Below, piece after piece: positions 1 through 64,000 of a DNA stretch of 64,000 nt. The DNA is from Oscillospiraceae bacterium (GTDB taxonomy: Bacteria; Bacillota; Clostridia; Oscillospirales; Ruminococcaceae). Under the pieces are notes generated by a model, which was not told the DNA's origin, did not search any database, and saw nothing but the letters and a program-made list of their open reading frames with translations. The stretch spans positions 191,575-255,574 of the forward strand of contig JAJQGB010000016.1 in the NCBI GenBank assembly GCA_021200775.1, in the 5' to 3' direction. Position 1 is the first letter of the stretch. Each line of letters opens with the position of its first letter. Made by a program: the position numbers and the translations under genes.

Positions 1-381
1 AGTCCCTCCGGGAACGTAAAGCCCAACCTTCGCAAACGGTATAATCTTCTGTCCGCAAACGATTCCGTCCTTTTCGGAGATGACAAACGAGTTCCTCAGC
101 TGGTGCTTATGGAAGTCCCAGATATTCTCGGCGGCTTCGTTAAGAATCCTCACAAATTCCGGCTCGACCGAAGCGTAAGCCTCCTCAATCTCTTCGTCAG
201 AAACCCTGAAATCGCTTATTTCTGTCTTGTCAAATTTCAGAGAATACTCCTTCAGAGCCTTGTCGCCATTAGCCTTCACGTTCGCAATAATCTCCGAAAC
301 AGTCTCAGCAACCGACGCAGTGTCTACCGGCTTTTTGAATATCTCTGAATTAGCATCTGTGTAATTATATATCTTTATCAT
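1..381 (-). CDS. hisD: histidinol dehydrogenase, N-terminal part (gene runs off the left edge)
   Basis: Absent from the ORF track because it is truncated. Reverse complement from ATG at 381 reads MIKIYNYTDANSEIFKKPVDTASVAETVSEIIANVKANGDKALKEYSLKFDK...FAKVGLYVPGGT, a typical HisD N-terminus. It lies 8 nt downstream of hisG. Confidence 0.85.
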   Translation of the reverse strand, partial: MIKIYNYTDANSEIFKKPVDTASVAETVSEIIANVKANGDKALKEYSLKFDKTEISDFRVSDEEIEEAYASVEPEFVRILNEAAENIWDFHKHQLRNSFVISEKDGIVCGQKIIPFAKVGLYVPGGT

Positions 382-389
382 ACTTTTGT

Positions 390-1022
390 CTACCTCTTTG
401 CCTCAATAATTTCTGAAATTTTCGACACGATTCCCGAAATTTCTCTGGGTTTAAACTTCGCCGCAGACTTGTTTAGAATCAGCCTTGCCGATATCTCAAA
501 TATCGTCTCGAAGACTTCAAGGTCGTTTTCCCTGAGAGTGTCTCCCGTCTCGACGATGTCGACGATGACATCCGAAAGCCCCAGAATCGGTGCCAGTTCA
601 ATCGAGCCGTTAAGCTTGATAACGTCGATTCTCCTCGACTGCCGTTCGTAATATTCGGAAGCAATAGTCGGGAACTTCGTCGCAACGCTCAAAGTCCGAT
701 TGGGATTATCCCGAAAATCCTTCGGTGCGGCAACGCACATCCGGCATTTGCCCATTCCGAGGTCTAGTACCTCGTAAACGTCCGGATTCGATTCTGTCAA
801 TATGTCCTTCCCGACGATTCCGACGTCAGCCGCACCTCGTTCTACGTAAATCGCCACGTCCGACGGCTTCACCCAAAAGAACCTGACTCCTGACTCTGGA
901 AGCTCCAGAACCAGTTTTCTTGAACTGAATCCGATGTCACCATCCGGGATAATTCCGGCTTCCTGAAATAGTTTCAACGCCTTTTCACCCAAACGCCCTT
1001 TGGGCAATGCTATGCTTATCAT
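390..1022 (-). CDS. hisG: ATP phosphoribosyltransferase, short (HisZ-dependent) form
   Basis: 210-aa ORF beginning MISIALPKGRLGEKALKLF... with ...RFFWVKPSDVAIYVERGAADVGIVGKD. Short-form length. Its start overlaps the hisZ stop by 4 nt. Confidence 0.9.
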   Translation of the reverse strand: MISIALPKGRLGEKALKLFQEAGIIPDGDIGFSSRKLVLELPESGVRFFWVKPSDVAIYVERGAADVGIVGKDILTESNPDVYEVLDLGMGKCRMCVAAPKDFRDNPNRTLSVATKFPTIASEYYERQSRRIDVIKLNGSIELAPILGLSDVIVDIVETGDTLRENDLEVFETIFEISARLILNKSAAKFKPREISGIVSKISEIIEAKR

Positions 1023-2125
1023 ATAGAATTCCTCGATGTCTCATTAAAATAGATTATCCTGCCGAACCGTGCTCTTTTCGGAATCTGATCTGTAACCCGA
1101 ACCCGAAGTCCGTTTTCTGAAAGCTCTCTTGCACGCTTCGCCACCTCTGCGGCGTCGTCCTTAGCCGAATATACCAGTGCGATGTCGGTATCGAGCTCGT
1201 CAGCAGTATCAAGTATCCTTTCGAGCGACTCAACATTCAGTGCAAAACCTATTGCACCCTTATTCTTGCCGATTCTTCTTAAAAGCGGGTCGTACCTTCC
1301 GCCGCTCAGAACCTTCTCCGGGATTCCTTCGATAAATCCTTGAAAGACAATCCCGTTGTAGTAGCTCATGTCCTGCACTACCGAGAAGTCAAGCCGCAGG
1401 CTTTCAAAAATCTCACTTTGTCTGAGCGTTTCGTTGACTCTTTCTAGCTCCATTAAGCCATCTTCAGCAGGAGTACCGGCGCAGATTTCTTTCAAACAGG
1501 GAAGAACCTCATCCGGCGAACCGGATATCTCCGCTAGCTTCAGAAGCCTATTTTTCGCTTCGTCATCCGATGAAATTCCCGAAAGCAATTTCTCAATCCC
1601 GTGAATATTTTTCGAGCCAATAAGCCGGGTGAGCTCTTTTCTCTGATACTCGGAAACCGGCAGATTGTCAATAAGCCCCGTCACGATTCCCATATGCGAA
1701 ATGTCGAGGATAAACTTCCTCCCGAACAGCCCGAGGCTTTCAGCGGCAAGCGTCACAACCTCACAGGTGTTGTACAGGTCGATATTTCCGATACATTCAA
1801 GCCCCGACTGTAAAATCTCTTTGAGGCGGTGTGAATCATGCGAAACCCGGCAGACATTTTCGTCGTAATAGAGCTTTTCGGTAACGCCGTCCTCCTCAGT
1901 TCTTGAACGGATAATCGACATCGTGACGTCCGGCTTCAGAGCCATCAGGCGTCCCTCAGTGTCTGTAAACGTGATAACCGCTTCGCCACCCAGGAAATCC
2001 TTGTTCTGAGCATATATATCATACTCTTCAAAGCCGTTCATCTTGTAGCCCTGATAGCCTCTGCTTTCGTAGAGACTGCGGAGCTTCAAAACCGCTTCTT
2101 CATCTGTTCTGAGTGCATTATTCAC
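1019..2125 (-). CDS. hisZ: ATP phosphoribosyltransferase regulatory subunit (HisRS paralogue)
   Basis: 368-aa ORF with class-II aaRS-like motifs (LRSLYESRGYQGYKM..., GGRYDPLL). It sits immediately upstream of short-form hisG. Confidence 0.85.
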   Translation of the reverse strand: MNNALRTDEEAVLKLRSLYESRGYQGYKMNGFEEYDIYAQNKDFLGGEAVITFTDTEGRLMALKPDVTMSIIRSRTEEDGVTEKLYYDENVCRVSHDSHRLKEILQSGLECIGNIDLYNTCEVVTLAAESLGLFGRKFILDISHMGIVTGLIDNLPVSEYQRKELTRLIGSKNIHGIEKLLSGISSDDEAKNRLLKLAEISGSPDEVLPCLKEICAGTPAEDGLMELERVNETLRQSEIFESLRLDFSVVQDMSYYNGIVFQGFIEGIPEKVLSGGRYDPLLRRIGKNKGAIGFALNVESLERILDTADELDTDIALVYSAKDDAAEVAKRARELSENGLRVRVTDQIPKRARFGRIIYFNETSRNSI

Positions 2126-2405
2126 TCTTATTCATCCTTTCGATTGCCAATTTGTAGCCGTTTTCGCCGTACATAAGACTGCGGTTGACACGACTAATAG
2201 TGGTGGTGCTGGCGCCGGTCTTACTCGCAATGTCCGAGTAGATAAAACCGTCACTTAAAAGTCTTGCCACCTCAAACCGCTGGCTCATCTCTTTGAGTTC
2301 CTTGACGGTGCACAAATCGTAAAAAAAGCTTCCACATTCCTCAGGCGTTTTGAGTTCTAAAATAGCCTTGAACAGCTCAGCTGTGTTTTCGTCGTAAGTT
2401 GCCAT
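2118..2405 (-). CDS. TrpR/YerC/YecD-family small DNA-binding protein, first gene of the his operon
   Basis: 95-aa ORF MATYDENTAELFKAILELKTPEECGSFFYDLCTVKELKEMSQRFEVARLL...TGASTTTISRVNRSL, the YerC/TrpR-like HTH signature. It overlaps the hisZ start by 8 nt. RBS AAAGGAGA. Confidence 0.75.
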   Translation of the reverse strand: MATYDENTAELFKAILELKTPEECGSFFYDLCTVKELKEMSQRFEVARLLSDGFIYSDIASKTGASTTTISRVNRSLMYGENGYKLAIERMNKSE

Positions 2406-2436
2406 TTGGGTAATCTCCTTTTGTTACTGTGTTATC

Positions 2437-2465
2437 ATGTTACCACGCTAGCGTACTAAAGTCAA
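2437..2465 (-). promoter_or_regulatory. promoter of the yerC-like/his operon with an embedded palindromic operator candidate
   Basis: Minus-strand TTGACT (2460-2465), 17-nt spacer, TAACAT (2437-2442). The spacer contains the palindrome ACGCTAGCGT within the 18-nt imperfect dyad TACCACGCTAGCGTACTA (2441-2458). Confidence 0.55.
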
Positions 2466-2649
2466 GTGGTATTTTCACCGAAATTCTTTTGAGATTCACC
2501 CCGCAATTTGTGCCGAAAGTGAGTTTCGCCATTTTGTGCGACAAAATTTAAAATAAATTGCGTCAAATCGCCTCATTCGGGTATTGACAGCCAAAGAAAA
2601 ACTGTGATATTATTAGAAAAACCGATTTATTATATAAGGAGGGAATATA

Positions 2650-3618
2650 ATGTTTTGCAAAAGATGCGGAACCCAGAACCCGGACAATGCGAACTTCTGC
2701 CAGGGCTGTGGTTTGCCGCTTAAAGAAGTTTCTCAGGAGAATTCCGCAAATTCATATCAATCGCCGCCGAATACAAATCCGGCACCGAACCCGAATCCCA
2801 CTGTCTATAGCGAGCCGGCACCCGAATCTCCGTTAGCGGCTCTAAAAAAAGTCGCCACTTCCGGGCTTTTCCGGTTCACTGCGTTTGCCTTCTGCACCTT
2901 GATTATATCGAATATTCTGACACTTATCGATACAAGCTTCATGTGGGGACTTGTCAGCCAGATTTTAGGGGATATCGACCGTAGCCTTGTCAACGATATG
3001 TCGAGATATCTCGCAAGTATCAGCTCCTTCGGGGCGATAATCTCCCAGATTCCGTATATCCTTATTGCCATCGGTCTCTGGATGACCTATGCCACCGCCG
3101 CCAGCAAGAAGGACAAGCCTTTCAGTACTGCCGGTCTCACTCTAATCAAAGTCATATATGTTATAGAGCTTGTCATGGTTTGCTTACTTCTCGCCGTCTG
3201 TATGGTCGTAATGCTTATCGCCAGTATCACCTCAACAAATGCCGAGGACGCCATGCTGGTCTTTGCCTTTGTAATCGCTTTGGATGTAGTATTTGGCGTG
3301 GCAATCTTCTGGCTCGCAATGATTATAAAGAGCCTGAACGCCGCCAAGAAAGCGGCAACCGAAGAGCACGGCAAACATGTCGGCAAGAATGCCTCCGCCT
3401 TCGTCGGGGTTGTCTGCTATATCGGAGGAGTTATCAACATCATCTCCGCCATTTCAAACCTCGTAGTATTATCGACATCTATTTCAGATAACTCTGCCAT
3501 TATAATATCCACTGGTTCGATAACAGCCTTCTGTAACTGTGCAATAGGAGCCGTCGTCCAGATTTGCTTCGGAGTCCTGATATTCAGATTCCGCAGAGAA
3601 ATGAAGAGGCTGAAGTAA
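2650..3618 (+). CDS. zinc-ribbon domain membrane protein (multi-pass)
   Basis: N-terminal MFCKRCGTQNPDNANFCQGCG zinc ribbon, then a Pro/Asn-rich linker, then about 7 hydrophobic segments. RBS AAGGAGGG lies 8 nt upstream. Confidence 0.7.
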   Translation: MFCKRCGTQNPDNANFCQGCGLPLKEVSQENSANSYQSPPNTNPAPNPNPTVYSEPAPESPLAALKKVATSGLFRFTAFAFCTLIISNILTLIDTSFMWGLVSQILGDIDRSLVNDMSRYLASISSFGAIISQIPYILIAIGLWMTYATAASKKDKPFSTAGLTLIKVIYVIELVMVCLLLAVCMVVMLIASITSTNAEDAMLVFAFVIALDVVFGVAIFWLAMIIKSLNAAKKAATEEHGKHVGKNASAFVGVVCYIGGVINIISAISNLVVLSTSISDNSAIIISTGSITAFCNCAIGAVVQICFGVLIFRFRREMKRLK

Positions 3619-3635
3619 TCAAAACTCAAAAAATC

Positions 3636-3675
3636 AGGCAACAGCGCCATCAGAAGCACTGTTGCCTTTATTTTT
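3636..3675. terminator. bidirectional intrinsic terminator between convergent genes
   Basis: 9-bp stem AGGCAACAG / CTGTTGCCT, followed by TTTATTTTT and preceded by an A-run. Confidence 0.7.
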
Positions 3676-3683
3676 ACGGTAAA

Positions 3684-5096
3684 TCAGATAGTCTCTACTT
3701 TTATGAGATTCGTATTTCCCGAGCGACCATTGGTCATACCGCCGGTGACGACGATTTTGTCTCCACGCTGGAGGTTGAATACTTTGAGGGAAGTATTCTT
3801 TGCAGTGTAGAATAGAACGTCTGTCGACTCATAGGTGTCGCACATGTAGGGAGTGACGCCCCATGAAAGTGCGAGCTTATAGCAGGTCTTGACGTTGGTG
3901 GTAAGTCCCAGGATGTCGACAGGGCATCTGAATCTCGATACCATTCTTACAGTCGAACCGGAAAGCGAGCAAACCGCAATCGCCTTTGCATTGACGTCAA
4001 CCGCCATTCCGCAGGTAGCATGTGAGATAGCGTCGACAGTGTTCTGAATCTTGAACTCAGCTGTTCTGAAAAGCTTGGTATAGTCGATGCTCTTTTCGGT
4101 AGTTTCGGCAATCTTCGCCATAGTCTGAAGCGCCAGAACCGGGTACTTGCCCGCAGCTGTTTCGCCGGAGAGCATGATAGCACTTGTGCCGTCATAAACG
4201 GCGTTCGCAACGTCCGAGGTCTCAGCTCTTGTCGGGCGGGGATTATGAATCATCGATTCGAGCATTTCGGTAGCGGTTATAACACGCTTTCCGAGGAGTC
4301 TGCACTTTGTGATAAGCTGTTTCTGGATAGCGGGGAGCTTCTCAAAGGCAATCTCAACGCCCATGTCGCCTCTGCCAATCATGATTCCGTCGGCAACCTC
4401 GCATATCTCTTCGATGTTGTCGATGCCAGCCTGATTTTCAATCTTCGCGATCAGGTCGATATCTTTGCCGCCGTTGGCGTCCAGAAGCGTCTTTATGTCA
4501 ATCATATCCTGCTTGCAGGAAACGAACGAGCAGGCGACAAAGTCAACGCCGTTTTCGATTCCGAAGAGTAAATCGGACTTGTCCTGTTCGCTGAGATACT
4601 CCTGTTTTAAAAGCTTTGTCGGGAAGCTCATCGACTTGTTGTTCGAGAGCTCGCCGCCCTCATTTACAACCGTATAGACATTCATGTCGTCAACTGAGGT
4701 AACGGTGAATTTGAGGAGTCCGTTATTGAGAAGGATTATGTCGCCTTCTTCGAGGTCATGAGCAAGACCCTTGTAGTATACGGTGACTCTTTCCTGATTT
4801 CCGACAACGTCTTCTGTGGTGAAGGTGAACTTGTCGCCCTCATTGAGAGTAATCTTACCGTTCTCGAATGAGCGGATTCTGTATTCAGGACCTTTCGTGT
4901 CGAGCATGATTGCAACTGGCAGGTCGAGTTCTGAACGAAGCTTCTTGATAAGGTTTATCTTTTCAAGATGGTCTTCGTGAGTTCCGTGGGAGAAGTTGAG
5001 CCGGGCTACATTCATTCCCGAGAGCATCATTTCCCGAAGGGTGGCTTCATCACTGCAAGCAGGACCAATGGTACAGATGATTTTTGTCTTTCTCAT
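3684..5096 (-). CDS. pyk: pyruvate kinase
   Basis: MRKTKIICTIGPACS..., NVARLNFSHG, MIGRGDMGVEI and VITATEMLESM motifs. I prefer the start at 5096 (RBS GAGGAA) over the track start at 5150. Confidence 0.9.
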   Translation of the reverse strand: MRKTKIICTIGPACSDEATLREMMLSGMNVARLNFSHGTHEDHLEKINLIKKLRSELDLPVAIMLDTKGPEYRIRSFENGKITLNEGDKFTFTTEDVVGNQERVTVYYKGLAHDLEEGDIILLNNGLLKFTVTSVDDMNVYTVVNEGGELSNNKSMSFPTKLLKQEYLSEQDKSDLLFGIENGVDFVACSFVSCKQDMIDIKTLLDANGGKDIDLIAKIENQAGIDNIEEICEVADGIMIGRGDMGVEIAFEKLPAIQKQLITKCRLLGKRVITATEMLESMIHNPRPTRAETSDVANAVYDGTSAIMLSGETAAGKYPVLALQTMAKIAETTEKSIDYTKLFRTAEFKIQNTVDAISHATCGMAVDVNAKAIAVCSLSGSTVRMVSRFRCPVDILGLTTNVKTCYKLALSWGVTPYMCDTYESTDVLFYTAKNTSLKVFNLQRGDKIVVTGGMTNGRSGNTNLIKVETI

Positions 5097-5189
5097 AGTG
5101 GATTCCTCTGATTTATCTTGTAGTAATTGTTGAGAGTAGTAAGCCGTCAAGAGTCTTGAAAGCTTGTTATTCCCGGCAAACTGAAGTAT

Positions 5190-5220
5190 GCTACCCGCAC
5201 GGGGTCACCATGCGGGTAGC
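5190..5220 (-). terminator. terminator-like hairpin after the isomerase gene
   Basis: 10-bp stem GCTACCCGCA / TGCGGGTAGC. The downstream U-tract on the minus strand is weak. Confidence 0.4.
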
Positions 5221-5231
5221 GGAGTTTTAAA

Positions 5232-6716
5232 TCAGGCAAAAGGATTCTCAGTCGGATAGGGAAGAGAAGCAGGCTGATTGTAGGCAATGTCTTCAATGCC
5301 GAGATACTTCATAACCTCGAACATGAGCTTGCCACAATGGCTGAACGCAACCGCACCGTGGTGAGGATATCTCTTCTGGATGAGAACGTGGCGATAGAAT
5401 CTGCCCATCTCGGGAATTCCGAATACTGCGATACCGCCGAACGAACGGGTAGCAACAGGAAGAATCTCGCCCTCAGCGATGTAGGCGTGGAGCTTTCCGT
5501 CGCTGTCGCACTGGAGTCTGTAGAAGGTGATGTCAGAAGGAGCGATGTCGCCTTCGAGAGTTCCTCTGGTGAAGTCGGGGTCGCTTCCCTGAGGTTCGAG
5601 AAGTCTGTGCTGGATGAGCTGATACTTGACAGCTCTGTCGTCGCACATCTTGCAGGAAGGAGTGTTGCCGCAGTGGAAGCCCATGAATGTATCAGTGAGC
5701 TTGTAGCCGAGGTCGGCAATCTTGTCCTCATCATATATGTACTGAGGAACGCTGTTGTTGATGTCAAGAAGAGTAACGGTGTCGCCGGTCAGGCAGATTC
5801 CGATATACTCGGAGAGAGCGCCATAGATATCAACTTCGCAGGAAACAGGGATGCCTCTGGAGCAGAGACGGCTGTTTACATAGCAAGGCTCAAAGCCGAA
5901 CTGGCTCGGGAAAGCAGGCCAGCACTTGTCAGCGAATGCGACATACTGTCTTGAACCCTTGTGGTTCTCCGCCCAGTCAAGAAGAGTGAGCTCGAACTGA
6001 GCCATTCTCTCGCTCAAATCGGGATAGAACTTGCCTTCGCCCATTTCAGCTGCCATTTCAGCGCAGACACCGGGGATTCTCGGGTCGCCAGCGTGCTCCT
6101 TGTAGGAGACGAGAAGGTCGAGCTCGCTGTTCTCTTCAATCTCAACGCCAAGTTCATAAAGACCGTTGATAGGAGCGTTGCAAGCGAAGAAGTCCTGCGG
6201 ACGGGGACCGAAGGTGATAATCTTCAGGTTCTTCAAGCCTAAAATTACTCTTGCAATCGGAACGAACTCAGCAATCATCTTTGTGATGTCCTCAGCGGTT
6301 CCGACAGGATACTCAGGGATGTAGCCCTTCAGCTTGCGAAGACCGAGATTATAAGAGCAGTTGAGCATACCGCAATAAGCGTCGCCTCTGCCGTTAATCA
6401 TGTCTCCGTCGCCTTCAGCGGCTGCAACGAACATGCAAGGACCGTCGAAGTTCTTTGCAATAAGGGTTTCGGGAGTCTCAGGACCGAAGTTACCGAGGAA
6501 TACAACCAAAGCGTTGCATCCAGCCGCCTTGACGTCACTGACAGCTTTAAGCATATCGAGCTCGTTCTCGACAGTTACAGGGCACTCATAGAGATCCTGA
6601 CCCTTAGCCTTGCACTCAGCGGCAATTGCGGTGCGTCTCTTCTCAGAAAGCTGAATCGGGAAGCAGTCACGGGAAACGGCAACAATACCGAGCTTTACAA
6701 CAGGAATGTTTATCAT
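5232..6716 (-). CDS. L-fucose/L-arabinose isomerase family protein (COG2407-like)
   Basis: About 494 aa from MINIPVVKLGIVAVSRDCFP..., with ...ITFGPRPQDFFACN... and FMGFHCGN. I prefer the start at 6716, behind RBS GGAGGT. Confidence 0.6.
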   Translation of the reverse strand: MINIPVVKLGIVAVSRDCFPIQLSEKRRTAIAAECKAKGQDLYECPVTVENELDMLKAVSDVKAAGCNALVVFLGNFGPETPETLIAKNFDGPCMFVAAAEGDGDMINGRGDAYCGMLNCSYNLGLRKLKGYIPEYPVGTAEDITKMIAEFVPIARVILGLKNLKIITFGPRPQDFFACNAPINGLYELGVEIEENSELDLLVSYKEHAGDPRIPGVCAEMAAEMGEGKFYPDLSERMAQFELTLLDWAENHKGSRQYVAFADKCWPAFPSQFGFEPCYVNSRLCSRGIPVSCEVDIYGALSEYIGICLTGDTVTLLDINNSVPQYIYDEDKIADLGYKLTDTFMGFHCGNTPSCKMCDDRAVKYQLIQHRLLEPQGSDPDFTRGTLEGDIAPSDITFYRLQCDSDGKLHAYIAEGEILPVATRSFGGIAVFGIPEMGRFYRHVLIQKRYPHHGAVAFSHCGKLMFEVMKYLGIEDIAYNQPASLPYPTENPFA

Positions 6717-6881
6717 ACTATACCTCCAAATAAATATTTTCATTCTTTACTTCCGTATAAAAACGGACAACAAAGAACGTGTATGCAATCATGCACCTCT
6801 ATTATATAATAAACTCGAACGCTTTTCAACTGTTTTCTTCAGAAAATGAGTGAAAATATCTGCAAAACACGATGATTTTTC

Positions 6882-6910
6882 TTGACAGATAGGTTTGAGC
6901 TGAGTATAAT
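6882..6910 (+). promoter_or_regulatory. promoter of the toxin-antitoxin pair
   Basis: TTGACA (6882-6887), 17 nt, TATAAT (6905-6910). Confidence 0.65.
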
Positions 6911-6962
6911 ATAAGTAAGGAATTCACGGAATTCAATGACTAACCGAAAAGGAGGCTTTATA

Positions 6963-7232
6963 ATGGAACTTGCAAAGATAACTTCCAAAGGACAGATAAC
7001 CATCCCGATAGAAATCCGCCGTTTTCTGGGCGTCAAAGACGGTGATAAAGTCATGTTCATTCAGGACGGCAACAGGGTAGTAATGATGAACGCCTCCCTC
7101 AACGCTCTGATGGATCTTCAGTCCGCCTTCACCGGCGTTGCTGAAGAGCAAAGCATCAAGGATGAACAGGACGTCGTGGACATGGTGAAAGAAATCCGCA
7201 AGGAGAAGAGCGGGGAATACACATGCGAGTAA
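6963..7232 (+). CDS. AbrB/SpoVT-family antitoxin
   Basis: MELAKITSKGQITIPIEIRRFLGVKDGDKVMF, a swapped-hairpin AbrB motif. RBS AAAGGAGG. It overlaps the PIN gene by 10 nt. Confidence 0.8.
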   Translation: MELAKITSKGQITIPIEIRRFLGVKDGDKVMFIQDGNRVVMMNASLNALMDLQSAFTGVAEEQSIKDEQDVVDMVKEIRKEKSGEYTCE

Positions 7233-7621
7233 TGTTCGACACCAATATCCTGATATCTATGGCACTTTTTCCGTCGGAGAGATTCAATTTGCTTCTGGAC
7301 TCTGTTACAAGGGAGCATACCCTTGTTATCCCATCTTTTGTGATTGAGGAACTGGAAGTTGTAACTGACAGGAAATTTCCGACTAAAAAGAGCGCTGTCG
7401 ATAAGTTTTTGTCTCAACTGAATTTTGAGTTTTCTTACACCCCGCACATCATGAAAAGCGGTTTGTTTGAAATCAGGGATATGAACGATTACCCTGTTCT
7501 CTACTCGGCAATTATCGAGGATGTCGACGTGCTAGTTACCGGCGATAAGGATTTATTGACGGTGGAAATCGAAAAGCCGGAAATACTGACAGCGGCAGAG
7601 TTTGTTTCGAGCTATATCTAA
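7223..7621 (+). CDS. PIN-domain toxin (putative ribonuclease)
   Basis: MRVMFDTNILIS..., DYPVLYSAI and LVTGDKDLL match the acidic-residue pattern of PIN domains. Confidence 0.8.
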   Translation: MRVMFDTNILISMALFPSERFNLLLDSVTREHTLVIPSFVIEELEVVTDRKFPTKKSAVDKFLSQLNFEFSYTPHIMKSGLFEIRDMNDYPVLYSAIIEDVDVLVTGDKDLLTVEIEKPEILTAAEFVSSYI

Positions 7622-7642
7622 AAAATCTTCTCAAATCCGCCG

Positions 7643-7671
7643 TTGACAATTTCCCATCCAAGTGCTATAAT
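7643..7671 (+). promoter_or_regulatory. promoter of the tRNA pair
   Basis: TTGACA (7643-7648), 17 nt, TATAAT (7666-7671). Confidence 0.65.
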
Positions 7672-7697
7672 AATTCCCACGGGCAAGAGTAGGGAAT

Positions 7698-7780
7698 GCA
7701 CCTGTGGTGGAATTGGCAGACACGATAGATTTAGGTTCTATTGCTTTTGCGTGCAGGTTCAAGTCCTGTCAGGTGCACCA
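7698..7780 (+). tRNA. tRNA-Leu (anticodon TAG), CCA encoded
   Basis: Acceptor stem GCACCTG/CAGGTGC, anticodon loop TTTAGGT, long variable arm, T-arm AGGTTCAAGTCCT, 3' ACCA. Confidence 0.9.
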
Positions 7781-7797
7781 TTTCTCCCCGTAATAAT

Positions 7798-7871
7798 GCA
7801 GATGTAGTTCAGTGGCAGAACATCAGCTTCCCAAGCTGAATATGCGGGTTCGATTCCCGTCATCTGCTCCA
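7798..7871 (+). tRNA. tRNA-Gly (anticodon CCC), CCA encoded
   Basis: Acceptor stem GCAGATG/CATCTGC, anticodon loop TTCCCAA, T-arm CGGGTTCGATTCCCG, 3' TCCA. Confidence 0.9.
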
Positions 7872-7878
7872 AAAAAGC

Positions 7879-7908
7879 GTCCCAGCCATAAGGCTGGGAC
7901 TGTTTTTG
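7879..7908 (+). terminator. intrinsic terminator after the tRNAs
   Basis: 9-bp stem GTCCCAGCC / GGCTGGGAC, loop ATAA, then TGTTTTT. Confidence 0.8.
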
Positions 7909-8004
7909 TCGCTATGAGGGTTGTGATTTAGGCTCCCCTACGCTTAGGGGAGTTGGCGCCGAAGGCGACTGAGAGGTGTGCGACCAACGGGAGCGCATTC
8001 GCCG

Positions 8005-8034
8005 CAGGCGAACTGTGGGTTCAGATTCCTGCCA
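8005..8034 (+). repeat. degenerate copy of the tRNA-Gly 3' end (T-arm plus acceptor)
   Basis: GTGGGTTCAGATTCCTGCCATCTGCGGTCC compared with tRNA 7844-7871 GCGGGTTCGATTCCCGTCATCTGCTCCA. Confidence 0.5.
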
Positions 8035-8043
8035 TCTGCGGTC

Positions 8044-9807
8044 CTATTGCACTTCTACAACAACCCCATCCGTCTCAAACCCACCAGTAAAGCAGATATA
8101 ATCCACTTCGTCTAATGTGACAGTCGTCTCCCAGATGAAGGTTTTGTAGCCGGTGATAATTTTCGAGACACCGTCAACATCTTCACGATAATACTCAATC
8201 TCAGCAGATGCCGTGTGAATCTCCTCGCCACTCTTGGTAACAATAGTCACGTCGTTCGGAGCCCATGAACTATCGGATATGGTATAGTCATAGGTGAATG
8301 TGCACCCGAACTCGCTGATTTCAAGCTCCGAAATGCCCGGGGCATCGGCAGTAAGGCTTAAAGTGTCAATGTTGTTTCGCTCAACATTGAACGTGAAGTC
8401 CCAATCGCCGCTGATAATCGTATCGTCCAATTCGAGATAGTTCGTGTGGAGGTTCCCGAGCTCCAATGTGCAGTCAAGAGCTGTTGCGTCAGGGTCGGTG
8501 AGTGTATACTCGTTTCTGAGAAGAACGTAGTAAACTCCGTCCTCGTCGCTTTCCATAGTGATGTATTCAACAGAAGAAATGGAAGCCCCGTCTGCGACAA
8601 GCTGGCAATCTCCGAAGTTCATGTTTTCGCATGAGCCTTCGATAACATCGCTCTCAACCCTGAGAAGCAGGTATATATTGCTTTCGTCAGCCACAGTCTT
8701 TTCAACCGTGACGGTCACATCGCCGTCGGTGACACTTGACGCTTCGACATTTACAGGGATATCGGTATAGCCGATTCGGATATAGGCTACATTATCGGGA
8801 TTTATCGCCGATGACCAGATATATCTCCAGGTTATTGTGGGCTGACCAAGTGCCGATTCCGTCATTCCTCCATATGTTGGCTTAATCATAGTGCCGTCCT
8901 TCATGACGACATATATTGAGTCGAAGCCACCATCGTATTCGGTGTCTATATAGTACTTATCAACATCCACACCGTCGGGAAGAATAGCAGTATCGTTGTC
9001 ATAGGTGACATACATTGCGCCTTCACGGAGGGAAATAGCGATTACATCACGGGTGATTACATCGTATCTTATCTCTGTTATTACATCTGTAGTAGCCGCT
9101 GCCGCCCAGTCCATGTATCTCATACTAACACTGACGGTTACCGACTCGCCCTCGGGGATAATGTCGATAGCAGTCTCCGGAACTCTGTCCAAAGTAAAGT
9201 CAAATGTCCATGACATGGCATTATCATCGTCAGGGTTGATTACTTCCAAAGTAACATCAACTTCGGTTGCATCCGGCTCACCGATATAGTCATATACAAA
9301 ATCTATTACGTAGTAGGTAGCACCATCGTCATGGATGCCGTCATATGCAACTCCGCATGAATGTTTTTCTGCGAATATTCCGTAGAGATTGACGTCGTAA
9401 TTCAACAGCGGTTGCCTTTCTTCACTGCCCTCAATCCTGAGGAGAATGTATATGCGCTCATCAGTAAAGGTTGCCGAATCAACTGTGATAGTCATGTTGC
9501 TCGCACTTTCGCTTGCGCCGATGTACTGTGCCGAATCCTGAATCTGCTCATATTGCTCTTCACTCATTTCTCTGCCGGAAATAAGCTCCTGCTGGGTTCT
9601 GAGCCAATCGCTGATGCCTTCATTTGAAACCAGGACTCCCGCACCCATCATAAACACGCAAACCACCGCCGCCACTGCAACTGCCACCAGTCTCGAGTGC
9701 CTGATTCCGTGCTTTTCTGCCTTGTACTCCGCCGCTTCCGTAAGATACTTTTCATCCACCATATCAATGGCAGTCGAGAGTTTCTCTGCATTTTCGTATT
9801 TGTTCAT
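8044..9807 (-). CDS. anti-sigma factor-like membrane protein with two DUF4179-like extracellular modules
   Basis: Its start overlaps the sigma gene stop (ATGA). One TM segment (LVAVAVAAVVCVFMMGAGVLV). An internally duplicated module (ITVDSATFTDERIYILLRIEG / VTVEKTVADESNIYLLLRVES). Confidence 0.65.
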   Translation of the reverse strand: MNKYENAEKLSTAIDMVDEKYLTEAAEYKAEKHGIRHSRLVAVAVAAVVCVFMMGAGVLVSNEGISDWLRTQQELISGREMSEEQYEQIQDSAQYIGASESASNMTITVDSATFTDERIYILLRIEGSEERQPLLNYDVNLYGIFAEKHSCGVAYDGIHDDGATYYVIDFVYDYIGEPDATEVDVTLEVINPDDDNAMSWTFDFTLDRVPETAIDIIPEGESVTVSVSMRYMDWAAAATTDVITEIRYDVITRDVIAISLREGAMYVTYDNDTAILPDGVDVDKYYIDTEYDGGFDSIYVVMKDGTMIKPTYGGMTESALGQPTITWRYIWSSAINPDNVAYIRIGYTDIPVNVEASSVTDGDVTVTVEKTVADESNIYLLLRVESDVIEGSCENMNFGDCQLVADGASISSVEYITMESDEDGVYYVLLRNEYTLTDPDATALDCTLELGNLHTNYLELDDTIISGDWDFTFNVERNNIDTLSLTADAPGISELEISEFGCTFTYDYTISDSSWAPNDVTIVTKSGEEIHTASAEIEYYREDVDGVSKIITGYKTFIWETTVTLDEVDYICFTGGFETDGVVVEVQ

Positions 9808-10361
9808 TCAAAAAATCTCCTTTCGCTCAAATAGTCTTTCAGCTTTTTCCGGAGCCTCACGAGCCTTACCGAGACCGTCTTTTCCGTCAGTCCGGTGAGT
9901 TTTGCTATGTCCCTGAGGCTGTCCGAGAACCAGTAGCGCCGTAGGAAGATGACCCGGTTTTCAGCCGTAAGCGTTTCAAGGAAGCTGTCGACCGCTTCTG
10001 AAAGCTCTTTGAAGTCAAGCTCCGCTTCGACACTCGAATTTCCGGGAAGGCACTCTTCGAGTTCTGTAAGAGCCACCTGATAGAAGCTGTCCCGCTTCTG
10101 AGCGCTTCTGTATCTCAGGATTTTCAGTGACTGGTTTTTCGCAATTCTAAGGACATATGCAAGCAGGTTCTCCGGCTTTTCGGGAGGAACTCTGTTCCAG
10201 ACCGCAAGGTATGTATCATTGACTGCCTCGCTTGCGTCCTCTACGCTCCCGAGGACGTTTTTCGATACACTCCTGCAAAGACTGCCGTATTTCCGGTCAA
10301 GCTCCGAAATCGCCGTCTCCGACCGCTCAAAGAACAGCCCGATAATCTTCTCGTCTTCCAT
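9804..10361 (-). CDS. ECF-type sigma-70 family RNA polymerase sigma factor
   Basis: MEDEKIIGLFFERSETAISELDRKYG...DTYLAVW (region 2) and LRDIAKLTGLTEKTVSVRLVRLRKKL (region 4). I prefer the start at 10361, behind AGGAGG. Confidence 0.85.
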   Translation of the reverse strand: MEDEKIIGLFFERSETAISELDRKYGSLCRSVSKNVLGSVEDASEAVNDTYLAVWNRVPPEKPENLLAYVLRIAKNQSLKILRYRSAQKRDSFYQVALTELEECLPGNSSVEAELDFKELSEAVDSFLETLTAENRVIFLRRYWFSDSLRDIAKLTGLTEKTVSVRLVRLRKKLKDYLSERRFFE

Positions 10362-10432
10362 CTCAATTCCTCCTTTCACTATTACAGTACCCGAATTTTT
10401 GCGGATACTACGCCCCAGCGAAAGATTTTTTC

Positions 10433-10463
10433 AAAAAAGTGCCTCCCGTTTTTCATGGGAGGC
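10433..10463 (-). terminator. intrinsic terminator after the ABC exporter gene
   Basis: Stem GCCTCCC / GGGAGGC. On the minus strand it is followed by ACTTTTTT. Confidence 0.7.
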
Positions 10464-10471
10464 GTTTAAGT

Positions 10472-12079
10472 TTAAAGAGCAATCTGCTTGTTCACGGCAA
10501 CCGTGCCGTCGTCAATGTGCGAAATTCTGAAAATAATGTGATTCGCCCGGTCTTTATAGATAGTGTCAAGGAGCTCTCCCGCAAATTCACGGGTTCCGGC
10601 ATCAAGCGCATTTTCGAGCTCGTCTAAGATTATAACCGACGAGCCCTGCCACCTGAGAATAAGATTTATCAGCATGAGCTTCTTTCTCTGTCCACCCGAA
10701 AGGTTCTTGCCGCCCATTTCGATGTCCGGCAAATCTTCGGGGAGGTCAACCTCCGCAAGAAGATTCGAAAAGTCCTCGTCCGAAAGCTCAACCCCGGTAA
10801 TCTCTTCGATATAATTCTTCGCACTGTCGTTGAGCAAAATCTCGTCCTGACTGATGTATAAGATATGCTTGTAGAGACTTTCCCGCCTGATTTCTTCGGC
10901 AGGCATCCCGTTCACAAGAAGCTCGCCGTCGGTGGGTTTGAGTAAGTTCACGAGAAGCTTGACATAGGTCGACTTTCCGCTACCATTAGCACCTGATAGC
11001 CGCACGATATCGCCCTTCTCAAATACCTGCGACTGATTCCTGATGACATAATCGTCACCGCCGTTGTAGGAAAACGATACGTTTTTGAGTTCGATTTTGT
11101 CGATGCCCGAAATCTCTTTGTCACCGTCTTCCTGATTCGTCTCGAAAATCTTACCCACGTTCCCGAACGCCGGCGCCATCCTCATCACCATATAAACAGC
11201 TGTTTCAAGATTCGAGCTGTAGGAAATAATCTTCTGCGTCGCAAAGAGGAAGAACGCAAGGCTTCCGGCGTCGCTTCCATTGACAGTCATGCTTAAAAAC
11301 GCCGCAACGCCGAGGTAAATAAGCTGATAGTAATTTGTGCTGAGAGTATTCAGTCCGACCATCACAGCATCAGCGTCAAGAGAAGCATTTATGAATCCCC
11401 AAAGGCTCCTTTTCTGCCTTTCCACAAAATAGTCGCCCAGGGAATGAGTCTTGACAAGTTCTATTGAATCTACAAAATCGTTAAGCTCATTGTGGTCCGC
11501 CTTCATCATCTGATTTACTCCGGCTGAACGCTTCATGATGAGCCTTCTTGAAAACCACGAAATCGCAAACCCGACAATCGCCGCCACGAGCAGAAACACA
11601 GCTAACTTTGCGTTTACAAACGCCGAGACCACTAAAAACGATATGAGAAGCACTAAATTCAGGAGTATGTACCCGATATAGTTCCCAACAATTCTGAAAA
11701 CGTCGAGGACGTCAGAATAAAAGATGTGCTTCAGCTTGTCCTTGCCGATTGAGATAAGCGACTGGTAGTCTGCCTTTTCGACAGCTCTGTACATGTCCGT
11801 CCTCATCGCTTCGAGGAACGCTCCGCCAAGCCTGTCCTGCGCCCGGTATTTTCCTATCGAGAGCAGGCAGTCGAGCAGTAACAGCACTAAGAATCCACCG
11901 AGAGCCAGCAAAAGAAACGCCATCGTCCCTCTGATTTCCGCCTCCGAAATAATCCTGCTCATAAGCACCGTCAAAGACGCCTCCAGCGCCGTTATCGCCA
12001 ATACATAGACAATAACCACCGCAAATTGCTTCTTCGCCTGCGGAAGATACTTTTTGATGGTTTCAAATACGGTTTTCAT
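10472..12079 (-). CDS. ABC exporter, fused permease/ATPase
   Basis: N-terminal 6-TM-like region. Walker A GANGSGKST, signature LSGGQRKK, Walker B IILDE. Its start overlaps the radical SAM stop (ATGA). Confidence 0.8.
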   Translation of the reverse strand: MKTVFETIKKYLPQAKKQFAVVIVYVLAITALEASLTVLMSRIISEAEIRGTMAFLLLALGGFLVLLLLDCLLSIGKYRAQDRLGGAFLEAMRTDMYRAVEKADYQSLISIGKDKLKHIFYSDVLDVFRIVGNYIGYILLNLVLLISFLVVSAFVNAKLAVFLLVAAIVGFAISWFSRRLIMKRSAGVNQMMKADHNELNDFVDSIELVKTHSLGDYFVERQKRSLWGFINASLDADAVMVGLNTLSTNYYQLIYLGVAAFLSMTVNGSDAGSLAFFLFATQKIISYSSNLETAVYMVMRMAPAFGNVGKIFETNQEDGDKEISGIDKIELKNVSFSYNGGDDYVIRNQSQVFEKGDIVRLSGANGSGKSTYVKLLVNLLKPTDGELLVNGMPAEEIRRESLYKHILYISQDEILLNDSAKNYIEEITGVELSDEDFSNLLAEVDLPEDLPDIEMGGKNLSGGQRKKLMLINLILRWQGSSVIILDELENALDAGTREFAGELLDTIYKDRANHIIFRISHIDDGTVAVNKQIAL

Positions 12080-12993
12080 TTTCGTTCCTCCTCATCCTTG
12101 CTCCCAAAAAACTCCGGTACGAAGCACTCGTCAGACGAATCCCGTTCCTGCGAGTACCCGTCAAACCCCAAGTTCCGGGCATAATCAAGCACGCTGTTAT
12201 ATTCAAACGTCGAAACCCGACGGTTGATTTTTCTGAATCTCTCCTCGGTCGTCGCCCGATACATCGGCACATACTGGCACATGAGGCTCAGAAGTATCTC
12301 ATCCGGCTCGAAAGCTTCACGAAGAGACTTCAGAACCGCCATCGAGTCCTGCCTGAGTGTCGGGAGCACCATATGCCTGACAATCACGCCTTTTAAAAGC
12401 TTGCCACGGTCATCAAAAACCGGCTTCCCGACCTGCTTCTGCATCTCCTTGACAGCCGAAATCGCCGTCTCAAAATAGCTTCCCGGACAGCCAGAAAACT
12501 CTTTTGCGTACTCATCCGAAAAGTACTTCACGTCCGGCAGATAGATGTCGACATAGCCTTCAAGCGCCGTAATCGTTTCAACACTCTCAAACCCTCCGCA
12601 GTTGTAAACTAAGGGGATTTTCAGCTTGCCCCGAACAATATCGAGCGCCTCAATAACCGATGGCACAAACGGTGTCGGGCTCACTAAATTGATATTTTCG
12701 GCACCATCATCCTGAAGCCTGAGAAAAATCTCCGCAAGTTCATTTGTGGTGATGTTATAGCCCTTGCCTTCGTATGAAATCTCGTGGTTCTGGCAAAAAC
12801 AGCACCGAAGGGTACAGCCGGAGAAGAAGACGGCACCCGAACCGTTGCCAATGGAAATACACGGCTCTTCCCAAAGGTGGAGAGCCGCTCTTGCAATTCT
12901 TATCTTGTCGCTCTGCCCGCAGAAGCCGACGGCTTCCTGCCGATTCACAAGGCACCTTCTCGGGCAAAGCCCACATTTTTCGTAACCAATCAT
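12076..12993 (-). CDS. radical SAM protein, PflX-like (pyruvate formate-lyase activase homologue, COG1313)
   Basis: CTLRCCFCQN (CX3CX2C) and an N-terminal Cys cluster CGLCPRRC...FCG. 305 aa, with no SPASM-type C-terminal Cys clusters seen. Confidence 0.7.
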   Translation of the reverse strand: MIGYEKCGLCPRRCLVNRQEAVGFCGQSDKIRIARAALHLWEEPCISIGNGSGAVFFSGCTLRCCFCQNHEISYEGKGYNITTNELAEIFLRLQDDGAENINLVSPTPFVPSVIEALDIVRGKLKIPLVYNCGGFESVETITALEGYVDIYLPDVKYFSDEYAKEFSGCPGSYFETAISAVKEMQKQVGKPVFDDRGKLLKGVIVRHMVLPTLRQDSMAVLKSLREAFEPDEILLSLMCQYVPMYRATTEERFRKINRRVSTFEYNSVLDYARNLGFDGYSQERDSSDECFVPEFFGSKDEEERK

Positions 12994-13850
12994 GACGTCA
13001 CTTCTTCGCTTAAAACAGGCTCATACACTCCTACAAACGCATAGTCTGAAAGCTCTTTTGCGGCATTATCAGCCGTTTTTTTGTCCTCAAAGAGCCCATA
13101 AACGCACGAGCCGCTTCCGGTCATGAGACTGTCCGAAGCGCCAAGAGATATAAGCTTTCGCTTGATTTTCTCAATCTCGGGATTCGCAACCGCCTTCTCC
13201 AAGTCGTTCGACAGAAGCCCATGAAAGCTCCCACTGCTTATAACGGCTTCCGAAGAGTTGCCATACGGCAGTTTTTTCTCGTCAAAGAGACGGTAAGCCT
13301 CGGGTGTAGAAATTCCGAAATCAGGCTTCACGAGCAGAACATAGCCGGTCAAGCCGTTTTCAACAGGCGTGATAGCTTCGCCGATGCCCTCACACAACGC
13401 ACAGCCGCCGGTGACCAAAAACGGCACATCGGCACCAATTCCAATGCCGAGTCCTCGCAATTCTTCATAAGATAAATCTGCATTATAAAGCATGTTCAGC
13501 AGGCGTAGAACCGTTGCGGCATCCGAAGAGCCGCCACCCAAGCCTGCCTGAGACGGAATATTCTTTTTAACATGTATATCGACGCCCTCGGTAGCTTTGA
13601 TATATCTGAGAAATTCCACTGCCGCTTTTTCGCAAGTGTTATCTTCATCAAGTGGCATACTGTCAGCAAATTCTCCGCCGTCAGAATACACCCAGATATC
13701 TCCGAAGTTGTTTTTCTCAACCGAAATCTCGTCATAAAGCGAAATCGTCTGCATAACGGACGCAATCGAGTGATAGCTGTTTTTAAGAATCCCCGTAACG
13801 TCAAGTGTGAGATTAATCTTGGCATAAGCTCTGCCGCTAATCATTTCCAT
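12990..13850 (-). CDS. ispE: 4-diphosphocytidyl-2-C-methyl-D-erythritol kinase
   Basis: AYAKINLTLDV..., the GHMP kinase motif PSQAGLGGGSSDAA, and 286 aa. Confidence 0.9.
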   Translation of the reverse strand: MEMISGRAYAKINLTLDVTGILKNSYHSIASVMQTISLYDEISVEKNNFGDIWVYSDGGEFADSMPLDEDNTCEKAAVEFLRYIKATEGVDIHVKKNIPSQAGLGGGSSDAATVLRLLNMLYNADLSYEELRGLGIGIGADVPFLVTGGCALCEGIGEAITPVENGLTGYVLLVKPDFGISTPEAYRLFDEKKLPYGNSSEAVISSGSFHGLLSNDLEKAVANPEIEKIKRKLISLGASDSLMTGSGSCVYGLFEDKKTADNAAKELSDYAFVGVYEPVLSEEVTS

Positions 13851-15015
13851 TCCTCAGTTCGTCAAGAAACTCTTTTATCCTCGAAACTGCTTCCATCAGG
13901 TGTCTAAGCGAGTAGGCATAGGAAACCCTTATGTAGCCCTCGCCGCAGTCTCCGAAAGAATTTCCAGGAATAACCGCAACACGCTTGCTGTGAAGAAGCT
14001 TGTCGCAGAATTCATCGCTTGTCATCCCTGTCGACTTGATGGAAGGGAAGACATAGAACGCACCTTCCGGCGTGAAGCAGTCGAGTCCGAGCTCGTTGAA
14101 AGCGTTGACGAGATATCTTCTTCTTATATCGTACTCCGATACCATGTGCTTGACGTCGTTTTCGGAGTTCGTAAGAGCTTCGATGGCGGCGTACTGGCTG
14201 ATAGTCGGTGAAGACATAATGCCGAACTGGTGAATTTTCAAAGCCTGCACGGTAATCTCGTGCGGAGCACACATATATCCGAGTCGCCAGCCGGTCATCG
14301 CAAACGCCTTCGAGAAGCCGTTTACGTAGATGGTTCTTTCCTTCATGCCTTCAAGCGAAATAATCGAAAAGTGCTTCTTGCCATAGGTCAGCTCGCTGTA
14401 GATCTCGTCCGTGAGAACCGCAATATTTGTGCCTTTAAGGACTTCCGCAATCTTTTCCAAGTCTTCACGTTCCATAATTGCTCCCGTCGGGTTGTTCGGA
14501 TAGGGGAGAATAAGAAGCTTCGTCTTGTCGGTAATGGCGGCTTTTAGTTCCTCAGCAGTCAGCTTGAAGCTGTCTTCGGCTTTCGTCTCGATGATAACCG
14601 GAGTACCGCCAGTGAGTTCGACAATCGGCTTGTAGCATACAAACGAAGGCTCCGGAATGATAACCTCGTCGCCTTGTTCTACAATAGCCCTGATAGTCAG
14701 GTCAATAGCCTCCGAGCCGCCGACAGTTACAATAATCTCGCTTGCCGGGTCATAGGTGACACCGGTGTGCTTCTCAGTGTATTCGCTGATAGCTTTTCGA
14801 AGGTTCATGAGTCCTGAATTGGCAGTATAGAAGGTCTTGCCACGTTCAAGTGCTACAATCGCTTCACGCCTTATCTGCCAGGGAGTGTGAAAGTCCGGTT
14901 CGCCGACGCCGAGGGAGATAACGTCGTCCATCGTTGCGGCAACGTCAAAATACTTTCTTATTCCGGAGGGCTTTATCTCAGCGGCTTTTTTGCCGATGAG
15001 CTTTTCGTAGTCCAT
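13837..15015 (-). CDS. PLP-dependent aminotransferase, class I/II (aspartate aminotransferase-like)
   Basis: LGVGEPDFHTP, NPTGA and the SKAFAMTGWRLGY Lys motif. 392 aa. Confidence 0.85.
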   Translation of the reverse strand: MDYEKLIGKKAAEIKPSGIRKYFDVAATMDDVISLGVGEPDFHTPWQIRREAIVALERGKTFYTANSGLMNLRKAISEYTEKHTGVTYDPASEIIVTVGGSEAIDLTIRAIVEQGDEVIIPEPSFVCYKPIVELTGGTPVIIETKAEDSFKLTAEELKAAITDKTKLLILPYPNNPTGAIMEREDLEKIAEVLKGTNIAVLTDEIYSELTYGKKHFSIISLEGMKERTIYVNGFSKAFAMTGWRLGYMCAPHEITVQALKIHQFGIMSSPTISQYAAIEALTNSENDVKHMVSEYDIRRRYLVNAFNELGLDCFTPEGAFYVFPSIKSTGMTSDEFCDKLLHSKRVAVIPGNSFGDCGEGYIRVSYAYSLRHLMEAVSRIKEFLDELRNGND

Positions 15016-15488
15016 CAGTCCAGCCCTCTTTCGTCACGCTCAAAATCGGCAAGCAGTATGCCGTTTTCCTTGTATTTCTGAAGGAAGAAATGCGTTGAAG
15101 TCGAGACAACCCCGTCAATGGTTGCAAGCCGCTGTGCCACGAAGTTAGAGACATCTCTTATATTCTTACACCTGACCGTAACAGCCAGATCATATCCACC
15201 CGACATGAGGGAAACGCTTTCGACCTCCTCATACTGCGAGATATATCCCGCAATTTCGTCGTAACCGACCTGAGCCTTCGGGGTGACGGAAAGCTCGATA
15301 TATGCCGTAACGCTGTCCTTGTTGACGACATCGTCGTCCATAATGGTGGAATAGCCCTTTATAACACCGGTTCTTTCAAGTTCTGAGATGTCGTGAGCGA
15401 CTTCCTCTTCGGTTCTGCCCAAGAGTGTTGCGAGCTCCTTGTTTGAAAGACGAGCGTTTGTTTTAAGTAAACTTAATAGCTTAGTCAT
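15015..15488 (-). CDS. Lrp/AsnC family transcriptional regulator
   Basis: MTKLLSLLKTNARLSNKELATLLGRTEEEV HTH followed by an RAM-like C-terminus. The internal start at 15488 is preferred over 15536. Confidence 0.8.
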   Translation of the reverse strand: MTKLLSLLKTNARLSNKELATLLGRTEEEVAHDISELERTGVIKGYSTIMDDDVVNKDSVTAYIELSVTPKAQVGYDEIAGYISQYEEVESVSLMSGGYDLAVTVRCKNIRDVSNFVAQRLATIDGVVSTSTHFFLQKYKENGILLADFERDERGLD

Positions 15489-15608
15489 AATATCACTGCC
15501 TTTTTTAAAAAGTGTATTTAGGTATAAGTTTAGCATATTGCAAGTGATAAGTCAATCATACCAGAAGCGAAAAAGCGTTTAAAATCGCAAATTTAAGCGA
15601 AAAAGTCC

Positions 15609-15637
15609 TTGACAATATCGCCTGCACGGTGTATAAT
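15609..15637 (+). promoter_or_regulatory. promoter of the leader ORF / ABC-DUF1854-ABC cluster
   Basis: TTGACA (15609-15614), 17 nt, TATAAT (15632-15637). Confidence 0.65.
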
Positions 15638-15696
15638 GTAGAACTTGTGAGACATGAATGTGTCATGCCTTAATTACTGTGAAAGGAGCGGGAACA

Positions 15697-15807
15697 ATGC
15701 GTTTAGACAATTACTATGCATTAGAGCAGGAATTTAAGATACCTCTGAGTATGCGAATTGTGCAATCCCGATTCCTTGAAAACCGACGGTTCGGTTTTAG
15801 CGGATGA
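15697..15807 (+). CDS. 36-codon leader/small ORF (MRLDNYYALEQEFKIPLSMRIVQSRFLENRRFGFSG)
   Basis: RBS GAAAGGAGCGG lies 6-7 nt upstream of the ATG. It is below the ORF-track size cut-off. It is bracketed by a consensus promoter and a terminator hairpin. Confidence 0.4.
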   Translation: MRLDNYYALEQEFKIPLSMRIVQSRFLENRRFGFSG

Positions 15808-15812
15808 ATAAG

Positions 15813-15848
15813 TGCCTTCGATACTTCATGTATCGAGGGCTGTTTTAT
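15813..15848 (+). terminator. intrinsic terminator / attenuator hairpin after the leader ORF
   Basis: 11-bp stem GCCTTCGATAC / GTATCGAGGGC, loop TTCAT, then TGTTTTATT. A second 8-bp hairpin AAAACCGA/TCGGTTTT sits inside the ORF 3' end (about 15778-15797). Confidence 0.6.
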
Positions 15849-15912
15849 TATAGATTGTCTTAACAAGTATGTATTTTATGACATGTTTTGGATATATCAG
15901 GAAGGTGATTTT

Positions 15913-18477
15913 ATGAAGTATTTTGACGCTCTCCCACAGCTCGTCGCAGACGAGCTTATGAAGCGTGGCGTCAATCCTGAGAAGCTTCTCTATTGCGTAA
16001 AGGCTGACCTTGACGGCGAAGGAAAATATTTCGACGTCTATGTCACTTTCGACGACAAAGAACTCTACATAATCAGCGGTTATGAGGAGTACCGCCAGGC
16101 GACAACAAAGGAAGAGATTGAAGAAAAGATGCGTGGCGTTCCCGTCATCAAAAAGTTCTTCAAGACTGCTCCTGCAAAGGAGATGGTCTCATACCGCGTT
16201 GAGGACTATCAGGAATACGAAATCTCAAAGATAAAGAATATCTATGTCGACCGCCATCAGAATACGGCAAGGCTGGTTTTAGGAATGTTGCGTGACGGTG
16301 AAGTCGAGGACTTCTCCCAGCCTCATGGCGAGCACGAACATCACGGACACCATCCGATGGGTGCTAGACCGGATAGCGGACGACCTCCGATGGGACCTCC
16401 TCCCGGAGGATCGGGCGGACCGGGTGGACCGGGCGGACCGGGCGGACCTCCTCCGGAAGGCGGCTTCGGTGGACCGAGCTTCGGCTGGTCTCCGAGCGAG
16501 TATGAGCACGACAGAGAGAATATCCTGATTGCCAGATTCTCAATCGGCTATTGCGAGAAATTCGAGCGCTTCTGCGAGCGCCTCAATATGACTCACAGGC
16601 ATGAGGAGATTGACGACACCCTTCTCGACAGTAAGAACACCGTCTGCCCCATCTGCCATCAGCCATACCCGAACCCGAATCGCCCGGTATGTCCTCGGTG
16701 TGTCGACAAGCGCTCAATATTCGGCAAGCTGATGGGTCTCTTCAAGGACTTCAAGGTCGAGATAACACTTATAATGCTCTCGATACTCCTGTCAAACATC
16801 ATGGCGATAGTTTCACCGTGGTTCAGCTCGAAAATGCTCTATGACGATGTACTGAGCGAATCTGGAAGATTCTATGGTCAGGTTCTTCTGATAGTCCTTC
16901 TTATGCTTCTTACGAATATCCTGAGCAAGCTGACAGGTCTGTTTTCAGGAATCGTAACCGCAAAAGTCGTTCCTCACGTAACGCATACTCTTCGTTCAAA
17001 GATTTATGCTTCGATGAACAATCTGTCACTCCAGTTCTTCACGAGCAAACAGACTGGTTCGCTTATGTCGAGAGTCGACAGGGACAGCAACAATGTCTAC
17101 AGCTTCTTTGTAGATATCGTGCCTTACGGAATTGCGAATATCGTAAAATTAGTCGGTATCGGAGCTATAATGATGTTCCTCAGTCCTATTCTGACGATGG
17201 GACTTGTCATCCTGCTTGTTATCCTTCTTTTTGCCGACAATTTCCTCTACAAAAAGCAGAGAAAGCTCTACCGAAAACTCGACGTTGCAATGAGAAGCCT
17301 TAACTCCGTTCTTTCGGACGTCATGAACGGTCAGCGTGTTGTAAAATCCTTCGCCAAAGAGCAGAAGGAGCGCGACCGCTACAGAAAGAAGAATAAGGAC
17401 GCCTACGAAGTCAACGACCGAATCAACCACAGAGTCACCAACACAATTCCGTTTGTCTGGGGGTGCTATAATCTTCTCAGTATCGGTCTTTTCTGCCTCG
17501 GATGCTTCCTGATAGTCATGCAGGTCGAAGTCGGCGGAACAGTATTTACCTATGGTGTACTCACCGGACTCATTTCCTACACGGGGATGTTATACGACCC
17601 TATCGATTTCTTCATGTGGATAGGCGACAGATGGGCTCGTTGCGTCGACGTCGCTTCGAGAATGTTTGAAATCCTTGAATCAAAGCCGACAGTAGTCGAA
17701 GACCCGAACCCGGTAAGACTTGAACATCTTGACGGCGATATCGAGTTCAGAAACGTATTCTTCGAGTACGAAGCCGGACACCGGATCCTCAAAAACGTGT
17801 CCTTCAAGGTTACAGCCGGTCACATGTTCGGAATCGTCGGCAAGACAGGAGCGGGCAAGTCAACCATTATAAACCTTATGGCTAGACTCTATGACGTGAC
17901 CTCCGGCGAGATTCTTATAAACGGCGTGCCTATAAAGAAGATAGCAACTGAAGATTTGCGACGGTGCATAGGCATAGTTTCTCAGGAAACCTATATCTTC
18001 GTCGGCTCCGTTGCTGACAACATCCGCTACGCACGACCCAACGCCACAATGGAAGAGGTTATCGAGGCGGCGAAGTCTGCAAACGCCCACGAGTTCATAA
18101 CAAAGCTTCCCGACGGCTACAATACGAAAATCGGCTCCGGTGGAGTAACTCTCTCCGGCGGCGAGAAGCAGAGAATTTCTATTGCCCGTGCCATAATCCA
18201 GGACCCTGATATCCTGATTCTTGACGAAGCAACCGCTTCTATGGATACAAGAACCGAGCGAAAGATTCAGGTCGCAATCGACAGCTTGAAAGAGGGAAGA
18301 ACCATCATCTCAATCGCCCACAGACTCTCGACTCTTCGTGATGCCGACATGCTCTGCGTCATCGAAAATGGCGAGGTCAAGGAAATGGGAACCCACGATA
18401 AGCTCATCCGTGAAAAGGGCAAGTACTTCGAGCTATATATGCTACAGGCAGACGCTCTGAAGTTCATCGAAGACTGA
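15913..18477 (+). CDS. ABC exporter (permease+ATPase) with an approximately 290-aa N-terminal cytoplasmic domain, low-complexity linker and zinc ribbon
   Basis: CPICHQPYPNPNRPVCPRC zinc ribbon, 6-TM ABC exporter domain, Walker A GKTGAGKST, LSGGEKQR, ILILDEATASMD. I prefer the start at 15913 (RBS GGAAGGTG). Confidence 0.85.
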   Translation: MKYFDALPQLVADELMKRGVNPEKLLYCVKADLDGEGKYFDVYVTFDDKELYIISGYEEYRQATTKEEIEEKMRGVPVIKKFFKTAPAKEMVSYRVEDYQEYEISKIKNIYVDRHQNTARLVLGMLRDGEVEDFSQPHGEHEHHGHHPMGARPDSGRPPMGPPPGGSGGPGGPGGPGGPPPEGGFGGPSFGWSPSEYEHDRENILIARFSIGYCEKFERFCERLNMTHRHEEIDDTLLDSKNTVCPICHQPYPNPNRPVCPRCVDKRSIFGKLMGLFKDFKVEITLIMLSILLSNIMAIVSPWFSSKMLYDDVLSESGRFYGQVLLIVLLMLLTNILSKLTGLFSGIVTAKVVPHVTHTLRSKIYASMNNLSLQFFTSKQTGSLMSRVDRDSNNVYSFFVDIVPYGIANIVKLVGIGAIMMFLSPILTMGLVILLVILLFADNFLYKKQRKLYRKLDVAMRSLNSVLSDVMNGQRVVKSFAKEQKERDRYRKKNKDAYEVNDRINHRVTNTIPFVWGCYNLLSIGLFCLGCFLIVMQVEVGGTVFTYGVLTGLISYTGMLYDPIDFFMWIGDRWARCVDVASRMFEILESKPTVVEDPNPVRLEHLDGDIEFRNVFFEYEAGHRILKNVSFKVTAGHMFGIVGKTGAGKSTIINLMARLYDVTSGEILINGVPIKKIATEDLRRCIGIVSQETYIFVGSVADNIRYARPNATMEEVIEAAKSANAHEFITKLPDGYNTKIGSGGVTLSGGEKQRISIARAIIQDPDILILDEATASMDTRTERKIQVAIDSLKEGRTIISIAHRLSTLRDADMLCVIENGEVKEMGTHDKLIREKGKYFELYMLQADALKFIED

Positions 18478-18493
18478 GAAAGGAGATATGAAA

Positions 18494-19036
18494 ATGGCTA
18501 ACAAAACTGAATATGTCCCCGAAAAGTTTGAAGTAGACAAACTGGAGCTTCTTGATTGCTCTAAGCTCGACTTCTACCGTGACGATGCGGGATTCATTTC
18601 ACTCAAATATGAAGGTCAGGAGTATTTCAACGTCAGGCTCACAAGGCTTATGCCGTTCTACTCCGCCACCACCTACATAAGTGTCGCCTATGACAACGAA
18701 GATAAGGAATTCAAAGAGATTGGCGTAATCAAGGATATGAAGGAACTCTCAGAAGAGCAGTACAAGCTCGTCGACGAGTATCTCGAATACAAGTACTTCA
18801 TGCCGGAGATTACAAAAGTCTATTCAATCAAGGACAACTCCCGCGGCTTCATCTTTGTAGACATCGACACCACCGCCGGCAGAAAGACTATCTGCATCCG
18901 TGACTGGTACTCAAACTTCCGCATGTTCACCGACAAGTATCTCTATGCCAACGACGTTGACGGCAACAAGTACTGCTGTAACGACATAAATAAGCTTGAC
19001 AAGAAGAGCTTGTCTATCCTCGAAATCTATATCTAA
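18494..19036 (+). CDS. DUF1854-like protein located between the two ABC genes
   Basis: About 180-aa soluble protein (LELLDCSKLDFYRDDAGFISLKYEGQEYFNVRLTRLMPF...). The family call is from memory of this gene context. ATG 18494 has better SD spacing than 18488. Confidence 0.5.
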   Translation: MANKTEYVPEKFEVDKLELLDCSKLDFYRDDAGFISLKYEGQEYFNVRLTRLMPFYSATTYISVAYDNEDKEFKEIGVIKDMKELSEEQYKLVDEYLEYKYFMPEITKVYSIKDNSRGFIFVDIDTTAGRKTICIRDWYSNFRMFTDKYLYANDVDGNKYCCNDINKLDKKSLSILEIYI

Positions 19037-19267
19037 CGAAATGGGGGATTAACTACGAATCTACTTATTTCCGCACCGGAAGGGAAGACATTAGACGACT
19101 TCGTCTTCTCAATTCCCTTTAACCTATACGACAAGGCTGAGAAGGTCGATGGACATCTTTGCGTCACTCATGATGACATATTTGTCTATATCGGCTCCGA
19201 AATCAAGGAGAGTTTTCCGATTAAGGCGTATGAAGAATATGCCTGCGAACAGCTCGTCGGATGCTCG

Positions 19268-21307
19268 ATGATGGTCGGACGCCACGATGACACCGACGAC
19301 AAGTGCATCTGCTCCTTCACTCAGGACAACTTCATCGCTTTTGCCGAGCTTTGTAAGCTCTTGAACCATTATCTGACAACCGGTCTCTTTATCGAAAAGA
19401 GCACCATCGACGAGCCTAAGTGTCCGAAGTGTGGTCTTCCTCTTGACGGCTACAGCGAGTGCCCATACTGCGCTTCCAAAGTAAAAGTCTTCATGAAGAT
19501 TTTTAAGAGAGTCGGTCCCTACAAAAAGGCATTCGGAATCGCAATCCTCTGCACGATTATAACCGAAATCATCGAGGTTATAAAGCCATACATAAACCGC
19601 TATATCATCGACGATTACGTCATCCCCGTTCAGGACGGAACCCTGTCCACAGGAGACGTCAGTATGAGTGGTTTTGCGCTTCTTTGCGTCTTCCTCTTCA
19701 TATCGGTTATAATCACGACAATCCTCGACCGGATAAACCTTAAAAACAGCTACTATGTTTCTCTGAATCTCGGACAGGATTTGCGTCAGGACGTCTTCGA
19801 CAAGACACTCGATTTGTCGATGTCATCAGTTTCCAAGAAGACTGCCGGCGAGCTCATCTCCCGTGTTTCGAACGACGCAAACAAAATCCAGAGCTTCATC
19901 ACCGATAACGGCAAGAACGCAGTTGTCAGAATTCTCTCGCTTGTCATAGTTGCGATAATCCTCTTCGTGATGAACTGGCGGCTTGCTTTGATGGTCATAC
20001 TCCCTCTTCCGTTCGTGGCAATTCTTGTAAAGAAAATCGGCGACATCATGCATAAGTACTTCAGCCGCTCCTGGAGATTCTCGAACGCCCATTCAAGGCT
20101 CCTTCACGACACACTTAACGGAATCCGTGTCGTAAAATCCTGCGGAACCGAGAAAGCCGAAGCCAAGAAGTATGAAAAAGCCTCCGGTGCATGGGCAAAA
20201 GCCGCATCAAAGGCTGAAGTCGTTTGGAATTTACTCAATCCTATCTCCGATTTTGTTCTGGTCATAGGAAACTATTTTGTCGTCTTCTTCGGAGCAAGAA
20301 TGGTTCTGGGACTCATGCCCCAGTGGGGAACAATGACTCTAGGAGAACTCACCCAGTTTACATCATACGTAAGTATGCTCTATACGCCGCTTCGCTGGCT
20401 TATCCAGCTTCCGAAATCGATTGCCGATGTCTCCGTCAGTGCATCCAAGGTCTTCGAGATTCTTGAAGAAGAGACCGACGTCCGGGACAGCTCCGACTGC
20501 GTCGACCTTGACATCCAAGGCGATATCGAATTCGACCATGTCTACTTCGGTTATAAGGTCTATAATCCTGTTCTCAAAGACATCAGTTGTAAGCTCGAAA
20601 AGGGCAAGATGTACGGCATTGTAGGACATTCCGGCGTCGGCAAGTCCACGATGATAAACCTGATTTTAAGGCTCTATGACGTGACCCAGGGCGAAATCAG
20701 GATTGACGGCGTCAATATCAAGGACATTTCCCAGCAGAGCCTTCGCTCGCAGGTCGGCGTTGTTTTGCAGGAGACTTACCTGTTTGAAGGAAGCGTCCTC
20801 GACAACATCACCTATGCCAAGCCTGACGCCACTTTTGAAGAGGTTGTCCAGGCGGCAAAGGTTGCTCACGCCCACGAGTTCATAACCAAGCTCCCCGACG
20901 GCTACAACACCCGAGTCGGAAGCAAGGGCTACACTCTCTCCGGCGGCGAACGCCAGAGAATAGCGATTTCCAGAGCAATCCTCCACGACCCGAAGATTAT
21001 AATCCTCGATGAAGCGACAGCATCTCTTGATACCGAGACCGAGCGCCAGATTCAAGAAGGCTTGAACGAGCTCTGCAAAGGCAGAACGACGATTGCCATC
21101 GCCCACCGTCTCTCGACTCTCTCCCACGCCGACCAGCTTATAGTTCTGAATAAGGGTCGCCTCGCCGAAATGGGCACCCACGACGAGCTCATGCGCAAGC
21201 AGGGCGTCTACTACTCCCTCGTAATGGCACAGAGACAGACCACTAAGATGAAGAAGGTCAATCAGCCAGCTACCATCACCGGTCAGCTTGCGGAGGCAAC
21301 AAAGTAA
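19268..21307 (+). CDS. ABC exporter (permease+ATPase), second subunit; the first-ATG model is N-terminally truncated
   Basis: CPKCGLPLDGYSECPYC zinc ribbon, TM domain, GHSGVGKST, LSGGERQR, IIILDEATASLD. The frame is open back to 19037 and that stretch encodes homology to the N-terminus of the first ABC protein (see finding). Confidence 0.8.
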   Translation: MMVGRHDDTDDKCICSFTQDNFIAFAELCKLLNHYLTTGLFIEKSTIDEPKCPKCGLPLDGYSECPYCASKVKVFMKIFKRVGPYKKAFGIAILCTIITEIIEVIKPYINRYIIDDYVIPVQDGTLSTGDVSMSGFALLCVFLFISVIITTILDRINLKNSYYVSLNLGQDLRQDVFDKTLDLSMSSVSKKTAGELISRVSNDANKIQSFITDNGKNAVVRILSLVIVAIILFVMNWRLALMVILPLPFVAILVKKIGDIMHKYFSRSWRFSNAHSRLLHDTLNGIRVVKSCGTEKAEAKKYEKASGAWAKAASKAEVVWNLLNPISDFVLVIGNYFVVFFGARMVLGLMPQWGTMTLGELTQFTSYVSMLYTPLRWLIQLPKSIADVSVSASKVFEILEEETDVRDSSDCVDLDIQGDIEFDHVYFGYKVYNPVLKDISCKLEKGKMYGIVGHSGVGKSTMINLILRLYDVTQGEIRIDGVNIKDISQQSLRSQVGVVLQETYLFEGSVLDNITYAKPDATFEEVVQAAKVAHAHEFITKLPDGYNTRVGSKGYTLSGGERQRIAISRAILHDPKIIILDEATASLDTETERQIQEGLNELCKGRTTIAIAHRLSTLSHADQLIVLNKGRLAEMGTHDELMRKQGVYYSLVMAQRQTTKMKKVNQPATITGQLAEATK

Positions 21308-22137
21308 TGCCCATCCTGAAAGTCACAACTCTTGACGACCCAAGCCTCAAAATCTACACCAGCCTCACCCAATCCCAGCTTCGCAATCGGTTGGAGCCTG
21401 AAAAGGGCATATTCATCGCCGAGAGCCCGAAGGTTATCGGGACGGCGCTTGACTGCGGTTATGAGCCGATGTCGATGCTCACTGAGGAACGGCACATAAA
21501 CGGCGACGCAAGGGAAGTTATCGCCAGATGTGGCGATATCCCTGTCTACACGGCGGATAGGGAACTGCTCAGCAGTCTCACCGGCTACGAGCTCACCCGA
21601 GGTGTACTCTGCTCTTTCCGAAGACCCTTGCCGAAGACTCCCGAAGAGGTGACTCACGGCTCTTCAAGAATCGTAGTTCTCGAAGACATTGCTGACTCAA
21701 CCAACATCGGTGCAATCTTTCGTTCAGCGGCGGCTCTGGGAATTGATGCGGTGCTTATAACCCCGTCCTGCTGTGACCCACTTTGCCGTCGGGCAATAAG
21801 AGTCAGTATGGGAACGGTATTTCAGATTCCCTGGGCGCAGATTGGTGAGGATTATGCCGACTGGCACCAAAACGGCGCCGATTTACTTAGAAATCTTGGC
21901 TTCAAATCCGCCGCAATGGCACTCTCGGACGACTCAATCAGCGTCGATAATCCGGTTCTGAAGTCAGAGCCAAGACTTGCCATAGTCTTAGGTACGGAGG
22001 GAGACGGACTCGCCAAGCACACAATCGCCACCTGCGACTATACAGTAAAAATCCCGATGCAAAACGGCGTCGATTCGCTGAACGTAGCTTCAGCCGCCGC
22101 ACTTGCTTTCTGGGAAACAAGACCAAAGAATAAATAA
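21307..22137 (+). CDS. TrmH/SpoU-family RNA 2'-O-methyltransferase
   Basis: VVLEDIADSTNIGAIFRSAAALG and LGTEGDGL...IPMQNGVDSLNVASAAALAF, the SPOUT motifs. Confidence 0.85.
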   Translation: MPILKVTTLDDPSLKIYTSLTQSQLRNRLEPEKGIFIAESPKVIGTALDCGYEPMSMLTEERHINGDAREVIARCGDIPVYTADRELLSSLTGYELTRGVLCSFRRPLPKTPEEVTHGSSRIVVLEDIADSTNIGAIFRSAAALGIDAVLITPSCCDPLCRRAIRVSMGTVFQIPWAQIGEDYADWHQNGADLLRNLGFKSAAMALSDDSISVDNPVLKSEPRLAIVLGTEGDGLAKHTIATCDYTVKIPMQNGVDSLNVASAAALAFWETRPKNK

Positions 22138-22142
22138 AAAAG

Positions 22143-22173
22143 TCCCACAAGCTGAGAATTTCAGCCTGTGGGA
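22143..22173. terminator. bidirectional terminator hairpin between convergent trmH-like and GH9 genes
   Basis: 13-bp stem TCCCACAAGCTGA / TCAGCCTGTGGGA with 1 mismatch, flanked by an A-run and a T-rich tract. Confidence 0.65.
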
Positions 22174-22182
22174 TTTATTATG

Positions 22183-23802
22183 TCAGTTCAAGAGATACGC
22201 CGCCACGAATACCGCCGGAGAATTCCAATATATCGTGACCTCGTTGACGGAATACAAATCTGCTTCGTCTGCAAAGCTCTTCATCGGCGGTGTGCCTTTC
22301 GGAATGTACCGGTGCGCTATTTCTTCAACCGGTCGGCGGTTGGCTCCGCCACTTACCATCCCGGGTATGCACTCGTCGATGCCGTCTGCCGCCGCAGGAC
22401 GCAGATGAGGATGCCTGATAGCTCTTTCGCCATTACCGGAAACATAGCTCATCCCGACGGCATTTACTCCCATCAGAACGTCAAACTGCCGTTTTGCATA
22501 GACGCCGAACTCGTGCGTACCGCCTTCGGCGGAACACAATGTATCGCAAACAGCAAAAACCATTCCGTGCTTCATGAGATTCATGTTGCTTCCCCAGCCG
22601 TAGTCCCGTTCGTCCATCGCCGCCATGTAGCCGCTTCGGTCGGCAAGCCATCTGAGCCGGTGTGCCTGACTTACAAACATTGACTTGAACGCCTCGGCAA
22701 GCTTATCATCTTCGGGAACTCTTCCGCTCGTGAGATACCCGAGAGCCCCAAGTCCGCCAATAGACCCGATGCCAAACTCGGTTCTCGGGAAGTCGTACAC
22801 AAGAAGTTCTTTCGCTTTTTCAAGATACTTTGCATCGCCGGTTGCCGCAAACATCTCCGAGTAAGCCCAGAAGCGGTTGTCCTTGTCTCCGCCTTCGCCG
22901 TAGCCGCCCGTTCCGCAACCTTCGGGATTCCGGAATCCGATAAACTGCGGATTCTCGTCCAGCCATTCAAGCGAAAGCTTTGCGGTATCAAGTAGCTTTT
23001 CTGCATACTCGGAATCGAATTCTTTGTAAACTCTGTACCCGAGCACACAGACCGCCGCCAGGTCGGCAGTCGCCATCGACGACACCGGAAGAAGATAGAG
23101 CGGATTCAAATCATTTTCCGGCATAACAAACCGTGCATGTTGAGCCGTCGATACTTTGTGATAAACCGACCCATCCGCCTTCTGCATCTTCATCAGCCAG
23201 TCGAGCTCGTACTTGACCTCCGACAGAAAATCCGGCATCCCATTCCCACTTTCCGGAATGTTCAGATTGAGCTTCCCGAGTGCGTTTGGATAGAGAATAT
23301 AGGCATACAGAAGCTGTGCCGCCGCACAAGCTCCCGGGGTGACGTATCTTCCGTAATCACCGGCATCGTGCCATCCTCCCGAAACGTCTTTCTTGACGCT
23401 GTGGTCGAACCATTCGGACGCCACCGAAGTGTGGCAAGCCCCATGCGTAAACTTCCCCGCATGTTGGGAATCCAACATGCATCCGCACCGGAAATAGTAG
23501 TAAGCCCGAACCAAGTCCCGAAGCGTCTTGTCAAGTGCGTTCCTGCCTATCTTAAATAGTGGGGAAGAAGCCTCGCCGGCAACAATTCGGTATTCGCCAT
23601 CAGTCTGTAGCTCCGAGAAATCCGCTTTCCAGACTGTATCGCCTGAATTATCATCAAACCCGAATTTCATGCATTTGCCTTCAAAAACAGCATTGCCGTT
23701 GACATCTATTACTTTAAATGTCTCCGCTGGAAATGGGATTATAGCTATTTTCTCACTTTCCGGGAGATATCCCACCTGATTAACGTGTATCATATCAGCC
23801 AT
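22183..23802 (-). CDS. glycoside hydrolase family 9 with N-terminal Ig-like (CelD_N) domain; no signal peptide
   Basis: IHVNQVGYLPESEKIAI, GGWHDAGDYGRY, SYVSGNGERAIRHPH and YSVNEVTIYWNSP. I prefer the start at 23802 (RBS GAGGAA). Confidence 0.85.
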   Translation of the reverse strand: MADMIHVNQVGYLPESEKIAIIPFPAETFKVIDVNGNAVFEGKCMKFGFDDNSGDTVWKADFSELQTDGEYRIVAGEASSPLFKIGRNALDKTLRDLVRAYYYFRCGCMLDSQHAGKFTHGACHTSVASEWFDHSVKKDVSGGWHDAGDYGRYVTPGACAAAQLLYAYILYPNALGKLNLNIPESGNGMPDFLSEVKYELDWLMKMQKADGSVYHKVSTAQHARFVMPENDLNPLYLLPVSSMATADLAAVCVLGYRVYKEFDSEYAEKLLDTAKLSLEWLDENPQFIGFRNPEGCGTGGYGEGGDKDNRFWAYSEMFAATGDAKYLEKAKELLVYDFPRTEFGIGSIGGLGALGYLTSGRVPEDDKLAEAFKSMFVSQAHRLRWLADRSGYMAAMDERDYGWGSNMNLMKHGMVFAVCDTLCSAEGGTHEFGVYAKRQFDVLMGVNAVGMSYVSGNGERAIRHPHLRPAAADGIDECIPGMVSGGANRRPVEEIAHRYIPKGTPPMKSFADEADLYSVNEVTIYWNSPAVFVAAYLLN

Positions 23803-24790
23803 TAAGTGCTTCCTCGATAGCATTGTTCTCATCCTCGCTGAAATCGAGCTTATTTATCGCCGCAACGTCCTCCTCGACCTGCGAGAACCTGCTTGCGCCG
23901 ATAATGACGGTTGCAACGGCAGGATTCTTCAGAACCCATGAAAGTGCCATCTGTGACATGCTCTGACCGCGGCTCTCAGCGATTTCTTCGAGTCTCTGGA
24001 GCTTTACTATAGTTTTTTCGTCAAGCTGTCTGCCTAAGTACGAGTCACCCTTGCCGATTCTCGAATCAGTAGGGATATTTTTATTGTATTTTCCGCTCAG
24101 AAGTCCCTGAGAAAGGGGAGAATATACCGCCAGTCCGACGCCATTCTCAATCGCCCACTTATCGAGCCCGTCGTTCTCAATCCAGCGGTTAATCATCGAG
24201 TAGGAAATCTGGTTGACGATAAACGGCGTGCCGAGCTCTCTTAAAGCAGATGTAATCTCCTCCGCCTGCGATCTCGAATAATTGGAGATGCCGGCATATA
24301 GCGCCTTGCCCTGCCTTACAGCCGTATCGAGTGCCATTGCAGTCTCATAAACCGGAGTTTCCGGGTCGGGGACATGGTGATAGTAGATATCGACATAGTC
24401 GAGCCCCATTCTCTTGAGACTCTGGTCGAGAGAAGCCAGAAGATATTTCCGTGAGCCGTTTCTGTCACCATAAGGTCCTGCCCACATCTCAAAGCCTGCC
24501 TTTGTCGCAACGACAATTTCGTCACGGTGAGGTTTCAGGTTATTAGCATAAATCTTCCCGAAATTCTCCTCGGCTCTGCCGTTATTCGGGTTTCCATAGT
24601 TATTCGCAAGGTCAAAATAGGTGATGCCTTTGTCAAAAGCTCCGAGAGTAATCTCCTCCATCACGGAATAGGGATTCTCGCCGCCAAAATTTCTCCAGAA
24701 TCCAAGCGAAATTGCCGGAAGCTTCAAGCCGCTTTTACCGCACCTGCGGTAGGGCGTATTGTCATATCTGTGTTCATCAGGTGTGTACAT
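23795..24790 (-). CDS. aldo/keto reductase (YghZ / L-glyceraldehyde-3-phosphate reductase-like)
   Basis: YRRCGKSGLKLPAISLGFW, FDLANNYG, VDIYYHH, and 331 aa. Confidence 0.85.
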   Translation of the reverse strand: MYTPDEHRYDNTPYRRCGKSGLKLPAISLGFWRNFGGENPYSVMEEITLGAFDKGITYFDLANNYGNPNNGRAEENFGKIYANNLKPHRDEIVVATKAGFEMWAGPYGDRNGSRKYLLASLDQSLKRMGLDYVDIYYHHVPDPETPVYETAMALDTAVRQGKALYAGISNYSRSQAEEITSALRELGTPFIVNQISYSMINRWIENDGLDKWAIENGVGLAVYSPLSQGLLSGKYNKNIPTDSRIGKGDSYLGRQLDEKTIVKLQRLEEIAESRGQSMSQMALSWVLKNPAVATVIIGASRFSQVEEDVAAINKLDFSEDENNAIEEALNG

Positions 24791-24975
24791 ATAAAATGGC
24801 TCCTTTCAGTGCTCTTATAATAAAAGTATAATACCGGAAGTAAGGATAAATGTCAATGAGCAATTTTTGCATCACTTGTTTGACTTTTCGGCAAAATCTA
24901 TGAAAATAATGATGTGTGTTTTCTAACACCTCTGAGGTATCTAAAAACTTTATATAAGATTTTTTCTAAAATACC

Positions 24976-25004
24976 TTGACAGACAAGGTAACATGTGATA
25001 TAAT
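24976..25004 (+). promoter_or_regulatory. promoter of the PadR operon
   Basis: TTGACA (24976-24981), 17 nt, TATAAT (24999-25004). The track ORF start at 24976 is actually the -35 box. Confidence 0.65.
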
Positions 25005-25035
25005 GCAATCAGAAAGAGTAAAGGAGGCGGATAAA

Positions 25036-25401
25036 TTGTCGGTAGCATCTGAACTTATAAGAGGGCGAGTTGACGCAGTAATTCTGGCAAACCTCATGCA
25101 GGGCGACAGCTACGGTTACGAAATCAACAAAAGCATTCTAAGAAAATCGTCCGGGATGTACGAGCTGAATGAAGCCACGCTCTACACCGCTTTCAAAAAG
25201 CTTCTCGACAGCGGATATATCACCTCGTACTGGGGAGATTCCGAATCGGGAGCCAGAAGAAAATACTACCACATAACCCCGCTCGGCAGGGAAACCTACT
25301 TCAGGATGACCGACGAGTGGATAGAAGCCAAAAACATCATGGACAGGATATTATCCGTCAGCGGAGAGGGCTTAGAAAAAGACGAGGAGGCACAGCTATG
25401 A
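25036..25401 (+). CDS. PadR family transcriptional regulator
   Basis: VDAVILANLMQGDSYGYEINKSI...RRKYYHITPLGRE. TTG start at 25036 lies 8 nt after AAGGAGG. Confidence 0.8.
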   Translation: MSVASELIRGRVDAVILANLMQGDSYGYEINKSILRKSSGMYELNEATLYTAFKKLLDSGYITSYWGDSESGARRKYYHITPLGRETYFRMTDEWIEAKNIMDRILSVSGEGLEKDEEAQL

Positions 25402-25856
25402 GAGATAAAATTGAAGCGTATATAAACGAGCTCTTCAAAACCGCACCGGACAATCCGCAGACCAGGGAGCTCAAAGAGGAAATCTTAGGGAACACCCTTG
25501 ACAAGTACGAAGAGCAATTGAGTTCCGGCAGAGATGAAGCAACTGCTTATAAAACAGCCGTCTCAGGCATCGGTGATGTCGACGAGCTTATAAAAGAGTA
25601 TTCGGGCGATAGCGGAGAGATTGTCGAAGTTAAATCCACTCCCGTAGCGGTAGTTGAACCCGAATCTGAAAAGAAGCCGAAATCCTCGCTACACAAAATT
25701 GTAACTCTGATAATGTGGTGCCTGATATTTATAATCTATCTCGTTATAAGCTTCACCACAGGAGCGTGGATGTTCACCTGGGTGACATTCCTGATTGGCT
25801 TCGCAATTAAATTCGTCATAGACGGCATATTTGAAATCCATAACTCTAAACAATGA
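25398..25856 (+). CDS. PadR-associated membrane protein (DUF1700-like)
   Basis: MRDKIEAYINELFKTAPDNPQTRELKEEILGN... with two C-terminal TM segments. The ATG overlaps the PadR stop (ATGA). Confidence 0.65.
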   Translation: MRDKIEAYINELFKTAPDNPQTRELKEEILGNTLDKYEEQLSSGRDEATAYKTAVSGIGDVDELIKEYSGDSGEIVEVKSTPVAVVEPESEKKPKSSLHKIVTLIMWCLIFIIYLVISFTTGAWMFTWVTFLIGFAIKFVIDGIFEIHNSKQ

Positions 25857-25889
25857 AAAACTGCTTAAAAATTTGAAAGGAGCACTAAC

Positions 25890-26987
25890 ATGACTAACAA
25901 AACCAATTCCATCTTGAAAATCGTTGCTGGCGCTGTAGCCGCAGTACTTCTTTTGGGTATACTCGTAGTATTAATCCAGATTAATGCGAGCCTCAAAGCT
26001 CAGGACAACACTCAGAGCGACACCGCCGTAGCGACCAGAGCTACCGATGATGACGTCGAAATTCTCAACGCTTATGACAACGAATCCGCTAACGGTGGCA
26101 TCGACGAACCGGCAGTGACTACAGTTGCCGAAGTAGCCGAAACTCCCGAAGCGACTACCACCACCGAAGCTCAGGCTCAGGCAACCGCCGAAGCCACCAC
26201 TCAGTCCCAGACCACAACGGCTGCTACCACAACCACCCAGGCTACTACTACCACAGCCGCAACCACTACCACAGCACCTACCACCTCAAACGCAACCTCA
26301 TCTTCAAACAGCAATTATTCATCTGCAACAGGCGATTTTACGATGGACACCTCCGGCATCACCGACATAGAAATCGACTGGCACTCGGGAAGCGTAACGG
26401 TTATCCCATATAGTGGCACCACCATTCAGGTCAGCGAGACAAGCTCGTCCACAATCAGCTCTTCGAACGTTCTTTACTACACCGTAAGCAAGTACGGCGA
26501 GCTCAAGATTAACTTCATCAAAGCTAATAACTTTTCTTCAGCTGGTATTTCAAAAGATCTGACCGTCTATATCCCGAGCTCGATGTACCTTGATGAGCTC
26601 TCGATAGAGGCAACCTCCGCCAACATCGTAATCTCCGACGCACAGGGAACTCTCAGCGTAAGAGATTTAAGCGTCGAGACCACCTCCGGCAATTCCACAA
26701 TAAAGGGCATCACCGCCACCGAAATGAGTGCAGACGCCACCTCCGGCACAATCTCAATCAGCTCGTGCACTATCTCAACTGAGCTCGATATCGAGATTAC
26801 CTCCGGCAAGGCTACTATAGCCCTTCCGTCCGGCACCGGTTACACTCTCGAATATGAGACCACCTCCGGCACTGTCACCGCAAGCGGAAGCTCTCTCAAA
26901 GGCGAAGGCAGAACCACCATCACCGGCACCGGCAACCTAAAGATTGACGTCGAAACCACCTCCGGCTCAGTCACTATCACAAACTGA
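25890..26987 (+). CDS. DUF4097-like beta-strand repeat protein with N-terminal TM segment and Thr-rich linker
   Basis: Repeated xTTSGxxxI strands (VETTSGNSTI, DATSGTISI, EITSGKATI, ETTSGTVTA, ETTSGSVTI). This is the typical third gene of PadR-DUF1700-DUF4097 operons. Confidence 0.7.
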   Translation: MTNKTNSILKIVAGAVAAVLLLGILVVLIQINASLKAQDNTQSDTAVATRATDDDVEILNAYDNESANGGIDEPAVTTVAEVAETPEATTTTEAQAQATAEATTQSQTTTAATTTTQATTTTAATTTTAPTTSNATSSSNSNYSSATGDFTMDTSGITDIEIDWHSGSVTVIPYSGTTIQVSETSSSTISSSNVLYYTVSKYGELKINFIKANNFSSAGISKDLTVYIPSSMYLDELSIEATSANIVISDAQGTLSVRDLSVETTSGNSTIKGITATEMSADATSGTISISSCTISTELDIEITSGKATIALPSGTGYTLEYETTSGTVTASGSSLKGEGRTTITGTGNLKIDVETTSGSVTITN

Positions 26988-27007
26988 TTGGAAAAGTTCA
27001 CACAGAT

Positions 27008-27037
27008 TCCCTCCGAGTCCCGGAGGGATTTCTTTTT
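27008..27037 (+). terminator. intrinsic terminator
   Basis: Stem TCCCTCCG / CGGAGGGA, then TTTCTTTTT. Confidence 0.75.
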
Positions 27038-27158
27038 GCCCAAAAATTTAGCATATCGCAAACTTTCCTATTGTAATTTCTCCGAAAATCTGCTATTATT
27101 ATATGAATAAAAAGTGTGCCATCAGCCATTTTGCATTTTTTCGGAAGGAATCATTATT

Positions 27159-28163
27159 ATGAAGAAAAGAATTTTTGCCGTTCTGACATCCGTCGTTCTC
27201 ATCTCATCTCTTCTCTGCGCCTGCGGAGATGAGGCTTCTGTCGATGATGAGATTTATATCCCCATCAACACCGGTTCGGTCAACTATAACACCGCCGATG
27301 CCTATGTCGGGACAATCTTAGAGACCGTCACCATCGACGGCACTGTCGATACGCCCTACTATACGAATCTTTCATTCTCATTGGTGGGAGGAACTATCAC
27401 TGAGTTCAACATCCACGAAGACCAGACGGTCAGCGAAGGCGATGTTCTGGTGCGCCTCAGTTCCGATGAGCTTGATGATGAGATTCAGGTTCAGAAAGTT
27501 GTTCTTGATTCTGCGCAGTCTACCTATGACGCCCTTGTCGCCGCCGGTGATGAAGACGAAGCCGCCCTTGCGGCAATCGACCTCGCCATTGAGCAAGCCG
27601 AGTATGACAACCTTGTCAAACGTCTTGACTACCTCACGATAACAGCTCCTTGCGACGGCAAGATTACTTCCGTCGGCAACTATTGGGTCGGCGCAACCGT
27701 CTCTGCAAATGCGACTGTCTGCACTATTGTCGATTCTTCCAAAGTGTACCTCACCGTCACAGACAACCAGAGACAGCTTTCAAATGTCAGCTTCGGCACG
27801 AAAGTCGATATAGCACAGGGCACTTTGGTTGTAACCACCGGCAAGGTTATCGACACCATCACCACAACTTCCTCCGACCGTTTCTCCGGCGAAACAAATA
27901 CCATCACGAGCTATGTTATCCTGCCTGACGAGGACGTTGATTTTGAAGATTTCGGCACCATCCAGGTAACCTTCACGACGCTAAGAAGAGACGACGCTAT
28001 AATCGTCCCGACCGATGCGGTCTTTGAAACATCTGATGGCTATGCCGTGAACGTCCTCATTTCCGGTACCAAAGTCCAGATGGAAGTAACTGTCGGCATA
28101 ATTTCCGGTAGCAAGACCGAGATTCTTTCGGGACTCGACGGCACCGAGACTATAATTCTGTAA
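27159..28163 (+). CDS. HlyD/membrane-fusion-protein-like lipoprotein (efflux adaptor family), orphan
   Basis: MKKRIFAVLTSVVLISSLLCACG lipobox, a coiled-coil segment (QSTYDALVAAGDEDEAALAAIDLAIEQAEYDNLVKRLD), then ITAPCDGKITSV. Confidence 0.7.
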   Translation: MKKRIFAVLTSVVLISSLLCACGDEASVDDEIYIPINTGSVNYNTADAYVGTILETVTIDGTVDTPYYTNLSFSLVGGTITEFNIHEDQTVSEGDVLVRLSSDELDDEIQVQKVVLDSAQSTYDALVAAGDEDEAALAAIDLAIEQAEYDNLVKRLDYLTITAPCDGKITSVGNYWVGATVSANATVCTIVDSSKVYLTVTDNQRQLSNVSFGTKVDIAQGTLVVTTGKVIDTITTTSSDRFSGETNTITSYVILPDEDVDFEDFGTIQVTFTTLRRDDAIIVPTDAVFETSDGYAVNVLISGTKVQMEVTVGIISGSKTEILSGLDGTETIIL

Positions 28164-28178
28164 GAGCAAGGGAGCAGT

Positions 28179-31504
<3,326 letters not shown>

Positions 31505-31509
31505 CCCGG

Positions 31510-31538
31510 TTGAAATCACGGTTGCATTGTGATATAAT
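31510..31538 (+). promoter_or_regulatory. promoter of the GH31 gene
   Basis: TTGAAA (31510-31515), 17 nt, TATAAT (31533-31538). Confidence 0.6.
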
Positions 31539-31568
31539 ATCCCTGACAATCAAATTGGGGGAAGCACT

Positions 31569-33902
31569 ATGTCATATACAATCAAGATTTCCAATCATCC
31601 GGCAGAGCTTCATATTCACTCAAAAAATCTTTTCTCGCTGGAAATCCCAGACGGCAGGATTCACCCGGATTCGGGTGCAATTCTGCCGCTTCCGGAGGTT
31701 TCCGGCGATTTTTCTCGGATTGCCCGGCTACTGTCCGAAAATCTCGGATATACGGAGCTTGAAAGCGGCTTCAGACTGAGCTTTAATCTTTCGGATGGCG
31801 AGCATATTTACGGCTTGGGCGAGGACAACGACATCGAGTTCGGTTCTCTTGACCGCAGAGGTACCATCCGTGACATGGTAACCGGTCAGAGAATCAGCCC
31901 CAATTCCGTCACCGCCGACTATCCGATTCCGTTCATCGTGAGTAGTCACGGCTACGGAATCTATCTTGACAACACATCAAATCTCACCGTAGATATTGGT
32001 TGCACCGTCCACGATAAGCTGATTGTCACAGCTCCCGCCGGTGCCTGCAAGCTATATATTATTCTGGGCGAGAATATCCCCGAGGTGGTATGCAAATTCT
32101 CTGAAATCACCGGTCGGGCAAAGCTTCCGCCACTCTGGGTACTTGGATACATGCAGAGCAAGTGCTCCTTCTGGAACTGGGAGGAGGTTGACGACGTCAT
32201 CGCAACTTATAAGCGACTCGGAATTCCTTTCGACTCAATCGTCTTCGACTTTGACTGGGCGCAGTATTTCAATAACTACAAGTGGGCAGAGCGCTGGGAA
32301 GGGAAGAGCCCGGAAAAGATTAAGACCTACCGTGAAGCCGGAATCCACTTCATGGCGTCGAACTCCGGACCAATGCTGAAAAGCGACAGCGACACCTTCG
32401 ATAGTGCCAAAGAAGCCGGTATTTTAGCATATGATACCGACGGTAATCCCGTAATCTGCGGGCACTACAGCGGTCAGCTCATGGACTTCATGAATCCCGA
32501 TATCGAAGAGTGGCTTTCTCCCCAAATCAAGCGCATCATGGACGACGGCGTTGAAGCTTGGTGGCTCGACCTCACAGAACCTGAGGGCGACGCCGAGAAC
32601 ACCGCCTATCATGCCGGAAGCCGTGCCGAGATTCACAACATCTTCAGTAACTCCGTCACCAAGACCTACCATAACATCGCCAAGTCCCACTCTCCGAACA
32701 AGCGCAGTTTCGTTCTGACAAGAACCGGCACCGCCGGAATCCAGCGTGAGCCCACAGCCCTCTGGACGGGCGACATATATTCGGAATACGGCACCCTTCA
32801 AGCCCACATCCCCGAAGCTCTCAACACCCAGCTCAGTGGCATATCAATGTGGACCTGCGACACAGGCGGCTTCATCTCGCCTACGAACAACGACGACTGT
32901 CCGTATAACCTCTACCATAATGATAAGACCGAGCACGCCGAGCTCTATGAAAGATGGATGCAGTTCAGTTGCTTCACGCCTGTTTTCCGCTCCCATCACG
33001 CCGGAGGCGAAGCGGTGCCGTACAGGTATAACAAACTCACCTTTGACGGCATGAGCCACTATATCAAGCTCCGCTACCGCCTGATTCCCTATATCTATTC
33101 GCTGTATTATGAGAACTACCTGACCGGCACGCCGATTATGCGCCCGCTTTTCTGGCACTACCCCGACGACGAGAAAGCCTATACAATTACCGATGAATAT
33201 CTCTTTGGAGAGAACATGCTGATAGCCCCGGTTATCGAGCCGCAGAAGAACACCCGCACCGTTTACCTCCCGGAGGGCAAGTGGTATGACTTCGATTATG
33301 ACTATGTCTACGAGGGCGGCAGGGAATGCGAAGTTTATGCTCCCCAGAATCGGATTCCCGTCTTCATTAAAGCCGGCGGAATCATCCCGATGACCGACGC
33401 CATCATGAACACAAGTGAACTCGATTTTGGCAAGCTTGAAGCCGAGGTTTATCCCTCCGGCAGGTCGACGGCAAAAATCTATGCCGATGACGGCACCACC
33501 GAGAACTATCTCTCCGGCGAATACACCGTCACCGAAATCACCTGTGAGGAAGCAGGGGACAGCCTTAGAATCAGCCTTAACCCGGATAACGACAAGTTCC
33601 CGCTGAGGGAGTTTATAGCTCATATCCACATGCCAAAGACTCCCGCAGATATCCGTCTTAACGGCGAAGGCGTAAATTGGGTGAACCGCTACACTTCTCT
33701 CACCGAGAGCATCTGCACAACCGCCTATTTCGATGAGTTCAACCGCATTTTGCATGTGAAGATGTTACTCAAACCGGACGATAACACTCTTGAAATTTCC
33801 CTCGACCCGAGCAAGAGCTATCCCGATTTCAAACCTTTTTCGGAGGACAATCTCTCAGATAAGCTCCCACATAGCTACGGCTCATATGTCTTCGAAATTT
33901 AG
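31569..33902 (+). CDS. glycoside hydrolase family 31 (alpha-glucosidase/alpha-xylosidase type), no signal peptide
   Basis: FDFDWAQYF, AWWLDLTEPE, LWTGDIYSEY, WTCDTGGF, and 777 aa. Confidence 0.85.
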   Translation: MSYTIKISNHPAELHIHSKNLFSLEIPDGRIHPDSGAILPLPEVSGDFSRIARLLSENLGYTELESGFRLSFNLSDGEHIYGLGEDNDIEFGSLDRRGTIRDMVTGQRISPNSVTADYPIPFIVSSHGYGIYLDNTSNLTVDIGCTVHDKLIVTAPAGACKLYIILGENIPEVVCKFSEITGRAKLPPLWVLGYMQSKCSFWNWEEVDDVIATYKRLGIPFDSIVFDFDWAQYFNNYKWAERWEGKSPEKIKTYREAGIHFMASNSGPMLKSDSDTFDSAKEAGILAYDTDGNPVICGHYSGQLMDFMNPDIEEWLSPQIKRIMDDGVEAWWLDLTEPEGDAENTAYHAGSRAEIHNIFSNSVTKTYHNIAKSHSPNKRSFVLTRTGTAGIQREPTALWTGDIYSEYGTLQAHIPEALNTQLSGISMWTCDTGGFISPTNNDDCPYNLYHNDKTEHAELYERWMQFSCFTPVFRSHHAGGEAVPYRYNKLTFDGMSHYIKLRYRLIPYIYSLYYENYLTGTPIMRPLFWHYPDDEKAYTITDEYLFGENMLIAPVIEPQKNTRTVYLPEGKWYDFDYDYVYEGGRECEVYAPQNRIPVFIKAGGIIPMTDAIMNTSELDFGKLEAEVYPSGRSTAKIYADDGTTENYLSGEYTVTEITCEEAGDSLRISLNPDNDKFPLREFIAHIHMPKTPADIRLNGEGVNWVNRYTSLTESICTTAYFDEFNRILHVKMLLKPDDNTLEISLDPSKSYPDFKPFSEDNLSDKLPHSYGSYVFEI

Positions 33903-33935
33903 GGTAATCTTTGACATAATTTTTACTTTTCGGTC

Positions 33936-33991
33936 TTGCAAACAATCACAAAATATGCTATACTGTTAGCGACAACAAACTAAAAGTTTGT
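33936..33991 (+). promoter_or_regulatory. promoter plus 17-nt perfect palindrome (operator candidate) upstream of the SDR gene
   Basis: TTGCAA (33936-33941), 17 nt, TATACT (33959-33964), then ACAAACT-AAA-AGTTTGT at 33975-33991. Confidence 0.55.
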
Positions 33992-34025
33992 CAAAAGAAA
34001 ATATATCTCAAAGGAGACATGAGAA

Positions 34026-34799
34026 ATGAAAAATTATTTTGATTTGACCGGCAACGTAGCTGTCGTCACCGGTTGCTCTACCGGACTTGGTGTCCAGATG
34101 GCAAAGGCTCTTGCCAATCAGGGATGCAAAATCGTCGTTCTGGCTCGCCGTCAGAATCTTATCGACGAAGTTGCCGCTGAAATCACCAAGGATTACGGCG
34201 TAGAGACCCTCGCAGTCGCTTGCGACATCACCAATACCGACCAGGTAAAGGCTGCTGTAAAGGCGGCAATGGACAAGTTCGGACGCATCGACATCCTTAT
34301 CAACAATGCCGGCACCGGCGGAGTTGCTCCTGCTGAGGACATCACCGACGAAGTTCTCTTGAACGAAGTCAACATTGACCTCGTTGGTACCTTCAAGATG
34401 GCTCGTGAAGTTGCCAAGAACGCTATGATTCCTGCTGGATATGGCAGAATCATCAACATTGCTTCCATGTACGGTCTCGTAGGAAACAAGATTGCTCCTG
34501 CGGCTCCTTATCATGCGGCAAAGGGCGGTGTTGTTAATCTTACCAGAGCTCTCGCTTGCGAGTGGGGCGACAAGGGCATCACTGTCAACACCATCTGCCC
34601 CGGCTACTTCGAGACTCCTCTTACCAAGGAGACTCTCCAGAGCGAATTCTTCCAGAACTATGCTCACACCATGATTCCTGAAGCTCGCTATGGTCAGGAT
34701 GGCGAGCTCGACACCGCCGCAATCTTCTTCGCATCTCCCGCTTCCAGCTATGTCAACGGCGCAGTTCTTCCCGTTGATGGCGGCTACACTTCTCTTTAA
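34026..34799 (+). CDS. SDR family oxidoreductase (gluconate 5-dehydrogenase/KduD-like)
   Basis: VAVVTGCSTGLG, NNAG, and the SMYG...YHAAKGG catalytic Y-x3-K motif. 257 aa. Confidence 0.85.
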   Translation: MKNYFDLTGNVAVVTGCSTGLGVQMAKALANQGCKIVVLARRQNLIDEVAAEITKDYGVETLAVACDITNTDQVKAAVKAAMDKFGRIDILINNAGTGGVAPAEDITDEVLLNEVNIDLVGTFKMAREVAKNAMIPAGYGRIINIASMYGLVGNKIAPAAPYHAAKGGVVNLTRALACEWGDKGITVNTICPGYFETPLTKETLQSEFFQNYAHTMIPEARYGQDGELDTAAIFFASPASSYVNGAVLPVDGGYTSL

Positions 34800-34814
34800 T
34801 CTCCGGATTTATTT

Positions 34815-34846
34815 CCCCCGTAGAGAAATCTGCGGGGGATTTTTTT
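34815..34846 (+). terminator. intrinsic terminator
   Basis: Stem CCCCCG / CGGGGG, then ATTTTTTT. Confidence 0.7.
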
Positions 34847-34855
34847 ATGAACCTA

Positions 34856-34884
34856 TTGACAAACACCCGAATTTATGGTATAAT
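34856..34884 (+). promoter_or_regulatory. promoter P1 of the LRR surface-protein gene
   Basis: TTGACA (34856-34861), 17 nt, TATAAT (34879-34884). A second candidate is TTGTTC-16-TATAAT at 34933-34960. Confidence 0.6.
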
Positions 34885-34980
34885 TAATTAGAGGCACTAA
34901 AATAAGTGCGCACTTACTTTTTTAAGTTCCGCTTGTTCGCAGGTGTCTACTGACTATAATACTGAATGGAGGAAACCCCA

Positions 34981-37455
34981 ATGACAAAAAAGATTTTAGT
35001 AATGCTTCTGACCCTCTGCCTTGCTATTGCGGCAATGACGATTGCGACTATGGCAGAAACAGTTTCAGGCAATGGTTGGAGTCTTGATACCGAAACCGGC
35101 GAGCTAATCATTGATGACGATATGGGCTCGTATTATTGGGCAAATACTAGCAGAAGCACTTATGCCTCATATGTTGTAACTGCTACAATTAAGAGTGGTT
35201 CAGCTGTTTACAGAAGTACCTTTGATCACTGTACAAATTTGACTTCAGTCTCGTTACCCAGCGGGATTACATCCATAGGGGATAATGCTTTTAATGGATG
35301 CTTTAAATTGGAGTCAATAGATATACCGAGCAGTGTAATTTCTATTGAGAGTATGGCTTTTTACTATTCGGGAATTACCTCAGTCACCCTTAGCTGTGGC
35401 ACGACATACGCAATCGATTCTTTCCCAACTAGTTGCACCATCACCCAAGCTGCCCACACCTACGTCAACCACGTCTGCTCGGTTTGCGGCTCTCTTGACT
35501 GCATTGCCTATGGCGATGGCTGGGTTTTGGCTAATGACGGGACGCTTAGATTTACAGATACTAACGGTATTTGGTATTGGGCAGAAACCGACCATACGGC
35601 TTACTGCGAGAAAGTGACATCAGTAGTTTTTTATGATGGAACCGATTGTATCCCTAGTGAAGCCTTCAATGGCTGCAGTAATCTGACATCGATAACTATC
35701 CCCAATACTGTGACGGAGATCGGAGACTATGCGTTTTACGGCTGTTCGAGCCTGACTACAGTGACCATTCCAAGTAGCGTAGAGTTTATCGGATCAAGTG
35801 CGTTTCAAGGATGCTCAGGACTGCAATCGTTCGTTATTGAGAACTGTGGGCTTGAATTCGATGCTGGCGCGCAGGAGGTAGCTGAGAACATAATCACCCA
35901 ATCCGCCCACACCTACTCTGGCGGCGTGTGCACGGTCTGCGGACAAACCAACTCCGACTACGTCACCGTTGGTTCTGTTGAGTTGTATGACGGGTATTAC
36001 ACCACCAACGGCACGTCTATTGCCACCACTACGCCCACTGACAACTATGCCTACTACGACGCCAGCACCGATACCCTGTATCTCAAAAACTTCACCTACA
36101 CCACAGCCGGCACGGTGGCATATGGCGCAACCATCCAACCAAACTCAGGAAATCTCACCATCAGCCTTTCTGGTGACAACACAATAGGCGGGGAGACCTA
36201 CGGTATCCATTCCAACGTCGGAAGTATAACCCTTGTGAGCACAGATGCCGAAAACATGGGAAGCCTGACGATTAATACAAATACGAGCTTGGCTAGTATT
36301 TCCAGAGGAATTTACTGCACGAGCAATATTACTATAGATGGTGTATCTGTCACAATTAGTGCGATAGCACAATCGGTTTATTCTACTAGTTGTGTATATA
36401 TCCGAAATGGTACAGTATTGAGTGCAAACAATTGTTTGGGCGCCAACTATGATATTTACCTGGAAGACAGTAAAGTAACGGTAACAAAAGAATATGATGA
36501 TAGTAATGGCTTGGGAGGCAAGTATATTTATATCACTTCAAGCGAAGTGGTTGTAAGTGGAACAAAAGCGATTGATTGTGACGAAAGTTTATACATCACT
36601 GAGAGCGATGTTACATTAATCGGCAAAATAGCCGTTGATGAAGAGGCAATTGTCATCCCGGCAAATAACAGTCTGTGGCAGGTTGACTATGGAACTTCCG
36701 AAACCAGTTATAAGTCGAGTGTGATTGATGATGAGACAAATTACTACGACGATTGGGAAGATTATACCTACATCAGAGTCGCCGAGCATGAACATTCATA
36801 CACTTCGGGAGTGATGACTGCGGCTACTTGTACTGAAAAGGGCGTAATGGTTCATGCTTGCATCTGCGGGGACAGTTACACGACGGAAATTGCGGCTACC
36901 GGGCATAGCTACGAATCAGTCGTAACCGAGCCTACATGCACCGAGAAAGGCTACACTACTTACACTTGCTCCGTCTGTGGGGACACTTACACCGATAGCG
37001 AGACTGAGCCAACCGGGCACACATATGACTATACGAATATCGCCTGGAACTGGGTAAACAACAGCACGGTTACCGCAACGGTCACTTGTTCCTGCGGAGA
37101 GACATGGACAAAGGACGCAACGGTAACTTCAAGAAATGTCCTCGGCGTGGTGACAAGAACGGCGACGGTGGAGTTTGATGGAGTGTCCTACTCTTCCGAC
37201 CCTGTAACTTCCGGCACCAGCCTGCTGATAATCGGGGCTCTCACTCAGACAGGCTCTGAAGAGGTAGTTTCTGAGGAAACGGATTCCGAAGTAGTAGAAA
37301 TTACCGAGCCGGTAGAAGACACGAACACCGAATCCGAACCGGAAGAGGAAGTTGAGACTCCGGCAGACGAAAATCCCGCAACCGGAGCTGTGATAGCGCT
37401 ACTTCCAATAGCGATTGCAATCGCAGGCATGATAAGCAAAAAGCGACTTGGCTAG
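34981..37455 (+). CDS. cell-surface BspA-type leucine-rich-repeat protein with Cys-knuckle repeats and a C-terminal sortase-type sorting signal
   Basis: Signal peptide MTKKILVMLLTLCLAIAAMTIATMA. LRR units such as FDHCTNLTSVSLPSGITSIGDNAFNGCFKLESIDIPSSV. C-terminus DENPATG + AVIALLPIAIAIAGMI + SKKRLG. Confidence 0.8.
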   Translation: MTKKILVMLLTLCLAIAAMTIATMAETVSGNGWSLDTETGELIIDDDMGSYYWANTSRSTYASYVVTATIKSGSAVYRSTFDHCTNLTSVSLPSGITSIGDNAFNGCFKLESIDIPSSVISIESMAFYYSGITSVTLSCGTTYAIDSFPTSCTITQAAHTYVNHVCSVCGSLDCIAYGDGWVLANDGTLRFTDTNGIWYWAETDHTAYCEKVTSVVFYDGTDCIPSEAFNGCSNLTSITIPNTVTEIGDYAFYGCSSLTTVTIPSSVEFIGSSAFQGCSGLQSFVIENCGLEFDAGAQEVAENIITQSAHTYSGGVCTVCGQTNSDYVTVGSVELYDGYYTTNGTSIATTTPTDNYAYYDASTDTLYLKNFTYTTAGTVAYGATIQPNSGNLTISLSGDNTIGGETYGIHSNVGSITLVSTDAENMGSLTINTNTSLASISRGIYCTSNITIDGVSVTISAIAQSVYSTSCVYIRNGTVLSANNCLGANYDIYLEDSKVTVTKEYDDSNGLGGKYIYITSSEVVVSGTKAIDCDESLYITESDVTLIGKIAVDEEAIVIPANNSLWQVDYGTSETSYKSSVIDDETNYYDDWEDYTYIRVAEHEHSYTSGVMTAATCTEKGVMVHACICGDSYTTEIAATGHSYESVVTEPTCTEKGYTTYTCSVCGDTYTDSETEPTGHTYDYTNIAWNWVNNSTVTATVTCSCGETWTKDATVTSRNVLGVVTRTATVEFDGVSYSSDPVTSGTSLLIIGALTQTGSEEVVSEETDSEVVEITEPVEDTNTESEPEEEVETPADENPATGAVIALLPIAIAIAGMISKKRLG
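37018..37338 (+). repeat. C-terminal module, copy 2 (shared with 31165-31491)
   Basis: Encodes [82 protein letters not shown]...TEPVEDTN. Confidence 0.8.
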
Positions 37456-37690
37456 CGCCAAGTCGGCGCCTCCCTTTGGTCGGCGCAGACGACAAGCAGC
37501 CGCCAGAAAATTGAAATTCCTGTGAAGATATGAACATAAGAACAAAAAGTATTCATATTAATTTCTCATGAATGTCAACAGTTTTCGCCTTAGCGTCAAT
37601 TTTCCGTCAACAGATTAAAGTAGACTGTATATCATACGAGAATAAAAGGGCTGTCATCTGCCCATTCCAAAGTATATTGGAGGTTAATGT

Positions 37691-38725
37691 ATGATAACGG
37701 TTGAACATCTGACAAAGTGTTACGGGAACTTTACAGCCGTGGACGATCTTTCGTTTGAGATAGACGAAGGACACGTCTACGGCTTTTTGGGTCCCAACGG
37801 CGCCGGAAAGACCACAACGATGAACATCATGACAGGCTGTCTCTCGGCGACTGCCGGAACAGTTCTGATTGACGGTCACGATATCTTCGACGAGCCGAAC
37901 GAGGCAAAAAAGCTCATTGGCTATCTTCCCGAACAGCCGCCGTTGTATTTAAGCGAAACGCCGGAGGAATATTTAAGATTCGTTGGCGAGGCAAAGGGCA
38001 TAAAGGGCGCAGAGTTGAAGCGTCAGGTCGAAGAGGTAATGGAGCAGACGAAGATTACCGAAATGCGAAATCGCCGGATTTCTGCTCTCTCAAAGGGCTA
38101 TAAACAGCGTGTCGGAATCGCACAGGCACTCTTAGGCGACCCGAAGGTAATAATCCTTGATGAGCCGACAGTAGGTCTCGACCCGATACAGATTATCGAG
38201 ATAAGAGACCTTATAAAGGAGCTCGGACAGCACCGCACTGTTATTTTCAGCTCACATATTCTTTCCGAGGTTCAGACCATCTGCGACGAGATAATGATCA
38301 TCTCCCACGGAAAACTTGTAGCCTTCGGCGAGCCGGAGAAGCTCATGCACGACCTTCTCACTCCTAACGAGATTACTCTTACGGCAGAAGCCGGAAAGGA
38401 GAAAGTCGGGGAGATTCTTTCGAGACTTTCCGGCATCACCGAGACAGTATATCCTGAGCATCAGGAAAGCGAGAGTTATACAACCGTCCGCATAAAGACC
38501 GACATGAAGGAAATCTACGACATGTCGAGGCAACTCTTCAAGGCATTTGCAGGCGCAGATATAGTTCTTCTTGAAATGGCACTGAAGCAGGTAAATCTTG
38601 AAGACGTGTTCATCGAGCTTACAGAAGATACAACTGCTTCTGAGGCTTCCGAAAATCCCGAAGCAATACAAGAAAAACCCGAAGAAAGTGAGGTTGAAGC
38701 AGATGATAGCAGTACTGAAGCATGA
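37691..38725 (+). CDS. ABC transporter ATP-binding protein (GldA-like, ABC-2 type)
   Basis: GPNGAGKTT, LSKGYKQRVGIAQAL, VIILDEPTVGLD, and an acidic C-terminal tail. Confidence 0.85.
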   Translation: MITVEHLTKCYGNFTAVDDLSFEIDEGHVYGFLGPNGAGKTTTMNIMTGCLSATAGTVLIDGHDIFDEPNEAKKLIGYLPEQPPLYLSETPEEYLRFVGEAKGIKGAELKRQVEEVMEQTKITEMRNRRISALSKGYKQRVGIAQALLGDPKVIILDEPTVGLDPIQIIEIRDLIKELGQHRTVIFSSHILSEVQTICDEIMIISHGKLVAFGEPEKLMHDLLTPNEITLTAEAGKEKVGEILSRLSGITETVYPEHQESESYTTVRIKTDMKEIYDMSRQLFKAFAGADIVLLEMALKQVNLEDVFIELTEDTTASEASENPEAIQEKPEESEVEADDSSTEA

Positions 38726-39566
38726 GCTAAAAAGCTATTTCCATTCGCTGACTGCCTATTTCTTCGGGGCATTCCTGCTGATTATAACCGGCGTCGGCGC
38801 AATGATTTATAATATCAACCAGACGATAGCGAACTTCGAGTATGTTCTATATTACGGCTGTCTGATTCTTATCATTATAGTCCCGATTCTCACGATGAGG
38901 GTCGTCGCAGAGGAGAAGCGCCAGAAGACTGACCAGCTCCTCTATGCGCTTCCAATAACGACAACTCAGGTCGTAATAGGCAAGTATCTGTCGCTACTGA
39001 CAGTGTTCCTGATTCCGCTTTGCGTTGTTAGCATCTATCCGCTTATCTTCGCGCAGTATGGCGATGTTTACCTCCCGACCTCCTATGGCTCGATATTCGC
39101 CTTCTTTATGATGGGCGCCGCTCTTATTGCAATCGGCACGTTCATCTCGTCCTTGACGGAAAATCAGGGCATCGCCGCAGGAATAAGCCTGGCGGTAATC
39201 CTCTTCAACTATTTCAGCGTGACCATTTCCGAGTATGTCTCCGCAACCGCCTTCGGAAGCGCAATCACACTCGCCGTCATAGCGGTGCTCTTTGCGTTCC
39301 TAATCCGGTATCTTACGAAGAATGACAACGTCGCCTACACCATCGGACTTGCACTTGTGGCGATAATCATGATGCTCTTCATCATCGACAGCTCGATGTT
39401 CGAGGGCTTGGTTCCTGACATCATGGCACAGCTTTCGCTGTTTGAGAGATTCTATGTCTTCATCGACGGCATCTTCGACGTTACCGCCATTATCTACTAT
39501 CTCACGGTGATTGTCTTCTTCCTGTTCCTGACGGTGCAGTCGCTTGAAAAGAGGAGGTATAACTGA
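38703..39566 (+). CDS. ABC-2 type permease (GldF-like)
   Basis: MIAVLKHELKSYFHSLTAYFF... with 6 hydrophobic segments. The internal start at 38703 is preferred over 38598. Confidence 0.75.
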   Translation: MIAVLKHELKSYFHSLTAYFFGAFLLIITGVGAMIYNINQTIANFEYVLYYGCLILIIIVPILTMRVVAEEKRQKTDQLLYALPITTTQVVIGKYLSLLTVFLIPLCVVSIYPLIFAQYGDVYLPTSYGSIFAFFMMGAALIAIGTFISSLTENQGIAAGISLAVILFNYFSVTISEYVSATAFGSAITLAVIAVLFAFLIRYLTKNDNVAYTIGLALVAIIMMLFIIDSSMFEGLVPDIMAQLSLFERFYVFIDGIFDVTAIIYYLTVIVFFLFLTVQSLEKRRYN

Positions 39567-41011
39567 TGGGAAAGAATAGTGAATCAAAGAACTCCCGAAA
39601 CACGCTCAACCGTCTTGCTTTTCAGGGCGGAAGCTACTCGCTTATCATAACGGCTGTCGTTTTGGCGGTTCTGATTGTAGTAAACGTGCTTGCATCGACG
39701 CTCCCGTCCACATGGACACAGCTTGACATCAGCTCGGCACAGCTTTATTCTGTCACGAGCAACACAAAAGTAGTTCTCAATAACCTTGAAGACGACGTTA
39801 CTATCTACTGGATAGTCCAGTCGGGCGAGGAGAATACAATACTCGAAAACCTGTTGGCGAAGTATGAGAGCCTTTCCGACCACATATCCGTCGTCAAGAG
39901 AAACCCCGATGTCTATCCGACATTTGCAGAGCAATACACCGACGAAACCGTTTCAAATAATAGCCTTGTTGTCGAGTGCGGCGACAGATATCGCTACATC
40001 CCGTGGTCGGATATCTATCAGCAGTCCTATAGCATGTACTCAAACACACTCTCTGTGACGAGTTCGTTCGACGGCGAAGGCTCGATAACCTCCGCCATCG
40101 ACTATGTCGTAACCGAGGATTTGCCTAAGATGTATATCCTGGAAGGTCACGGCGAGCTTGATTTGCCGGAAACATTCGCCGGGCAGGTTGAGAAGTCGAA
40201 CATCGAGACCGAATCTCTTTCACTTCTCACAGTCGACGAAGTCCCCGAGGATGCCGATTGCGTCCTCATCTACGAGCCGCAAAGCGACATCTCCGAGGAT
40301 GAAGCCACAATGCTCACCGAATGGGTCTATAACGGCGGCAAGCTGATGGTAATTGCGGGACCGCTTTCCGACGTTACATTCACTAACCTCAACAGCCTTC
40401 TTGAATACTACGGCGTAACCGTTGAAGAGGGCGTAGTGGTCGAAGCGGACAGAAATAACTATGCTTACTATCCGTACCTTCTTCTTCCGAATATCGAGAG
40501 CACCGATATCACGGATGCCCTTATTGACGAGAACTACTACGCAGTTCTTTGCATTTCATCGGGACTCACAATCTCAGACTCAAACGAAAACGGCACTGTA
40601 ACCTCACTCCTGACAACTTCCGACACATCGTTCTCAAAGATTGCCGGCTATGCACTCGACACCTATGAAGAGGAAGAGGGAGATATCGATGGACCGTTCT
40701 CTGTAGCGGTTTCAATCGAGAGTAACGAGGGCGGACGGATGGTCTGGGTTTCTGCGGCGGCATTCCTGGATGAATACTATAACTCCTATTCCTCCGGCGC
40801 AAACGTCGACCTCGCAATCAATGCCATATCCGACATGATAGGCGAGCGTGAAGCACTTGCAATCAGCAGTCGAAGTTTGGATTACAGCTACCTCACAATC
40901 TCGGAATCGAACGCCTCACGCCTTAAAGTCCTCATGATAGGCATCATCCCGATAATCTACATCGGAATCGGCGTTATCGTGCTTGTCAGAAGAAGGAGGT
41001 CGCAGAAATGA
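39566..41011 (+). CDS. GldG-like ABC-transport auxiliary protein
   Basis: TM segments at the N- and C-termini with a large external domain. YILEGHGE motif. Its start overlaps the permease stop. Confidence 0.7.
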   Translation: MGKNSESKNSRNTLNRLAFQGGSYSLIITAVVLAVLIVVNVLASTLPSTWTQLDISSAQLYSVTSNTKVVLNNLEDDVTIYWIVQSGEENTILENLLAKYESLSDHISVVKRNPDVYPTFAEQYTDETVSNNSLVVECGDRYRYIPWSDIYQQSYSMYSNTLSVTSSFDGEGSITSAIDYVVTEDLPKMYILEGHGELDLPETFAGQVEKSNIETESLSLLTVDEVPEDADCVLIYEPQSDISEDEATMLTEWVYNGGKLMVIAGPLSDVTFTNLNSLLEYYGVTVEEGVVVEADRNNYAYYPYLLLPNIESTDITDALIDENYYAVLCISSGLTISDSNENGTVTSLLTTSDTSFSKIAGYALDTYEEEEGDIDGPFSVAVSIESNEGGRMVWVSAAAFLDEYYNSYSSGANVDLAINAISDMIGEREALAISSRSLDYSYLTISESNASRLKVLMIGIIPIIYIGIGVIVLVRRRRSQK

Positions 41012-42522
41012 CTAAGAGACTGAGAAAAATAGTAATTCTGCTTGTGGTTCTGGTTGTCCTCTGTGTGGCGACGGTTCTCGTGTCCTTCTATAACGAAAAG
41101 CAGGAGCAGATTCAGAACTCGAATGAGATAATCTTGTCTATCTCCACTGATAGCGTTTCTTCTGTATCCTGGGAAGTTGATGACACGGCTCTCGGCTTCA
41201 CTCTCAACTCCGAGACCGGTTCCTGGCTCTATGACGACGATTCCGGCTTCCCAACGAGCACTTCGGAAATCGAGAATCTCTTAAGCATCTTTGAAGAGTA
41301 CGAAGCCGACTTCATCATCGAAGAGGTTGACGACTACTCACAGTATGGTCTCGACGACCCAGTTATGACTATAAACATAACTCTTGACGACGAGACTTCT
41401 TACGAAATCACTCTCGGCAACTTCTCGACCCTTGACAGCGAGCGCTACGTCTCCATCGGCGACGGAAACGTCTATCTCGCAGTTGTCGACCCGTACGATA
41501 CCTACGACGTTGAGCTCAGCGACATGATTGAGGACGACACAATCGGCTCATTCTCCGAAGCTGTTGAACTCACCTTCACCGGCGTCGAGAACTACTCAAT
41601 TTACTTTGAAGCGGACAGCACAAACACCTACTGCTCGGACGACACCTATTTCGTTTCGGACAGCGACCTGCCGCTTGATACTGATAACATCGAGACATAT
41701 CTCGGCTATATCCGTAACACAGGTCTCAGCGATTATGTCACCTATAACGCTTCGGAGGACGAGCTCGAGCTCTACGGCATGAACAATCCTGTCCTCACGA
41801 TAACAGTTGATTATCCCGTCACCGAAACGGATGACGACGGCGAGGAGGTCACCACCACCGAGACTCTTACTCTCACGATAGGTGTCAATCAGGACGAACT
41901 CGCCGAAGCTCAGGAAGAGCTTGAAGATTCGGAAGACGAAGATGCGGAAGTCGACATTTCGAGTCTTAGCCTCTATGTTCGGGTAAACGACTCCCAGATT
42001 ATCTATGAGCTGGCAACGAACAGATACAACTATCTCATCGCTTGCTCCTATGACGATTTCCGCCACGCCGAAGTCCTGACAGCTGACTATTCGAGCATCT
42101 ATCAGCTCGACTTTACCATCGAGGACGTCACCTACACCATCTATTCGGAGCTCAGTGACCCCGACGACGAAGAGTCCGACAGAGTTTACTATTACTACTA
42201 CGACGGCGAAGTCATCGACGCCGACAGCTTGGCTGAGGACGACGACATTTCGAACTACCGAGTTGAAGTCGACATCGACGACATCGAGTCCGCAATCGAC
42301 GCAGTAACCGCCGAGAGCTACACCGGTGAGGAAGCCGACGGCAAGCTTGAAGTCAGCCTCACTGCCTATCTCGACAACGAGAACTACCCCGAAGTCACGG
42401 TCGAGCTCTACCGCTATGACGGCACCTACTGCCTTGCAGTGATAAATGGCGAACCAACTTCACTAGTAACCCGTTCGTCGGTAGTAGATTTGATTGAGAC
42501 CATCAATTCGATAGTACTCTGA
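41008..42522 (+). CDS. DUF4340-like membrane-anchored acidic protein
   Basis: N-terminal TM segment (IVILLVVLVVLCVATVLVSF) and a very acidic external domain. This is the usual fourth gene of GldA/F/G-like operons. Confidence 0.6.
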   Translation: MTKRLRKIVILLVVLVVLCVATVLVSFYNEKQEQIQNSNEIILSISTDSVSSVSWEVDDTALGFTLNSETGSWLYDDDSGFPTSTSEIENLLSIFEEYEADFIIEEVDDYSQYGLDDPVMTINITLDDETSYEITLGNFSTLDSERYVSIGDGNVYLAVVDPYDTYDVELSDMIEDDTIGSFSEAVELTFTGVENYSIYFEADSTNTYCSDDTYFVSDSDLPLDTDNIETYLGYIRNTGLSDYVTYNASEDELELYGMNNPVLTITVDYPVTETDDDGEEVTTTETLTLTIGVNQDELAEAQEELEDSEDEDAEVDISSLSLYVRVNDSQIIYELATNRYNYLIACSYDDFRHAEVLTADYSSIYQLDFTIEDVTYTIYSELSDPDDEESDRVYYYYYDGEVIDADSLAEDDDISNYRVEVDIDDIESAIDAVTAESYTGEEADGKLEVSLTAYLDNENYPEVTVELYRYDGTYCLAVINGEPTSLVTRSSVVDLIETINSIVL

Positions 42523-42532
42523 TAGCAAAACC

Positions 42533-42563
42533 CACCTGCGGGATTTCCTGCGGGTGTTTTTTT
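42533..42563 (+). terminator. intrinsic terminator
   Basis: Stem CACCTGCGG / CTGCGGGTG (with G-U pairs), then TTTTTTT. Confidence 0.7.
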
Positions 42564-42600
42564 ATCCCCAACATAATTTTAAAATCCGAGTAGAAAGGTC

Positions 42601-42629
42601 TTGACAACCGCAAAATAGTATGCTACAAT
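42601..42629 (+). promoter_or_regulatory. promoter of the beta-helix protein operon (leader copy 1)
   Basis: TTGACA (42601-42606), 17 nt, TACAAT (42624-42629). The 10-mer CTTGACAACC is shared with the promoter at 49615-49624. Confidence 0.65.
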
Positions 42630-42635
42630 TTCAAC

Positions 42636-42796
42636 ATAAGGTGAGCATTATGTGAAATGTTCAATCTACGTAATTTGTGTGGGGGGGTAACACCTTCTGT
42701 GTGCCCAATTTTCGACCTCCAACACTAACTAATAGTGCTTTGGAGGAGTTTTATATTTGTATTTTGTCCTCCTTGGCGTCAAGGAGGTATTTTTTT
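42636..42796 (+). promoter_or_regulatory. structured 5' leader, copy 1 (G-run, TGCCCA box, two CCUCC/GGAGG hairpins; SD sequestered)
   Basis: Hairpin 1 at 42716-42746, then a U-tract. Hairpin 2 at 42768-42787 (CCTCCTTG/CAAGGAGG), then TATTTTTTT and the ATG. Homologous to 49651-49835. Confidence 0.6.
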
Positions 42797-45274
42797 ATGG
42801 TAAAAAGGCTTTTGTGCGTTATAATCAGCGTCTTGATTTCAGTTGTTCTTCTAACAATCAGTGCAATAGCTGATGATAATACAGAAGAAACCGCTTCGCC
42901 GGTTGCTTCTATTGGTGGAGATGAATATGGTACTCTTGAAGAAGCCATAACAGCTGCAAGTGCAGCTTCAAGTGATGTAACAATAACCCTGCTTTCCGAT
43001 GTAGAACTAGACACCTCCCTCACCATCCCTGCCTCCACATACACCATAACCTTGGACTTAAACGGCTGCACTATAAGCCAGTCGGAAGATTTTGCTGATG
43101 ATAAGATTATATATGTGCTTGGTATTCTTACTATAATGGACGGAAAAGAAAATGGAAGAATAGTTGCGGATAATCAATACGGCATTATGGTTAGTGGCAG
43201 TAGTGCCGTATTAAATATCAACTCCGGAACAATTGTCGCGACAAATCGGGGAGTACACATAGGCGCACAAGGTGTTTTAAATATATCTGGAGGAACAATC
43301 ACATCTTCGTGGATAGGCGTGCTCGTTTATAATGGAACACTAAATATCTCCGGCGATAACACGGTGATTGGTTCAGTAGAAAATACAACATATGGAGTAT
43401 ATTTAGATCAATCTGGATGTTCAGAAAAAGTAAATATAACTGGAGGACATGTAAGTGGGAAGTCTTATGGCATATACATAAGGTCTAATCCTCATGCAAG
43501 TGTAACCATATCAGGCGGATATATAGTCGGCAAAAATTATAGTGCTGTTAACATATATCAATATGGCAGTATTTCCGTTGATGGTGGCTATTTTAGCTCA
43601 GATGTTACAGAGTTTTGTACTTCCGGATATGCTTGTGAAGAGCTTTCAGAAGAAGTAAACAGTTGCTCTTATCAGGTAGTAGAAGCAACAAGCGAAAATG
43701 CAGTTTTATCTGTAACTTCTTCTACGAACGGAGAAATTACTTACCATAGTACACTCGCAATTGCTGTTTCATCGGCATCTGAGGGAGACACCATAACTAT
43801 TCTGAAAGATACCACTGTAAGTGAAACGGTTACAGTAGATAAGTCGCTTGAAATTGATCTTTACGGGCACACTATCAGTGGTAGCGTTAGCGGTAGAACT
43901 ACGGCGATGTTGTATGTTTCCGGTAGTGATGTAAGTCTGACAATCAGTGATAGCTCTGAAGAGCAGACGGGGTGTATAACAAATACATATACGTCAATTA
44001 GTTATGCAATTTTAGTTGCGAATTATGCTTCTTTGACTGTTAAGGGTGGAACAACTTCTGGTTATCGAGCTTTGAGACTGGCTACATATGCTTCGGCGAC
44101 TGTCGAGGGAGGGACACTAGAAGGAACTAATAACGGTGCTGTTTATATGGAAGTAAGCAATGGTCTTGTAATTACCGGTGGAACAATAACAAGCGCAAAT
44201 AGTTGGGGAATATTTCAATCTTCCAGTTCATCAGTTACAGTATCAGGTGGCACAGTTTATGGTAAGACATATGGGATTCAACAGACCTCAGCTAATATAT
44301 CTCAAAGGGTAACATTAAATGGGGGAGAAGTTTCAGGCGGAACATGTGCTTTGAAAATAACCAAGTATTTGACTGTTCCGGAGGATTCGACGGTTATAGT
44401 TACTGGTGATTCGGTTTTGGAATTAGATCTTACTTATTCTTCATATAGCAATATAGCTATCGCCGGTGGTTACTTCTCAAGTGCATTGGAAGAAGATTGG
44501 TGTGCTGAGGGGTATATTCCTACAGAAGTGATTACTGAGGGGGATTATGCGGGGTACTATTCTGCTATGAAAGGCATTTACCTTGGCATCAGCAGTGATA
44601 CTGAAAGTACAATCAAGATTCCTGCTACTATAGAGTATGGCGAAGATGAAGCTATTATGTATGTGCTGGTTTCCGGCGATTATATCGGCACTGACGGATA
44701 TTATTCTAAAGAAGCTTATCCCGTAACATCTGCAACGTATGCGGAAGCTGGGCACCTAGAAGCGGGGTACTTGTTTGCCGGTTGGTATTCGCTTTCTGAG
44801 GATGGCATTAGCTATAAGGCTTTGACAGAATTCCCGACGGGAACTGATGCATATGCCAAGTTTGTAGATGCAAATGTCCTGACAACCGGAGCACAGATTT
44901 CTGCTGGTACAGAGTCTACTTATGAGACAACTGATATGCGCTTTGTAAGCACGGTAGATGTTCTTGATTATTCGCTGGTCGGATTCAATATAACAATTGG
45001 CGAAGTAACAGTAACCGTAAAAACAAATACCGTTTATAGCAGTATTGTTGGTACAGATGGTGAGACGGAGTATGTCTATGAACCGCAGAGCTTCTGCAGT
45101 GCTTCAAACTATTTTGATGTTTATACACTAATGGAAATTCCCGCATCAGTATTTGATAGTGATATTACAGCCGAAGCTTATTGGGTGACCTTAGATGGTA
45201 CTACCGTTTATGGAGAAAGCAATACTTTCGTTATCAGCAGTATGATTTCCGAGAGTGGTTCTGAGAGTGAATAG
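42797..45274 (+). CDS. secreted parallel beta-helix repeat protein with a C-terminal InlB-B/Flg_new-type repeat
   Basis: Signal peptide MVKRLLCVIISVLISVVLLTISAIA. Repeated GGTITS/GGHVSG/GGYIVG/GGYFSS turns. GYLFAGWY motif. Start at 42797, behind AAGGAGG. Confidence 0.7.
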   Translation: MVKRLLCVIISVLISVVLLTISAIADDNTEETASPVASIGGDEYGTLEEAITAASAASSDVTITLLSDVELDTSLTIPASTYTITLDLNGCTISQSEDFADDKIIYVLGILTIMDGKENGRIVADNQYGIMVSGSSAVLNINSGTIVATNRGVHIGAQGVLNISGGTITSSWIGVLVYNGTLNISGDNTVIGSVENTTYGVYLDQSGCSEKVNITGGHVSGKSYGIYIRSNPHASVTISGGYIVGKNYSAVNIYQYGSISVDGGYFSSDVTEFCTSGYACEELSEEVNSCSYQVVEATSENAVLSVTSSTNGEITYHSTLAIAVSSASEGDTITILKDTTVSETVTVDKSLEIDLYGHTISGSVSGRTTAMLYVSGSDVSLTISDSSEEQTGCITNTYTSISYAILVANYASLTVKGGTTSGYRALRLATYASATVEGGTLEGTNNGAVYMEVSNGLVITGGTITSANSWGIFQSSSSSVTVSGGTVYGKTYGIQQTSANISQRVTLNGGEVSGGTCALKITKYLTVPEDSTVIVTGDSVLELDLTYSSYSNIAIAGGYFSSALEEDWCAEGYIPTEVITEGDYAGYYSAMKGIYLGISSDTESTIKIPATIEYGEDEAIMYVLVSGDYIGTDGYYSKEAYPVTSATYAEAGHLEAGYLFAGWYSLSEDGISYKALTEFPTGTDAYAKFVDANVLTTGAQISAGTESTYETTDMRFVSTVDVLDYSLVGFNITIGEVTVTVKTNTVYSSIVGTDGETEYVYEPQSFCSASNYFDVYTLMEIPASVFDSDITAEAYWVTLDGTTVYGESNTFVISSMISESGSESE

Positions 45275-45316
45275 TCACTATTCATGTTATTCTTTTAGGG
45301 AAGGAGCTTAATTATC

Positions 45317-45454
45317 ATGGAATACGAGAAAGCAGAGATGGAGATAGTTATCTTTGAATTTAATGATGTTGTAGTGCTGAGTAATGGAGGAAGTTACAAT
45401 TTAGACGACGATAGTGGAACTGGAAGAGGAACATTTGGGGAGCTTTTCAAGTGA
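45317..45454 (+). CDS. 45-aa acidic small peptide (MEYEKAEMEIVIFEFNDVVVLSNGGSYNLDDDSGTGRGTFGELFK)
   Basis: RBS GGAAGGAG lies 8 nt upstream. It is below the ORF-track cut-off. The next ATG follows its stop by 2 nt. Confidence 0.55.
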   Translation: MEYEKAEMEIVIFEFNDVVVLSNGGSYNLDDDSGTGRGTFGELFK

Positions 45455-45456
45455 AT

Positions 45457-46056
45457 ATGAAAAGTAAAGACATTAAAAAAACAGTTATTGCAGTATTGTG
45501 CATAGCGTCGCTGATTTTGCTTTGTTGTGTTGCAGTGATGGTTGTAAGGACAGGAAAGCAATCAAATGAGATTATCACTGAGGCGGAGGCGACTGCTAAT
45601 GCCATTGAGGCTGAACCAGCGGTGACAACTGTAACCGAGATGTCGGATGAGATAATTATCACAGAAACGTCGACCACAGTCACGGAATATTCTTCTGTCG
45701 AGACCGCTGTGGAAACGACAACATTGGAATCTGCCGAGATAACAACAATTACGACTACTGTAGCTAAGGATGAAGAAAATCCGGTAACGGTATGTAATGT
45801 CGATGACGAAGATGTTATAGAGCTGGATGATGAGGATAGTGTCGACCTTGAGGACGAAGAGATACTTCCTGAGACAACGGCTACTACAAGTCAATCGACG
45901 ATTCAATCATCAACATCAGTGTTGTGGTATACGGAAATTGTGACATCATCAGATTCAATAACTGATGGCACAGCTATAACTGAAGAATCCAAAGACAATG
46001 AGTTGTCAGTTGCTACCGAGTTGACAGATAACGCTGTCTGGGGACCGCTGTTTTAG
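45457..46056 (+). CDS. membrane-anchored Thr/Glu-rich low-complexity protein
   Basis: N-terminal TM segment (VIAVLCIASLILLCCVAVMVV), followed by T/E/S-rich sequence. Confidence 0.6.
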   Translation: MKSKDIKKTVIAVLCIASLILLCCVAVMVVRTGKQSNEIITEAEATANAIEAEPAVTTVTEMSDEIIITETSTTVTEYSSVETAVETTTLESAEITTITTTVAKDEENPVTVCNVDDEDVIELDDEDSVDLEDEEILPETTATTSQSTIQSSTSVLWYTEIVTSSDSITDGTAITEESKDNELSVATELTDNAVWGPLF

Positions 46057-46096
46057 AAAATAATGCGCTGAAATGTGGAAAAAGAACAGAAATAAA

Positions 46097-46134
46097 AACT
46101 CTTCTAATGGTTTTTCCATCGGAGGAGTTTTTTA
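46097..46134 (+). terminator. intrinsic terminator
   Basis: Stem CTCTTCTAATGG / CCATCGGAGGAG (imperfect), then TTTTTTA. Confidence 0.6.
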
Positions 46135-46148
46135 TTACGAATTAAGAA

Positions 46149-46721
46149 TTATGAATTACGAATTGAAATCACCACATCCGCAAGCTCCAAAGCTTCTTTA
46201 TCGTGCGCCGAATAGATAACCGGAACATTAAGGCTTCTTATGAACCCCATGATTCTTGTCACTCTTTCGGAATCAATCCCTGTGAACGGTTCGTCGAGAA
46301 GTATGAGTTTTTTATGGCACACCTCCGCAAACGCAAGGCACCTTGCAAGCGAAACTCTCCGCTTCATGCCGCCTGACAGCTTGCTGGTAGGGGAGTGCGC
46401 CTCGTTTTCTAGCTCAACAGCTTGAAGGTACTTCGTAACATCTGTGCCCTTCGGCAGAACCGCCGCAAGCTGTTCCGAAACATCAAGGCAGGGAAGAAGT
46501 CGATTTTCCTGAAACATGAAAGCTATGTCTTTTGGCAATTCGATGATGCCTGACTGCGGCTTTTCGAGCCCTGCAATCAGCCGGAGCAATGTCGTCTTCC
46601 CACAACCGGATTCTCCGGAAATGGCGGTAATGCAACTGTCAGGAAGAGTGAGAGAAAAGTTCTCAAAAACCTTTTTCTCACCATAAGAAAAGGATAAATT
46701 CTCAATTTTCAAGACTATCAC
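46149..46721 (-). CDS. ABC transporter ATP-binding protein (NitT/TauT-type importer), short 190 aa
   Basis: GESGCGKTT, LSGGMKRRVSLARCL, LILLDEPFTGID. Confidence 0.8.
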   Translation of the reverse strand: MIVLKIENLSFSYGEKKVFENFSLTLPDSCITAISGESGCGKTTLLRLIAGLEKPQSGIIELPKDIAFMFQENRLLPCLDVSEQLAAVLPKGTDVTKYLQAVELENEAHSPTSKLSGGMKRRVSLARCLAFAEVCHKKLILLDEPFTGIDSERVTRIMGFIRSLNVPVIYSAHDKEALELADVVISIRNS

Positions 46722-47472
46722 CGGCTTTCTTGTCTCTCAGAATGAGAAAAATCAGCTTTTCCAAAATCAGCGACAGGAGTACAACCGTAATCGTCCATGC
46801 AAACAGCGACGGCGTTTCAAGGTAAATCTTCGAGTAGTAGACCTGCGAGCCGACGGCATTTTTGGGAAGGCACAAGACCTCCGCCGCAACCCCCGATTTC
46901 CATGCAAGCCCGACGCAATTCCTGATTCCGCCGATGAGGTTTGGCTTGACCGACGGCAGATATATTCGTCTGATTTTTGAAAGAGAGCTCATCTCGTAGC
47001 AGTTCGCCATTTCAAGAAGCTCATGGTTGACCGATTTAATCCCGACTGACACACTTTCCCACATGACCGGCATAACCATAAGCCCGGAAATCACCGCCGG
47101 AACCGCACCTTTTCTCACCCATAAGAGAACGAGAATAATAAAGCTCGCCACGGGAATTGCCCGGATAACCCGAAGGGCAGGGGAGATAATCATGTCAATC
47201 AGAGAAAATCTCGAAGTCAGAGCCGCCAGCAGTATTCCCAACAGTCCTCCTAAGAATGCTCCCACAAAAATCCTGAGCAAGCTCATACCTGCGGCAACCC
47301 AGAAGTCGGATGTGACAACGAGCTCGCAAAATCTCTTTAAAACTGCAACCGGCGTCGGAATAAGAAGTTCCTGCCCGACGACAGTTGCGGCAATCTGCCA
47401 GACTGCAAGCCAGAAAACAGTCGGGAGCAGGATTCTTAAAGCCCGATTACTTCGTAAAGTAGAAGTCTTCAT
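46702..47472 (-). CDS. ABC importer permease (NitT/TauT family)
   Basis: 6-TM BPD-transport-like protein. It overlaps both neighbouring genes. Confidence 0.75.
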   Translation of the reverse strand: MKTSTLRSNRALRILLPTVFWLAVWQIAATVVGQELLIPTPVAVLKRFCELVVTSDFWVAAGMSLLRIFVGAFLGGLLGILLAALTSRFSLIDMIISPALRVIRAIPVASFIILVLLWVRKGAVPAVISGLMVMPVMWESVSVGIKSVNHELLEMANCYEMSSLSKIRRIYLPSVKPNLIGGIRNCVGLAWKSGVAAEVLCLPKNAVGSQVYYSKIYLETPSLFAWTITVVLLSLILEKLIFLILRDKKAGDSLEN

Positions 47473-48421
47473 CGGGGATAGCTCCGCCTACTGACGAGGC
47501 ATTTGCATTGTAGAGAACAGTGTAGTATGGCTCAATAGTGGTTCTTATCTCATCGCCGGTGATGCAACAGAGGTTGCAGTCTGGGATAGCCTTCTTGGCA
47601 ACAGCTGACTTTGCAACGATTCCGTAGGTCTCGCAGAGCTCTGCGGCGTGCTCGACATTTGCCTGTACGTTCTTGATTGACTCGGCGTACTCTTCAAGGA
47701 ACGCCTCAACTGCTTCCGGGTGCTCTTCCGCAAACTCAGTCCTTACGACGACGCAACCCATCGTGAGCTCGCCCTCGTCGGTGACGTTGTTCCACTCTTC
47801 GGTAAGGTCGAGAGCGATTCTCACGTCTGAATTCTGAATCATTACGTTCGTGACAGCCGGAACAGGGAGCATACAGATTTCAGCTTCACCCGATGCCATG
47901 AGAGTGACAAGGGCACTGGAATCCATAAACTCAATAGTGACGTCGTTTTCCGGGTCGATGCCATTCTCGGAGAGAATATAGTCGAGTACATACTCCGGAT
48001 TCGCACCCTGACCGGTTGCGTAGATTGTCTTGCCTCTGAGGTCTTCAACACTCTGGATTGAATTGCCGTTTTCAAGGATATAGAGAACCCCGTAGGTGTT
48101 CAAGGCGCAAATCTGAACTCCGCCTTCGGTCTTGTTATAGAGAGTTGCGGCGAGATTTGTAGCAACAGCGGCAATGTCGTAATCCCCGTTGATAAGTCCG
48201 GCAGTCACATCATCGTTCGCCGAGCTTACGGTGAAGTTATATATGTTCGTAGTATCGCCTGCGTCGTTTGCTTCCATAAGATACACAGCGCCAATTCCGG
48301 TAGGACCCGAAAGCACAGCTATATTAATCTCCGTCCCTGCTTCCTCCCCCGAACAACCCGAGAAAGCAAGAACAAGCATAAGTGCCATAATCAGTGCGAT
48401 AATTCTTTTTAGTTTTGTCAT
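47447..48421 (-). CDS. ABC importer substrate-binding lipoprotein (NMT1/THI5-like)
   Basis: Lipobox MALMLVLAFSGCSG, and 324 aa. Confidence 0.7.
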   Translation of the reverse strand: MTKLKRIIALIMALMLVLAFSGCSGEEAGTEINIAVLSGPTGIGAVYLMEANDAGDTTNIYNFTVSSANDDVTAGLINGDYDIAAVATNLAATLYNKTEGGVQICALNTYGVLYILENGNSIQSVEDLRGKTIYATGQGANPEYVLDYILSENGIDPENDVTIEFMDSSALVTLMASGEAEICMLPVPAVTNVMIQNSDVRIALDLTEEWNNVTDEGELTMGCVVVRTEFAEEHPEAVEAFLEEYAESIKNVQANVEHAAELCETYGIVAKSAVAKKAIPDCNLCCITGDEIRTTIEPYYTVLYNANASSVGGAIPDEDFYFTK

Positions 48422-48436
48422 GACAATTTCCTTTCT

Positions 48437-49075
48437 TTATGGCTGAGACAATTTTTCGGGGTCGAGTATTTCAACGCCGTTCCGGTCCTTTCGGATGACT
48501 CCCGCTTCTTCAAGCTTCGTGAGCTCCCGATAGAGTGAAGCTCTCCCGATTCCGAGCCTTCCGGCAATTTCGGAGAAGTTGCAACCCGAAACCTGTCCTT
48601 TGTCGTCGGCATTTTTGAGAAGAAACCTCGCCAGCCGTTTTTCGCTGCTGATTTCACCAAGAGTGTCAACCTTCTCGGACAAGAACCGAATCCGGGCTGA
48701 AAGATACCGGATATAGTTCATCCTGATTCTATCGTCCCGATTGATAAGCGTGAGGATTGCTTCCTGGCTGAAATAGAGGACAGTAGCGGCAGTTTTCGCA
48801 GTCAGCGTGGAAGCATATTCCGGCTCGTTGTTGAAAAGAGCCGCCGCCCCGAAAAGATTTCCGGAAGTAAGTTCACTCACCGAAAGCCTGCCCTTGGTAA
48901 CGGCAATCTTTCCGGAAATAACCACTCCCAGCACCCTCTGAAACTTCTCCGGCGAAAAGATAATCTCGCCTTTTGGGTAGCATTTCTCCTCGCAGGAAAA
49001 CTCCCGGATAAACTCTAAGATTTCCTCCGCCTGAACTCCCTCAAAAAGAAAAGTCGACCCCAAAATCTCCGCCAT
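48437..49075 (-). CDS. Crp/Fnr family transcriptional regulator
   Basis: A cNMP-binding-like N-terminal half and the C-terminal HTH NFSEIAGRLGIGRASLYRELTKLEE. ATG at 49075 is preferred over TTG at 49093. Confidence 0.8.
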   Translation of the reverse strand: MAEILGSTFLFEGVQAEEILEFIREFSCEEKCYPKGEIIFSPEKFQRVLGVVISGKIAVTKGRLSVSELTSGNLFGAAALFNNEPEYASTLTAKTAATVLYFSQEAILTLINRDDRIRMNYIRYLSARIRFLSEKVDTLGEISSEKRLARFLLKNADDKGQVSGCNFSEIAGRLGIGRASLYRELTKLEEAGVIRKDRNGVEILDPEKLSQP

Positions 49076-49137
49076 CTTCTTTCCACCAGCCAAAAAATCA
49101 CCCCGTTTTTTGTCTCATTTGATACAATTACGGGATG

Positions 49138-49166
49138 ATTATAGCACAAATACTAGGTTGTGTCAA
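49138..49166 (-). promoter_or_regulatory. promoter of the Crp/Fnr-ABC importer operon
   Basis: Minus-strand TTGACA (49161-49166), 17 nt, TATAAT (49138-49143). Three tandem GATGGGTT-like 8-mers lie just upstream (49174-49197). Confidence 0.6.
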
Positions 49167-49615
49167 GAGGACTCCATCAACCCATCAACCCATCCAGCAG
49201 AGGTTCCTGCTCATAGACGATGGCGGGGCTTGTGAGTCCGTCAGAATATATCATTATGAATTAGTCCTTTCAAATACAGATTCCCGAATCGACAATTTGC
49301 GGGCTTGCCGCAAACTGCTCAAAAACCTGTTTTTAGGGAGCTAATCACGCATCATTCGGGGTAGCTAATGGTGAGACACTCCCGGATGCGTACTGGAGTT
49401 AAAAGAACTAATATTAACCTTGACGGATGTTTTTGTTTTCATAATAAAGACTCCTTTCGTTTTCACCGCCCGATGAAAACCACCGGTCGTCACTTAATTA
49501 GTGTCAATTTTCGGTAAAAAAGTTGCACTATAGAAAAAATTTTGTAGTTGGAGCTGATATGCGCAGTCGCCTCAAAATAATTTTTCCTTCTCCCAAAAAT
49601 TTTTTCAAAAACCTC

Positions 49616-49644
49616 TTGACAACCCCCACAAAGCGTACTATAAT
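49616..49644 (+). promoter_or_regulatory. promoter of the peptide / Myb-like cassette (leader copy 2)
   Basis: TTGACA (49616-49621), 17 nt, TATAAT (49639-49644). Confidence 0.65.
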
Positions 49645-49650
49645 ATAGAC

Positions 49651-49835
49651 ATGTTGTGGAAGAGATGATAAAAACACGACCACAATATTCATTTCGGGGG
49701 GTAATGGTTCCTGCGGAAAATATTTCCGAAGAATCATCTGCCCATTCCAAACCTCCGGACACTATCAAACAAGTGCAACGGAGGATTTTTAATACCTGTT
49801 TTCCTCCAAAGCGCAAAACTAAGGAGGAATTTTTT
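49651..49835 (+). promoter_or_regulatory. structured 5' leader, copy 2
   Basis: GGGGGGTAA 49696-49704. TGCCCATTC 49739-49747. Hairpin 1 at 49752-49784 (CCTCCG..CACT/AGTG..CGGAGG), then ATTTTT. Hairpin 2 at 49801-49829 (TTCCTCC/GGAGGAA), then TTTTTT and the ATG. Confidence 0.6.
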
Positions 49836-49979
49836 ATGGATAAAGAAACGACTGGTGCATATGAAGAGCCTAGTTTTGAAATGATTGCTATGGATGATGA
49901 TGTTTATATCATATGTAGTATTAGCGACGCAGCTGGTGGTGGTGAGGTAGGTGGCGGCGGACTTATATATGACGACTGA
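49836..49979 (+). CDS. 47-aa acidic Gly-rich small peptide (MDKETTGAYEEPSFEMIAMDDDVYIICSISDAAGGGEVGGGGLIYDD)
   Basis: RBS AAGGAGGAA lies 7 nt upstream. The long track ORF 49656-49979 is the same frame read through the leader. Confidence 0.55.
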   Translation: MDKETTGAYEEPSFEMIAMDDDVYIICSISDAAGGGEVGGGGLIYDD

Positions 49980-50233
49980 TGAGAAGAATAGCCCCCGAGA
50001 TAAAAGCCGAGCACGTTCGACACCGGAAGAAGATTGATCGCAAGCGGTACTATGGCAAGACGGCAAACAAGTATCCGAAGCGTGCCTGGACTGACGAAGA
50101 AATCCGGCTGGTTCTCGACCACTCCATCCCCGACAGCGAGCTATCAGAGAAAATCGGTCGCTCCCTGAAAGGCATCCAGGAAAAACGCCGACGGCTGAAA
50201 AAAGCAGAAGAAAACAAACAACAAGAAGCCTGA
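49979..50233 (+). CDS. 84-aa basic protein with a Myb/SANT-like helix-turn-helix
   Basis: AWTDEEIRLVLDHSIPDSELSEKIGRSLKGIQEKRRRL resembles a single Myb/SANT repeat. The ATG overlaps the peptide stop (TGATG). Confidence 0.55.
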   Translation: MRRIAPEIKAEHVRHRKKIDRKRYYGKTANKYPKRAWTDEEIRLVLDHSIPDSELSEKIGRSLKGIQEKRRRLKKAEENKQQEA

Positions 50234-50253
50234 GCTAAGTCTCGGGCTTTTTT
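50225..50253 (+). terminator. intrinsic terminator
   Basis: Stem AGCCTGAG / CTCGGGCT, then TTTTT. It overlaps the stop codon. Confidence 0.75.
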
Positions 50254-50271
50254 GCATCGAAGGAAGCGGCG

Positions 50272-50332
50272 CCGCAGGCGACAATCATGTAGGGGCGGAT
50301 ATCATCCGCCCGCAAAACCGCAGGGCGACAAT
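50272..50332. repeat. GC-rich hairpin element flanked by direct repeats
   Basis: Hairpin GGGCGGAT-ATC-ATCCGCCC (50293-50311), flanked by CCGCAGGCGACAAT (50272-50285) and CCGCAGGGCGACAAT (50318-50332). The 11-mer GCCGCAGGCGA also occurs at 7991-8001. Confidence 0.5.
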
Positions 50333-50433
50333 TCCCAAAAAACTTTCAGTTAGCCTCTGTTTCCGCTTGTATTTTTTTAAAAACCGTGTTATAATATTTG
50401 TCGAAATGTTTGTATGAAAGGAAGCGTGATAGC

Positions 50434-52269
50434 TTGTCTAGACTTGCACTGATGACTGAAAGCCGGGCTGAGACGGTTGTCGAGGGTATTTACAAGGATA
50501 TGGAGCGGCGGATTGCCGCAAGTTCTTCGGATGTTTGCCCTGTCGACCTGACTCTGGCTTTTCTTAGAATGTGTCATGCCCAGACCTGTGGCAAGTGCGT
50601 ACCATGCAGAGTGGGACTTGCACAGCTGGGTAATTTATTGGAGGACGTCCTTGATGGAAGAGGAGACGACTCCACCCTGTCAAAGATTGAAAAACTTGCG
50701 CACGTCATCGCCGAATCGGCTGACTGTGCAATAGGATTTGAGGCGGCAAAGATGGTCTTGAAGGGACTCGACGGTTTCCGTGAGGACTACATATCCCATA
50801 TTGAGAAGCATCACTGCTTCGCCGGAACTCCGATGAGTATTCCTTGCGTAGGCAACTGCCCCGCAGGCGTCGACATCCCCGGCTATATCGCTCTCGTTGG
50901 CGAGGGAAGATATGCCGATGCCGTCAAACTCATCAGGAAGGACAACCCGTTCCCGACCGCTTGTGCTCTTATCTGTGAGCATCCCTGTGAAACAAGATGT
51001 AGAAGGACTCTTCTCGATGCACCCGTCAATATCCGTGGCTTGAAGAGAGCGGCTGTTGAAGGAGCAGGAGTTGTCCCCGCACCCGAATGTGCTCCGTCCA
51101 CAGGAAAGCGTGTTGCAATCGTCGGCGGCGGACCTTCCGGACTTTCATGTGCTTATTATTTACAGCTTATGGGACACCAGTGCACCGTTTTCGAGGCACA
51201 CTCGAAGCTCGGCGGAATGTTAATCTATGGCATCCCTGCATACAGACTTCCCCGTGAGAGACTCCAGAGTGATATCGATTGCATTCTCTCAACCGGCGTT
51301 GAGGTCAAGCTTAACACGAAAATCGGCGAGGGCGAATACACAATGGAAAAGCTCCGCGAGGAGTATGACGCCGTTTATATCGCAATCGGCGCTCACACCG
51401 ACAAGAAGGTCGGAATCGAGGGCGAGGACGCCGAGGGCGTCTGGTCTGCGGTTTCCTTCCTGGGCGGAATCGGCGACGGAAATATCCCAAATCTCACCGG
51501 CAAGAAGGTTTGCGTAATCGGTGGCGGAAATGTCGCTATGGACTGCACACGTTCCGCAATCAGATGTGGTGCTGAAAGCGTTTCAATCGTCTATCGCCGC
51601 CGTAAGGAGGACATGACAGCTCTTCCTGAAGAGGTTGACGGTGCAATCGCTGAGGGTGCAATCATGGTTGACCTTCATGCACCTTTGAAGATAGAAACCG
51701 ACGAAAACGGCAAGGTTGCGGCTCTCTGGGCTACTCCCTATATGCCCGGTCTTATAAAGAACGGAAGAATGAATCCGTCTCCATCCGGTCTTGAAGACAA
51801 GAGAATCCCTTGCGACGTAGTACTCGTTGCAATCGGACAGGGAATCGACTTCTACAAGCTCGAATCCTCCGGAATCCCGGTTGTAAGAGGCGTCATTAAG
51901 GGCGACGACTGGACAGAAGTCGAGAATGCTCCCGGCGTATTCGCCGGAGGCGACTGCGTAACCGGACCGAAGACTGCGATAAGAGCTATCGCCGCCGGAA
52001 AGGTTGCCGCCGCAAATATCGACTACTACTTAGGCTACAACCATACAATCACCACCGATGTCGAAATTCCCGACCCGAATCTCACCGACCGTCCGTACTG
52101 CGGAAGAATCAACATGTCCGAACGTGAACCGGGCGAGCGCAGAAACGACTTCGAGCTGATGGAAATCAAGATGACCGAAAAGGAATCCTGCCAGGAAGCA
52201 TCAAGATGCCTCCGTTGCGACCACTTCGGTTGCGGAATATTTAAGGGAGGGAGAAAGAAACAGTGGTAA
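50434..52269 (+). CDS. NAD(P)H-dependent oxidoreductase, GltD (glutamate synthase small subunit)-like with an N-terminal NuoF-type Fe-S domain; hydrogenase partner
   Basis: CGKCVPCRVG; Cys clusters CVGNCPAG and CEHPCETRC; IVGGGPSGLSCAYYL and VIGGGNVAMDC Rossmann motifs. TTG start at 50434 (RBS AAGGAAG) is preferred over 50398, which lies 2 nt after the putative -10 box. Confidence 0.8.
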   Translation: MSRLALMTESRAETVVEGIYKDMERRIAASSSDVCPVDLTLAFLRMCHAQTCGKCVPCRVGLAQLGNLLEDVLDGRGDDSTLSKIEKLAHVIAESADCAIGFEAAKMVLKGLDGFREDYISHIEKHHCFAGTPMSIPCVGNCPAGVDIPGYIALVGEGRYADAVKLIRKDNPFPTACALICEHPCETRCRRTLLDAPVNIRGLKRAAVEGAGVVPAPECAPSTGKRVAIVGGGPSGLSCAYYLQLMGHQCTVFEAHSKLGGMLIYGIPAYRLPRERLQSDIDCILSTGVEVKLNTKIGEGEYTMEKLREEYDAVYIAIGAHTDKKVGIEGEDAEGVWSAVSFLGGIGDGNIPNLTGKKVCVIGGGNVAMDCTRSAIRCGAESVSIVYRRRKEDMTALPEEVDGAIAEGAIMVDLHAPLKIETDENGKVAALWATPYMPGLIKNGRMNPSPSGLEDKRIPCDVVLVAIGQGIDFYKLESSGIPVVRGVIKGDDWTEVENAPGVFAGGDCVTGPKTAIRAIAAGKVAAANIDYYLGYNHTITTDVEIPDPNLTDRPYCGRINMSEREPGERRNDFELMEIKMTEKESCQEASRCLRCDHFGCGIFKGGRKKQW

Positions 52270-54047
52270 ACGTAATTATTAACAACACCCCCGTTCAGGT
52301 TGAAGAGGGAACGTCAATACTCGATGCCGCAAAGAAAATCGGCATAAATATCCCGACTCTTTGCTTCCTCAAAGGCATCAACGAAATCGGTGCCTGCCGT
52401 GCCTGCATAGTTGAGGTTGAGGGAATCGACCGCCTTGTCATTGCATGCGACAACGTGTGTAGCGAGGGCATGGTAATCCATACAGATACAACAAGAGTTC
52501 GTGAAGCAAGAAAAACCAACATCGAGCTTCTTTTAAGCCAGCACAGAGTCAACTGTCCGTCCTGTTTCCGTAACGGCACCTGCCAGCTCCAGAACATCGC
52601 TTCAACTCTCAGAATCAGCGACACATTAAGCTTTAAGACCGAATATCCCGCAGACAAGTGGAACGACAAGCTCCCCATCATCCGTGATGAGAGCAAGTGC
52701 ATCAAGTGCTATCGTTGCGTCTCCGTCTGCCAGAAGGTTCAGTCGTTAGGAATCTGGGACATGGTCGGAACCGGCGCCCACACAACCGTCGGCGTTTCCA
52801 ACCACCGCAGTCTCGAAGAAGCAGATTGCGCATTCTGCGGTCAGTGCATCACTCACTGCCCGACAAACGCACTTCACACCCGTGACGACACGGAAGCCAT
52901 TATCGGCGTAAACGGCGTAATGGACGACAAGGACAAGATTACCGTTGTTCAGGTTGCACCTGCTGTAAGAGCCGCATGGGGCGAAGAGTTCGGACTTTCT
53001 CCCGAAGTCGCCACCGAAAAGCGTCTTGCCGCGGCATTGCGACGTGTCGGATTTGACTATGTCTTCGACACCAACTTCTCTGCCGACCTCACCATCATGG
53101 AGGAGGGAACCGAGTTCTTAGAGAGAATCAAGCACCCGGAGGGCAAGAAGTTCCCGATGTTCACATCCTGCTGTCCTGGTTGGGTTCGGTTCTTAAAGAG
53201 CCAGTACCCCGACATGGTCGACCAGCTTTCAACCGCAAAATCTCCCCAGCAGATGTTCGGCGCAGTCACCAAGTCCTACTTCGCAGAGAAGCTTGGCGTT
53301 GCCCCCGAGAACATCGTCTGCGTCTCGATTATGCCTTGCACAGCAAAGAAGGCGGAGCTCGACATTCCGAGCATCAACGATGCCGCAGATGGTTGCAAGG
53401 ACGTCGACTTCTCACTCACTACCCGTGAGATGTGCCGCATGATAAAGGCAGACCAGATTGATGTTGCGGCTCTTCCTGAGGAAGATTTCGATTCGCCTTT
53501 GGGAACTGGCACCGGTGCCGCAGTCATCTTCGGAACCACCGGAGGAGTTATGGAAGCGGCTCTGAGAACCTGCTACTATATCCTCACAGGCGAGAACCCG
53601 AATGCCGACGAAACCTTCAAGGCGGTTCGTGCTCTCGGAAGCGACAAGCCCTGGACAGAGGCTGAATATAACGTAGGCGGAATCACTGTCAAGGCGGCGG
53701 TCGTAAATGGCTTAGGAAATGCCAGAAGACTTATCCGTGCAATCAGACGTGGCGAGGTTGAATACCAGTTCGTCGAAGTCATGGCTTGCCCGGGTGGATG
53801 CGTCGGAGGCGGCGGACAGCCGATTCACTATAACGAAGAGCGTGCTACTGAGCGTGGAAAGGTCCTCTATAACTACGACAGTGCCAACACTCTTAGATTC
53901 TCCCACGAGAACCCCGAAATCAAGGCAATCTACAAGGATTACCTCGGCGAGCCCTGCGGAGAAAAGTCGCACCACCTTCTTCACACCGACCACCACGCTT
54001 GGGATATGCCCGAAGCCTCGGTCTATGACGAAGACGTTGTTCACTAA
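52263..54047 (+). CDS. [FeFe] hydrogenase, group A (2Fe-2S + 4Fe-4S N-terminal domains + H-cluster domain)
   Basis: H-cluster motifs FTSCCPGWV, MPCTAKKAE and VMACPGGCVGGGGQP. Ferredoxin-type CIKCYRCVSVC and CAFCGQCITHCP. The GTG start overlaps the upstream stop. Confidence 0.9.
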   Translation: MVNVIINNTPVQVEEGTSILDAAKKIGINIPTLCFLKGINEIGACRACIVEVEGIDRLVIACDNVCSEGMVIHTDTTRVREARKTNIELLLSQHRVNCPSCFRNGTCQLQNIASTLRISDTLSFKTEYPADKWNDKLPIIRDESKCIKCYRCVSVCQKVQSLGIWDMVGTGAHTTVGVSNHRSLEEADCAFCGQCITHCPTNALHTRDDTEAIIGVNGVMDDKDKITVVQVAPAVRAAWGEEFGLSPEVATEKRLAAALRRVGFDYVFDTNFSADLTIMEEGTEFLERIKHPEGKKFPMFTSCCPGWVRFLKSQYPDMVDQLSTAKSPQQMFGAVTKSYFAEKLGVAPENIVCVSIMPCTAKKAELDIPSINDAADGCKDVDFSLTTREMCRMIKADQIDVAALPEEDFDSPLGTGTGAAVIFGTTGGVMEAALRTCYYILTGENPNADETFKAVRALGSDKPWTEAEYNVGGITVKAAVVNGLGNARRLIRAIRRGEVEYQFVEVMACPGGCVGGGGQPIHYNEERATERGKVLYNYDSANTLRFSHENPEIKAIYKDYLGEPCGEKSHHLLHTDHHAWDMPEASVYDEDVVH

Positions 54048-54067
54048 TCCAAACAGACATAAAAAAT

Positions 54068-54102
54068 TCCCGTGTTACTTAAAGTAGCACGGGATTATTT
54101 TT
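54068..54102. terminator. bidirectional intrinsic terminator
   Basis: 11-bp stem TCCCGTGTTAC / GTAGCACGGGA, loop TTAAA, flanked by an A-run and TTATTTTT. Confidence 0.75.
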
Positions 54103-54109
54103 GCTAGGT

Positions 54110-55027
54110 TCAAAGCGTATCCGGCGGGATTCTCTTGTTGTCGGGGTCCTGGTCGGTTGTGCTTTTGCCGGTGTTCTTATCGGCGTAAAGGTAACGATAC
54201 TCGGCAGGCGAAATCTTCTCCTGTCTCTTGAAGACGGCACAGAAGTAACTGCAATCGTTGTAGCCGACAGCCTTCGAGATGCTGTTGATGGAGAGTTTCG
54301 TGTCCATGAGAAGATTCTTCGCCTCAAAGATTCTCTTCTTTGTGAGGTGCTCAAACGGTCTCATGTTGAGGGTCTCTCTGAAGATACGGCAGATATACTG
54401 CGGCGACAGATTAACAACCTTCGCCATGTCGTTAAGCGTAATGTCCTTCATGTAGTTCTGGTCGATATAGTCCATGATGAGCTTAATCTGCTCCATGCAG
54501 TGATTCTCTCTCGGAGAAACAGGGCAGGAGATAACCTTGTTAAGCTCGATAAGGAACGAATAGATAAGGGACGAGTTGTGGTGACCCGAATGAATCTTTG
54601 TCGAGTGAATGGTCCTTAACATCTTCTCCCAGATTCTCTCGATTGAAGAAAGGTCGCCGGTTCTGAAAACAACAGGCTTTGAAAGCCCCAAGCTCTCCAA
54701 AATCGGTTCACATGCGGCACCCGAGAAGGACACCCAGTGAGTTTCCCAATCAACGCCCTCTTTTGAAAGATAGTCGTGCGGATAGTGGGCTGGAAGGAAG
54801 AAACCGGAGTTTTCGGGAACCCTGTACTCCTCGCCATCGATTGTTAGGATTCCTTCACCTTTAGCTGTATATATTACCTGGTTGTAAACGTGCCCGGTCG
54901 GTCTGACGCAATGCCTTTCCGGGTCGGTCGAGCCAACACCAGTTACATACAGCGGCAGATTAACCTCGTCACCTAAAAGTGCAAAATAAAATTCCTGCAA
55001 TGCTGACACCTCCAAATGCAAATTCAT
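54110..55027 (-). CDS. AraC family transcriptional regulator (cupin + HTH)
   Basis: The C-terminal tandem HTH contains LNDMAKVVNLSPQYICRIFRE and ISKAVGYNDCSYFCAVFKR. The true start may be TTG at 55000, behind TGGAGGTG. Confidence 0.8.
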   Translation of the reverse strand: MNLHLEVSALQEFYFALLGDEVNLPLYVTGVGSTDPERHCVRPTGHVYNQVIYTAKGEGILTIDGEEYRVPENSGFFLPAHYPHDYLSKEGVDWETHWVSFSGAACEPILESLGLSKPVVFRTGDLSSIERIWEKMLRTIHSTKIHSGHHNSSLIYSFLIELNKVISCPVSPRENHCMEQIKLIMDYIDQNYMKDITLNDMAKVVNLSPQYICRIFRETLNMRPFEHLTKKRIFEAKNLLMDTKLSINSISKAVGYNDCSYFCAVFKRQEKISPAEYRYLYADKNTGKSTTDQDPDNKRIPPDTL

Positions 55028-55179
55028 ATTTTTTGACGTAACAATAGGATATCACTATTTTCGACAAAAGTCAATATAATTTCAAGCGATTTTTGAGAAA
55101 AAAGTTTTGAAAATCCCGCAAGCAAGCCATTTTATAAATTGAGCACGACACAAATAAGATGTGAAAATATTTCATTCGT

Positions 55180-57093
55180 TCAGTCTTGCATTTCAAGCCA
55201 TTGGTCCATCAGTTCGCTGAGTTCGTTTTTCTTGTCTTCAAGTGACTGACACAGCTCAGTCATTTTTTGATAATCAGAAGCAATTTCCGGCTGACAAATC
55301 AGTTCTTCCGTCTCGGAAATCTCTTTTTCAAGGTTAGAAATCTTTTTTTCGAGCTCCGAAATCTCCTGCTTTTTTCTCACGTCCTCAGCACGCTGTGATT
55401 TTGTGCGGTACTGCTTTTTCTCTATAGGTTTCGGAGAGGGAACTGCCGCCTTCATCTCATCAGCCTTTTCAATTTCTCTTGCCCTGAGATAGTCGTCGTA
55501 GTTGCCCTTGTACTCATAAGCCTTTCCGTCACGGATTTCGACAACCCTGTCGGCAATCTTGTTGAGTAAATACCTGTCGTGCGATACAAAGAGAATCGTT
55601 CCGATAAAATCCTTCAGAGCATCTTCCAGCACTTCTTTTGTAGAGATGTCGAGATGGTTTGTCGGCTCATCGAGAACCAGGAAGTTTCCACGCTTCAATG
55701 ACATCAGCGCAAAGCTCAATTTCGTCTTTTCTCCGCCACTGATGACTCCGACCTCCTTGAAGACGTTTTCTCCCGTGAGAAGAACGCTTCCGAGAACGCT
55801 TCTCACTTCGTAGTCGGTCATCCGTGGGTACCGGTGGTGAATCTCCTCGATGACTGTATTATTCGGATTCAGATATTCGTTTTTCTGGTCGTAATAGGCA
55901 ATCTTCACATTCTGAGCCCAGGTGATTCTGCCTTTCGTGTGAGGATTTATGCCCTGAATGGTCTTTAAGATTGTAGTCTTTCCGGTTCCGTTTTTACCGA
56001 TAATTCCGACTTTATCTCCTCTTCTCATATTGAGAGAAAAGCTTTCAAGAAGCACCTTCCCGCCAGCTGAGATGTCGACATTTTCCGCCGAGAAAACCTC
56101 CTTCGGCGGTTCGATGTCGTATTCGAGCCTGATTTTTGCCGACTTCTCATACATCTTCGGCTTCTCGACAGCGTTCTCGACAATTCTGTCTAGCATGTGT
56201 TGCTTCGATTTCGCCGCTTTCGCACTCGTGGCACTGACACGGTTCTTGTCGATGAAGAACTGTAGCTCTTTTATCTTCTCCTGCTCCGCTTCGTAGAGCT
56301 TTTCCTGCCGAAGGTTGTCCTCACGCTTTTGCTTGACATAAAAGCTGTAGTTTCCGCTGTAGGATTTCAGCCTGCCGTTTTCAATTTCGCAGATTCTCGT
56401 GCAGACCTTGTCCAAGAAATATCTGTTGTGCGAGACAACCAGGATTGCACCCTTGTAGTCGAGTAAATAATCTTCAAGCCATGTCATCGTGTCCAAGTCA
56501 AGATGGTTCGTCGGCTCATCAAGGATAAGTAAAGACGGCGATTCAAGAAGAAGCTTTGCCAAAGAAAGCCTTGTCCTTTCTCCACCCGAAAGGGAATTGA
56601 CAGACCGTGTCAAATCCAGTCCCGAAAATCCCATTCCGTTAAGAACCGTTTTAATCTTGACGTCAATTAAATAGCCTTCGTTGTTCTCAAAGTGCGTGCT
56701 GACCGACGAATATTCAGCTTCTACCTTTTCTCGCTCAATGTCAGAAAGATTGCCGGAAAGTGCCTCTTCAAGCTCCACCATTCTTTCATGCTCTCTGTCG
56801 AGCTCTGCAAATGGCTTGCGCATTTCTTCAGCAACCGAACATTCCGCCGAAAGACCGACGCCCTGCTCCAGATATCCTATACGGCAGTTTCCGGAAAAGC
56901 TGAGTCTGCCCTCATTTTCCGGCGATGGGTCGAAGCCCAGGTTTCCGGTGATGATTGAGAGAAGCGTGGTCTTCCCACAGCCATTTCTCCCGACAAGACC
57001 GACTCTTTCGCCTTCATTGATGGTAAAATTGATGCCTTTTAAAAGCGGCTCTCCGTTAAAATATTTCCAAATGTTATCAAGTGTACAAAGCAT
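55180..57093 (-). CDS. ABC-F family ATPase (two ABC domains, C-terminal coiled coil; translation-factor type)
   Basis: GRNGCGKTT / LSGGERTR / LILDEPTNHLD and GKNGTGKTT / ISGGEKTK / LVLDEPTNHLD. No TM domain. Confidence 0.85.
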   Translation of the reverse strand: MLCTLDNIWKYFNGEPLLKGINFTINEGERVGLVGRNGCGKTTLLSIITGNLGFDPSPENEGRLSFSGNCRIGYLEQGVGLSAECSVAEEMRKPFAELDREHERMVELEEALSGNLSDIEREKVEAEYSSVSTHFENNEGYLIDVKIKTVLNGMGFSGLDLTRSVNSLSGGERTRLSLAKLLLESPSLLILDEPTNHLDLDTMTWLEDYLLDYKGAILVVSHNRYFLDKVCTRICEIENGRLKSYSGNYSFYVKQKREDNLRQEKLYEAEQEKIKELQFFIDKNRVSATSAKAAKSKQHMLDRIVENAVEKPKMYEKSAKIRLEYDIEPPKEVFSAENVDISAGGKVLLESFSLNMRRGDKVGIIGKNGTGKTTILKTIQGINPHTKGRITWAQNVKIAYYDQKNEYLNPNNTVIEEIHHRYPRMTDYEVRSVLGSVLLTGENVFKEVGVISGGEKTKLSFALMSLKRGNFLVLDEPTNHLDISTKEVLEDALKDFIGTILFVSHDRYLLNKIADRVVEIRDGKAYEYKGNYDDYLRAREIEKADEMKAAVPSPKPIEKKQYRTKSQRAEDVRKKQEISELEKKISNLEKEISETEELICQPEIASDYQKMTELCQSLEDKKNELSELMDQWLEMQD

Positions 57094-57290
57094 TTTTCGT
57101 CCTCGTGAGTACTGATTCTGAGAATTTCAGGTTTAATATTTTCTCTGTAGATATGGCTGTCAGTAATAAAAAACTGACTTGCATAGCGGTTTCAAATGTG
57201 GTAAATTTGAATTGTAATAAGAAAGTCAAGAGAAATCCCTTCAAGTTATGATTACAAGTTACCTCAACATATATATTTTGGTGTTTCCCC

Positions 57291-57335
57291 GTTCAAAAGA
57301 GAAAGCAAGGCAGTCCATTTTTTGGGCTGCTTTGC
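57291..57335 (-). terminator. terminator hairpin after the AraC gene
   Basis: About 15-bp imperfect stem AAAGCAAAGCAGCCC / GGACTGCCTTGCTTT, then CTCTTTT on the minus strand. Confidence 0.55.
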
Positions 57336-57354
57336 TTTTTGTCTTAAACAGGAG

Positions 57355-58233
57355 TCAATCGTCGTTCTCTTCTGATTTCTCGGGCTCTGGCTTCTTCTTA
57401 GCCGGATTCATGAACGACTCACGATACTCGGTCGGCGGCATACCTTCAAGCTCCTTGAACCGTCTGTTGAAGCTACGGATGCTGGAAAATCCACATTCAT
57501 ATGCAATCTCCGACATCGGTTTAAGGGTACTTATAAGCATCGTTTTCGCCATAGCGATTCTCTTGGTGCCTATGTAGTGGTTCAGGGTCATGTTGAAGTT
57601 CTTTGAGAATACGCTCGAAACATAGCAGGGAACTATGTTGAGAGCCTTCGCAATGCTCTTCAGCGACAAATCGGAGGTGATGTTGTCGTCGACATAGGCA
57701 AGAAGCTTTCTGCAAACCTGATAGCTCGAAAGTCTTTCTTCTCTCTCCTCGAATTCTCCGCCGGAGTATGCCGGCATCATTCCCGAAAGAAGAACCGACA
57801 GAAGTCCCTTGACAACAGTCTTTCCGACGTTGTATTCGTGGGAGAATTCAATTAAGAAGGGAATCTGAGCCAGAGCAAACTTCGGGCATCTTTCCTTGTC
57901 AAGAACGACAAACGGCGTCTTGGTGCTCTCAAAGAACGACATGAAGTCGAGTAGGAAGTCCGTTCCGAAAATGAACGTGCTTGCTGAGCCGGGAAGAGTG
58001 TACTGAATCGAATGAATGGTGTGCGGGCATATCAGTACTCCGTTGCCGGCACTGATAGTGAGCTCACGGTTGTCAATCATGAACCTAACTTCGCCGCTTT
58101 CCACGATGACAAGCTCGACTTGACTGTGTAGGTGTCCACTCGTCGTGATGTCCCTGGTTGTGAAGGAGACAATTCCGTATTTCGCAACCTGTTCGTTCCA
58201 CTCCTCGTACTTAAAATCTGCTGTGTCTTTCAT
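57355..58233 (-). CDS. AraC family transcriptional regulator
   Basis: C-terminal HTHs LKSIAKALNIVPCYVSSVFSK and SEIAYECGFSSIRSFNRRFKE. I prefer the start at 58233, behind AAGGAGGAA. Promoter TTGAAA-17-TATAAT lies upstream on the minus strand. Confidence 0.8.
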   Translation of the reverse strand: MKDTADFKYEEWNEQVAKYGIVSFTTRDITTSGHLHSQVELVIVESGEVRFMIDNRELTISAGNGVLICPHTIHSIQYTLPGSASTFIFGTDFLLDFMSFFESTKTPFVVLDKERCPKFALAQIPFLIEFSHEYNVGKTVVKGLLSVLLSGMMPAYSGGEFEEREERLSSYQVCRKLLAYVDDNITSDLSLKSIAKALNIVPCYVSSVFSKNFNMTLNHYIGTKRIAMAKTMLISTLKPMSEIAYECGFSSIRSFNRRFKELEGMPPTEYRESFMNPAKKKPEPEKSEENDD

Positions 58234-58375
58234 AGTGTAAATGTTCCTCCTTGCGGAAATCATCTGGTCGAATCCTGCCGCAAAATAATTTCTGCGTAAT
58301 TATAGCATAATAAATTGTGACTTTCAAGCTCAGAAGGCGCTAACATCCGATATTTAGTGACAATATCCTATAAAA

Positions 58376-59779
58376 TTACTCCATGCCGAAATACTTGGCG
58401 GCATTTTTGTAACTGATGCCCTCGATGATGTCTTTAAGAGCCTTTTCATCATTCGGATATTCTCCGTTTTCGACCCATTCGCCGACGATGTCGCAGAGAA
58501 TTCTTCTGAAGTATTCGTGCCTTGTGTACGAAAGGAAGCTTCTTGAATCAGTGAGCATACCGACGAAGTTGCCGAGAAGTGACAAACTTGCCAGCGAGCG
58601 CATGTGTGCGTCCATTCCGACCTTTGAATCCTGGAACCACCAAGCCGCACCGTGCTGAATCTTGCCCATAGCTTCGGTGCCCTGGAAACTTCCAATAATC
58701 GTGTCAATCATGGCGTTGTCGCCCGGGTTGAGGGAATATACAATTGTCTTTGGAAGCTTATTGTTCAAATCAAGAGCATTCAGGAATCCCGCAAGCTCTT
58801 TTGAGTTGTCTTTTGTAAGAATACAGTCAAAGCCGGTGTCGGCACCGATGGAGTTAAAGAGTCGGGTGTTGGCACTTCTCTGAACGCCGAAGTGAAGTTG
58901 CATGACGATATTTTTCTCGGCATACTGCTCGCCTAGATAAAGAAGAATAGCCGTCTTGTACTTGTCCGCCTCTTCCATAGTTGCTTTTCCGCCGTTCATG
59001 ACTTTCTGGAATATTTCTTCGACTTCTTCATCCGAGGCAGGCGAGTAGACCATATAGTCGATTCCGTGGTCGGTAGCGAGGCAGCCGTGCGCAATAAAGT
59101 GGTCGAGCCGAAGCCCCAAAGCCTTCTTGACGTCTTCAGCAGATTTTATGTCAACTCCCGAAGCTTCAGCCAAAGCGTGGATATATTCGCAGAATCCGGC
59201 TTTTTCTATGTTGACAGCTTTATCAGGGCGGAATGACGGACAGACCTTCGTCTCAAAGCTCTTGTCAGAGGCAATCTTTTCGTGCCATTCAAGGCTGTCA
59301 ATCGGATCGTCGGTTGTTCCTATCATCTTGACATTTGAGCGTGAGATGATTCCTCTTGCACTCATATCCGGGTCTTTCAGCTTCTCGTTGCAGAGCTTGT
59401 AAACCTCGGGAGCAGTTTCAGCGTTGAGAATCCCGTCATAGCCGAAATATCTCTTCAGTTCAAGGTGAGTCCAGTGATACATCGGATTCCCAATAGCCTT
59501 CGGAAGTGCCTCGGCGAATCTTAAAAACTTTGTGTAATCGTCAGCGTCGCCGGTGATTTCAGACTCGGGAGTACCGTTCGAGCGAATCATTCGCCATTTG
59601 TAATGATCTCCTCCAAGCCAGATTTCGGTTATGCTGTCGAATCTCTTATCCTCATAAATCTCCTTCGGGCTGATGTGGCAGTGATAGTCGATAATCGGCA
59701 TATTTTCGGCGTAAGTGTGATAAAGATGCTTCGCCGTCTCCGAATGAAGCATGAAATCCTCGTTAATGAATGTATACAT
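58376..59779 (-). CDS. uxaC: glucuronate isomerase
   Basis: FMLHSETAKHLYH..MPIIDYHCHISPKEI..LGGDHYKWR, and 467 aa. Confidence 0.9.
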   Translation of the reverse strand: MYTFINEDFMLHSETAKHLYHTYAENMPIIDYHCHISPKEIYEDKRFDSITEIWLGGDHYKWRMIRSNGTPESEITGDADDYTKFLRFAEALPKAIGNPMYHWTHLELKRYFGYDGILNAETAPEVYKLCNEKLKDPDMSARGIISRSNVKMIGTTDDPIDSLEWHEKIASDKSFETKVCPSFRPDKAVNIEKAGFCEYIHALAEASGVDIKSAEDVKKALGLRLDHFIAHGCLATDHGIDYMVYSPASDEEVEEIFQKVMNGGKATMEEADKYKTAILLYLGEQYAEKNIVMQLHFGVQRSANTRLFNSIGADTGFDCILTKDNSKELAGFLNALDLNNKLPKTIVYSLNPGDNAMIDTIIGSFQGTEAMGKIQHGAAWWFQDSKVGMDAHMRSLASLSLLGNFVGMLTDSRSFLSYTRHEYFRRILCDIVGEWVENGEYPNDEKALKDIIEGISYKNAAKYFGME

Positions 59780-59921
59780 ATAAGAACTCCTCCGTATCTA
59801 CTTGATTTGAGATTATTATACATCATTCCGCCCGACCTTTCAATAGTTATGGCGAAAAATAGTAGACAAAAAGCCTGAAATGATTTATAATGATACTATA
59901 AAGATAATGGGGGATTCAGTT

Positions 59922-60632
59922 ATGGCAGACAGTACAAACATCCATGCAGGGCACCGTGGCAGACTAAAAGACATCTTCGCTTCCGACGGCATAACAGCTC
60001 TGACCGACGAAAGAGCTCTCGAAATGCTCCTGTTCTATGTAATTCCACGCTCGGACACCTATCCGCTTGCTTGCAGGCTAATCGATACTTTCGGAAGCCT
60101 CAGAGCCGTTCTCTCAGCATCGCCGGAGGAGCTTAAAACCGTCAACGGCTTCGGTGACAGTTGTGTATTGTTCCTTGACTTTGTCCATCAGCTTTTTGAA
60201 CGTCTCTCTGAGGACGAAATGCGTGAATACAAAACTCCCGAGGAGATGAGATATAATTCTCCCGACGACCTTAGCAATTATTTCGTCGATAAGCTCTCGA
60301 ATTGCCCGATTGAGCAGGCGTGGCTTGTCTGCTTTGACGGGGATATGTATCTTAAACATGCCTATCTTTTGGGAGAAGGAACCGCAACCACAGTCGCCTT
60401 CAATCCGCAGAACGTCATAAAGTTCGTCAACGAATCAGGGTGTAAGGTCTGTGCCATCGGGCACAACCATCCGACAGAAGGACCAGAACCATCAAATCAG
60501 GACATAAGCTCGACAATCCAGCTCAAAGCTCTCCTGAAAAAAGAGGGAATAACCCTCATGGAACACATTATCGTCGGCAACGGAAGAGCCCGGGGCATAG
60601 TCACCGACGGAATCGAGCAGATGCTCCGTTGA
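59922..60632 (+). CDS. radC: RadC-like JAB/MPN domain protein
   Basis: HAGHRGRLKD N-terminus and the JAMM motif IGHNHPTEGPEPSNQD. I prefer the start at 59922, behind GGGGGA. TATAAT at 59885-59890 lies inside the longer track ORF. Confidence 0.8.
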   Translation: MADSTNIHAGHRGRLKDIFASDGITALTDERALEMLLFYVIPRSDTYPLACRLIDTFGSLRAVLSASPEELKTVNGFGDSCVLFLDFVHQLFERLSEDEMREYKTPEEMRYNSPDDLSNYFVDKLSNCPIEQAWLVCFDGDMYLKHAYLLGEGTATTVAFNPQNVIKFVNESGCKVCAIGHNHPTEGPEPSNQDISSTIQLKALLKKEGITLMEHIIVGNGRARGIVTDGIEQMLR

Positions 60633-60648
60633 AATACTCTATAACAAC

Positions 60649-60678
60649 AAGCCCGAGGCAACCCGGGCTTCTTTTTTT
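60649..60678 (+). terminator. intrinsic terminator
   Basis: Stem AAGCCCG / CGGGCTT, then CTTTTTTT. Confidence 0.75.
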
Positions 60679-60694
60679 CGGAAAAATACGAAAA

Positions 60695-60767
60695 ACTAAA
60701 AATTTAGTATTGACAAACTCATACTAAGAGTGTAGAATATAGACATAGAGCATACTAAAACTTTAGA
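60695..60767 (+). promoter_or_regulatory. BlaI-type promoter/operator region
   Basis: Dyad ACTAAA-AA-TTTAGT (60695-60708) abuts TTGACA (60710-60715). After 17 nt comes TAGAAT (60733-60738). A second dyad, CTAAA-AC-TTTAG, lies at 60755-60766. Confidence 0.55.
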
Positions 60768-60792
60768 ATATAATTCACAGGAGGATTTCACC

Positions 60793-61149
60793 ATGGCAAA
60801 ATTCACAGACGCAGAGTTAAAGGTAATGAACGTAATCTGGCACGACGGCGACTGCTCTGCCAAGCATATTGCCGACGTTCTTTCGGAATCCGTCGGCTGG
60901 CACATCAACACCACCTACACTATCATTCACAAGTGCATCGAAAAGGGTGCTATCGAAAGAGAAGACCCGAGGTTCATCTGTCACGCCGCCGTTTCCCGTG
61001 AGGAAGCCCGGGCTGATATGACCGAAGACCTTGTCAATAAGCTCTACGACGGCTCTAAAAACAGTCTCTTTGCCGCACTTTTGGGAAAAGATACTCTCAG
61101 CGACGAACAAATCGCAAAGCTCCGCCGAATTGTTGCGGAAATGGAGTAA
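60793..61149 (+). CDS. BlaI/MecI/CopY family transcriptional repressor
   Basis: MAKFTDAELKVMNVIWHDGDCSAKHIADVL...TTYTIIHKCIEKGAIERE winged helix, and 118 aa. Confidence 0.85.
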   Translation: MAKFTDAELKVMNVIWHDGDCSAKHIADVLSESVGWHINTTYTIIHKCIEKGAIEREDPRFICHAAVSREEARADMTEDLVNKLYDGSKNSLFAALLGKDTLSDEQIAKLRRIVAEME

Positions 61150-61152
61150 GCA

Positions 61153-62583
61153 GTGACTCTCACTCTTCTTGAAATGACCCTGACGGGCGGAGTTCTGATA
61201 CTTCTTGTCCTTCTTATCCGTGCGATATTTCTCAATCGCCTGCCGAAAACCGCATTCATAATAATGTGGGTGGTGGTTCTTATTCGCCTTCTGGTTCCTG
61301 TCAGCTTTGTGGAAATTTTCGGCTCAACCGAGGTCGACTCTTCCACAGTTGAGACCATCTTTACCGAACAGACCGCAGAAGCTTCTCCAAATATCACGAC
61401 CACCAAAGAGACCTACACATTCGAGGACGTCGCCGCCATCGCCGAAGCATCGAAGCAGGCAAATGTCTTCCGCATAGTCTGGCTCGCCGGTGCGATAATT
61501 TGCGCCATAGTCCTCGCCACGCTCTACACACTCAATATCCGAAGATTCAACAAATCCGAGAATCTTGAATCAGACTTCATAGCCTCTTTCCAAAGCTCCA
61601 ACAAGCTTCGCAGAACTGTAACAGTCAAGCTGAGCGACAAAACGACAACGCCCTTGACCTACGGCATAATCCATCCGGTGATTCTATTGCCGTCAGGCAT
61701 GGATTTAAGCGACCAAAAGCAACTCAGATATGTTCTTATGCACGAATACATCCACATCCGCAAGCTAGATAATCTTCTGAAAGGCATCTCGAGTGCGGCA
61801 GTGTGCATCCATTGGTTTAATCCACTTGTGTGGGTGATGAATAAATTTTTATCGAGAGATATCGAGCTACGGTGCGATGAAGCTCTCTTAAAGCAATGCG
61901 ACTCTGATTGCAGAGCCGATTATGCCCTCACTCTTATTGACCTCGAAGACAAGCGCCGTGGCTATGCATTTGGCACAGCCTTCGCAAAAGAGCCCTCCGA
62001 AGAGCGCATAACCGCCATCATGAAGTTCAAGCCGACTTCAATTTGCAGTATTGCTATAGCCGCAGTCCTGATTATAGTTATAGTTGCCCTTGCCTTTACA
62101 GGACAGATAGGCACTAAAACTCCCTCTGACGAAATAACCAATGTGGAAATCGTCTCGCTTCTTGACGACTATTTCGACTGGGTATACTTCGCAAAGTTCT
62201 CAGCTCCCAATGTTGACCAGGCTGACAGCTATGTGGTCGCTGGAACAACCTATTACCATGTTCTGGACGAAGATTTTGACACCTGGGCAGAAGTAGTGGA
62301 CTATGCTTCGGGCATCTTCTGCGGAGAGATGTCGGCGTACGAGGACAGCGGCGAATGGTCGGGCTATCTTGACGTCAACGGCGCCGCCTATAACAGCAAC
62401 GTCACCAGCCCGAACGGGGATTATCCCTACACAGACGAATACACCTATGAAATACTAAGAAACGCCGAAGGCAGAGCCCTCATCACTGTGGACAACCCGA
62501 GTTCAACCGGCGAAAACTCATTGCATCAAGTTCTGACCTTCTCGCTGACCGAGAACGGCTGGCGCATCGGCGACGACTACTAA
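61153..62583 (+). CDS. M56 (BlaR1-like) membrane metalloprotease-sensor with a C-terminal IseA-like domain
   Basis: HEXXH as MHEYIHIRKLD. N-terminal TMs. The C-terminal approximately 150 aa is paralogous to the lipoprotein at 62602-63129. GTG start. Confidence 0.75.
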   Translation: MTLTLLEMTLTGGVLILLVLLIRAIFLNRLPKTAFIIMWVVVLIRLLVPVSFVEIFGSTEVDSSTVETIFTEQTAEASPNITTTKETYTFEDVAAIAEASKQANVFRIVWLAGAIICAIVLATLYTLNIRRFNKSENLESDFIASFQSSNKLRRTVTVKLSDKTTTPLTYGIIHPVILLPSGMDLSDQKQLRYVLMHEYIHIRKLDNLLKGISSAAVCIHWFNPLVWVMNKFLSRDIELRCDEALLKQCDSDCRADYALTLIDLEDKRRGYAFGTAFAKEPSEERITAIMKFKPTSICSIAIAAVLIIVIVALAFTGQIGTKTPSDEITNVEIVSLLDDYFDWVYFAKFSAPNVDQADSYVVAGTTYYHVLDEDFDTWAEVVDYASGIFCGEMSAYEDSGEWSGYLDVNGAAYNSNVTSPNGDYPYTDEYTYEILRNAEGRALITVDNPSSTGENSLHQVLTFSLTENGWRIGDDY

Positions 62584-62601
62584 AAGAAAGAAGGAATCAT
62601 T

Positions 62602-63129
62602 ATGAAGAAACTAATTTGCACACTTTTGGCACTTACCATGCTTTTAACACTCTGCTCCTGCGGAGCAACAGAAGAGGCAACCACCGACGACACCATAACC
62701 GACGAGGAGATAGTCGCTCTCATAGATGGTGATATTCAGATTGGCAAGTACCTATATGTTTACTGTCCGAGCACCGACTGGGACAATGCGGTTGAGTACG
62801 AGGGAAAGATATGGTATCCGGTCAATCAAGAGGGCTTGGAAACCTGGGACGGGTGGGAAGCCTATATCCGCTCTGTCTACTGCGGTGAAATGGCTGAATA
62901 TGCACTCAGCAACGAGAGCTATAAGAACATTGACGGCAAGCTCTATTGCGATAATGGTGAAAGAGGCTACGACCTTACAGACGATTATGTCTACGAGATT
63001 CTCGAAAACGGCGATGGTGAAGCAAAAGTAAAAGTGACTAATCCCGGCATTGACGGCGATTTCGCACAAGAATACACTCTTATAATGACCCTGACCGACG
63101 ACGGCTGGCGTGTTAGTAGTCAAGAATAA
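62602..63129 (+). CDS. lipoprotein with an IseA-like (DL-endopeptidase inhibitor-like) domain
   Basis: Lipobox LLTLCSCG. WEAYIRSVYCGEMAEYALSNESYKNIDGKLYCDNGERGYDL...LTDDGWRV. The family call is from motif memory. Confidence 0.55.
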   Translation: MKKLICTLLALTMLLTLCSCGATEEATTDDTITDEEIVALIDGDIQIGKYLYVYCPSTDWDNAVEYEGKIWYPVNQEGLETWDGWEAYIRSVYCGEMAEYALSNESYKNIDGKLYCDNGERGYDLTDDYVYEILENGDGEAKVKVTNPGIDGDFAQEYTLIMTLTDDGWRVSSQE

Positions 63130-63143
63130 AGGAGAAAAAATTT

Positions 63144-64000
63144 ATGGCAACCCTACTTGAAATGACCCTGACGGGCGGTGTGCTGATACTATTAGTCCTG
63201 TTCTTGCGGGCGATATTTCTGAACCGTCTGCCGAAAACGGCGTTTATCGTGATGTGGGCGGTGGTGCTTCTGCGGCTCCTGGTTCCCGTGAGCTTTTTCG
63301 GGACGACTGCGGCTGAGACTGTCTCCGAAGCTCCCGAAATCTACACTCTCGAAGCCGTCACTCCAACGGAAGAGACCGACGTCAGGGAGGTTATAACCCT
63401 CAACAGCTATAACCCATCAACCGAGCCCACAGCCGAAACCGCCGAGAATACGGATATATTCAAAATCATCTGGCTAGTGGGAGCAATAGCTTGTGCAATA
63501 GTTCTTGCACTCTCGTATATCCTGAGCATCCGCCGCTTCAACCGTTCTGAGAATCTGGAATCAGACTTCATAGCCTCTTTCCAAAGCTCCAACAAGCTGA
63601 GGCGCACCGTCACGGTGAAGCTCAGTGATAAGACCACAACGCCTTTGACTTATGGCATAATCCACCCGGTAATCCTACTGCCGTCAGGCATGGATTTAAG
63701 CGACCAAAAGCAACTCAGATATGTTCTCATGCACGAATACATCCACATCCGCAAGCTAGATAATCTGCTGAAAGGCATCTCGAGTGCGGCGGTGTGCATC
63801 CATTGGTTTAATCCACTTGTGTGGGTGATGAATAAATTTTTATCGAGAGATATCGAGCTCAGGTGCGATGAAGCCTTGCTCAGGCAGTGTTCCGGAGACT
63901 GCCGGGCAGACTACGCACTCACACTTATAGACCTCGAAGACCAAAGAAGAGGCTACGCTCCCGCCACCACGGCTTTTGCGATGCGAGCCTCTGAAGAAAG
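63144..64000 (+). CDS. second M56 (BlaR1-like) protease-sensor, paralogue of 61153-62583 (runs off the right edge)
   Basis: Absent from the track because it is truncated. ATG at 63144 behind AAGGAG. MATLLEMTLTGGVLILLVLFLRAIFLNRLPKTAFIVMWAVVLLRLLVPVSF..., including MHEYIHIRKLD. Confidence 0.75.
   Translation, partial: MATLLEMTLTGGVLILLVLFLRAIFLNRLPKTAFIVMWAVVLLRLLVPVSFFGTTAAETVSEAPEIYTLEAVTPTEETDVREVITLNSYNPSTEPTAETAENTDIFKIIWLVGAIACAIVLALSYILSIRRFNRSENLESDFIASFQSSNKLRRTVTVKLSDKTTTPLTYGIIHPVILLPSGMDLSDQKQLRYVLMHEYIHIRKLDNLLKGISSAAVCIHWFNPLVWVMNKFLSRDIELRCDEALLRQCSGDCRADYALTLIDLEDQRRGYAPATTAFAMRASEE

Follow-up and report, generated by a model that had tools for sequence, protein, structure and literature searches.

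Two copies of a module made up of a promoter and a long untranslated leader lie on the forward strand of the window (the whole 64-kb stretch of DNA analysed), at 42601-42799 (copy 1) and 49616-49838 (copy 2). Copy 1 stands in front of a gene that the first-pass annotation had described as coding for a secreted beta-helix protein, a description borne out by a signal-peptide-like N-terminus and a match to the NosD beta-helix family (PF05048, 1.8e-9). Copy 2 precedes a two-gene operon, which ends at a terminator near 50236-50258. The elements of both copies and the genes behind them are listed in Table 1; all elements described previously for copy 1 were found in place. The claim that the whole module, promoter included, recurs at 49616-49835 was also correct, copy 2 extending from the TTGACA at 49616 to the ATG at 49836. 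Transcription of copy 1 is predicted to start near 42636.

Table 1. Elements of the two leader copies and downstream genes (positions in the window)
Feature	Position	Strand	Description
Copy 1 promoter	42601..42629	+	TTGACA 42601-42606, 17-nt spacer, TG-extended TACAAT 42624-42629; 11/12 consensus matches
Copy 1 P0	42642..42663	+	hairpin beside predicted 5' end
Copy 1 G7 run	42681..42687	+	TAA next; last three Gs in P1, first four free for P2 CCUCC
Copy 1 P1	42685..42706	+	GGGUA (42685-42689) : UGCCC (42702-42706), 12-nt insert
Copy 1 box	42702-42710	+	TGCCCAATT
Copy 1 P1-P2 junction	42707..42715	+	AAUUUUCGA; other six copies A-N-N-Y-CAAA
Copy 1 P2 (hairpin 1)	42716..42746	+	CCUCCAA-CACU / AGUG-CU-UUGGAGG, -13.1 kcal/mol; U4 42749-42752
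Copy 1 P3 (hairpin 2) and U-tract	42768..42796	+	CCUCCUUG / CAAGGAGG, hairpin 42768-42787, 8 bp, loop GCGT, -12.8 kcal/mol; SD GGAGG 42783-42787; U7 42790-42796
Gene 1	42797..45274	+	825-aa secreted NosD-like beta-helix protein; ATG 42797
Followers of gene 1	45317-45454; 45451-46056	+	45-aa YE-motif peptide; 201-aa membrane protein
Copy 2 promoter	49616..49644	+	TTGACA, 17-nt spacer, TATAAT; 12/12 matches; A/T-rich UP-like tract upstream
Copy 2 P0	49653..49688	+	hairpin beside predicted 5' end, AUGUUGUGG...CCACAAUAU
Copy 2 G6 run and P1	49696..49743	+	G6 49696-49701; GGGUA (49699-49703) : UGCCC (49739-49743); 35-nt self-folding insert, z = -2.9
Copy 2 P2 and U5	49752..49790	+	CCUCCG..CACU / AGUG..CGGAGG (49752-49784), -13.5 kcal/mol; U5 49786-49790
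Copy 2 P3	49801..49835	+	UUCCUCC / GGAGGAA; SD 49823-49827, unpaired probability about 0; U6 49830-49835
Operon 2	49836..50233	+	47-aa YE-motif peptide 49836-49979, overlapping 84-aa basic helix-turn-helix protein 49979-50233

Occurrence of the module and its gene contexts

Four related Oscillospiraceae MAGs contained five further copies, so that seven distinct sequences from five genomes were available. In all of them the untranslated leader is roughly 160-230 nt long and has its own near-perfect promoter. The resemblance between the leaders is beyond chance, since copies 1 and 2 are 77% identical in a pairwise alignment, with the identity concentrated in discrete blocks, a covariance model built from four homologues and excluding copy 1 recovered copy 1 with 53.3 bits (E about 1e-10), and folding against dinucleotide shuffles, a check suggested by the first-pass annotation, gave z-scores of -2.3 to -4.9. 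Within the 64 kb the model matched the two leader copies and one other segment (34693-34852, 18 bits), a false positive consisting of the end of a coding sequence and a terminator. A genome-wide pattern scan yielded 17 matches, of which the real ones came from three Oscillospiraceae MAGs only; one of the others (L008) was rejected as an ordinary terminator. No leader copy was found in the JGI metagenomes, where all 13 matches to an independent pattern were due to chance, or in IMG/VR, where the single match was not confirmed by the model.

Mean pairwise identity was 91% for the G-run, 84% for the P2 hairpin and 82% for the P3 hairpin, against 47% for the insert of the P1 stem and about 60% for the starts of the coding sequences, so the conserved blocks stand out against a saturated background. 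The promoter region is conserved to an unusual degree in its spacer (ACCCCCA) and in the A/T tracts upstream, and TTGACAACC is invariant there in all seven copies. P0 is a UUGUGG...CCACAA hairpin in six copies and has another sequence in copy 1. All copies belong to one narrow clade, and shared ancestry inflates their apparent conservation.

The leader is found in front of unrelated genes, belonging to secreted-protein and to small-peptide operons, and the beta-helix proteins encoded downstream share only about 29% identity. In front of distant homologues of the small peptide (L038 and L039) the leader is short and unrelated; therefore the motif does not travel with the peptide family outside the clade. 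The 84-aa helix-turn-helix (HTH) protein is encoded by the last gene in six of the seven leader-bearing operons. Its structure was modelled with confidence as a generic three-helix HTH, for which no significant structural neighbour and only a weak Myb match were found. For this reason it was rejected as a candidate RNA-binding antiterminator; its role is speculative, and DNA binding is the likelier function. The gene context (surface proteins and small peptides) suggests no obvious metabolite ligand, and neither a conserved pocket nor a candidate ligand was evident in the leader.

Ground-state fold and alternative pairing

All seven copies share the order consensus promoter, G-run, P1, P2, P3, AUG. 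P2 is formed by CCUCC...GGAGG and is followed by U4-5; P3 is formed by CCUCC and the SD GGAGG and is followed by U6-7 and the AUG. The alternation of G-run, CCUCC, GGAGG, CCUCC and SD, described previously for the two copies of the window, was thus conserved in all seven copies and five genomes. In every copy 50-52 nt separate the -10 hexamer from the start of the G-run, which consists of 6, 6, 6, 7, 7, 7 or 8 Gs. The G-run and the TGCCCA box are the two strands of one helix (GGGUA:UGCCC), a pairing absent from the first-pass annotation. This P1 base is conserved, as is the junction behind it, and is 100% paired in the seven sequences, with one UG to UA change. The inserts closed by P1 (12-65 nt) cannot be aligned, and six of the seven can form hairpins: folding z-scores were -2.2 to -4.2 in four copies and only -0.7 in U4_5b, and the 12-nt insert of copy 1 forms just 3 bp within P1. 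That the inserts fold yet cannot be aligned argues for a function at the RNA rather than the DNA level. The inner spacing of P2 varies between 21 and 24 nt, its stability between -12 and -13.5 kcal/mol.

The fold containing P1, P2 and P3 (ground-state fold) is the minimum-free-energy structure of all seven leaders, with 99.3% of the pair cells paired. The P3 stem has 7-9 bp (-9.2 to -13.5 kcal/mol) and the SD within it has an unpaired probability of at most 0.001 in every leader (0.001 in copy 1), whereas the median for 25 control genes of the window was 0.24 and the minimum 0.014. A CCTCC near the gene start was present in one of 43 control genes. By sequence and folding P3 is in every copy a G+C-rich stem directly before a U-run, as expected of an intrinsic terminator. 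In copy 1 the terminator scan flagged it as terminator-like, but overall the scan performed no better than on shuffled sequences. Hairpin 2 of copy 1 had been proposed to serve both as SD sequestrator and as intrinsic terminator. The folding predictions agree with sequestration, the SD being buried in all seven copies, and P3 of copy 1 looks like a terminator; however, copy 1 alone is of the textbook type, the other six having loops of 10-17 nt that are atypical for a terminator.

Covariation was weak because the stems are almost invariant across the seven sequences. There were two double compensatory changes in 22 pairs, both in copy 1, whose P2 shows a compensatory GC to AU exchange when compared with the other copies; the remaining changes were of the wobble type. 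Covariation among the copies from related genomes, which the first-pass annotation had proposed to look for, was thus thin.

The first-pass annotation had also put forward mutually exclusive foldings, one of which frees the SD, and in silico both proved compatible with all seven sequences (99.2% for the alternative state). In the refolded leader the CCUCC of P2 is taken up by the spare Gs of the G-run, and the 3' arm of P2 pairs with the 5' arm and the loop of P3. The latter helix includes a pairing that had been missed, between UGC of the inner P2 3' arm and GYR in the P3 loop. An A to G change in L040 preserves both P2 (as U.G) and the alternative helix (as G.U). Changes in the alternative helix were one-sided and of the wobble type only, and the shuffle control cannot discriminate here. 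The refold is sterically possible in all seven copies; at equilibrium it costs 6-12 kcal/mol. Its G-run:CCUCC helix is short (3-5 bp; three pairs were counted as compatible in all seven copies). When prefixes of the leader were folded, CCUCC paired with the G-run in five of the seven copies before the 3' arm of P2 existed; in two copies the folding program preferred the purine tract of P0 as partner. Before the SD is transcribed, the energy of the alternative helix minus that of P2 was -2.1 to +0.8 kcal/mol in six of the seven copies; in LUE20 the alternative was 4.8 kcal/mol worse even at this stage.

Comparison with known leader RNAs

The first-pass annotation could match the leader to no riboswitch, T-box or ribosomal-protein leader, and the Rfam 15 scans of the leaders likewise matched nothing. 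With the 4227 models at gathering thresholds the whole window contained two tRNAs only, and when both copies of the window and that of LUE20 were scanned by E-value, sub-threshold noise alone was obtained (E at least 0.59). An NsiR1-like match at 42512-42564 was merely the terminator of the upstream operon. The PyrR binding site (RF00515) scored 17.8 bits (E = 4.9) against a gathering threshold of 54 bits and aligned on the terminator-like P3 only. The T-box model had zero matches in the three leaders even at E <= 10, and P0 is a hairpin of 7-9 bp, not a Stem I. A boxA was sought in the P2 loop: the best candidate (U11_4, ACTATTTAACA) agreed at 9 of 11 positions with GYTCTTTAANA, a gamma-proteobacterial consensus (PMC5725501) that may not be that of this clade, and the other copies agreed at fewer. 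The candidate lacks C4; the double mutation C4T/T6C of boxA abolished SuhB association (PMC5725501). A boxA was rejected because the loop departs from the published consensus.

As in erm/cat translational attenuation, SD sequestration could be relieved by re-pairing of upstream segments. The leader differs from this type in having no conserved short ORF with an SD of its own: no start codon is conserved across the seven aligned leaders, and an AUG behind the G-run occurs in copy 2 only. Antitermination through pairing of poly-G with the pyrimidine-rich 5' arm of a terminator has been proven in B. subtilis pyrG, where low CTP leads to the addition of untemplated extra Gs at the transcription start (PMC7039003; Meng et al. 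2004 cited there). Poly-G of the leader has a similar possible partner in the pyrimidine-rich 5' arm of P2. Unlike in pyrG, however, the G6-8 are template-encoded, lie 50-52 nt past the -10 and are partly used in P1, so something else must supply the condition. A second promoter at the G-run, which would create a true pyrG-like start, was rejected, since only weak -10-like A/T hexamers and no -35 are present there.

With terminator/antiterminator leaders and with riboswitch platforms that sequester the SD, taken generically, the leader shares several features: overlapping segments can pair as 1:2 plus 3:4 or as 2:3, the last hairpin contains the SD and a U-tract, and the two routes differ so little in energy at the intermediate stage that the decision would fall during transcription. 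It differs from them in lacking a recognisable aptamer, leader peptide, binding-protein site or Rfam match, in its five-tier chain composed entirely of CCUCC/GGAGG words, and in the promoter that travels along with it.

Interpretation of the leader

On the sequence evidence the leader is a real, clade-restricted and previously unclassified attenuator-like RNA. It had been called an attenuator or riboswitch expression platform. "Attenuator-like expression platform" is a fair label, given the layout, the buried SD and the possible refold; "riboswitch" is a guess. With a probability of about 0.5, we favour a cis-acting 5' leader whose mutually exclusive RNA hairpins restrain a promoter that is very strong and apparently constitutive. 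In the ground state predicted in silico P1, P2 and P3 would all be formed and the SD locked in the P3 helix of 7-9 bp, followed by U6-7 and the AUG. This would block initiation and probably terminate part of the transcripts; the termination efficiency of P3 is uncertain in the six copies with 10-17-nt loops because the loop is large. In the alternative state the 3-5 spare Gs located 5' of P1 would pair with the CCUCC of the P2 5' arm, and the freed P2 3' arm (UGC..GGAGGA) with the 5' arm and loop of P3 (UCCUCC..GYR), leaving the SD and the U-tract single-stranded. The choice would be made co-transcriptionally. The G-run and CCUCC can associate while the 3' arm of P2 is still untranscribed, and a pause may occur at the U4-5 tract that follows P2. 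The ratio of the two states would be set by a factor that stabilises or destabilises P1, the G-run, the junction or P2; a protein, a metabolite, the speed of RNA polymerase and the length of the G-run are candidates.

A more ambitious version is a tentative proposal, which we consider somewhat unlikely. It holds that the leader represents a new class of ligand- or protein-responsive, or G-tract phase-variable, RNA that coordinately switches a multi-copy family of operons for surface proteins and RiPP-like peptides in uncultured Oscillospiraceae, with a five-tier CCUCC/GGAGG platform and a template-encoded poly-G as pyrG-like anti-terminator strand. If the switch is real, each genome of an uncultured gut-associated clade would have several operons with strong promoters under the control of an uncatalogued regulatory RNA; the products of these operons are surface proteins and small molecules of a modified-peptide-like kind. 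The logic of the RNA, with repeated SD/anti-SD words and a hard-wired poly-G, is compact and easily mutated, which would make it useful for work on co-transcriptional folding or synthetic control.

STAB-SD and other 5' stabiliser elements are known from Gram-positive mRNAs such as cryIIIA. The leader resembles them in its long 5' UTR, in which a GGAGG similar to an SD lies well ahead of the true one, and in a hairpin close to the 5' end, and STAB-SD elements, too, front highly expressed secreted proteins. Unlike in STAB-SD, the upstream GGAGG is base-paired in P2 and reads GGGGG in one copy, which makes it improbable that conservation here reflects ribosome binding. The module could be a constitutive cassette for high expression and stability instead of a switch: the promoter with its UP-like tract, the 5'-terminal hairpin and the structured SD-like elements would guard against 5' decay of an abundant mRNA encoding surface proteins or precursor peptides, with P3 as a fixed translational damper. 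The perfect -35 and -10 with A/T tracts upstream, the hairpin beside the predicted 5' end in all copies, a cargo of secreted proteins and small peptides, the reuse before unrelated genes, and stems that are invariant and do not covary are all consistent with such a cassette. However, complete burial of the SD and U-tracts after both hairpins oppose high expression, and the invariant G-run with its fixed spacing, the complementarity of the P3-loop GYR to the UGC of P2 and the near-isoenergetic intermediate would be left unexplained. We therefore regard a fixed cassette as unlikely; even so, it would be a clean case of a promoter-plus-leader module reused before unrelated genes.

Phase variation by slippage of the template-encoded G6-8 during replication appears quite improbable. 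Since the spare Gs form the anti-P2 strand, gain or loss of one G would shift the balance between ON and OFF of surface-protein operons in subpopulations. Such a mechanism fits the variation from 6 to 8 Gs among the copies, in particular the almost identical leaders win_c2 and U4_5a, whose G-runs differ by one, as well as a cargo that includes surface proteins, a typical target, and the antitermination by poly-G proven in pyrG (PMC7039003). A run of 6-8 Gs is nevertheless short for high-rate slippage, independent assemblies show the same G-run lengths, and length differences between species can be ordinary indels.

Even less can be said for a small RNA gene of about 115-150 nt ending at P2 and its U-tract, with the downstream genes expressed by read-through only, which we think very improbable. 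The strong promoter of its own, the stable P2 (-12 to -13.5 kcal/mol) followed in all seven copies by U4-5, and the occurrence before unrelated genes would suit it, but the U-tract that follows P2 is a short one set off from it by 1-2 nt, P3, SD and AUG spacing are equally conserved, and there are no accessible C-rich or seed-like loops. Moreover, the module always abutted a start codon, no free-standing copy being found.

There is, finally, scarcely any likelihood that the blocks are conserved as DNA operators for a transcription factor such as the small HTH protein or the divergent Crp/Fnr regulator (48437-49093): the conserved promoter spacer and A/T tracts and the HTH gene that closes six of the seven operons would fit, but the arms keep pairing although the spacing within P1 (12-65 nt) and P2 (21-24 nt) varies, as in hairpins and not in dimer operators, U.G wobble-type changes preserve pairing in RNA only, and the HTH family is multi-copy and found without the leader in phage-like and recombinase-linked contexts. 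Regulation by a factor at the promoter would also be compatible with the RNA mechanism.

Anatomy and distribution of the leader

The two leader copies in the window were 77% identical in pairwise alignment, the identity falling in discrete blocks, and the sequence agreed exactly with the first-pass annotation. A candidate third copy in the window was rejected. That annotation had overlooked a helix, P1 (GGGUA:UGCCC), in which the G-run pairs with the TGCCCA box and which closes an insert of variable sequence and length.

Positions of leader elements and associated genes (L-numbers denote other loci)
Feature	Positions	Remarks
Copy 1 promoter	window 42601-42629	TTGACA, 17-nt spacer, TACAAT
Copy 1 G7 run	window 42681-42687	
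Copy 1 TGCCCA box	window 42702-42707	
Copy 1 hairpin P2	window 42716-42746	
Copy 1 hairpin P3	window 42768-42787	includes SD GGAGG, 42783-42787
Copy 1 U7	window 42790-42796	followed by ATG at 42797
Copy 2	window 49616 to 49836	from TTGACA (49616) to ATG (49836)
Small basic HTH protein	window 49979-50233; L003 7487-7714; L015 1389-1646; L036 3717-3944; L040 9001-9255; L042 9001-9249	
YE-motif peptides	window 45317-45454, 49836-49979; L003 6537-6677; L004 4342-4482; L015 546-668; L035 4001-4120; L036 2902-3024	

Searching outward yielded five further copies, giving seven distinct sequences. In the MAG U.11_4 a beta-helix homologue (29% identical) was preceded by the same promoter-leader module, and when 185,579 species genomes were scanned for the exact pattern, true matches came from three Oscillospiraceae MAGs only (U.11_4, MI.11_1 and U.4_5). 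A model built from four copies, with copy 1 left out, found copy 1 (53 bits, E ~1e-10), a second copy in U.4_5 (L040, 125 bits) and a copy in a fifth genome, LUE20 (L042, 79 bits). An independent pattern had no real match in JGI metagenomes and IMG/VR. The window's genome and U.4_5 carry two copies each within the small inspected part of each genome. The leader family is real but confined to one narrow clade.

All seven copies share an A/T-rich tract followed by TTGACAACC, a 17- or 18-nt spacer and TAYAAT, then a hairpin (P0) adjoining the predicted 5' end and a run of 6-8 Gs whose first G lies 50-52 nt past the end of the -10 element. Every copy keeps this distance (e.g. window 42630-42680 and 49645-49695), including copy 1, in which the stretch spanned is unrelated in sequence to that of the other copies. 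P1 and P2 are joined by 8-9 nt, reading A-N-N-Y-CAAA in six copies. In all seven, P2 reads CCUCC(N)..CACU-loop-AGUG..(N)GGAGG (-12 to -13.5 kcal/mol) and is followed by U4-5; after a linker of 18-33 nt comes P3, UUCCUCC...GGAGGAA (-9 to -13.5 kcal/mol), ahead of U6-7 and AUG, with 8-9 nt separating the SD from the AUG.

As at first reading, the leader could not be matched to a known RNA family: a scan against Rfam 15 gave no leader match at curated thresholds, where two adjacent tRNA genes (7698-7868) were the sole matches in the window. Permissive scans of three leader copies gave nothing meaningful, and PyrR and T-box assignments were rejected on these scans. A leader peptide was rejected from the alignment of the seven leaders; an internal promoter at the G-run was also rejected. 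BoxA was rejected for a mismatch at C4 of GYTCTTTAANA, a gamma-proteobacterial consensus that may not be the clade's own.

Default and alternative folds

The structure containing P1, P2 and P3 had the minimum free energy in all seven copies. In a -100 to +30 folding window GGAGG was unpaired with a probability of ≤0.001 in every leader, versus a median of 0.24 (minimum 0.014) for 25 other window genes with an SD-like site, so that the proposed burial of the SD by a hairpin was upheld in silico. Among 43 control genes, only one had CCTCC in the 55 nt before its start.

An SD-free fold, with the P2 3' arm made to pair with the P3 5' arm, cost 6.3-11.7 kcal/mol. Pairing of the G-run with the P2 CCUCC in this fold, proposed earlier, was recovered by computation, spare Gs extending P1 in this way. 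The semi-conserved GYR of the P3 loop complements the invariant UGC of the inner P2 3' arm and lengthens the anti-sequestrator helix. The 17 pairs of the alternative state were 99.2% compatible across the seven sequences, with wobble-preserving changes only, and both folds survive the replacement of GGAGG by GGGGG in L040. When nascent prefixes were folded, CCUCC paired with the G-run in five copies before the P2 3' arm existed, and with a purine tract of P0 in the other two. Just before SD synthesis the energy gap between the routes was -2.1 to +0.8 kcal/mol in six copies and +4.8 in LUE20. This predicted behaviour matches that expected for a kinetically controlled attenuator.

These calculations show, in silico, a default OFF state, in which the SD is sequestered and the hairpins are terminator-like. 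Whether P2 or the anti-sequestrator helix forms would be decided as the RNA is transcribed, the G-run acting as upstream competitor and the U-tract after P2 as a pause. The closest mechanistic precedent is B. subtilis pyrG, in which a poly-G strand disables a pyrimidine-rich hairpin arm, the Gs being incorporated at the start of the transcript under low CTP (PMC7039003). The likeness lies in the poly-G strand set against such an arm. Unlike those of pyrG, the Gs of the leader are template-encoded and internal, and therefore the defining feature of pyrG is absent. A phase-variable version of the leader may also be considered: the G-runs measure 6, 6, 6, 7, 7, 7 and 8, and two nearly identical leaders differ in length by one G. 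The leader is genuine, unclassified and restricted to its clade, and its architecture resembles that of an attenuator; that it works as a conditional switch we put at a probability of about one half. The original observation was thus confirmed, its interpretation supported in part.

Conservation and covariation

Mean pairwise identity was 91% in the G-run, 84% in P2, 82% in P3 and 81% in the P1 3' strand plus junction, about 60% in the first 240 nt of coding sequence, and 47%, the random level, in the P1 insert; thus the conserved blocks sit within saturated sequence. The insert (12 to 65 nt) could not be aligned between copies, and it folds on itself into one or more hairpins in six of them (z = -2.2 to -4.2 in four, only -0.7 in the leader U4_5b); with the 12-nt insert of copy 1 only 3 bp formed within P1. 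Such variable spacing between paired arms argues against a DNA operator.

Across 22 pairs and seven sequences, 99.3% of cells were paired. There were two double changes, both in copy 1 (GC to AU in P2, UA to GU in P3), plus two single changes of wobble type. Of 500 shuffles, 16 attained the observed covariation score. Of the further copies and covariation that the first reading had proposed to look for, copies were found; formal covariation was weak because the stems hardly vary.

Genes associated with the leader

A clean terminator (42533-42564) closes the ABC-transporter accessory operon upstream of copy 1; copy 1 is an independent transcription unit. Its three genes encode an 825-aa secreted NosD-like beta-helix protein, a 45-aa peptide and a 201-aa membrane protein. 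The genes behind copy 2 encode a 47-aa peptide and a basic protein of 84 aa and overlap each other; a terminator (~50236-50258) ends the operon. Directly 3' of this operon lies an NADPH-linked [FeFe]-hydrogenase pair (GltD/NuoF-like and HydA-like genes, 50398-54047), separated from it by that terminator and its own promoter-like site (~50360-50395); the synteny recurs in L015 and L035. A 12/12 consensus promoter with TG extension (49138-49166, minus strand) lies about 450 nt from that of copy 2 and faces the divergently oriented gene for a Crp/Fnr-family regulator (48437-49093, minus strand). At L040 2370-2470 the motif is missing from a neighbouring operon whose genes follow the same pattern (547-aa protein, 54-aa peptide, 187-aa protein) and whose leader is short and ordinary, so operons of this type do not require the motif-bearing leader.

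The last gene in six of the seven leader-bearing operons encodes a basic protein of 75-86 aa. It was modelled with confidence as a three-helix HTH (pLDDT 93); a structure search found no significant neighbour, and a domain search gave a weak Myb match and otherwise no Pfam or NCBIfam match. The window's genome holds at least nine paralogues. Further copies of the gene lie on phage-like contigs (L043-L051) and beside three serine recombinases (L052), in both cases without the leader. Just upstream of the gene the phage-like contigs have 1-2 kb without called genes (about 4700-6670, 7050-8000). The protein is a candidate regulator, and its target would more probably be the conserved promoter than the RNA.

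The YE-motif peptides (39-49 aa) share an N-terminal M-x-(K)-YE-x-[PA]-x-[MF]-x-[IV]-[IV]-x-F and Gly/Asp-rich tails, and look like an uncharacterised family of RiPP-like precursors. At related loci their genes adjoin those for ScmC/HprK-like, PqqD and PF14907 nucleotidyltransferase proteins, a combination of peptides, HprK-related ScmC-like protein, PqqD and nucleotidyltransferase that suggests a RiPP-like system.

Follow-up and report, generated by a model that had tools for sequence, protein, structure and literature searches.

A putative clade-restricted, multi-copy leader RNA motif with tandem anti-Shine-Dalgarno/Shine-Dalgarno hairpins upstream of secreted-protein and peptide cassettes in uncultured Oscillospiraceae

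Translational attenuation of the erm/cat type relies on a sequence resembling a Shine-Dalgarno (SD) element, downstream of which a hairpin conceals the real SD, with a leader peptide forming the defining component of these systems. The aprE leader hairpin and the cryIIIA STAB-SD act as 5' stabilisers of mRNA in Bacillus, the STAB-SD being required to stay free so that it can be bound by the 30S subunit. Long surface-structure operons are further known to be antiterminated in a leader-dependent manner, as with Bacteroides UpxY, LoaP and RfaH/ops. The element described here appears, on the evidence of its sequence, to be an uncatalogued leader RNA motif, restricted to one clade and present in many copies, which belongs to a known general type, namely the SD-sequestering or terminator-type leader. 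A single promoter-plus-leader module is present twice, at positions 42601-42799 (copy 1) and 49616-49838 (copy 2) of the window, by which is meant the whole 64-kb stretch of Oscillospiraceae DNA that was analysed, and their features, together with those of the genes that they precede, are listed in Table 1.

When the two regions were read and aligned, every element which a preliminary description of this DNA had tabulated for them was found in its place. Both copies open with CTTGACAACC, followed by a 17-nt spacer and the -10 hexamer, and then share the order of a 5' hairpin, a G-run with TAA, a TGCCCA box, a CCTCC..CACT/AGTG..GGAGG hairpin and a second CCTCC/GGAGG hairpin, the 3' arm of which is the ribosome-binding site, before ending, as had likewise been described, in a T-run and ATGG. 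The copy 1 promoter matches the consensus at 11 of 12 positions and has an extended -10 TG in addition, while that of copy 2 (49616-49644) agrees with the sigma-70-type consensus at all 12. P0, the first of the four hairpins labelled P0-P3, is in the same position in the two copies and differs in sequence. The additional insert of some 23 nt that had been reported for copy 2 corresponds to 34 nt at this place against 11 nt in copy 1. Within P2 of copy 2 an SD-like GGAGG is masked by an anti-SD-like CCUCC, and the SD proper (GGAGG, 49823-49827) is sequestered inside P3 in the predicted fold. The SD of copy 1 is similarly sequestered, its P3 reading CCUCCUUG-GCGU-CAAGGAGG plus UAU7 as RNA, ahead of an ATG at 42797. 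With 8 bp, a 4-nt loop and U7, this hairpin has the canonical form of an intrinsic terminator and was flagged as terminator-like by a terminator scan. The sequence GGGGGGTAA occurs twice in the window where 0.18 occurrences are expected, and the TGCCCA-N-CCTCC-N-GGAGG composite also occurs twice (0 in 100 shuffles). Copy 1 and copy 2 both fold better than their shuffles, with z-scores of -2.6 and -4.0, respectively.

Table 1. Promoter, leader and cargo features of the two module copies, in window coordinates; hairpins are predicted.
Feature	Position	Strand	Description
Copy 1 promoter	42601..42629	+	TTGACA 42601-42606, 17 nt, TACAAT 42624-42629
Copy 1 P0	42643..42662	+	GAGCAUU / AAUGUUC; predicted folds
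Copy 1 P1	42681..42707	+	7-G run 42681-42687 plus UAACAC / GUGUGCCC(A); CCCA 42704-42707; short interior
Copy 1 P2	42716..42753	+	CCUCCAA 42716-42722 / UUGGAGG 42740-42746, inner CACU/AGUG, then U-rich tail
Copy 1 P3	42768..42796	+	CCTCCTTG 42768-42775 / CAAGGAGG 42780-42787, 4-nt loop
825-aa signal-peptide exoprotein	42797-45274	+	copy 1 cargo; NosD-like beta-helix repeats
45-aa peptide	45317-45454	+	copy 1 cargo
201-aa membrane protein	45451-46056	+	copy 1 cargo
Copy 2 promoter	49606..49644	+	A-rich upstream, -35 TTGACA 49616-49621, 17-nt spacer, -10 TATAAT 49639-49644
Copy 2 P0	49651..49688	+	hairpin near 5' end, AUGUUGUGG / CCACAAUAU; predicted folds
Copy 2 P1	49696..49744	+	GGGGGG 49696-49701 + UA pairing UGCCC(A) 49739-49744
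Copy 2 P1 interior	within 49696..49744	+	34-nt insert hairpin CGGAAA-AUA-UUUCCG
Copy 2 P2	49752..49784	+	CCUCCG 49752-49757 / CGGAGG 49779-49784, inner CACU-loop-AGUG
Copy 2 P2 tail	49785-49790	+	A+U5; P2 terminator-like in appearance
Copy 2 P3	49801-49829	+	UUCCUCC 49801-49807 / GGAGGAA 49823-49829, 15-nt loop
Copy 2 U6/T-run and start	49830-49835, ATG 49836	+	directly 3' of P3
47-aa peptide gene	49836..49979	+	first cargo of copy 2; starts MDKETTGAYEEPSFEMIAM
84-aa basic HTH protein gene	49979..50233	+	last cassette gene

The proteins of the window are exact matches to LUG49_08690-08730 of an Oscillospiraceae MAG. A total of 41 loci around relatives of the 84-aa protein were taken from species-representative genomes, together with a few obtained via exact protein look-ups, and were searched stepwise with the two window leaders as queries, then with a profile and then with a covariance model of the leader, copies being counted at E below 1e-4. 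At least 28 leader copies are present in seven assemblies, at least five of which are separate GTDB species representatives, and a single genome (MI.11_1) contains eleven of them. The similarity is thus not limited to one genome, a limit that the preliminary description had asked to be checked. Every one of the 28 copies is on the coding strand with a start codon immediately downstream, and the leader is roughly 190 bases long, ranging from about 160 to 240 nt across the family. One strongly diverged copy (L021b, at L021:14081-14239) has the same architecture. The assembly of one locus (L005) breaks within the repeat. A covariance-model match at 34680-34850 of the window (20 bits, E = 0.028) was considered as a third copy and corresponds to the terminator of the upstream gene.

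Using nhmmer, the covariance model and regular expressions, no leader copy was found in about 20 loci of other Clostridia/Coriobacteriia with the HTH gene, nor in 32 metagenome loci with the same small HTH gene. The exact P2-to-SD pattern has zero matches in JGI/ENA metagenome contigs, the leader core sequence is absent from the 200 (of 408) supplement files searched for published human-microbiome RNA motifs, and the MAG accessions gave no literature match. Contigs related to these loci are carried by the metagenome runs SRR15221295 and SRR15221297. The leader family is confined to one narrow clade of uncultured gut-type Oscillospiraceae. The Infernal/Rfam comparison that had been proposed as a check was run as well; the covariance model recovers the 28 copies and no Rfam family matches. 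A scan of the whole window against Rfam 15 at gathering thresholds yielded two tRNAs only, and permissive scans of copy 1, copy 2 and a consensus-like member gave a best E-value of 0.68.

Segment-by-segment folding gives the same four successive hairpins, P0 to P3, in each copy. P0 begins within about 5-10 nt of the predicted transcript start in every copy and has the majority form CAUGUGGU..GGAAG..GGGCxx/xxGCUU..ACCACAUG, with double changes in its inner stem. P1 is closed by GGGUAC/GUACCC, for which the 3' half of the G-run is used; all 28 copies have the GGG/CCC pairs, and at the fourth pair 18 copies have U-A and 10 have U·G. The G-run comprises six to eight G residues, its length differing even between orthologues, and the surplus residues fall outside the P1 pairing. 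The P1 interiors are completely different between copies, with 22 distinct sequences of 16-69 nt whose folding z-scores relative to dinucleotide shuffles average -2.6. P2 consists of CCUCCG/CGGAGG and an inner CACU/AGUG (-11 to -14 kcal/mol), its outer stem is paired in 100% of the alignment cells of the 28 copies, and it is followed by A and a nearly invariant run of four to six U residues. In P3, CCUCC pairs with the GGAGG of the SD, followed by AAUUUUUU and AUG, forming a perfect helix of 5-9 bp (-9.7 to -20.6 kcal/mol) with 88% of cells paired. In each of the 27 leaders tested, the minimum-energy fold has the SD base-paired, the state that characterises SD-sequestering leaders. The SD reads as a perfect AAGGAGG, its spacer being U-rich and 8 nt long, and another GGAGG precedes it by about 65 nt; this upstream GG[A/G]GG is found in 28/28 copies and is paired in 100% of cells. 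In all copies GC-rich P2/P3 hairpins with a U-tract, as in an intrinsic terminator, are predicted between the promoter and the start codon. Loops of the inverted repeats range from 4 to 24 nt, and the conserved unpaired stretches are GGAAG/UAA in P0, the AUCAUUGC and AUACCAAA linkers and the internal loop of P2.

In the model-based alignment of these hairpins, 84% of the cells are standard pairs, a share that drops to 36-46% on sliding the partners by 1-3 columns, and there are 12 double-changed pairs against 7.8 in shuffles, the observed value being reached by none of 500 shuffles. The sequence-based alignment is weaker, with 77.9% paired and covariation no better than in shuffles on two of five measures, and the covariance model has an effective sequence number of 3.15. 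As the base of P1, the outer stem of P2 and P3 are nearly invariant, there is little true covariation in these helices, and the real structural evidence comes from the P0 inner stem and the P1 interior. The best single compensatory event is found in the P2 inner stem of L021b, where AUAC/GUAU replaces CACU/AGUG; the P1 interior of this copy is GCGCGC/GCGCGC. By comparison, the change of the sixth pair of the P2 outer stem from A:T to G:C, which had been put forward as a compensatory double change between the two window copies, is real but counts for little as evidence of compensation, since the pair is G:C in 24 copies, A:U in two and G:U in one. One-sided changes are systematically compatible with G·U pairing: a U·G occupies one P1 pair in 10 of 28 copies and is seen within P2 in 7/28, and P0 has G·U in 18/28. 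Because such pairs become mismatches (A·C) on the opposite strand or in duplex DNA, this pattern points to the sense RNA as the molecule under selection.

A measure of the constraint on the leader is given by the orthologous locus L007 of another MAG. The leader is 95.8% identical between the window and this locus, the promoter 90% and the 150 nt further upstream 72%, while identity at third codon positions is 81% and 86% in two flanking redox genes and 41% in the leader-driven peptide gene, so that the leader is conserved beyond synonymous sites and far beyond its own cargo. Over 27 copies (alignment A3) the -35 and -10 hexamers are conserved and the spacer between them varies; change has reached saturation in the promoter spacer, the loops and the P1 interior, with the hexamers, the G-run, the arms and the linkers remaining fixed. 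Similarity among paralogues sets in about 30 nt upstream of the -35 and reaches background level some 80 nt inside the coding sequence, so that the repeated unit is composed of promoter, leader and signal peptide. Individual genomes contain mosaic leaders, with identical 5' halves in L011, L015 and L018 and a 3' half in L009 that is the same as in L011 and L018. Gene conversion thus contributes to their uniformity, the copies are not independent samples, and their apparent conservation is inflated by concerted evolution. The earlier proposal of a functional leader RNA, as opposed to a recent local duplication, is nevertheless upheld by the 28 copies in seven assemblies, the conservation above synonymous sites, the variable inserts and the G·U changes that are tolerable in the sense strand only.

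Tabulation of the genes downstream of each copy shows that the usual cassette consists of four genes, coding for an exoprotein, a small peptide, a Thr-rich membrane protein and a small HTH protein. The exoprotein combines a conserved signal peptide (MAKRLxCxxLSxLM...) with a wholly variable body of 184-1911 aa, the peptide of 40-50 aa has a motif of the Y-E-x-[HP]-x-x-E/x-I-I-x-F type, the third gene codes for a Thr-rich membrane protein or lipoprotein of 160-225 aa, and the fourth, a basic protein of ~85 aa, is the HTH gene that comes last in most cassettes. Copy 2 and its orthologues (L001, L007 and L008b) head a cassette without the exoprotein, so that leaders of this type drive the peptide directly; the 47-aa peptide of copy 2 has an E-P-x-F/M-E-x-I motif in common with the small peptides of other cassettes. 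The copy 1 subfamily (copy 1, L008a and L012a) is localised upstream of other exoproteins, which are of the NosD-like beta-helix type in the window and of the BspA-type LRR with a lipase domain elsewhere. The genes attributed to the two window copies in the preliminary description are therefore as it listed them, but its view of their cargos as different holds only in part, since one recurring cassette is involved; both cargos are fragments of a single cassette type, with export as the shared theme.

The 84-aa protein encoded last in the copy 2 cassette belongs to a tight family of 32 proteins, with at least eight paralogues in the window MAG and about ten in another. Its structural model (pLDDT 88) comprises a long basic helix followed by three short helices (three-helix bundle), for which Foldseek returned weak HTH matches (E >= 0.26), with one Myb-like domain ranking 44th, and no Pfam/NCBIfam profile matches the protein. 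The designation "Myb-like" that it had been given remains a resemblance. Across the cassettes, no correlation was found between the type of P1 insert and the N-terminal type of the HTH protein. At the orthologous loci, a gene of ~200 aa has sub-threshold HprK-related/ScmC matches and no PDB sequence match.

Taken together, we infer that the leader is probably a cis-acting structured 5' RNA which is off or throttled by default and is opened by a trans-acting factor. Transcription from the near-consensus sigma-A promoter would yield a leader that folds into P0-P1-P2-P3, and the promoter, the leader and, in most copies, a conserved signal peptide may together be portable as a module. In the default fold, P3 would bury the ribosome-binding site and so mask translation, and the terminator-like P2/P3 might cause premature termination too; the paired SD and the GC-rich P2/P3 bases with U-runs suggest that masked translation, and possibly termination, is the default state. 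The operon would stay off or throttled until P2/P3 are opened or bypassed by a trans-acting factor. Candidate triggers include a protein or RNA that reads the conserved internal loop of P0, the linkers and the P0/P1/P2 surfaces, while the cassette's own small HTH protein or an antiterminator may also be considered.

Two toggles that would dispense with such a factor were rejected. Pairing of the 3' arm of P2 with the 5' arm of P3 costs +4 to +21 kcal/mol, and the SD is mostly masked again by the other CCUCC, while a version in which the G-run also pairs with the 5' arm of P2 costs +14 to +31 kcal/mol. Forced alternative pairings in 27 leaders revealed no plausible unassisted ON fold, and no antiterminator pairing of comparable stability was present in the forced folds. 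The cost of these alternative folds makes unassisted switching unlikely, as far as the modelled energies go, and renders a trans-acting factor the most economical assumption. A more ambitious version of this model, to which we attach a rather low probability, would see in the leader a new regulatory RNA class that coordinates lineage-specific cassettes of secreted proteins and peptides, ten or more per genome, by means of invariant P0, P1-base and P2 surfaces which recruit a dedicated trans-factor that overrides two tandem terminator/anti-SD hairpins. That factor would be the small basic HTH protein from the cassette end, a processive antiterminator or a small ligand, differences between loci might be set through the variable P1 insert or through G-run length, and the outcome would be akin to the locus-selective expression of variable surface families.

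A constitutive role for the leader would do without any trigger. The 5' hairpin and the SD-like sequences might protect the mRNA from 5'-end-dependent decay, and the consensus promoter, strong SD and U-rich spacer would then give a high output of secreted protein. Such an expression or stability element would account for the consensus promoter with its A-rich upstream region, the 5'-proximal hairpin within about 5-10 nt of the predicted start in every copy, the perfect SD with its spacing and its second, upstream GGAGG, the exoprotein cargo and the lack of a workable ON/OFF alternative fold. We consider it unlikely, however, as the upstream GGAGG and the true SD are both paired, whereas a STAB-SD would be accessible and an optimised ribosome-binding site open, and the strict conservation of the unpaired linkers, P2 and the G-run would be superfluous for simple stabilisation. 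A metabolite or second-messenger riboswitch, in which P0-P1-P2 would serve as aptamer and P2/P3 as expression platform with a logic like that of the c-di-GMP riboswitches, would explain why several conserved unpaired stretches stand beside conserved helices, why one position admits a stem of variable length and why the platform resembles a terminator and an SD sequestrator alike, and in the absence of an Rfam match it would represent a new class. The helices, however, follow one another in line and form no evident multi-helix junction or pocket, the element is found in one clade only at ten or more copies per genome, the exoproteins and peptides downstream have no metabolic theme, and no energetically reasonable alternative fold was found, making this explanation improbable.

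The mosaic structure of the leaders bears on the notion that the RNA has no function at all and that young paralogues are homogenised by gene conversion, or that the block serves as a homology arm for the shuffling of exoprotein bodies, the hairpins being incidental. A conserved block of promoter, leader and signal peptide amid unrelated sequence, mosaic leaders within one genome, assemblies that break inside the repeat (L005) and a low effective sequence number would all follow from it. Homogenisation does not, however, predict that the spacer, loops and P1 interior should have accumulated change to saturation beside invariant hexamers, G-run, CCUCC/GGAGG arms and linkers, that all variable P1 interiors should fold and one-sided changes be G·U-compatible, that an orthologous leader should be conserved above synonymous sites, or that the copy 1 subfamily and L021b should keep the architecture before unrelated signal peptides and proteins, and it is accordingly given little credence. 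Least probable of all is an element that acts at the level of DNA, with the inverted repeats as operators for the HTH protein of the cassette or the poly-G tract as a site of slipped-strand phase variation. Multi-copy surface-protein families are often phase-variable, an HTH gene closes most cassettes, and the G-run varies from six to eight residues even between orthologues. Yet the spacing of the half-sites varies (4-24 nt for the loops and 16-69 nt for the P1 interior) in a manner that suits hairpins and not dimer operators, changes of the G·U type destroy the symmetry of the DNA, the extra G residues lie beyond the P1 pairing so that tract length has no clear effect, and P1 type and HTH N-terminal type are uncorrelated.

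Were the trans-opened leader a genuine switch, control of an expanded family of secreted proteins and small RiPP-like peptides would converge on it in a lineage of uncultured gut-type Oscillospiraceae whose gene regulation is little known. The leader would also extend the catalogue of RNA motifs by one of unusual design, in which two anti-SD/SD hairpins stand in tandem after an invariant G-run. The module of promoter, leader and signal peptide marks exported genes in these organisms, and it would offer a compact test case of repeated leaders that stay functional while their cargo diversifies.

Several known systems share some features with this leader. The PyrR binding site (RF00515) likewise has serial hairpins ending in a terminator-like stem plus U-run; as a candidate it was rejected at 16-18 bits, its best score being 17.8, against a gathering threshold of 54 (E 3-6), with only the terminal hairpin aligned. 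An RNA thermometer of the ROSE or fourU type was discarded as it needs a weak, mismatched helix, whereas P3 is perfect and stable. With erm/cat attenuators the leader shares an SD-like sequence upstream of the SD-masking hairpin and differs in having no conserved leader peptide, a peptide after the first GGAGG having been rejected because only a few of the 28 copies have a canonical start codon there and neither frames nor stops agree between copies. The 5' hairpin, the remote SD-like sequence and the exoprotein cargo recall aprE and STAB-SD, but the SD-like sequence is fully paired here, and assignment to the STAB-SD type, for which an accessible sequence is required, was rejected on this ground. 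UpxY, LoaP and RfaH resemble the present case in logic only, with a conserved leader before many long, paralogous surface-related operons of one genome and terminator-like hairpins, and differ in that neither a NusG-like gene in the cassettes nor an ops-like element was found here. Closest in kind are the SD-sequestering riboswitch and protein-controlled leaders of the Firmicutes, which also have a CCUCC anti-SD/GGAGG pairing before the start codon, conserved upstream helices and U-runs. Compared with these, the leader described here has no Rfam aptamer and no competing helix of comparable energy, and is set apart by its tandem anti-SD/SD hairpins, its invariant G-run and a cargo of secreted proteins and peptides.

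The G-run, the invariant G tract in the closing stem of hairpin P1 of the leader RNA, comprises six, seven or eight G residues depending on the leader copy (window 49696-49701 and 42681-42687; alignment A4). Its length differs even between orthologous leaders, with six residues in copy 2 of the window and seven in its orthologue L007, and homopolymer slippage at this tract is possible. Leaders encoded in the same genome (L011, L015, L018 and L009) share identical halves which are differently combined, indicating gene conversion among the paralogous leaders. One short-read contig begins with the final 19 nt of a leader (L005:1-19), and assemblies therefore break within the leader repeat.

The window contains a further consensus-type promoter with a leader of another type, and its only Rfam matches are two tRNA genes (table). 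The first hairpin of this leader, GGCACTAAAATAAGTGC, is similar to the inner stem of P2, as well as to the 5' part of a diverged leader copy (L021:14040-14239). Another signal-peptide protein (MTKKILVML...; ATG at about 34982) is encoded downstream.

Additional features of the window
Feature	Position	Description
Further promoter with other leader	34855-34984	Consensus-type TTGACA..TATAAT; ~95-nt leader, different from copies 1 and 2
Two adjacent tRNA genes	7698-7868	Rfam matches

Five tandem genes directly 3' of the small helix-turn-helix (HTH) gene in L025 (10525-11202) code for peptides of 37-48 aa with a common N-terminus of the Y-E-x-H-x-L-x-I-I-x-F type, and resemble an array encoding precursors of RiPP-like or signalling peptides. 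In L004:386-5872, a paralogue of the small HTH protein is encoded immediately 3' of three large genes for serine recombinases, suggesting a mobile-element context for this paralogue. In L001, from another MAG, a toxin-antitoxin-like Gp49-like/HTH gene pair (1063-1706) is located between a Crp-family regulator and the leader, but is absent from the orthologous intergenic region of the window (49094-49600). The copy 2 peptide of the window is strongly diverged. The orthologous loci of copy 2 contain a gene of ~200 aa between the peptide and HTH genes (L001:2293-2997; L007:9404-9988), which the window (49979) lacks and whose product resembles HprK-related kinases and ScmC at scores below the threshold.
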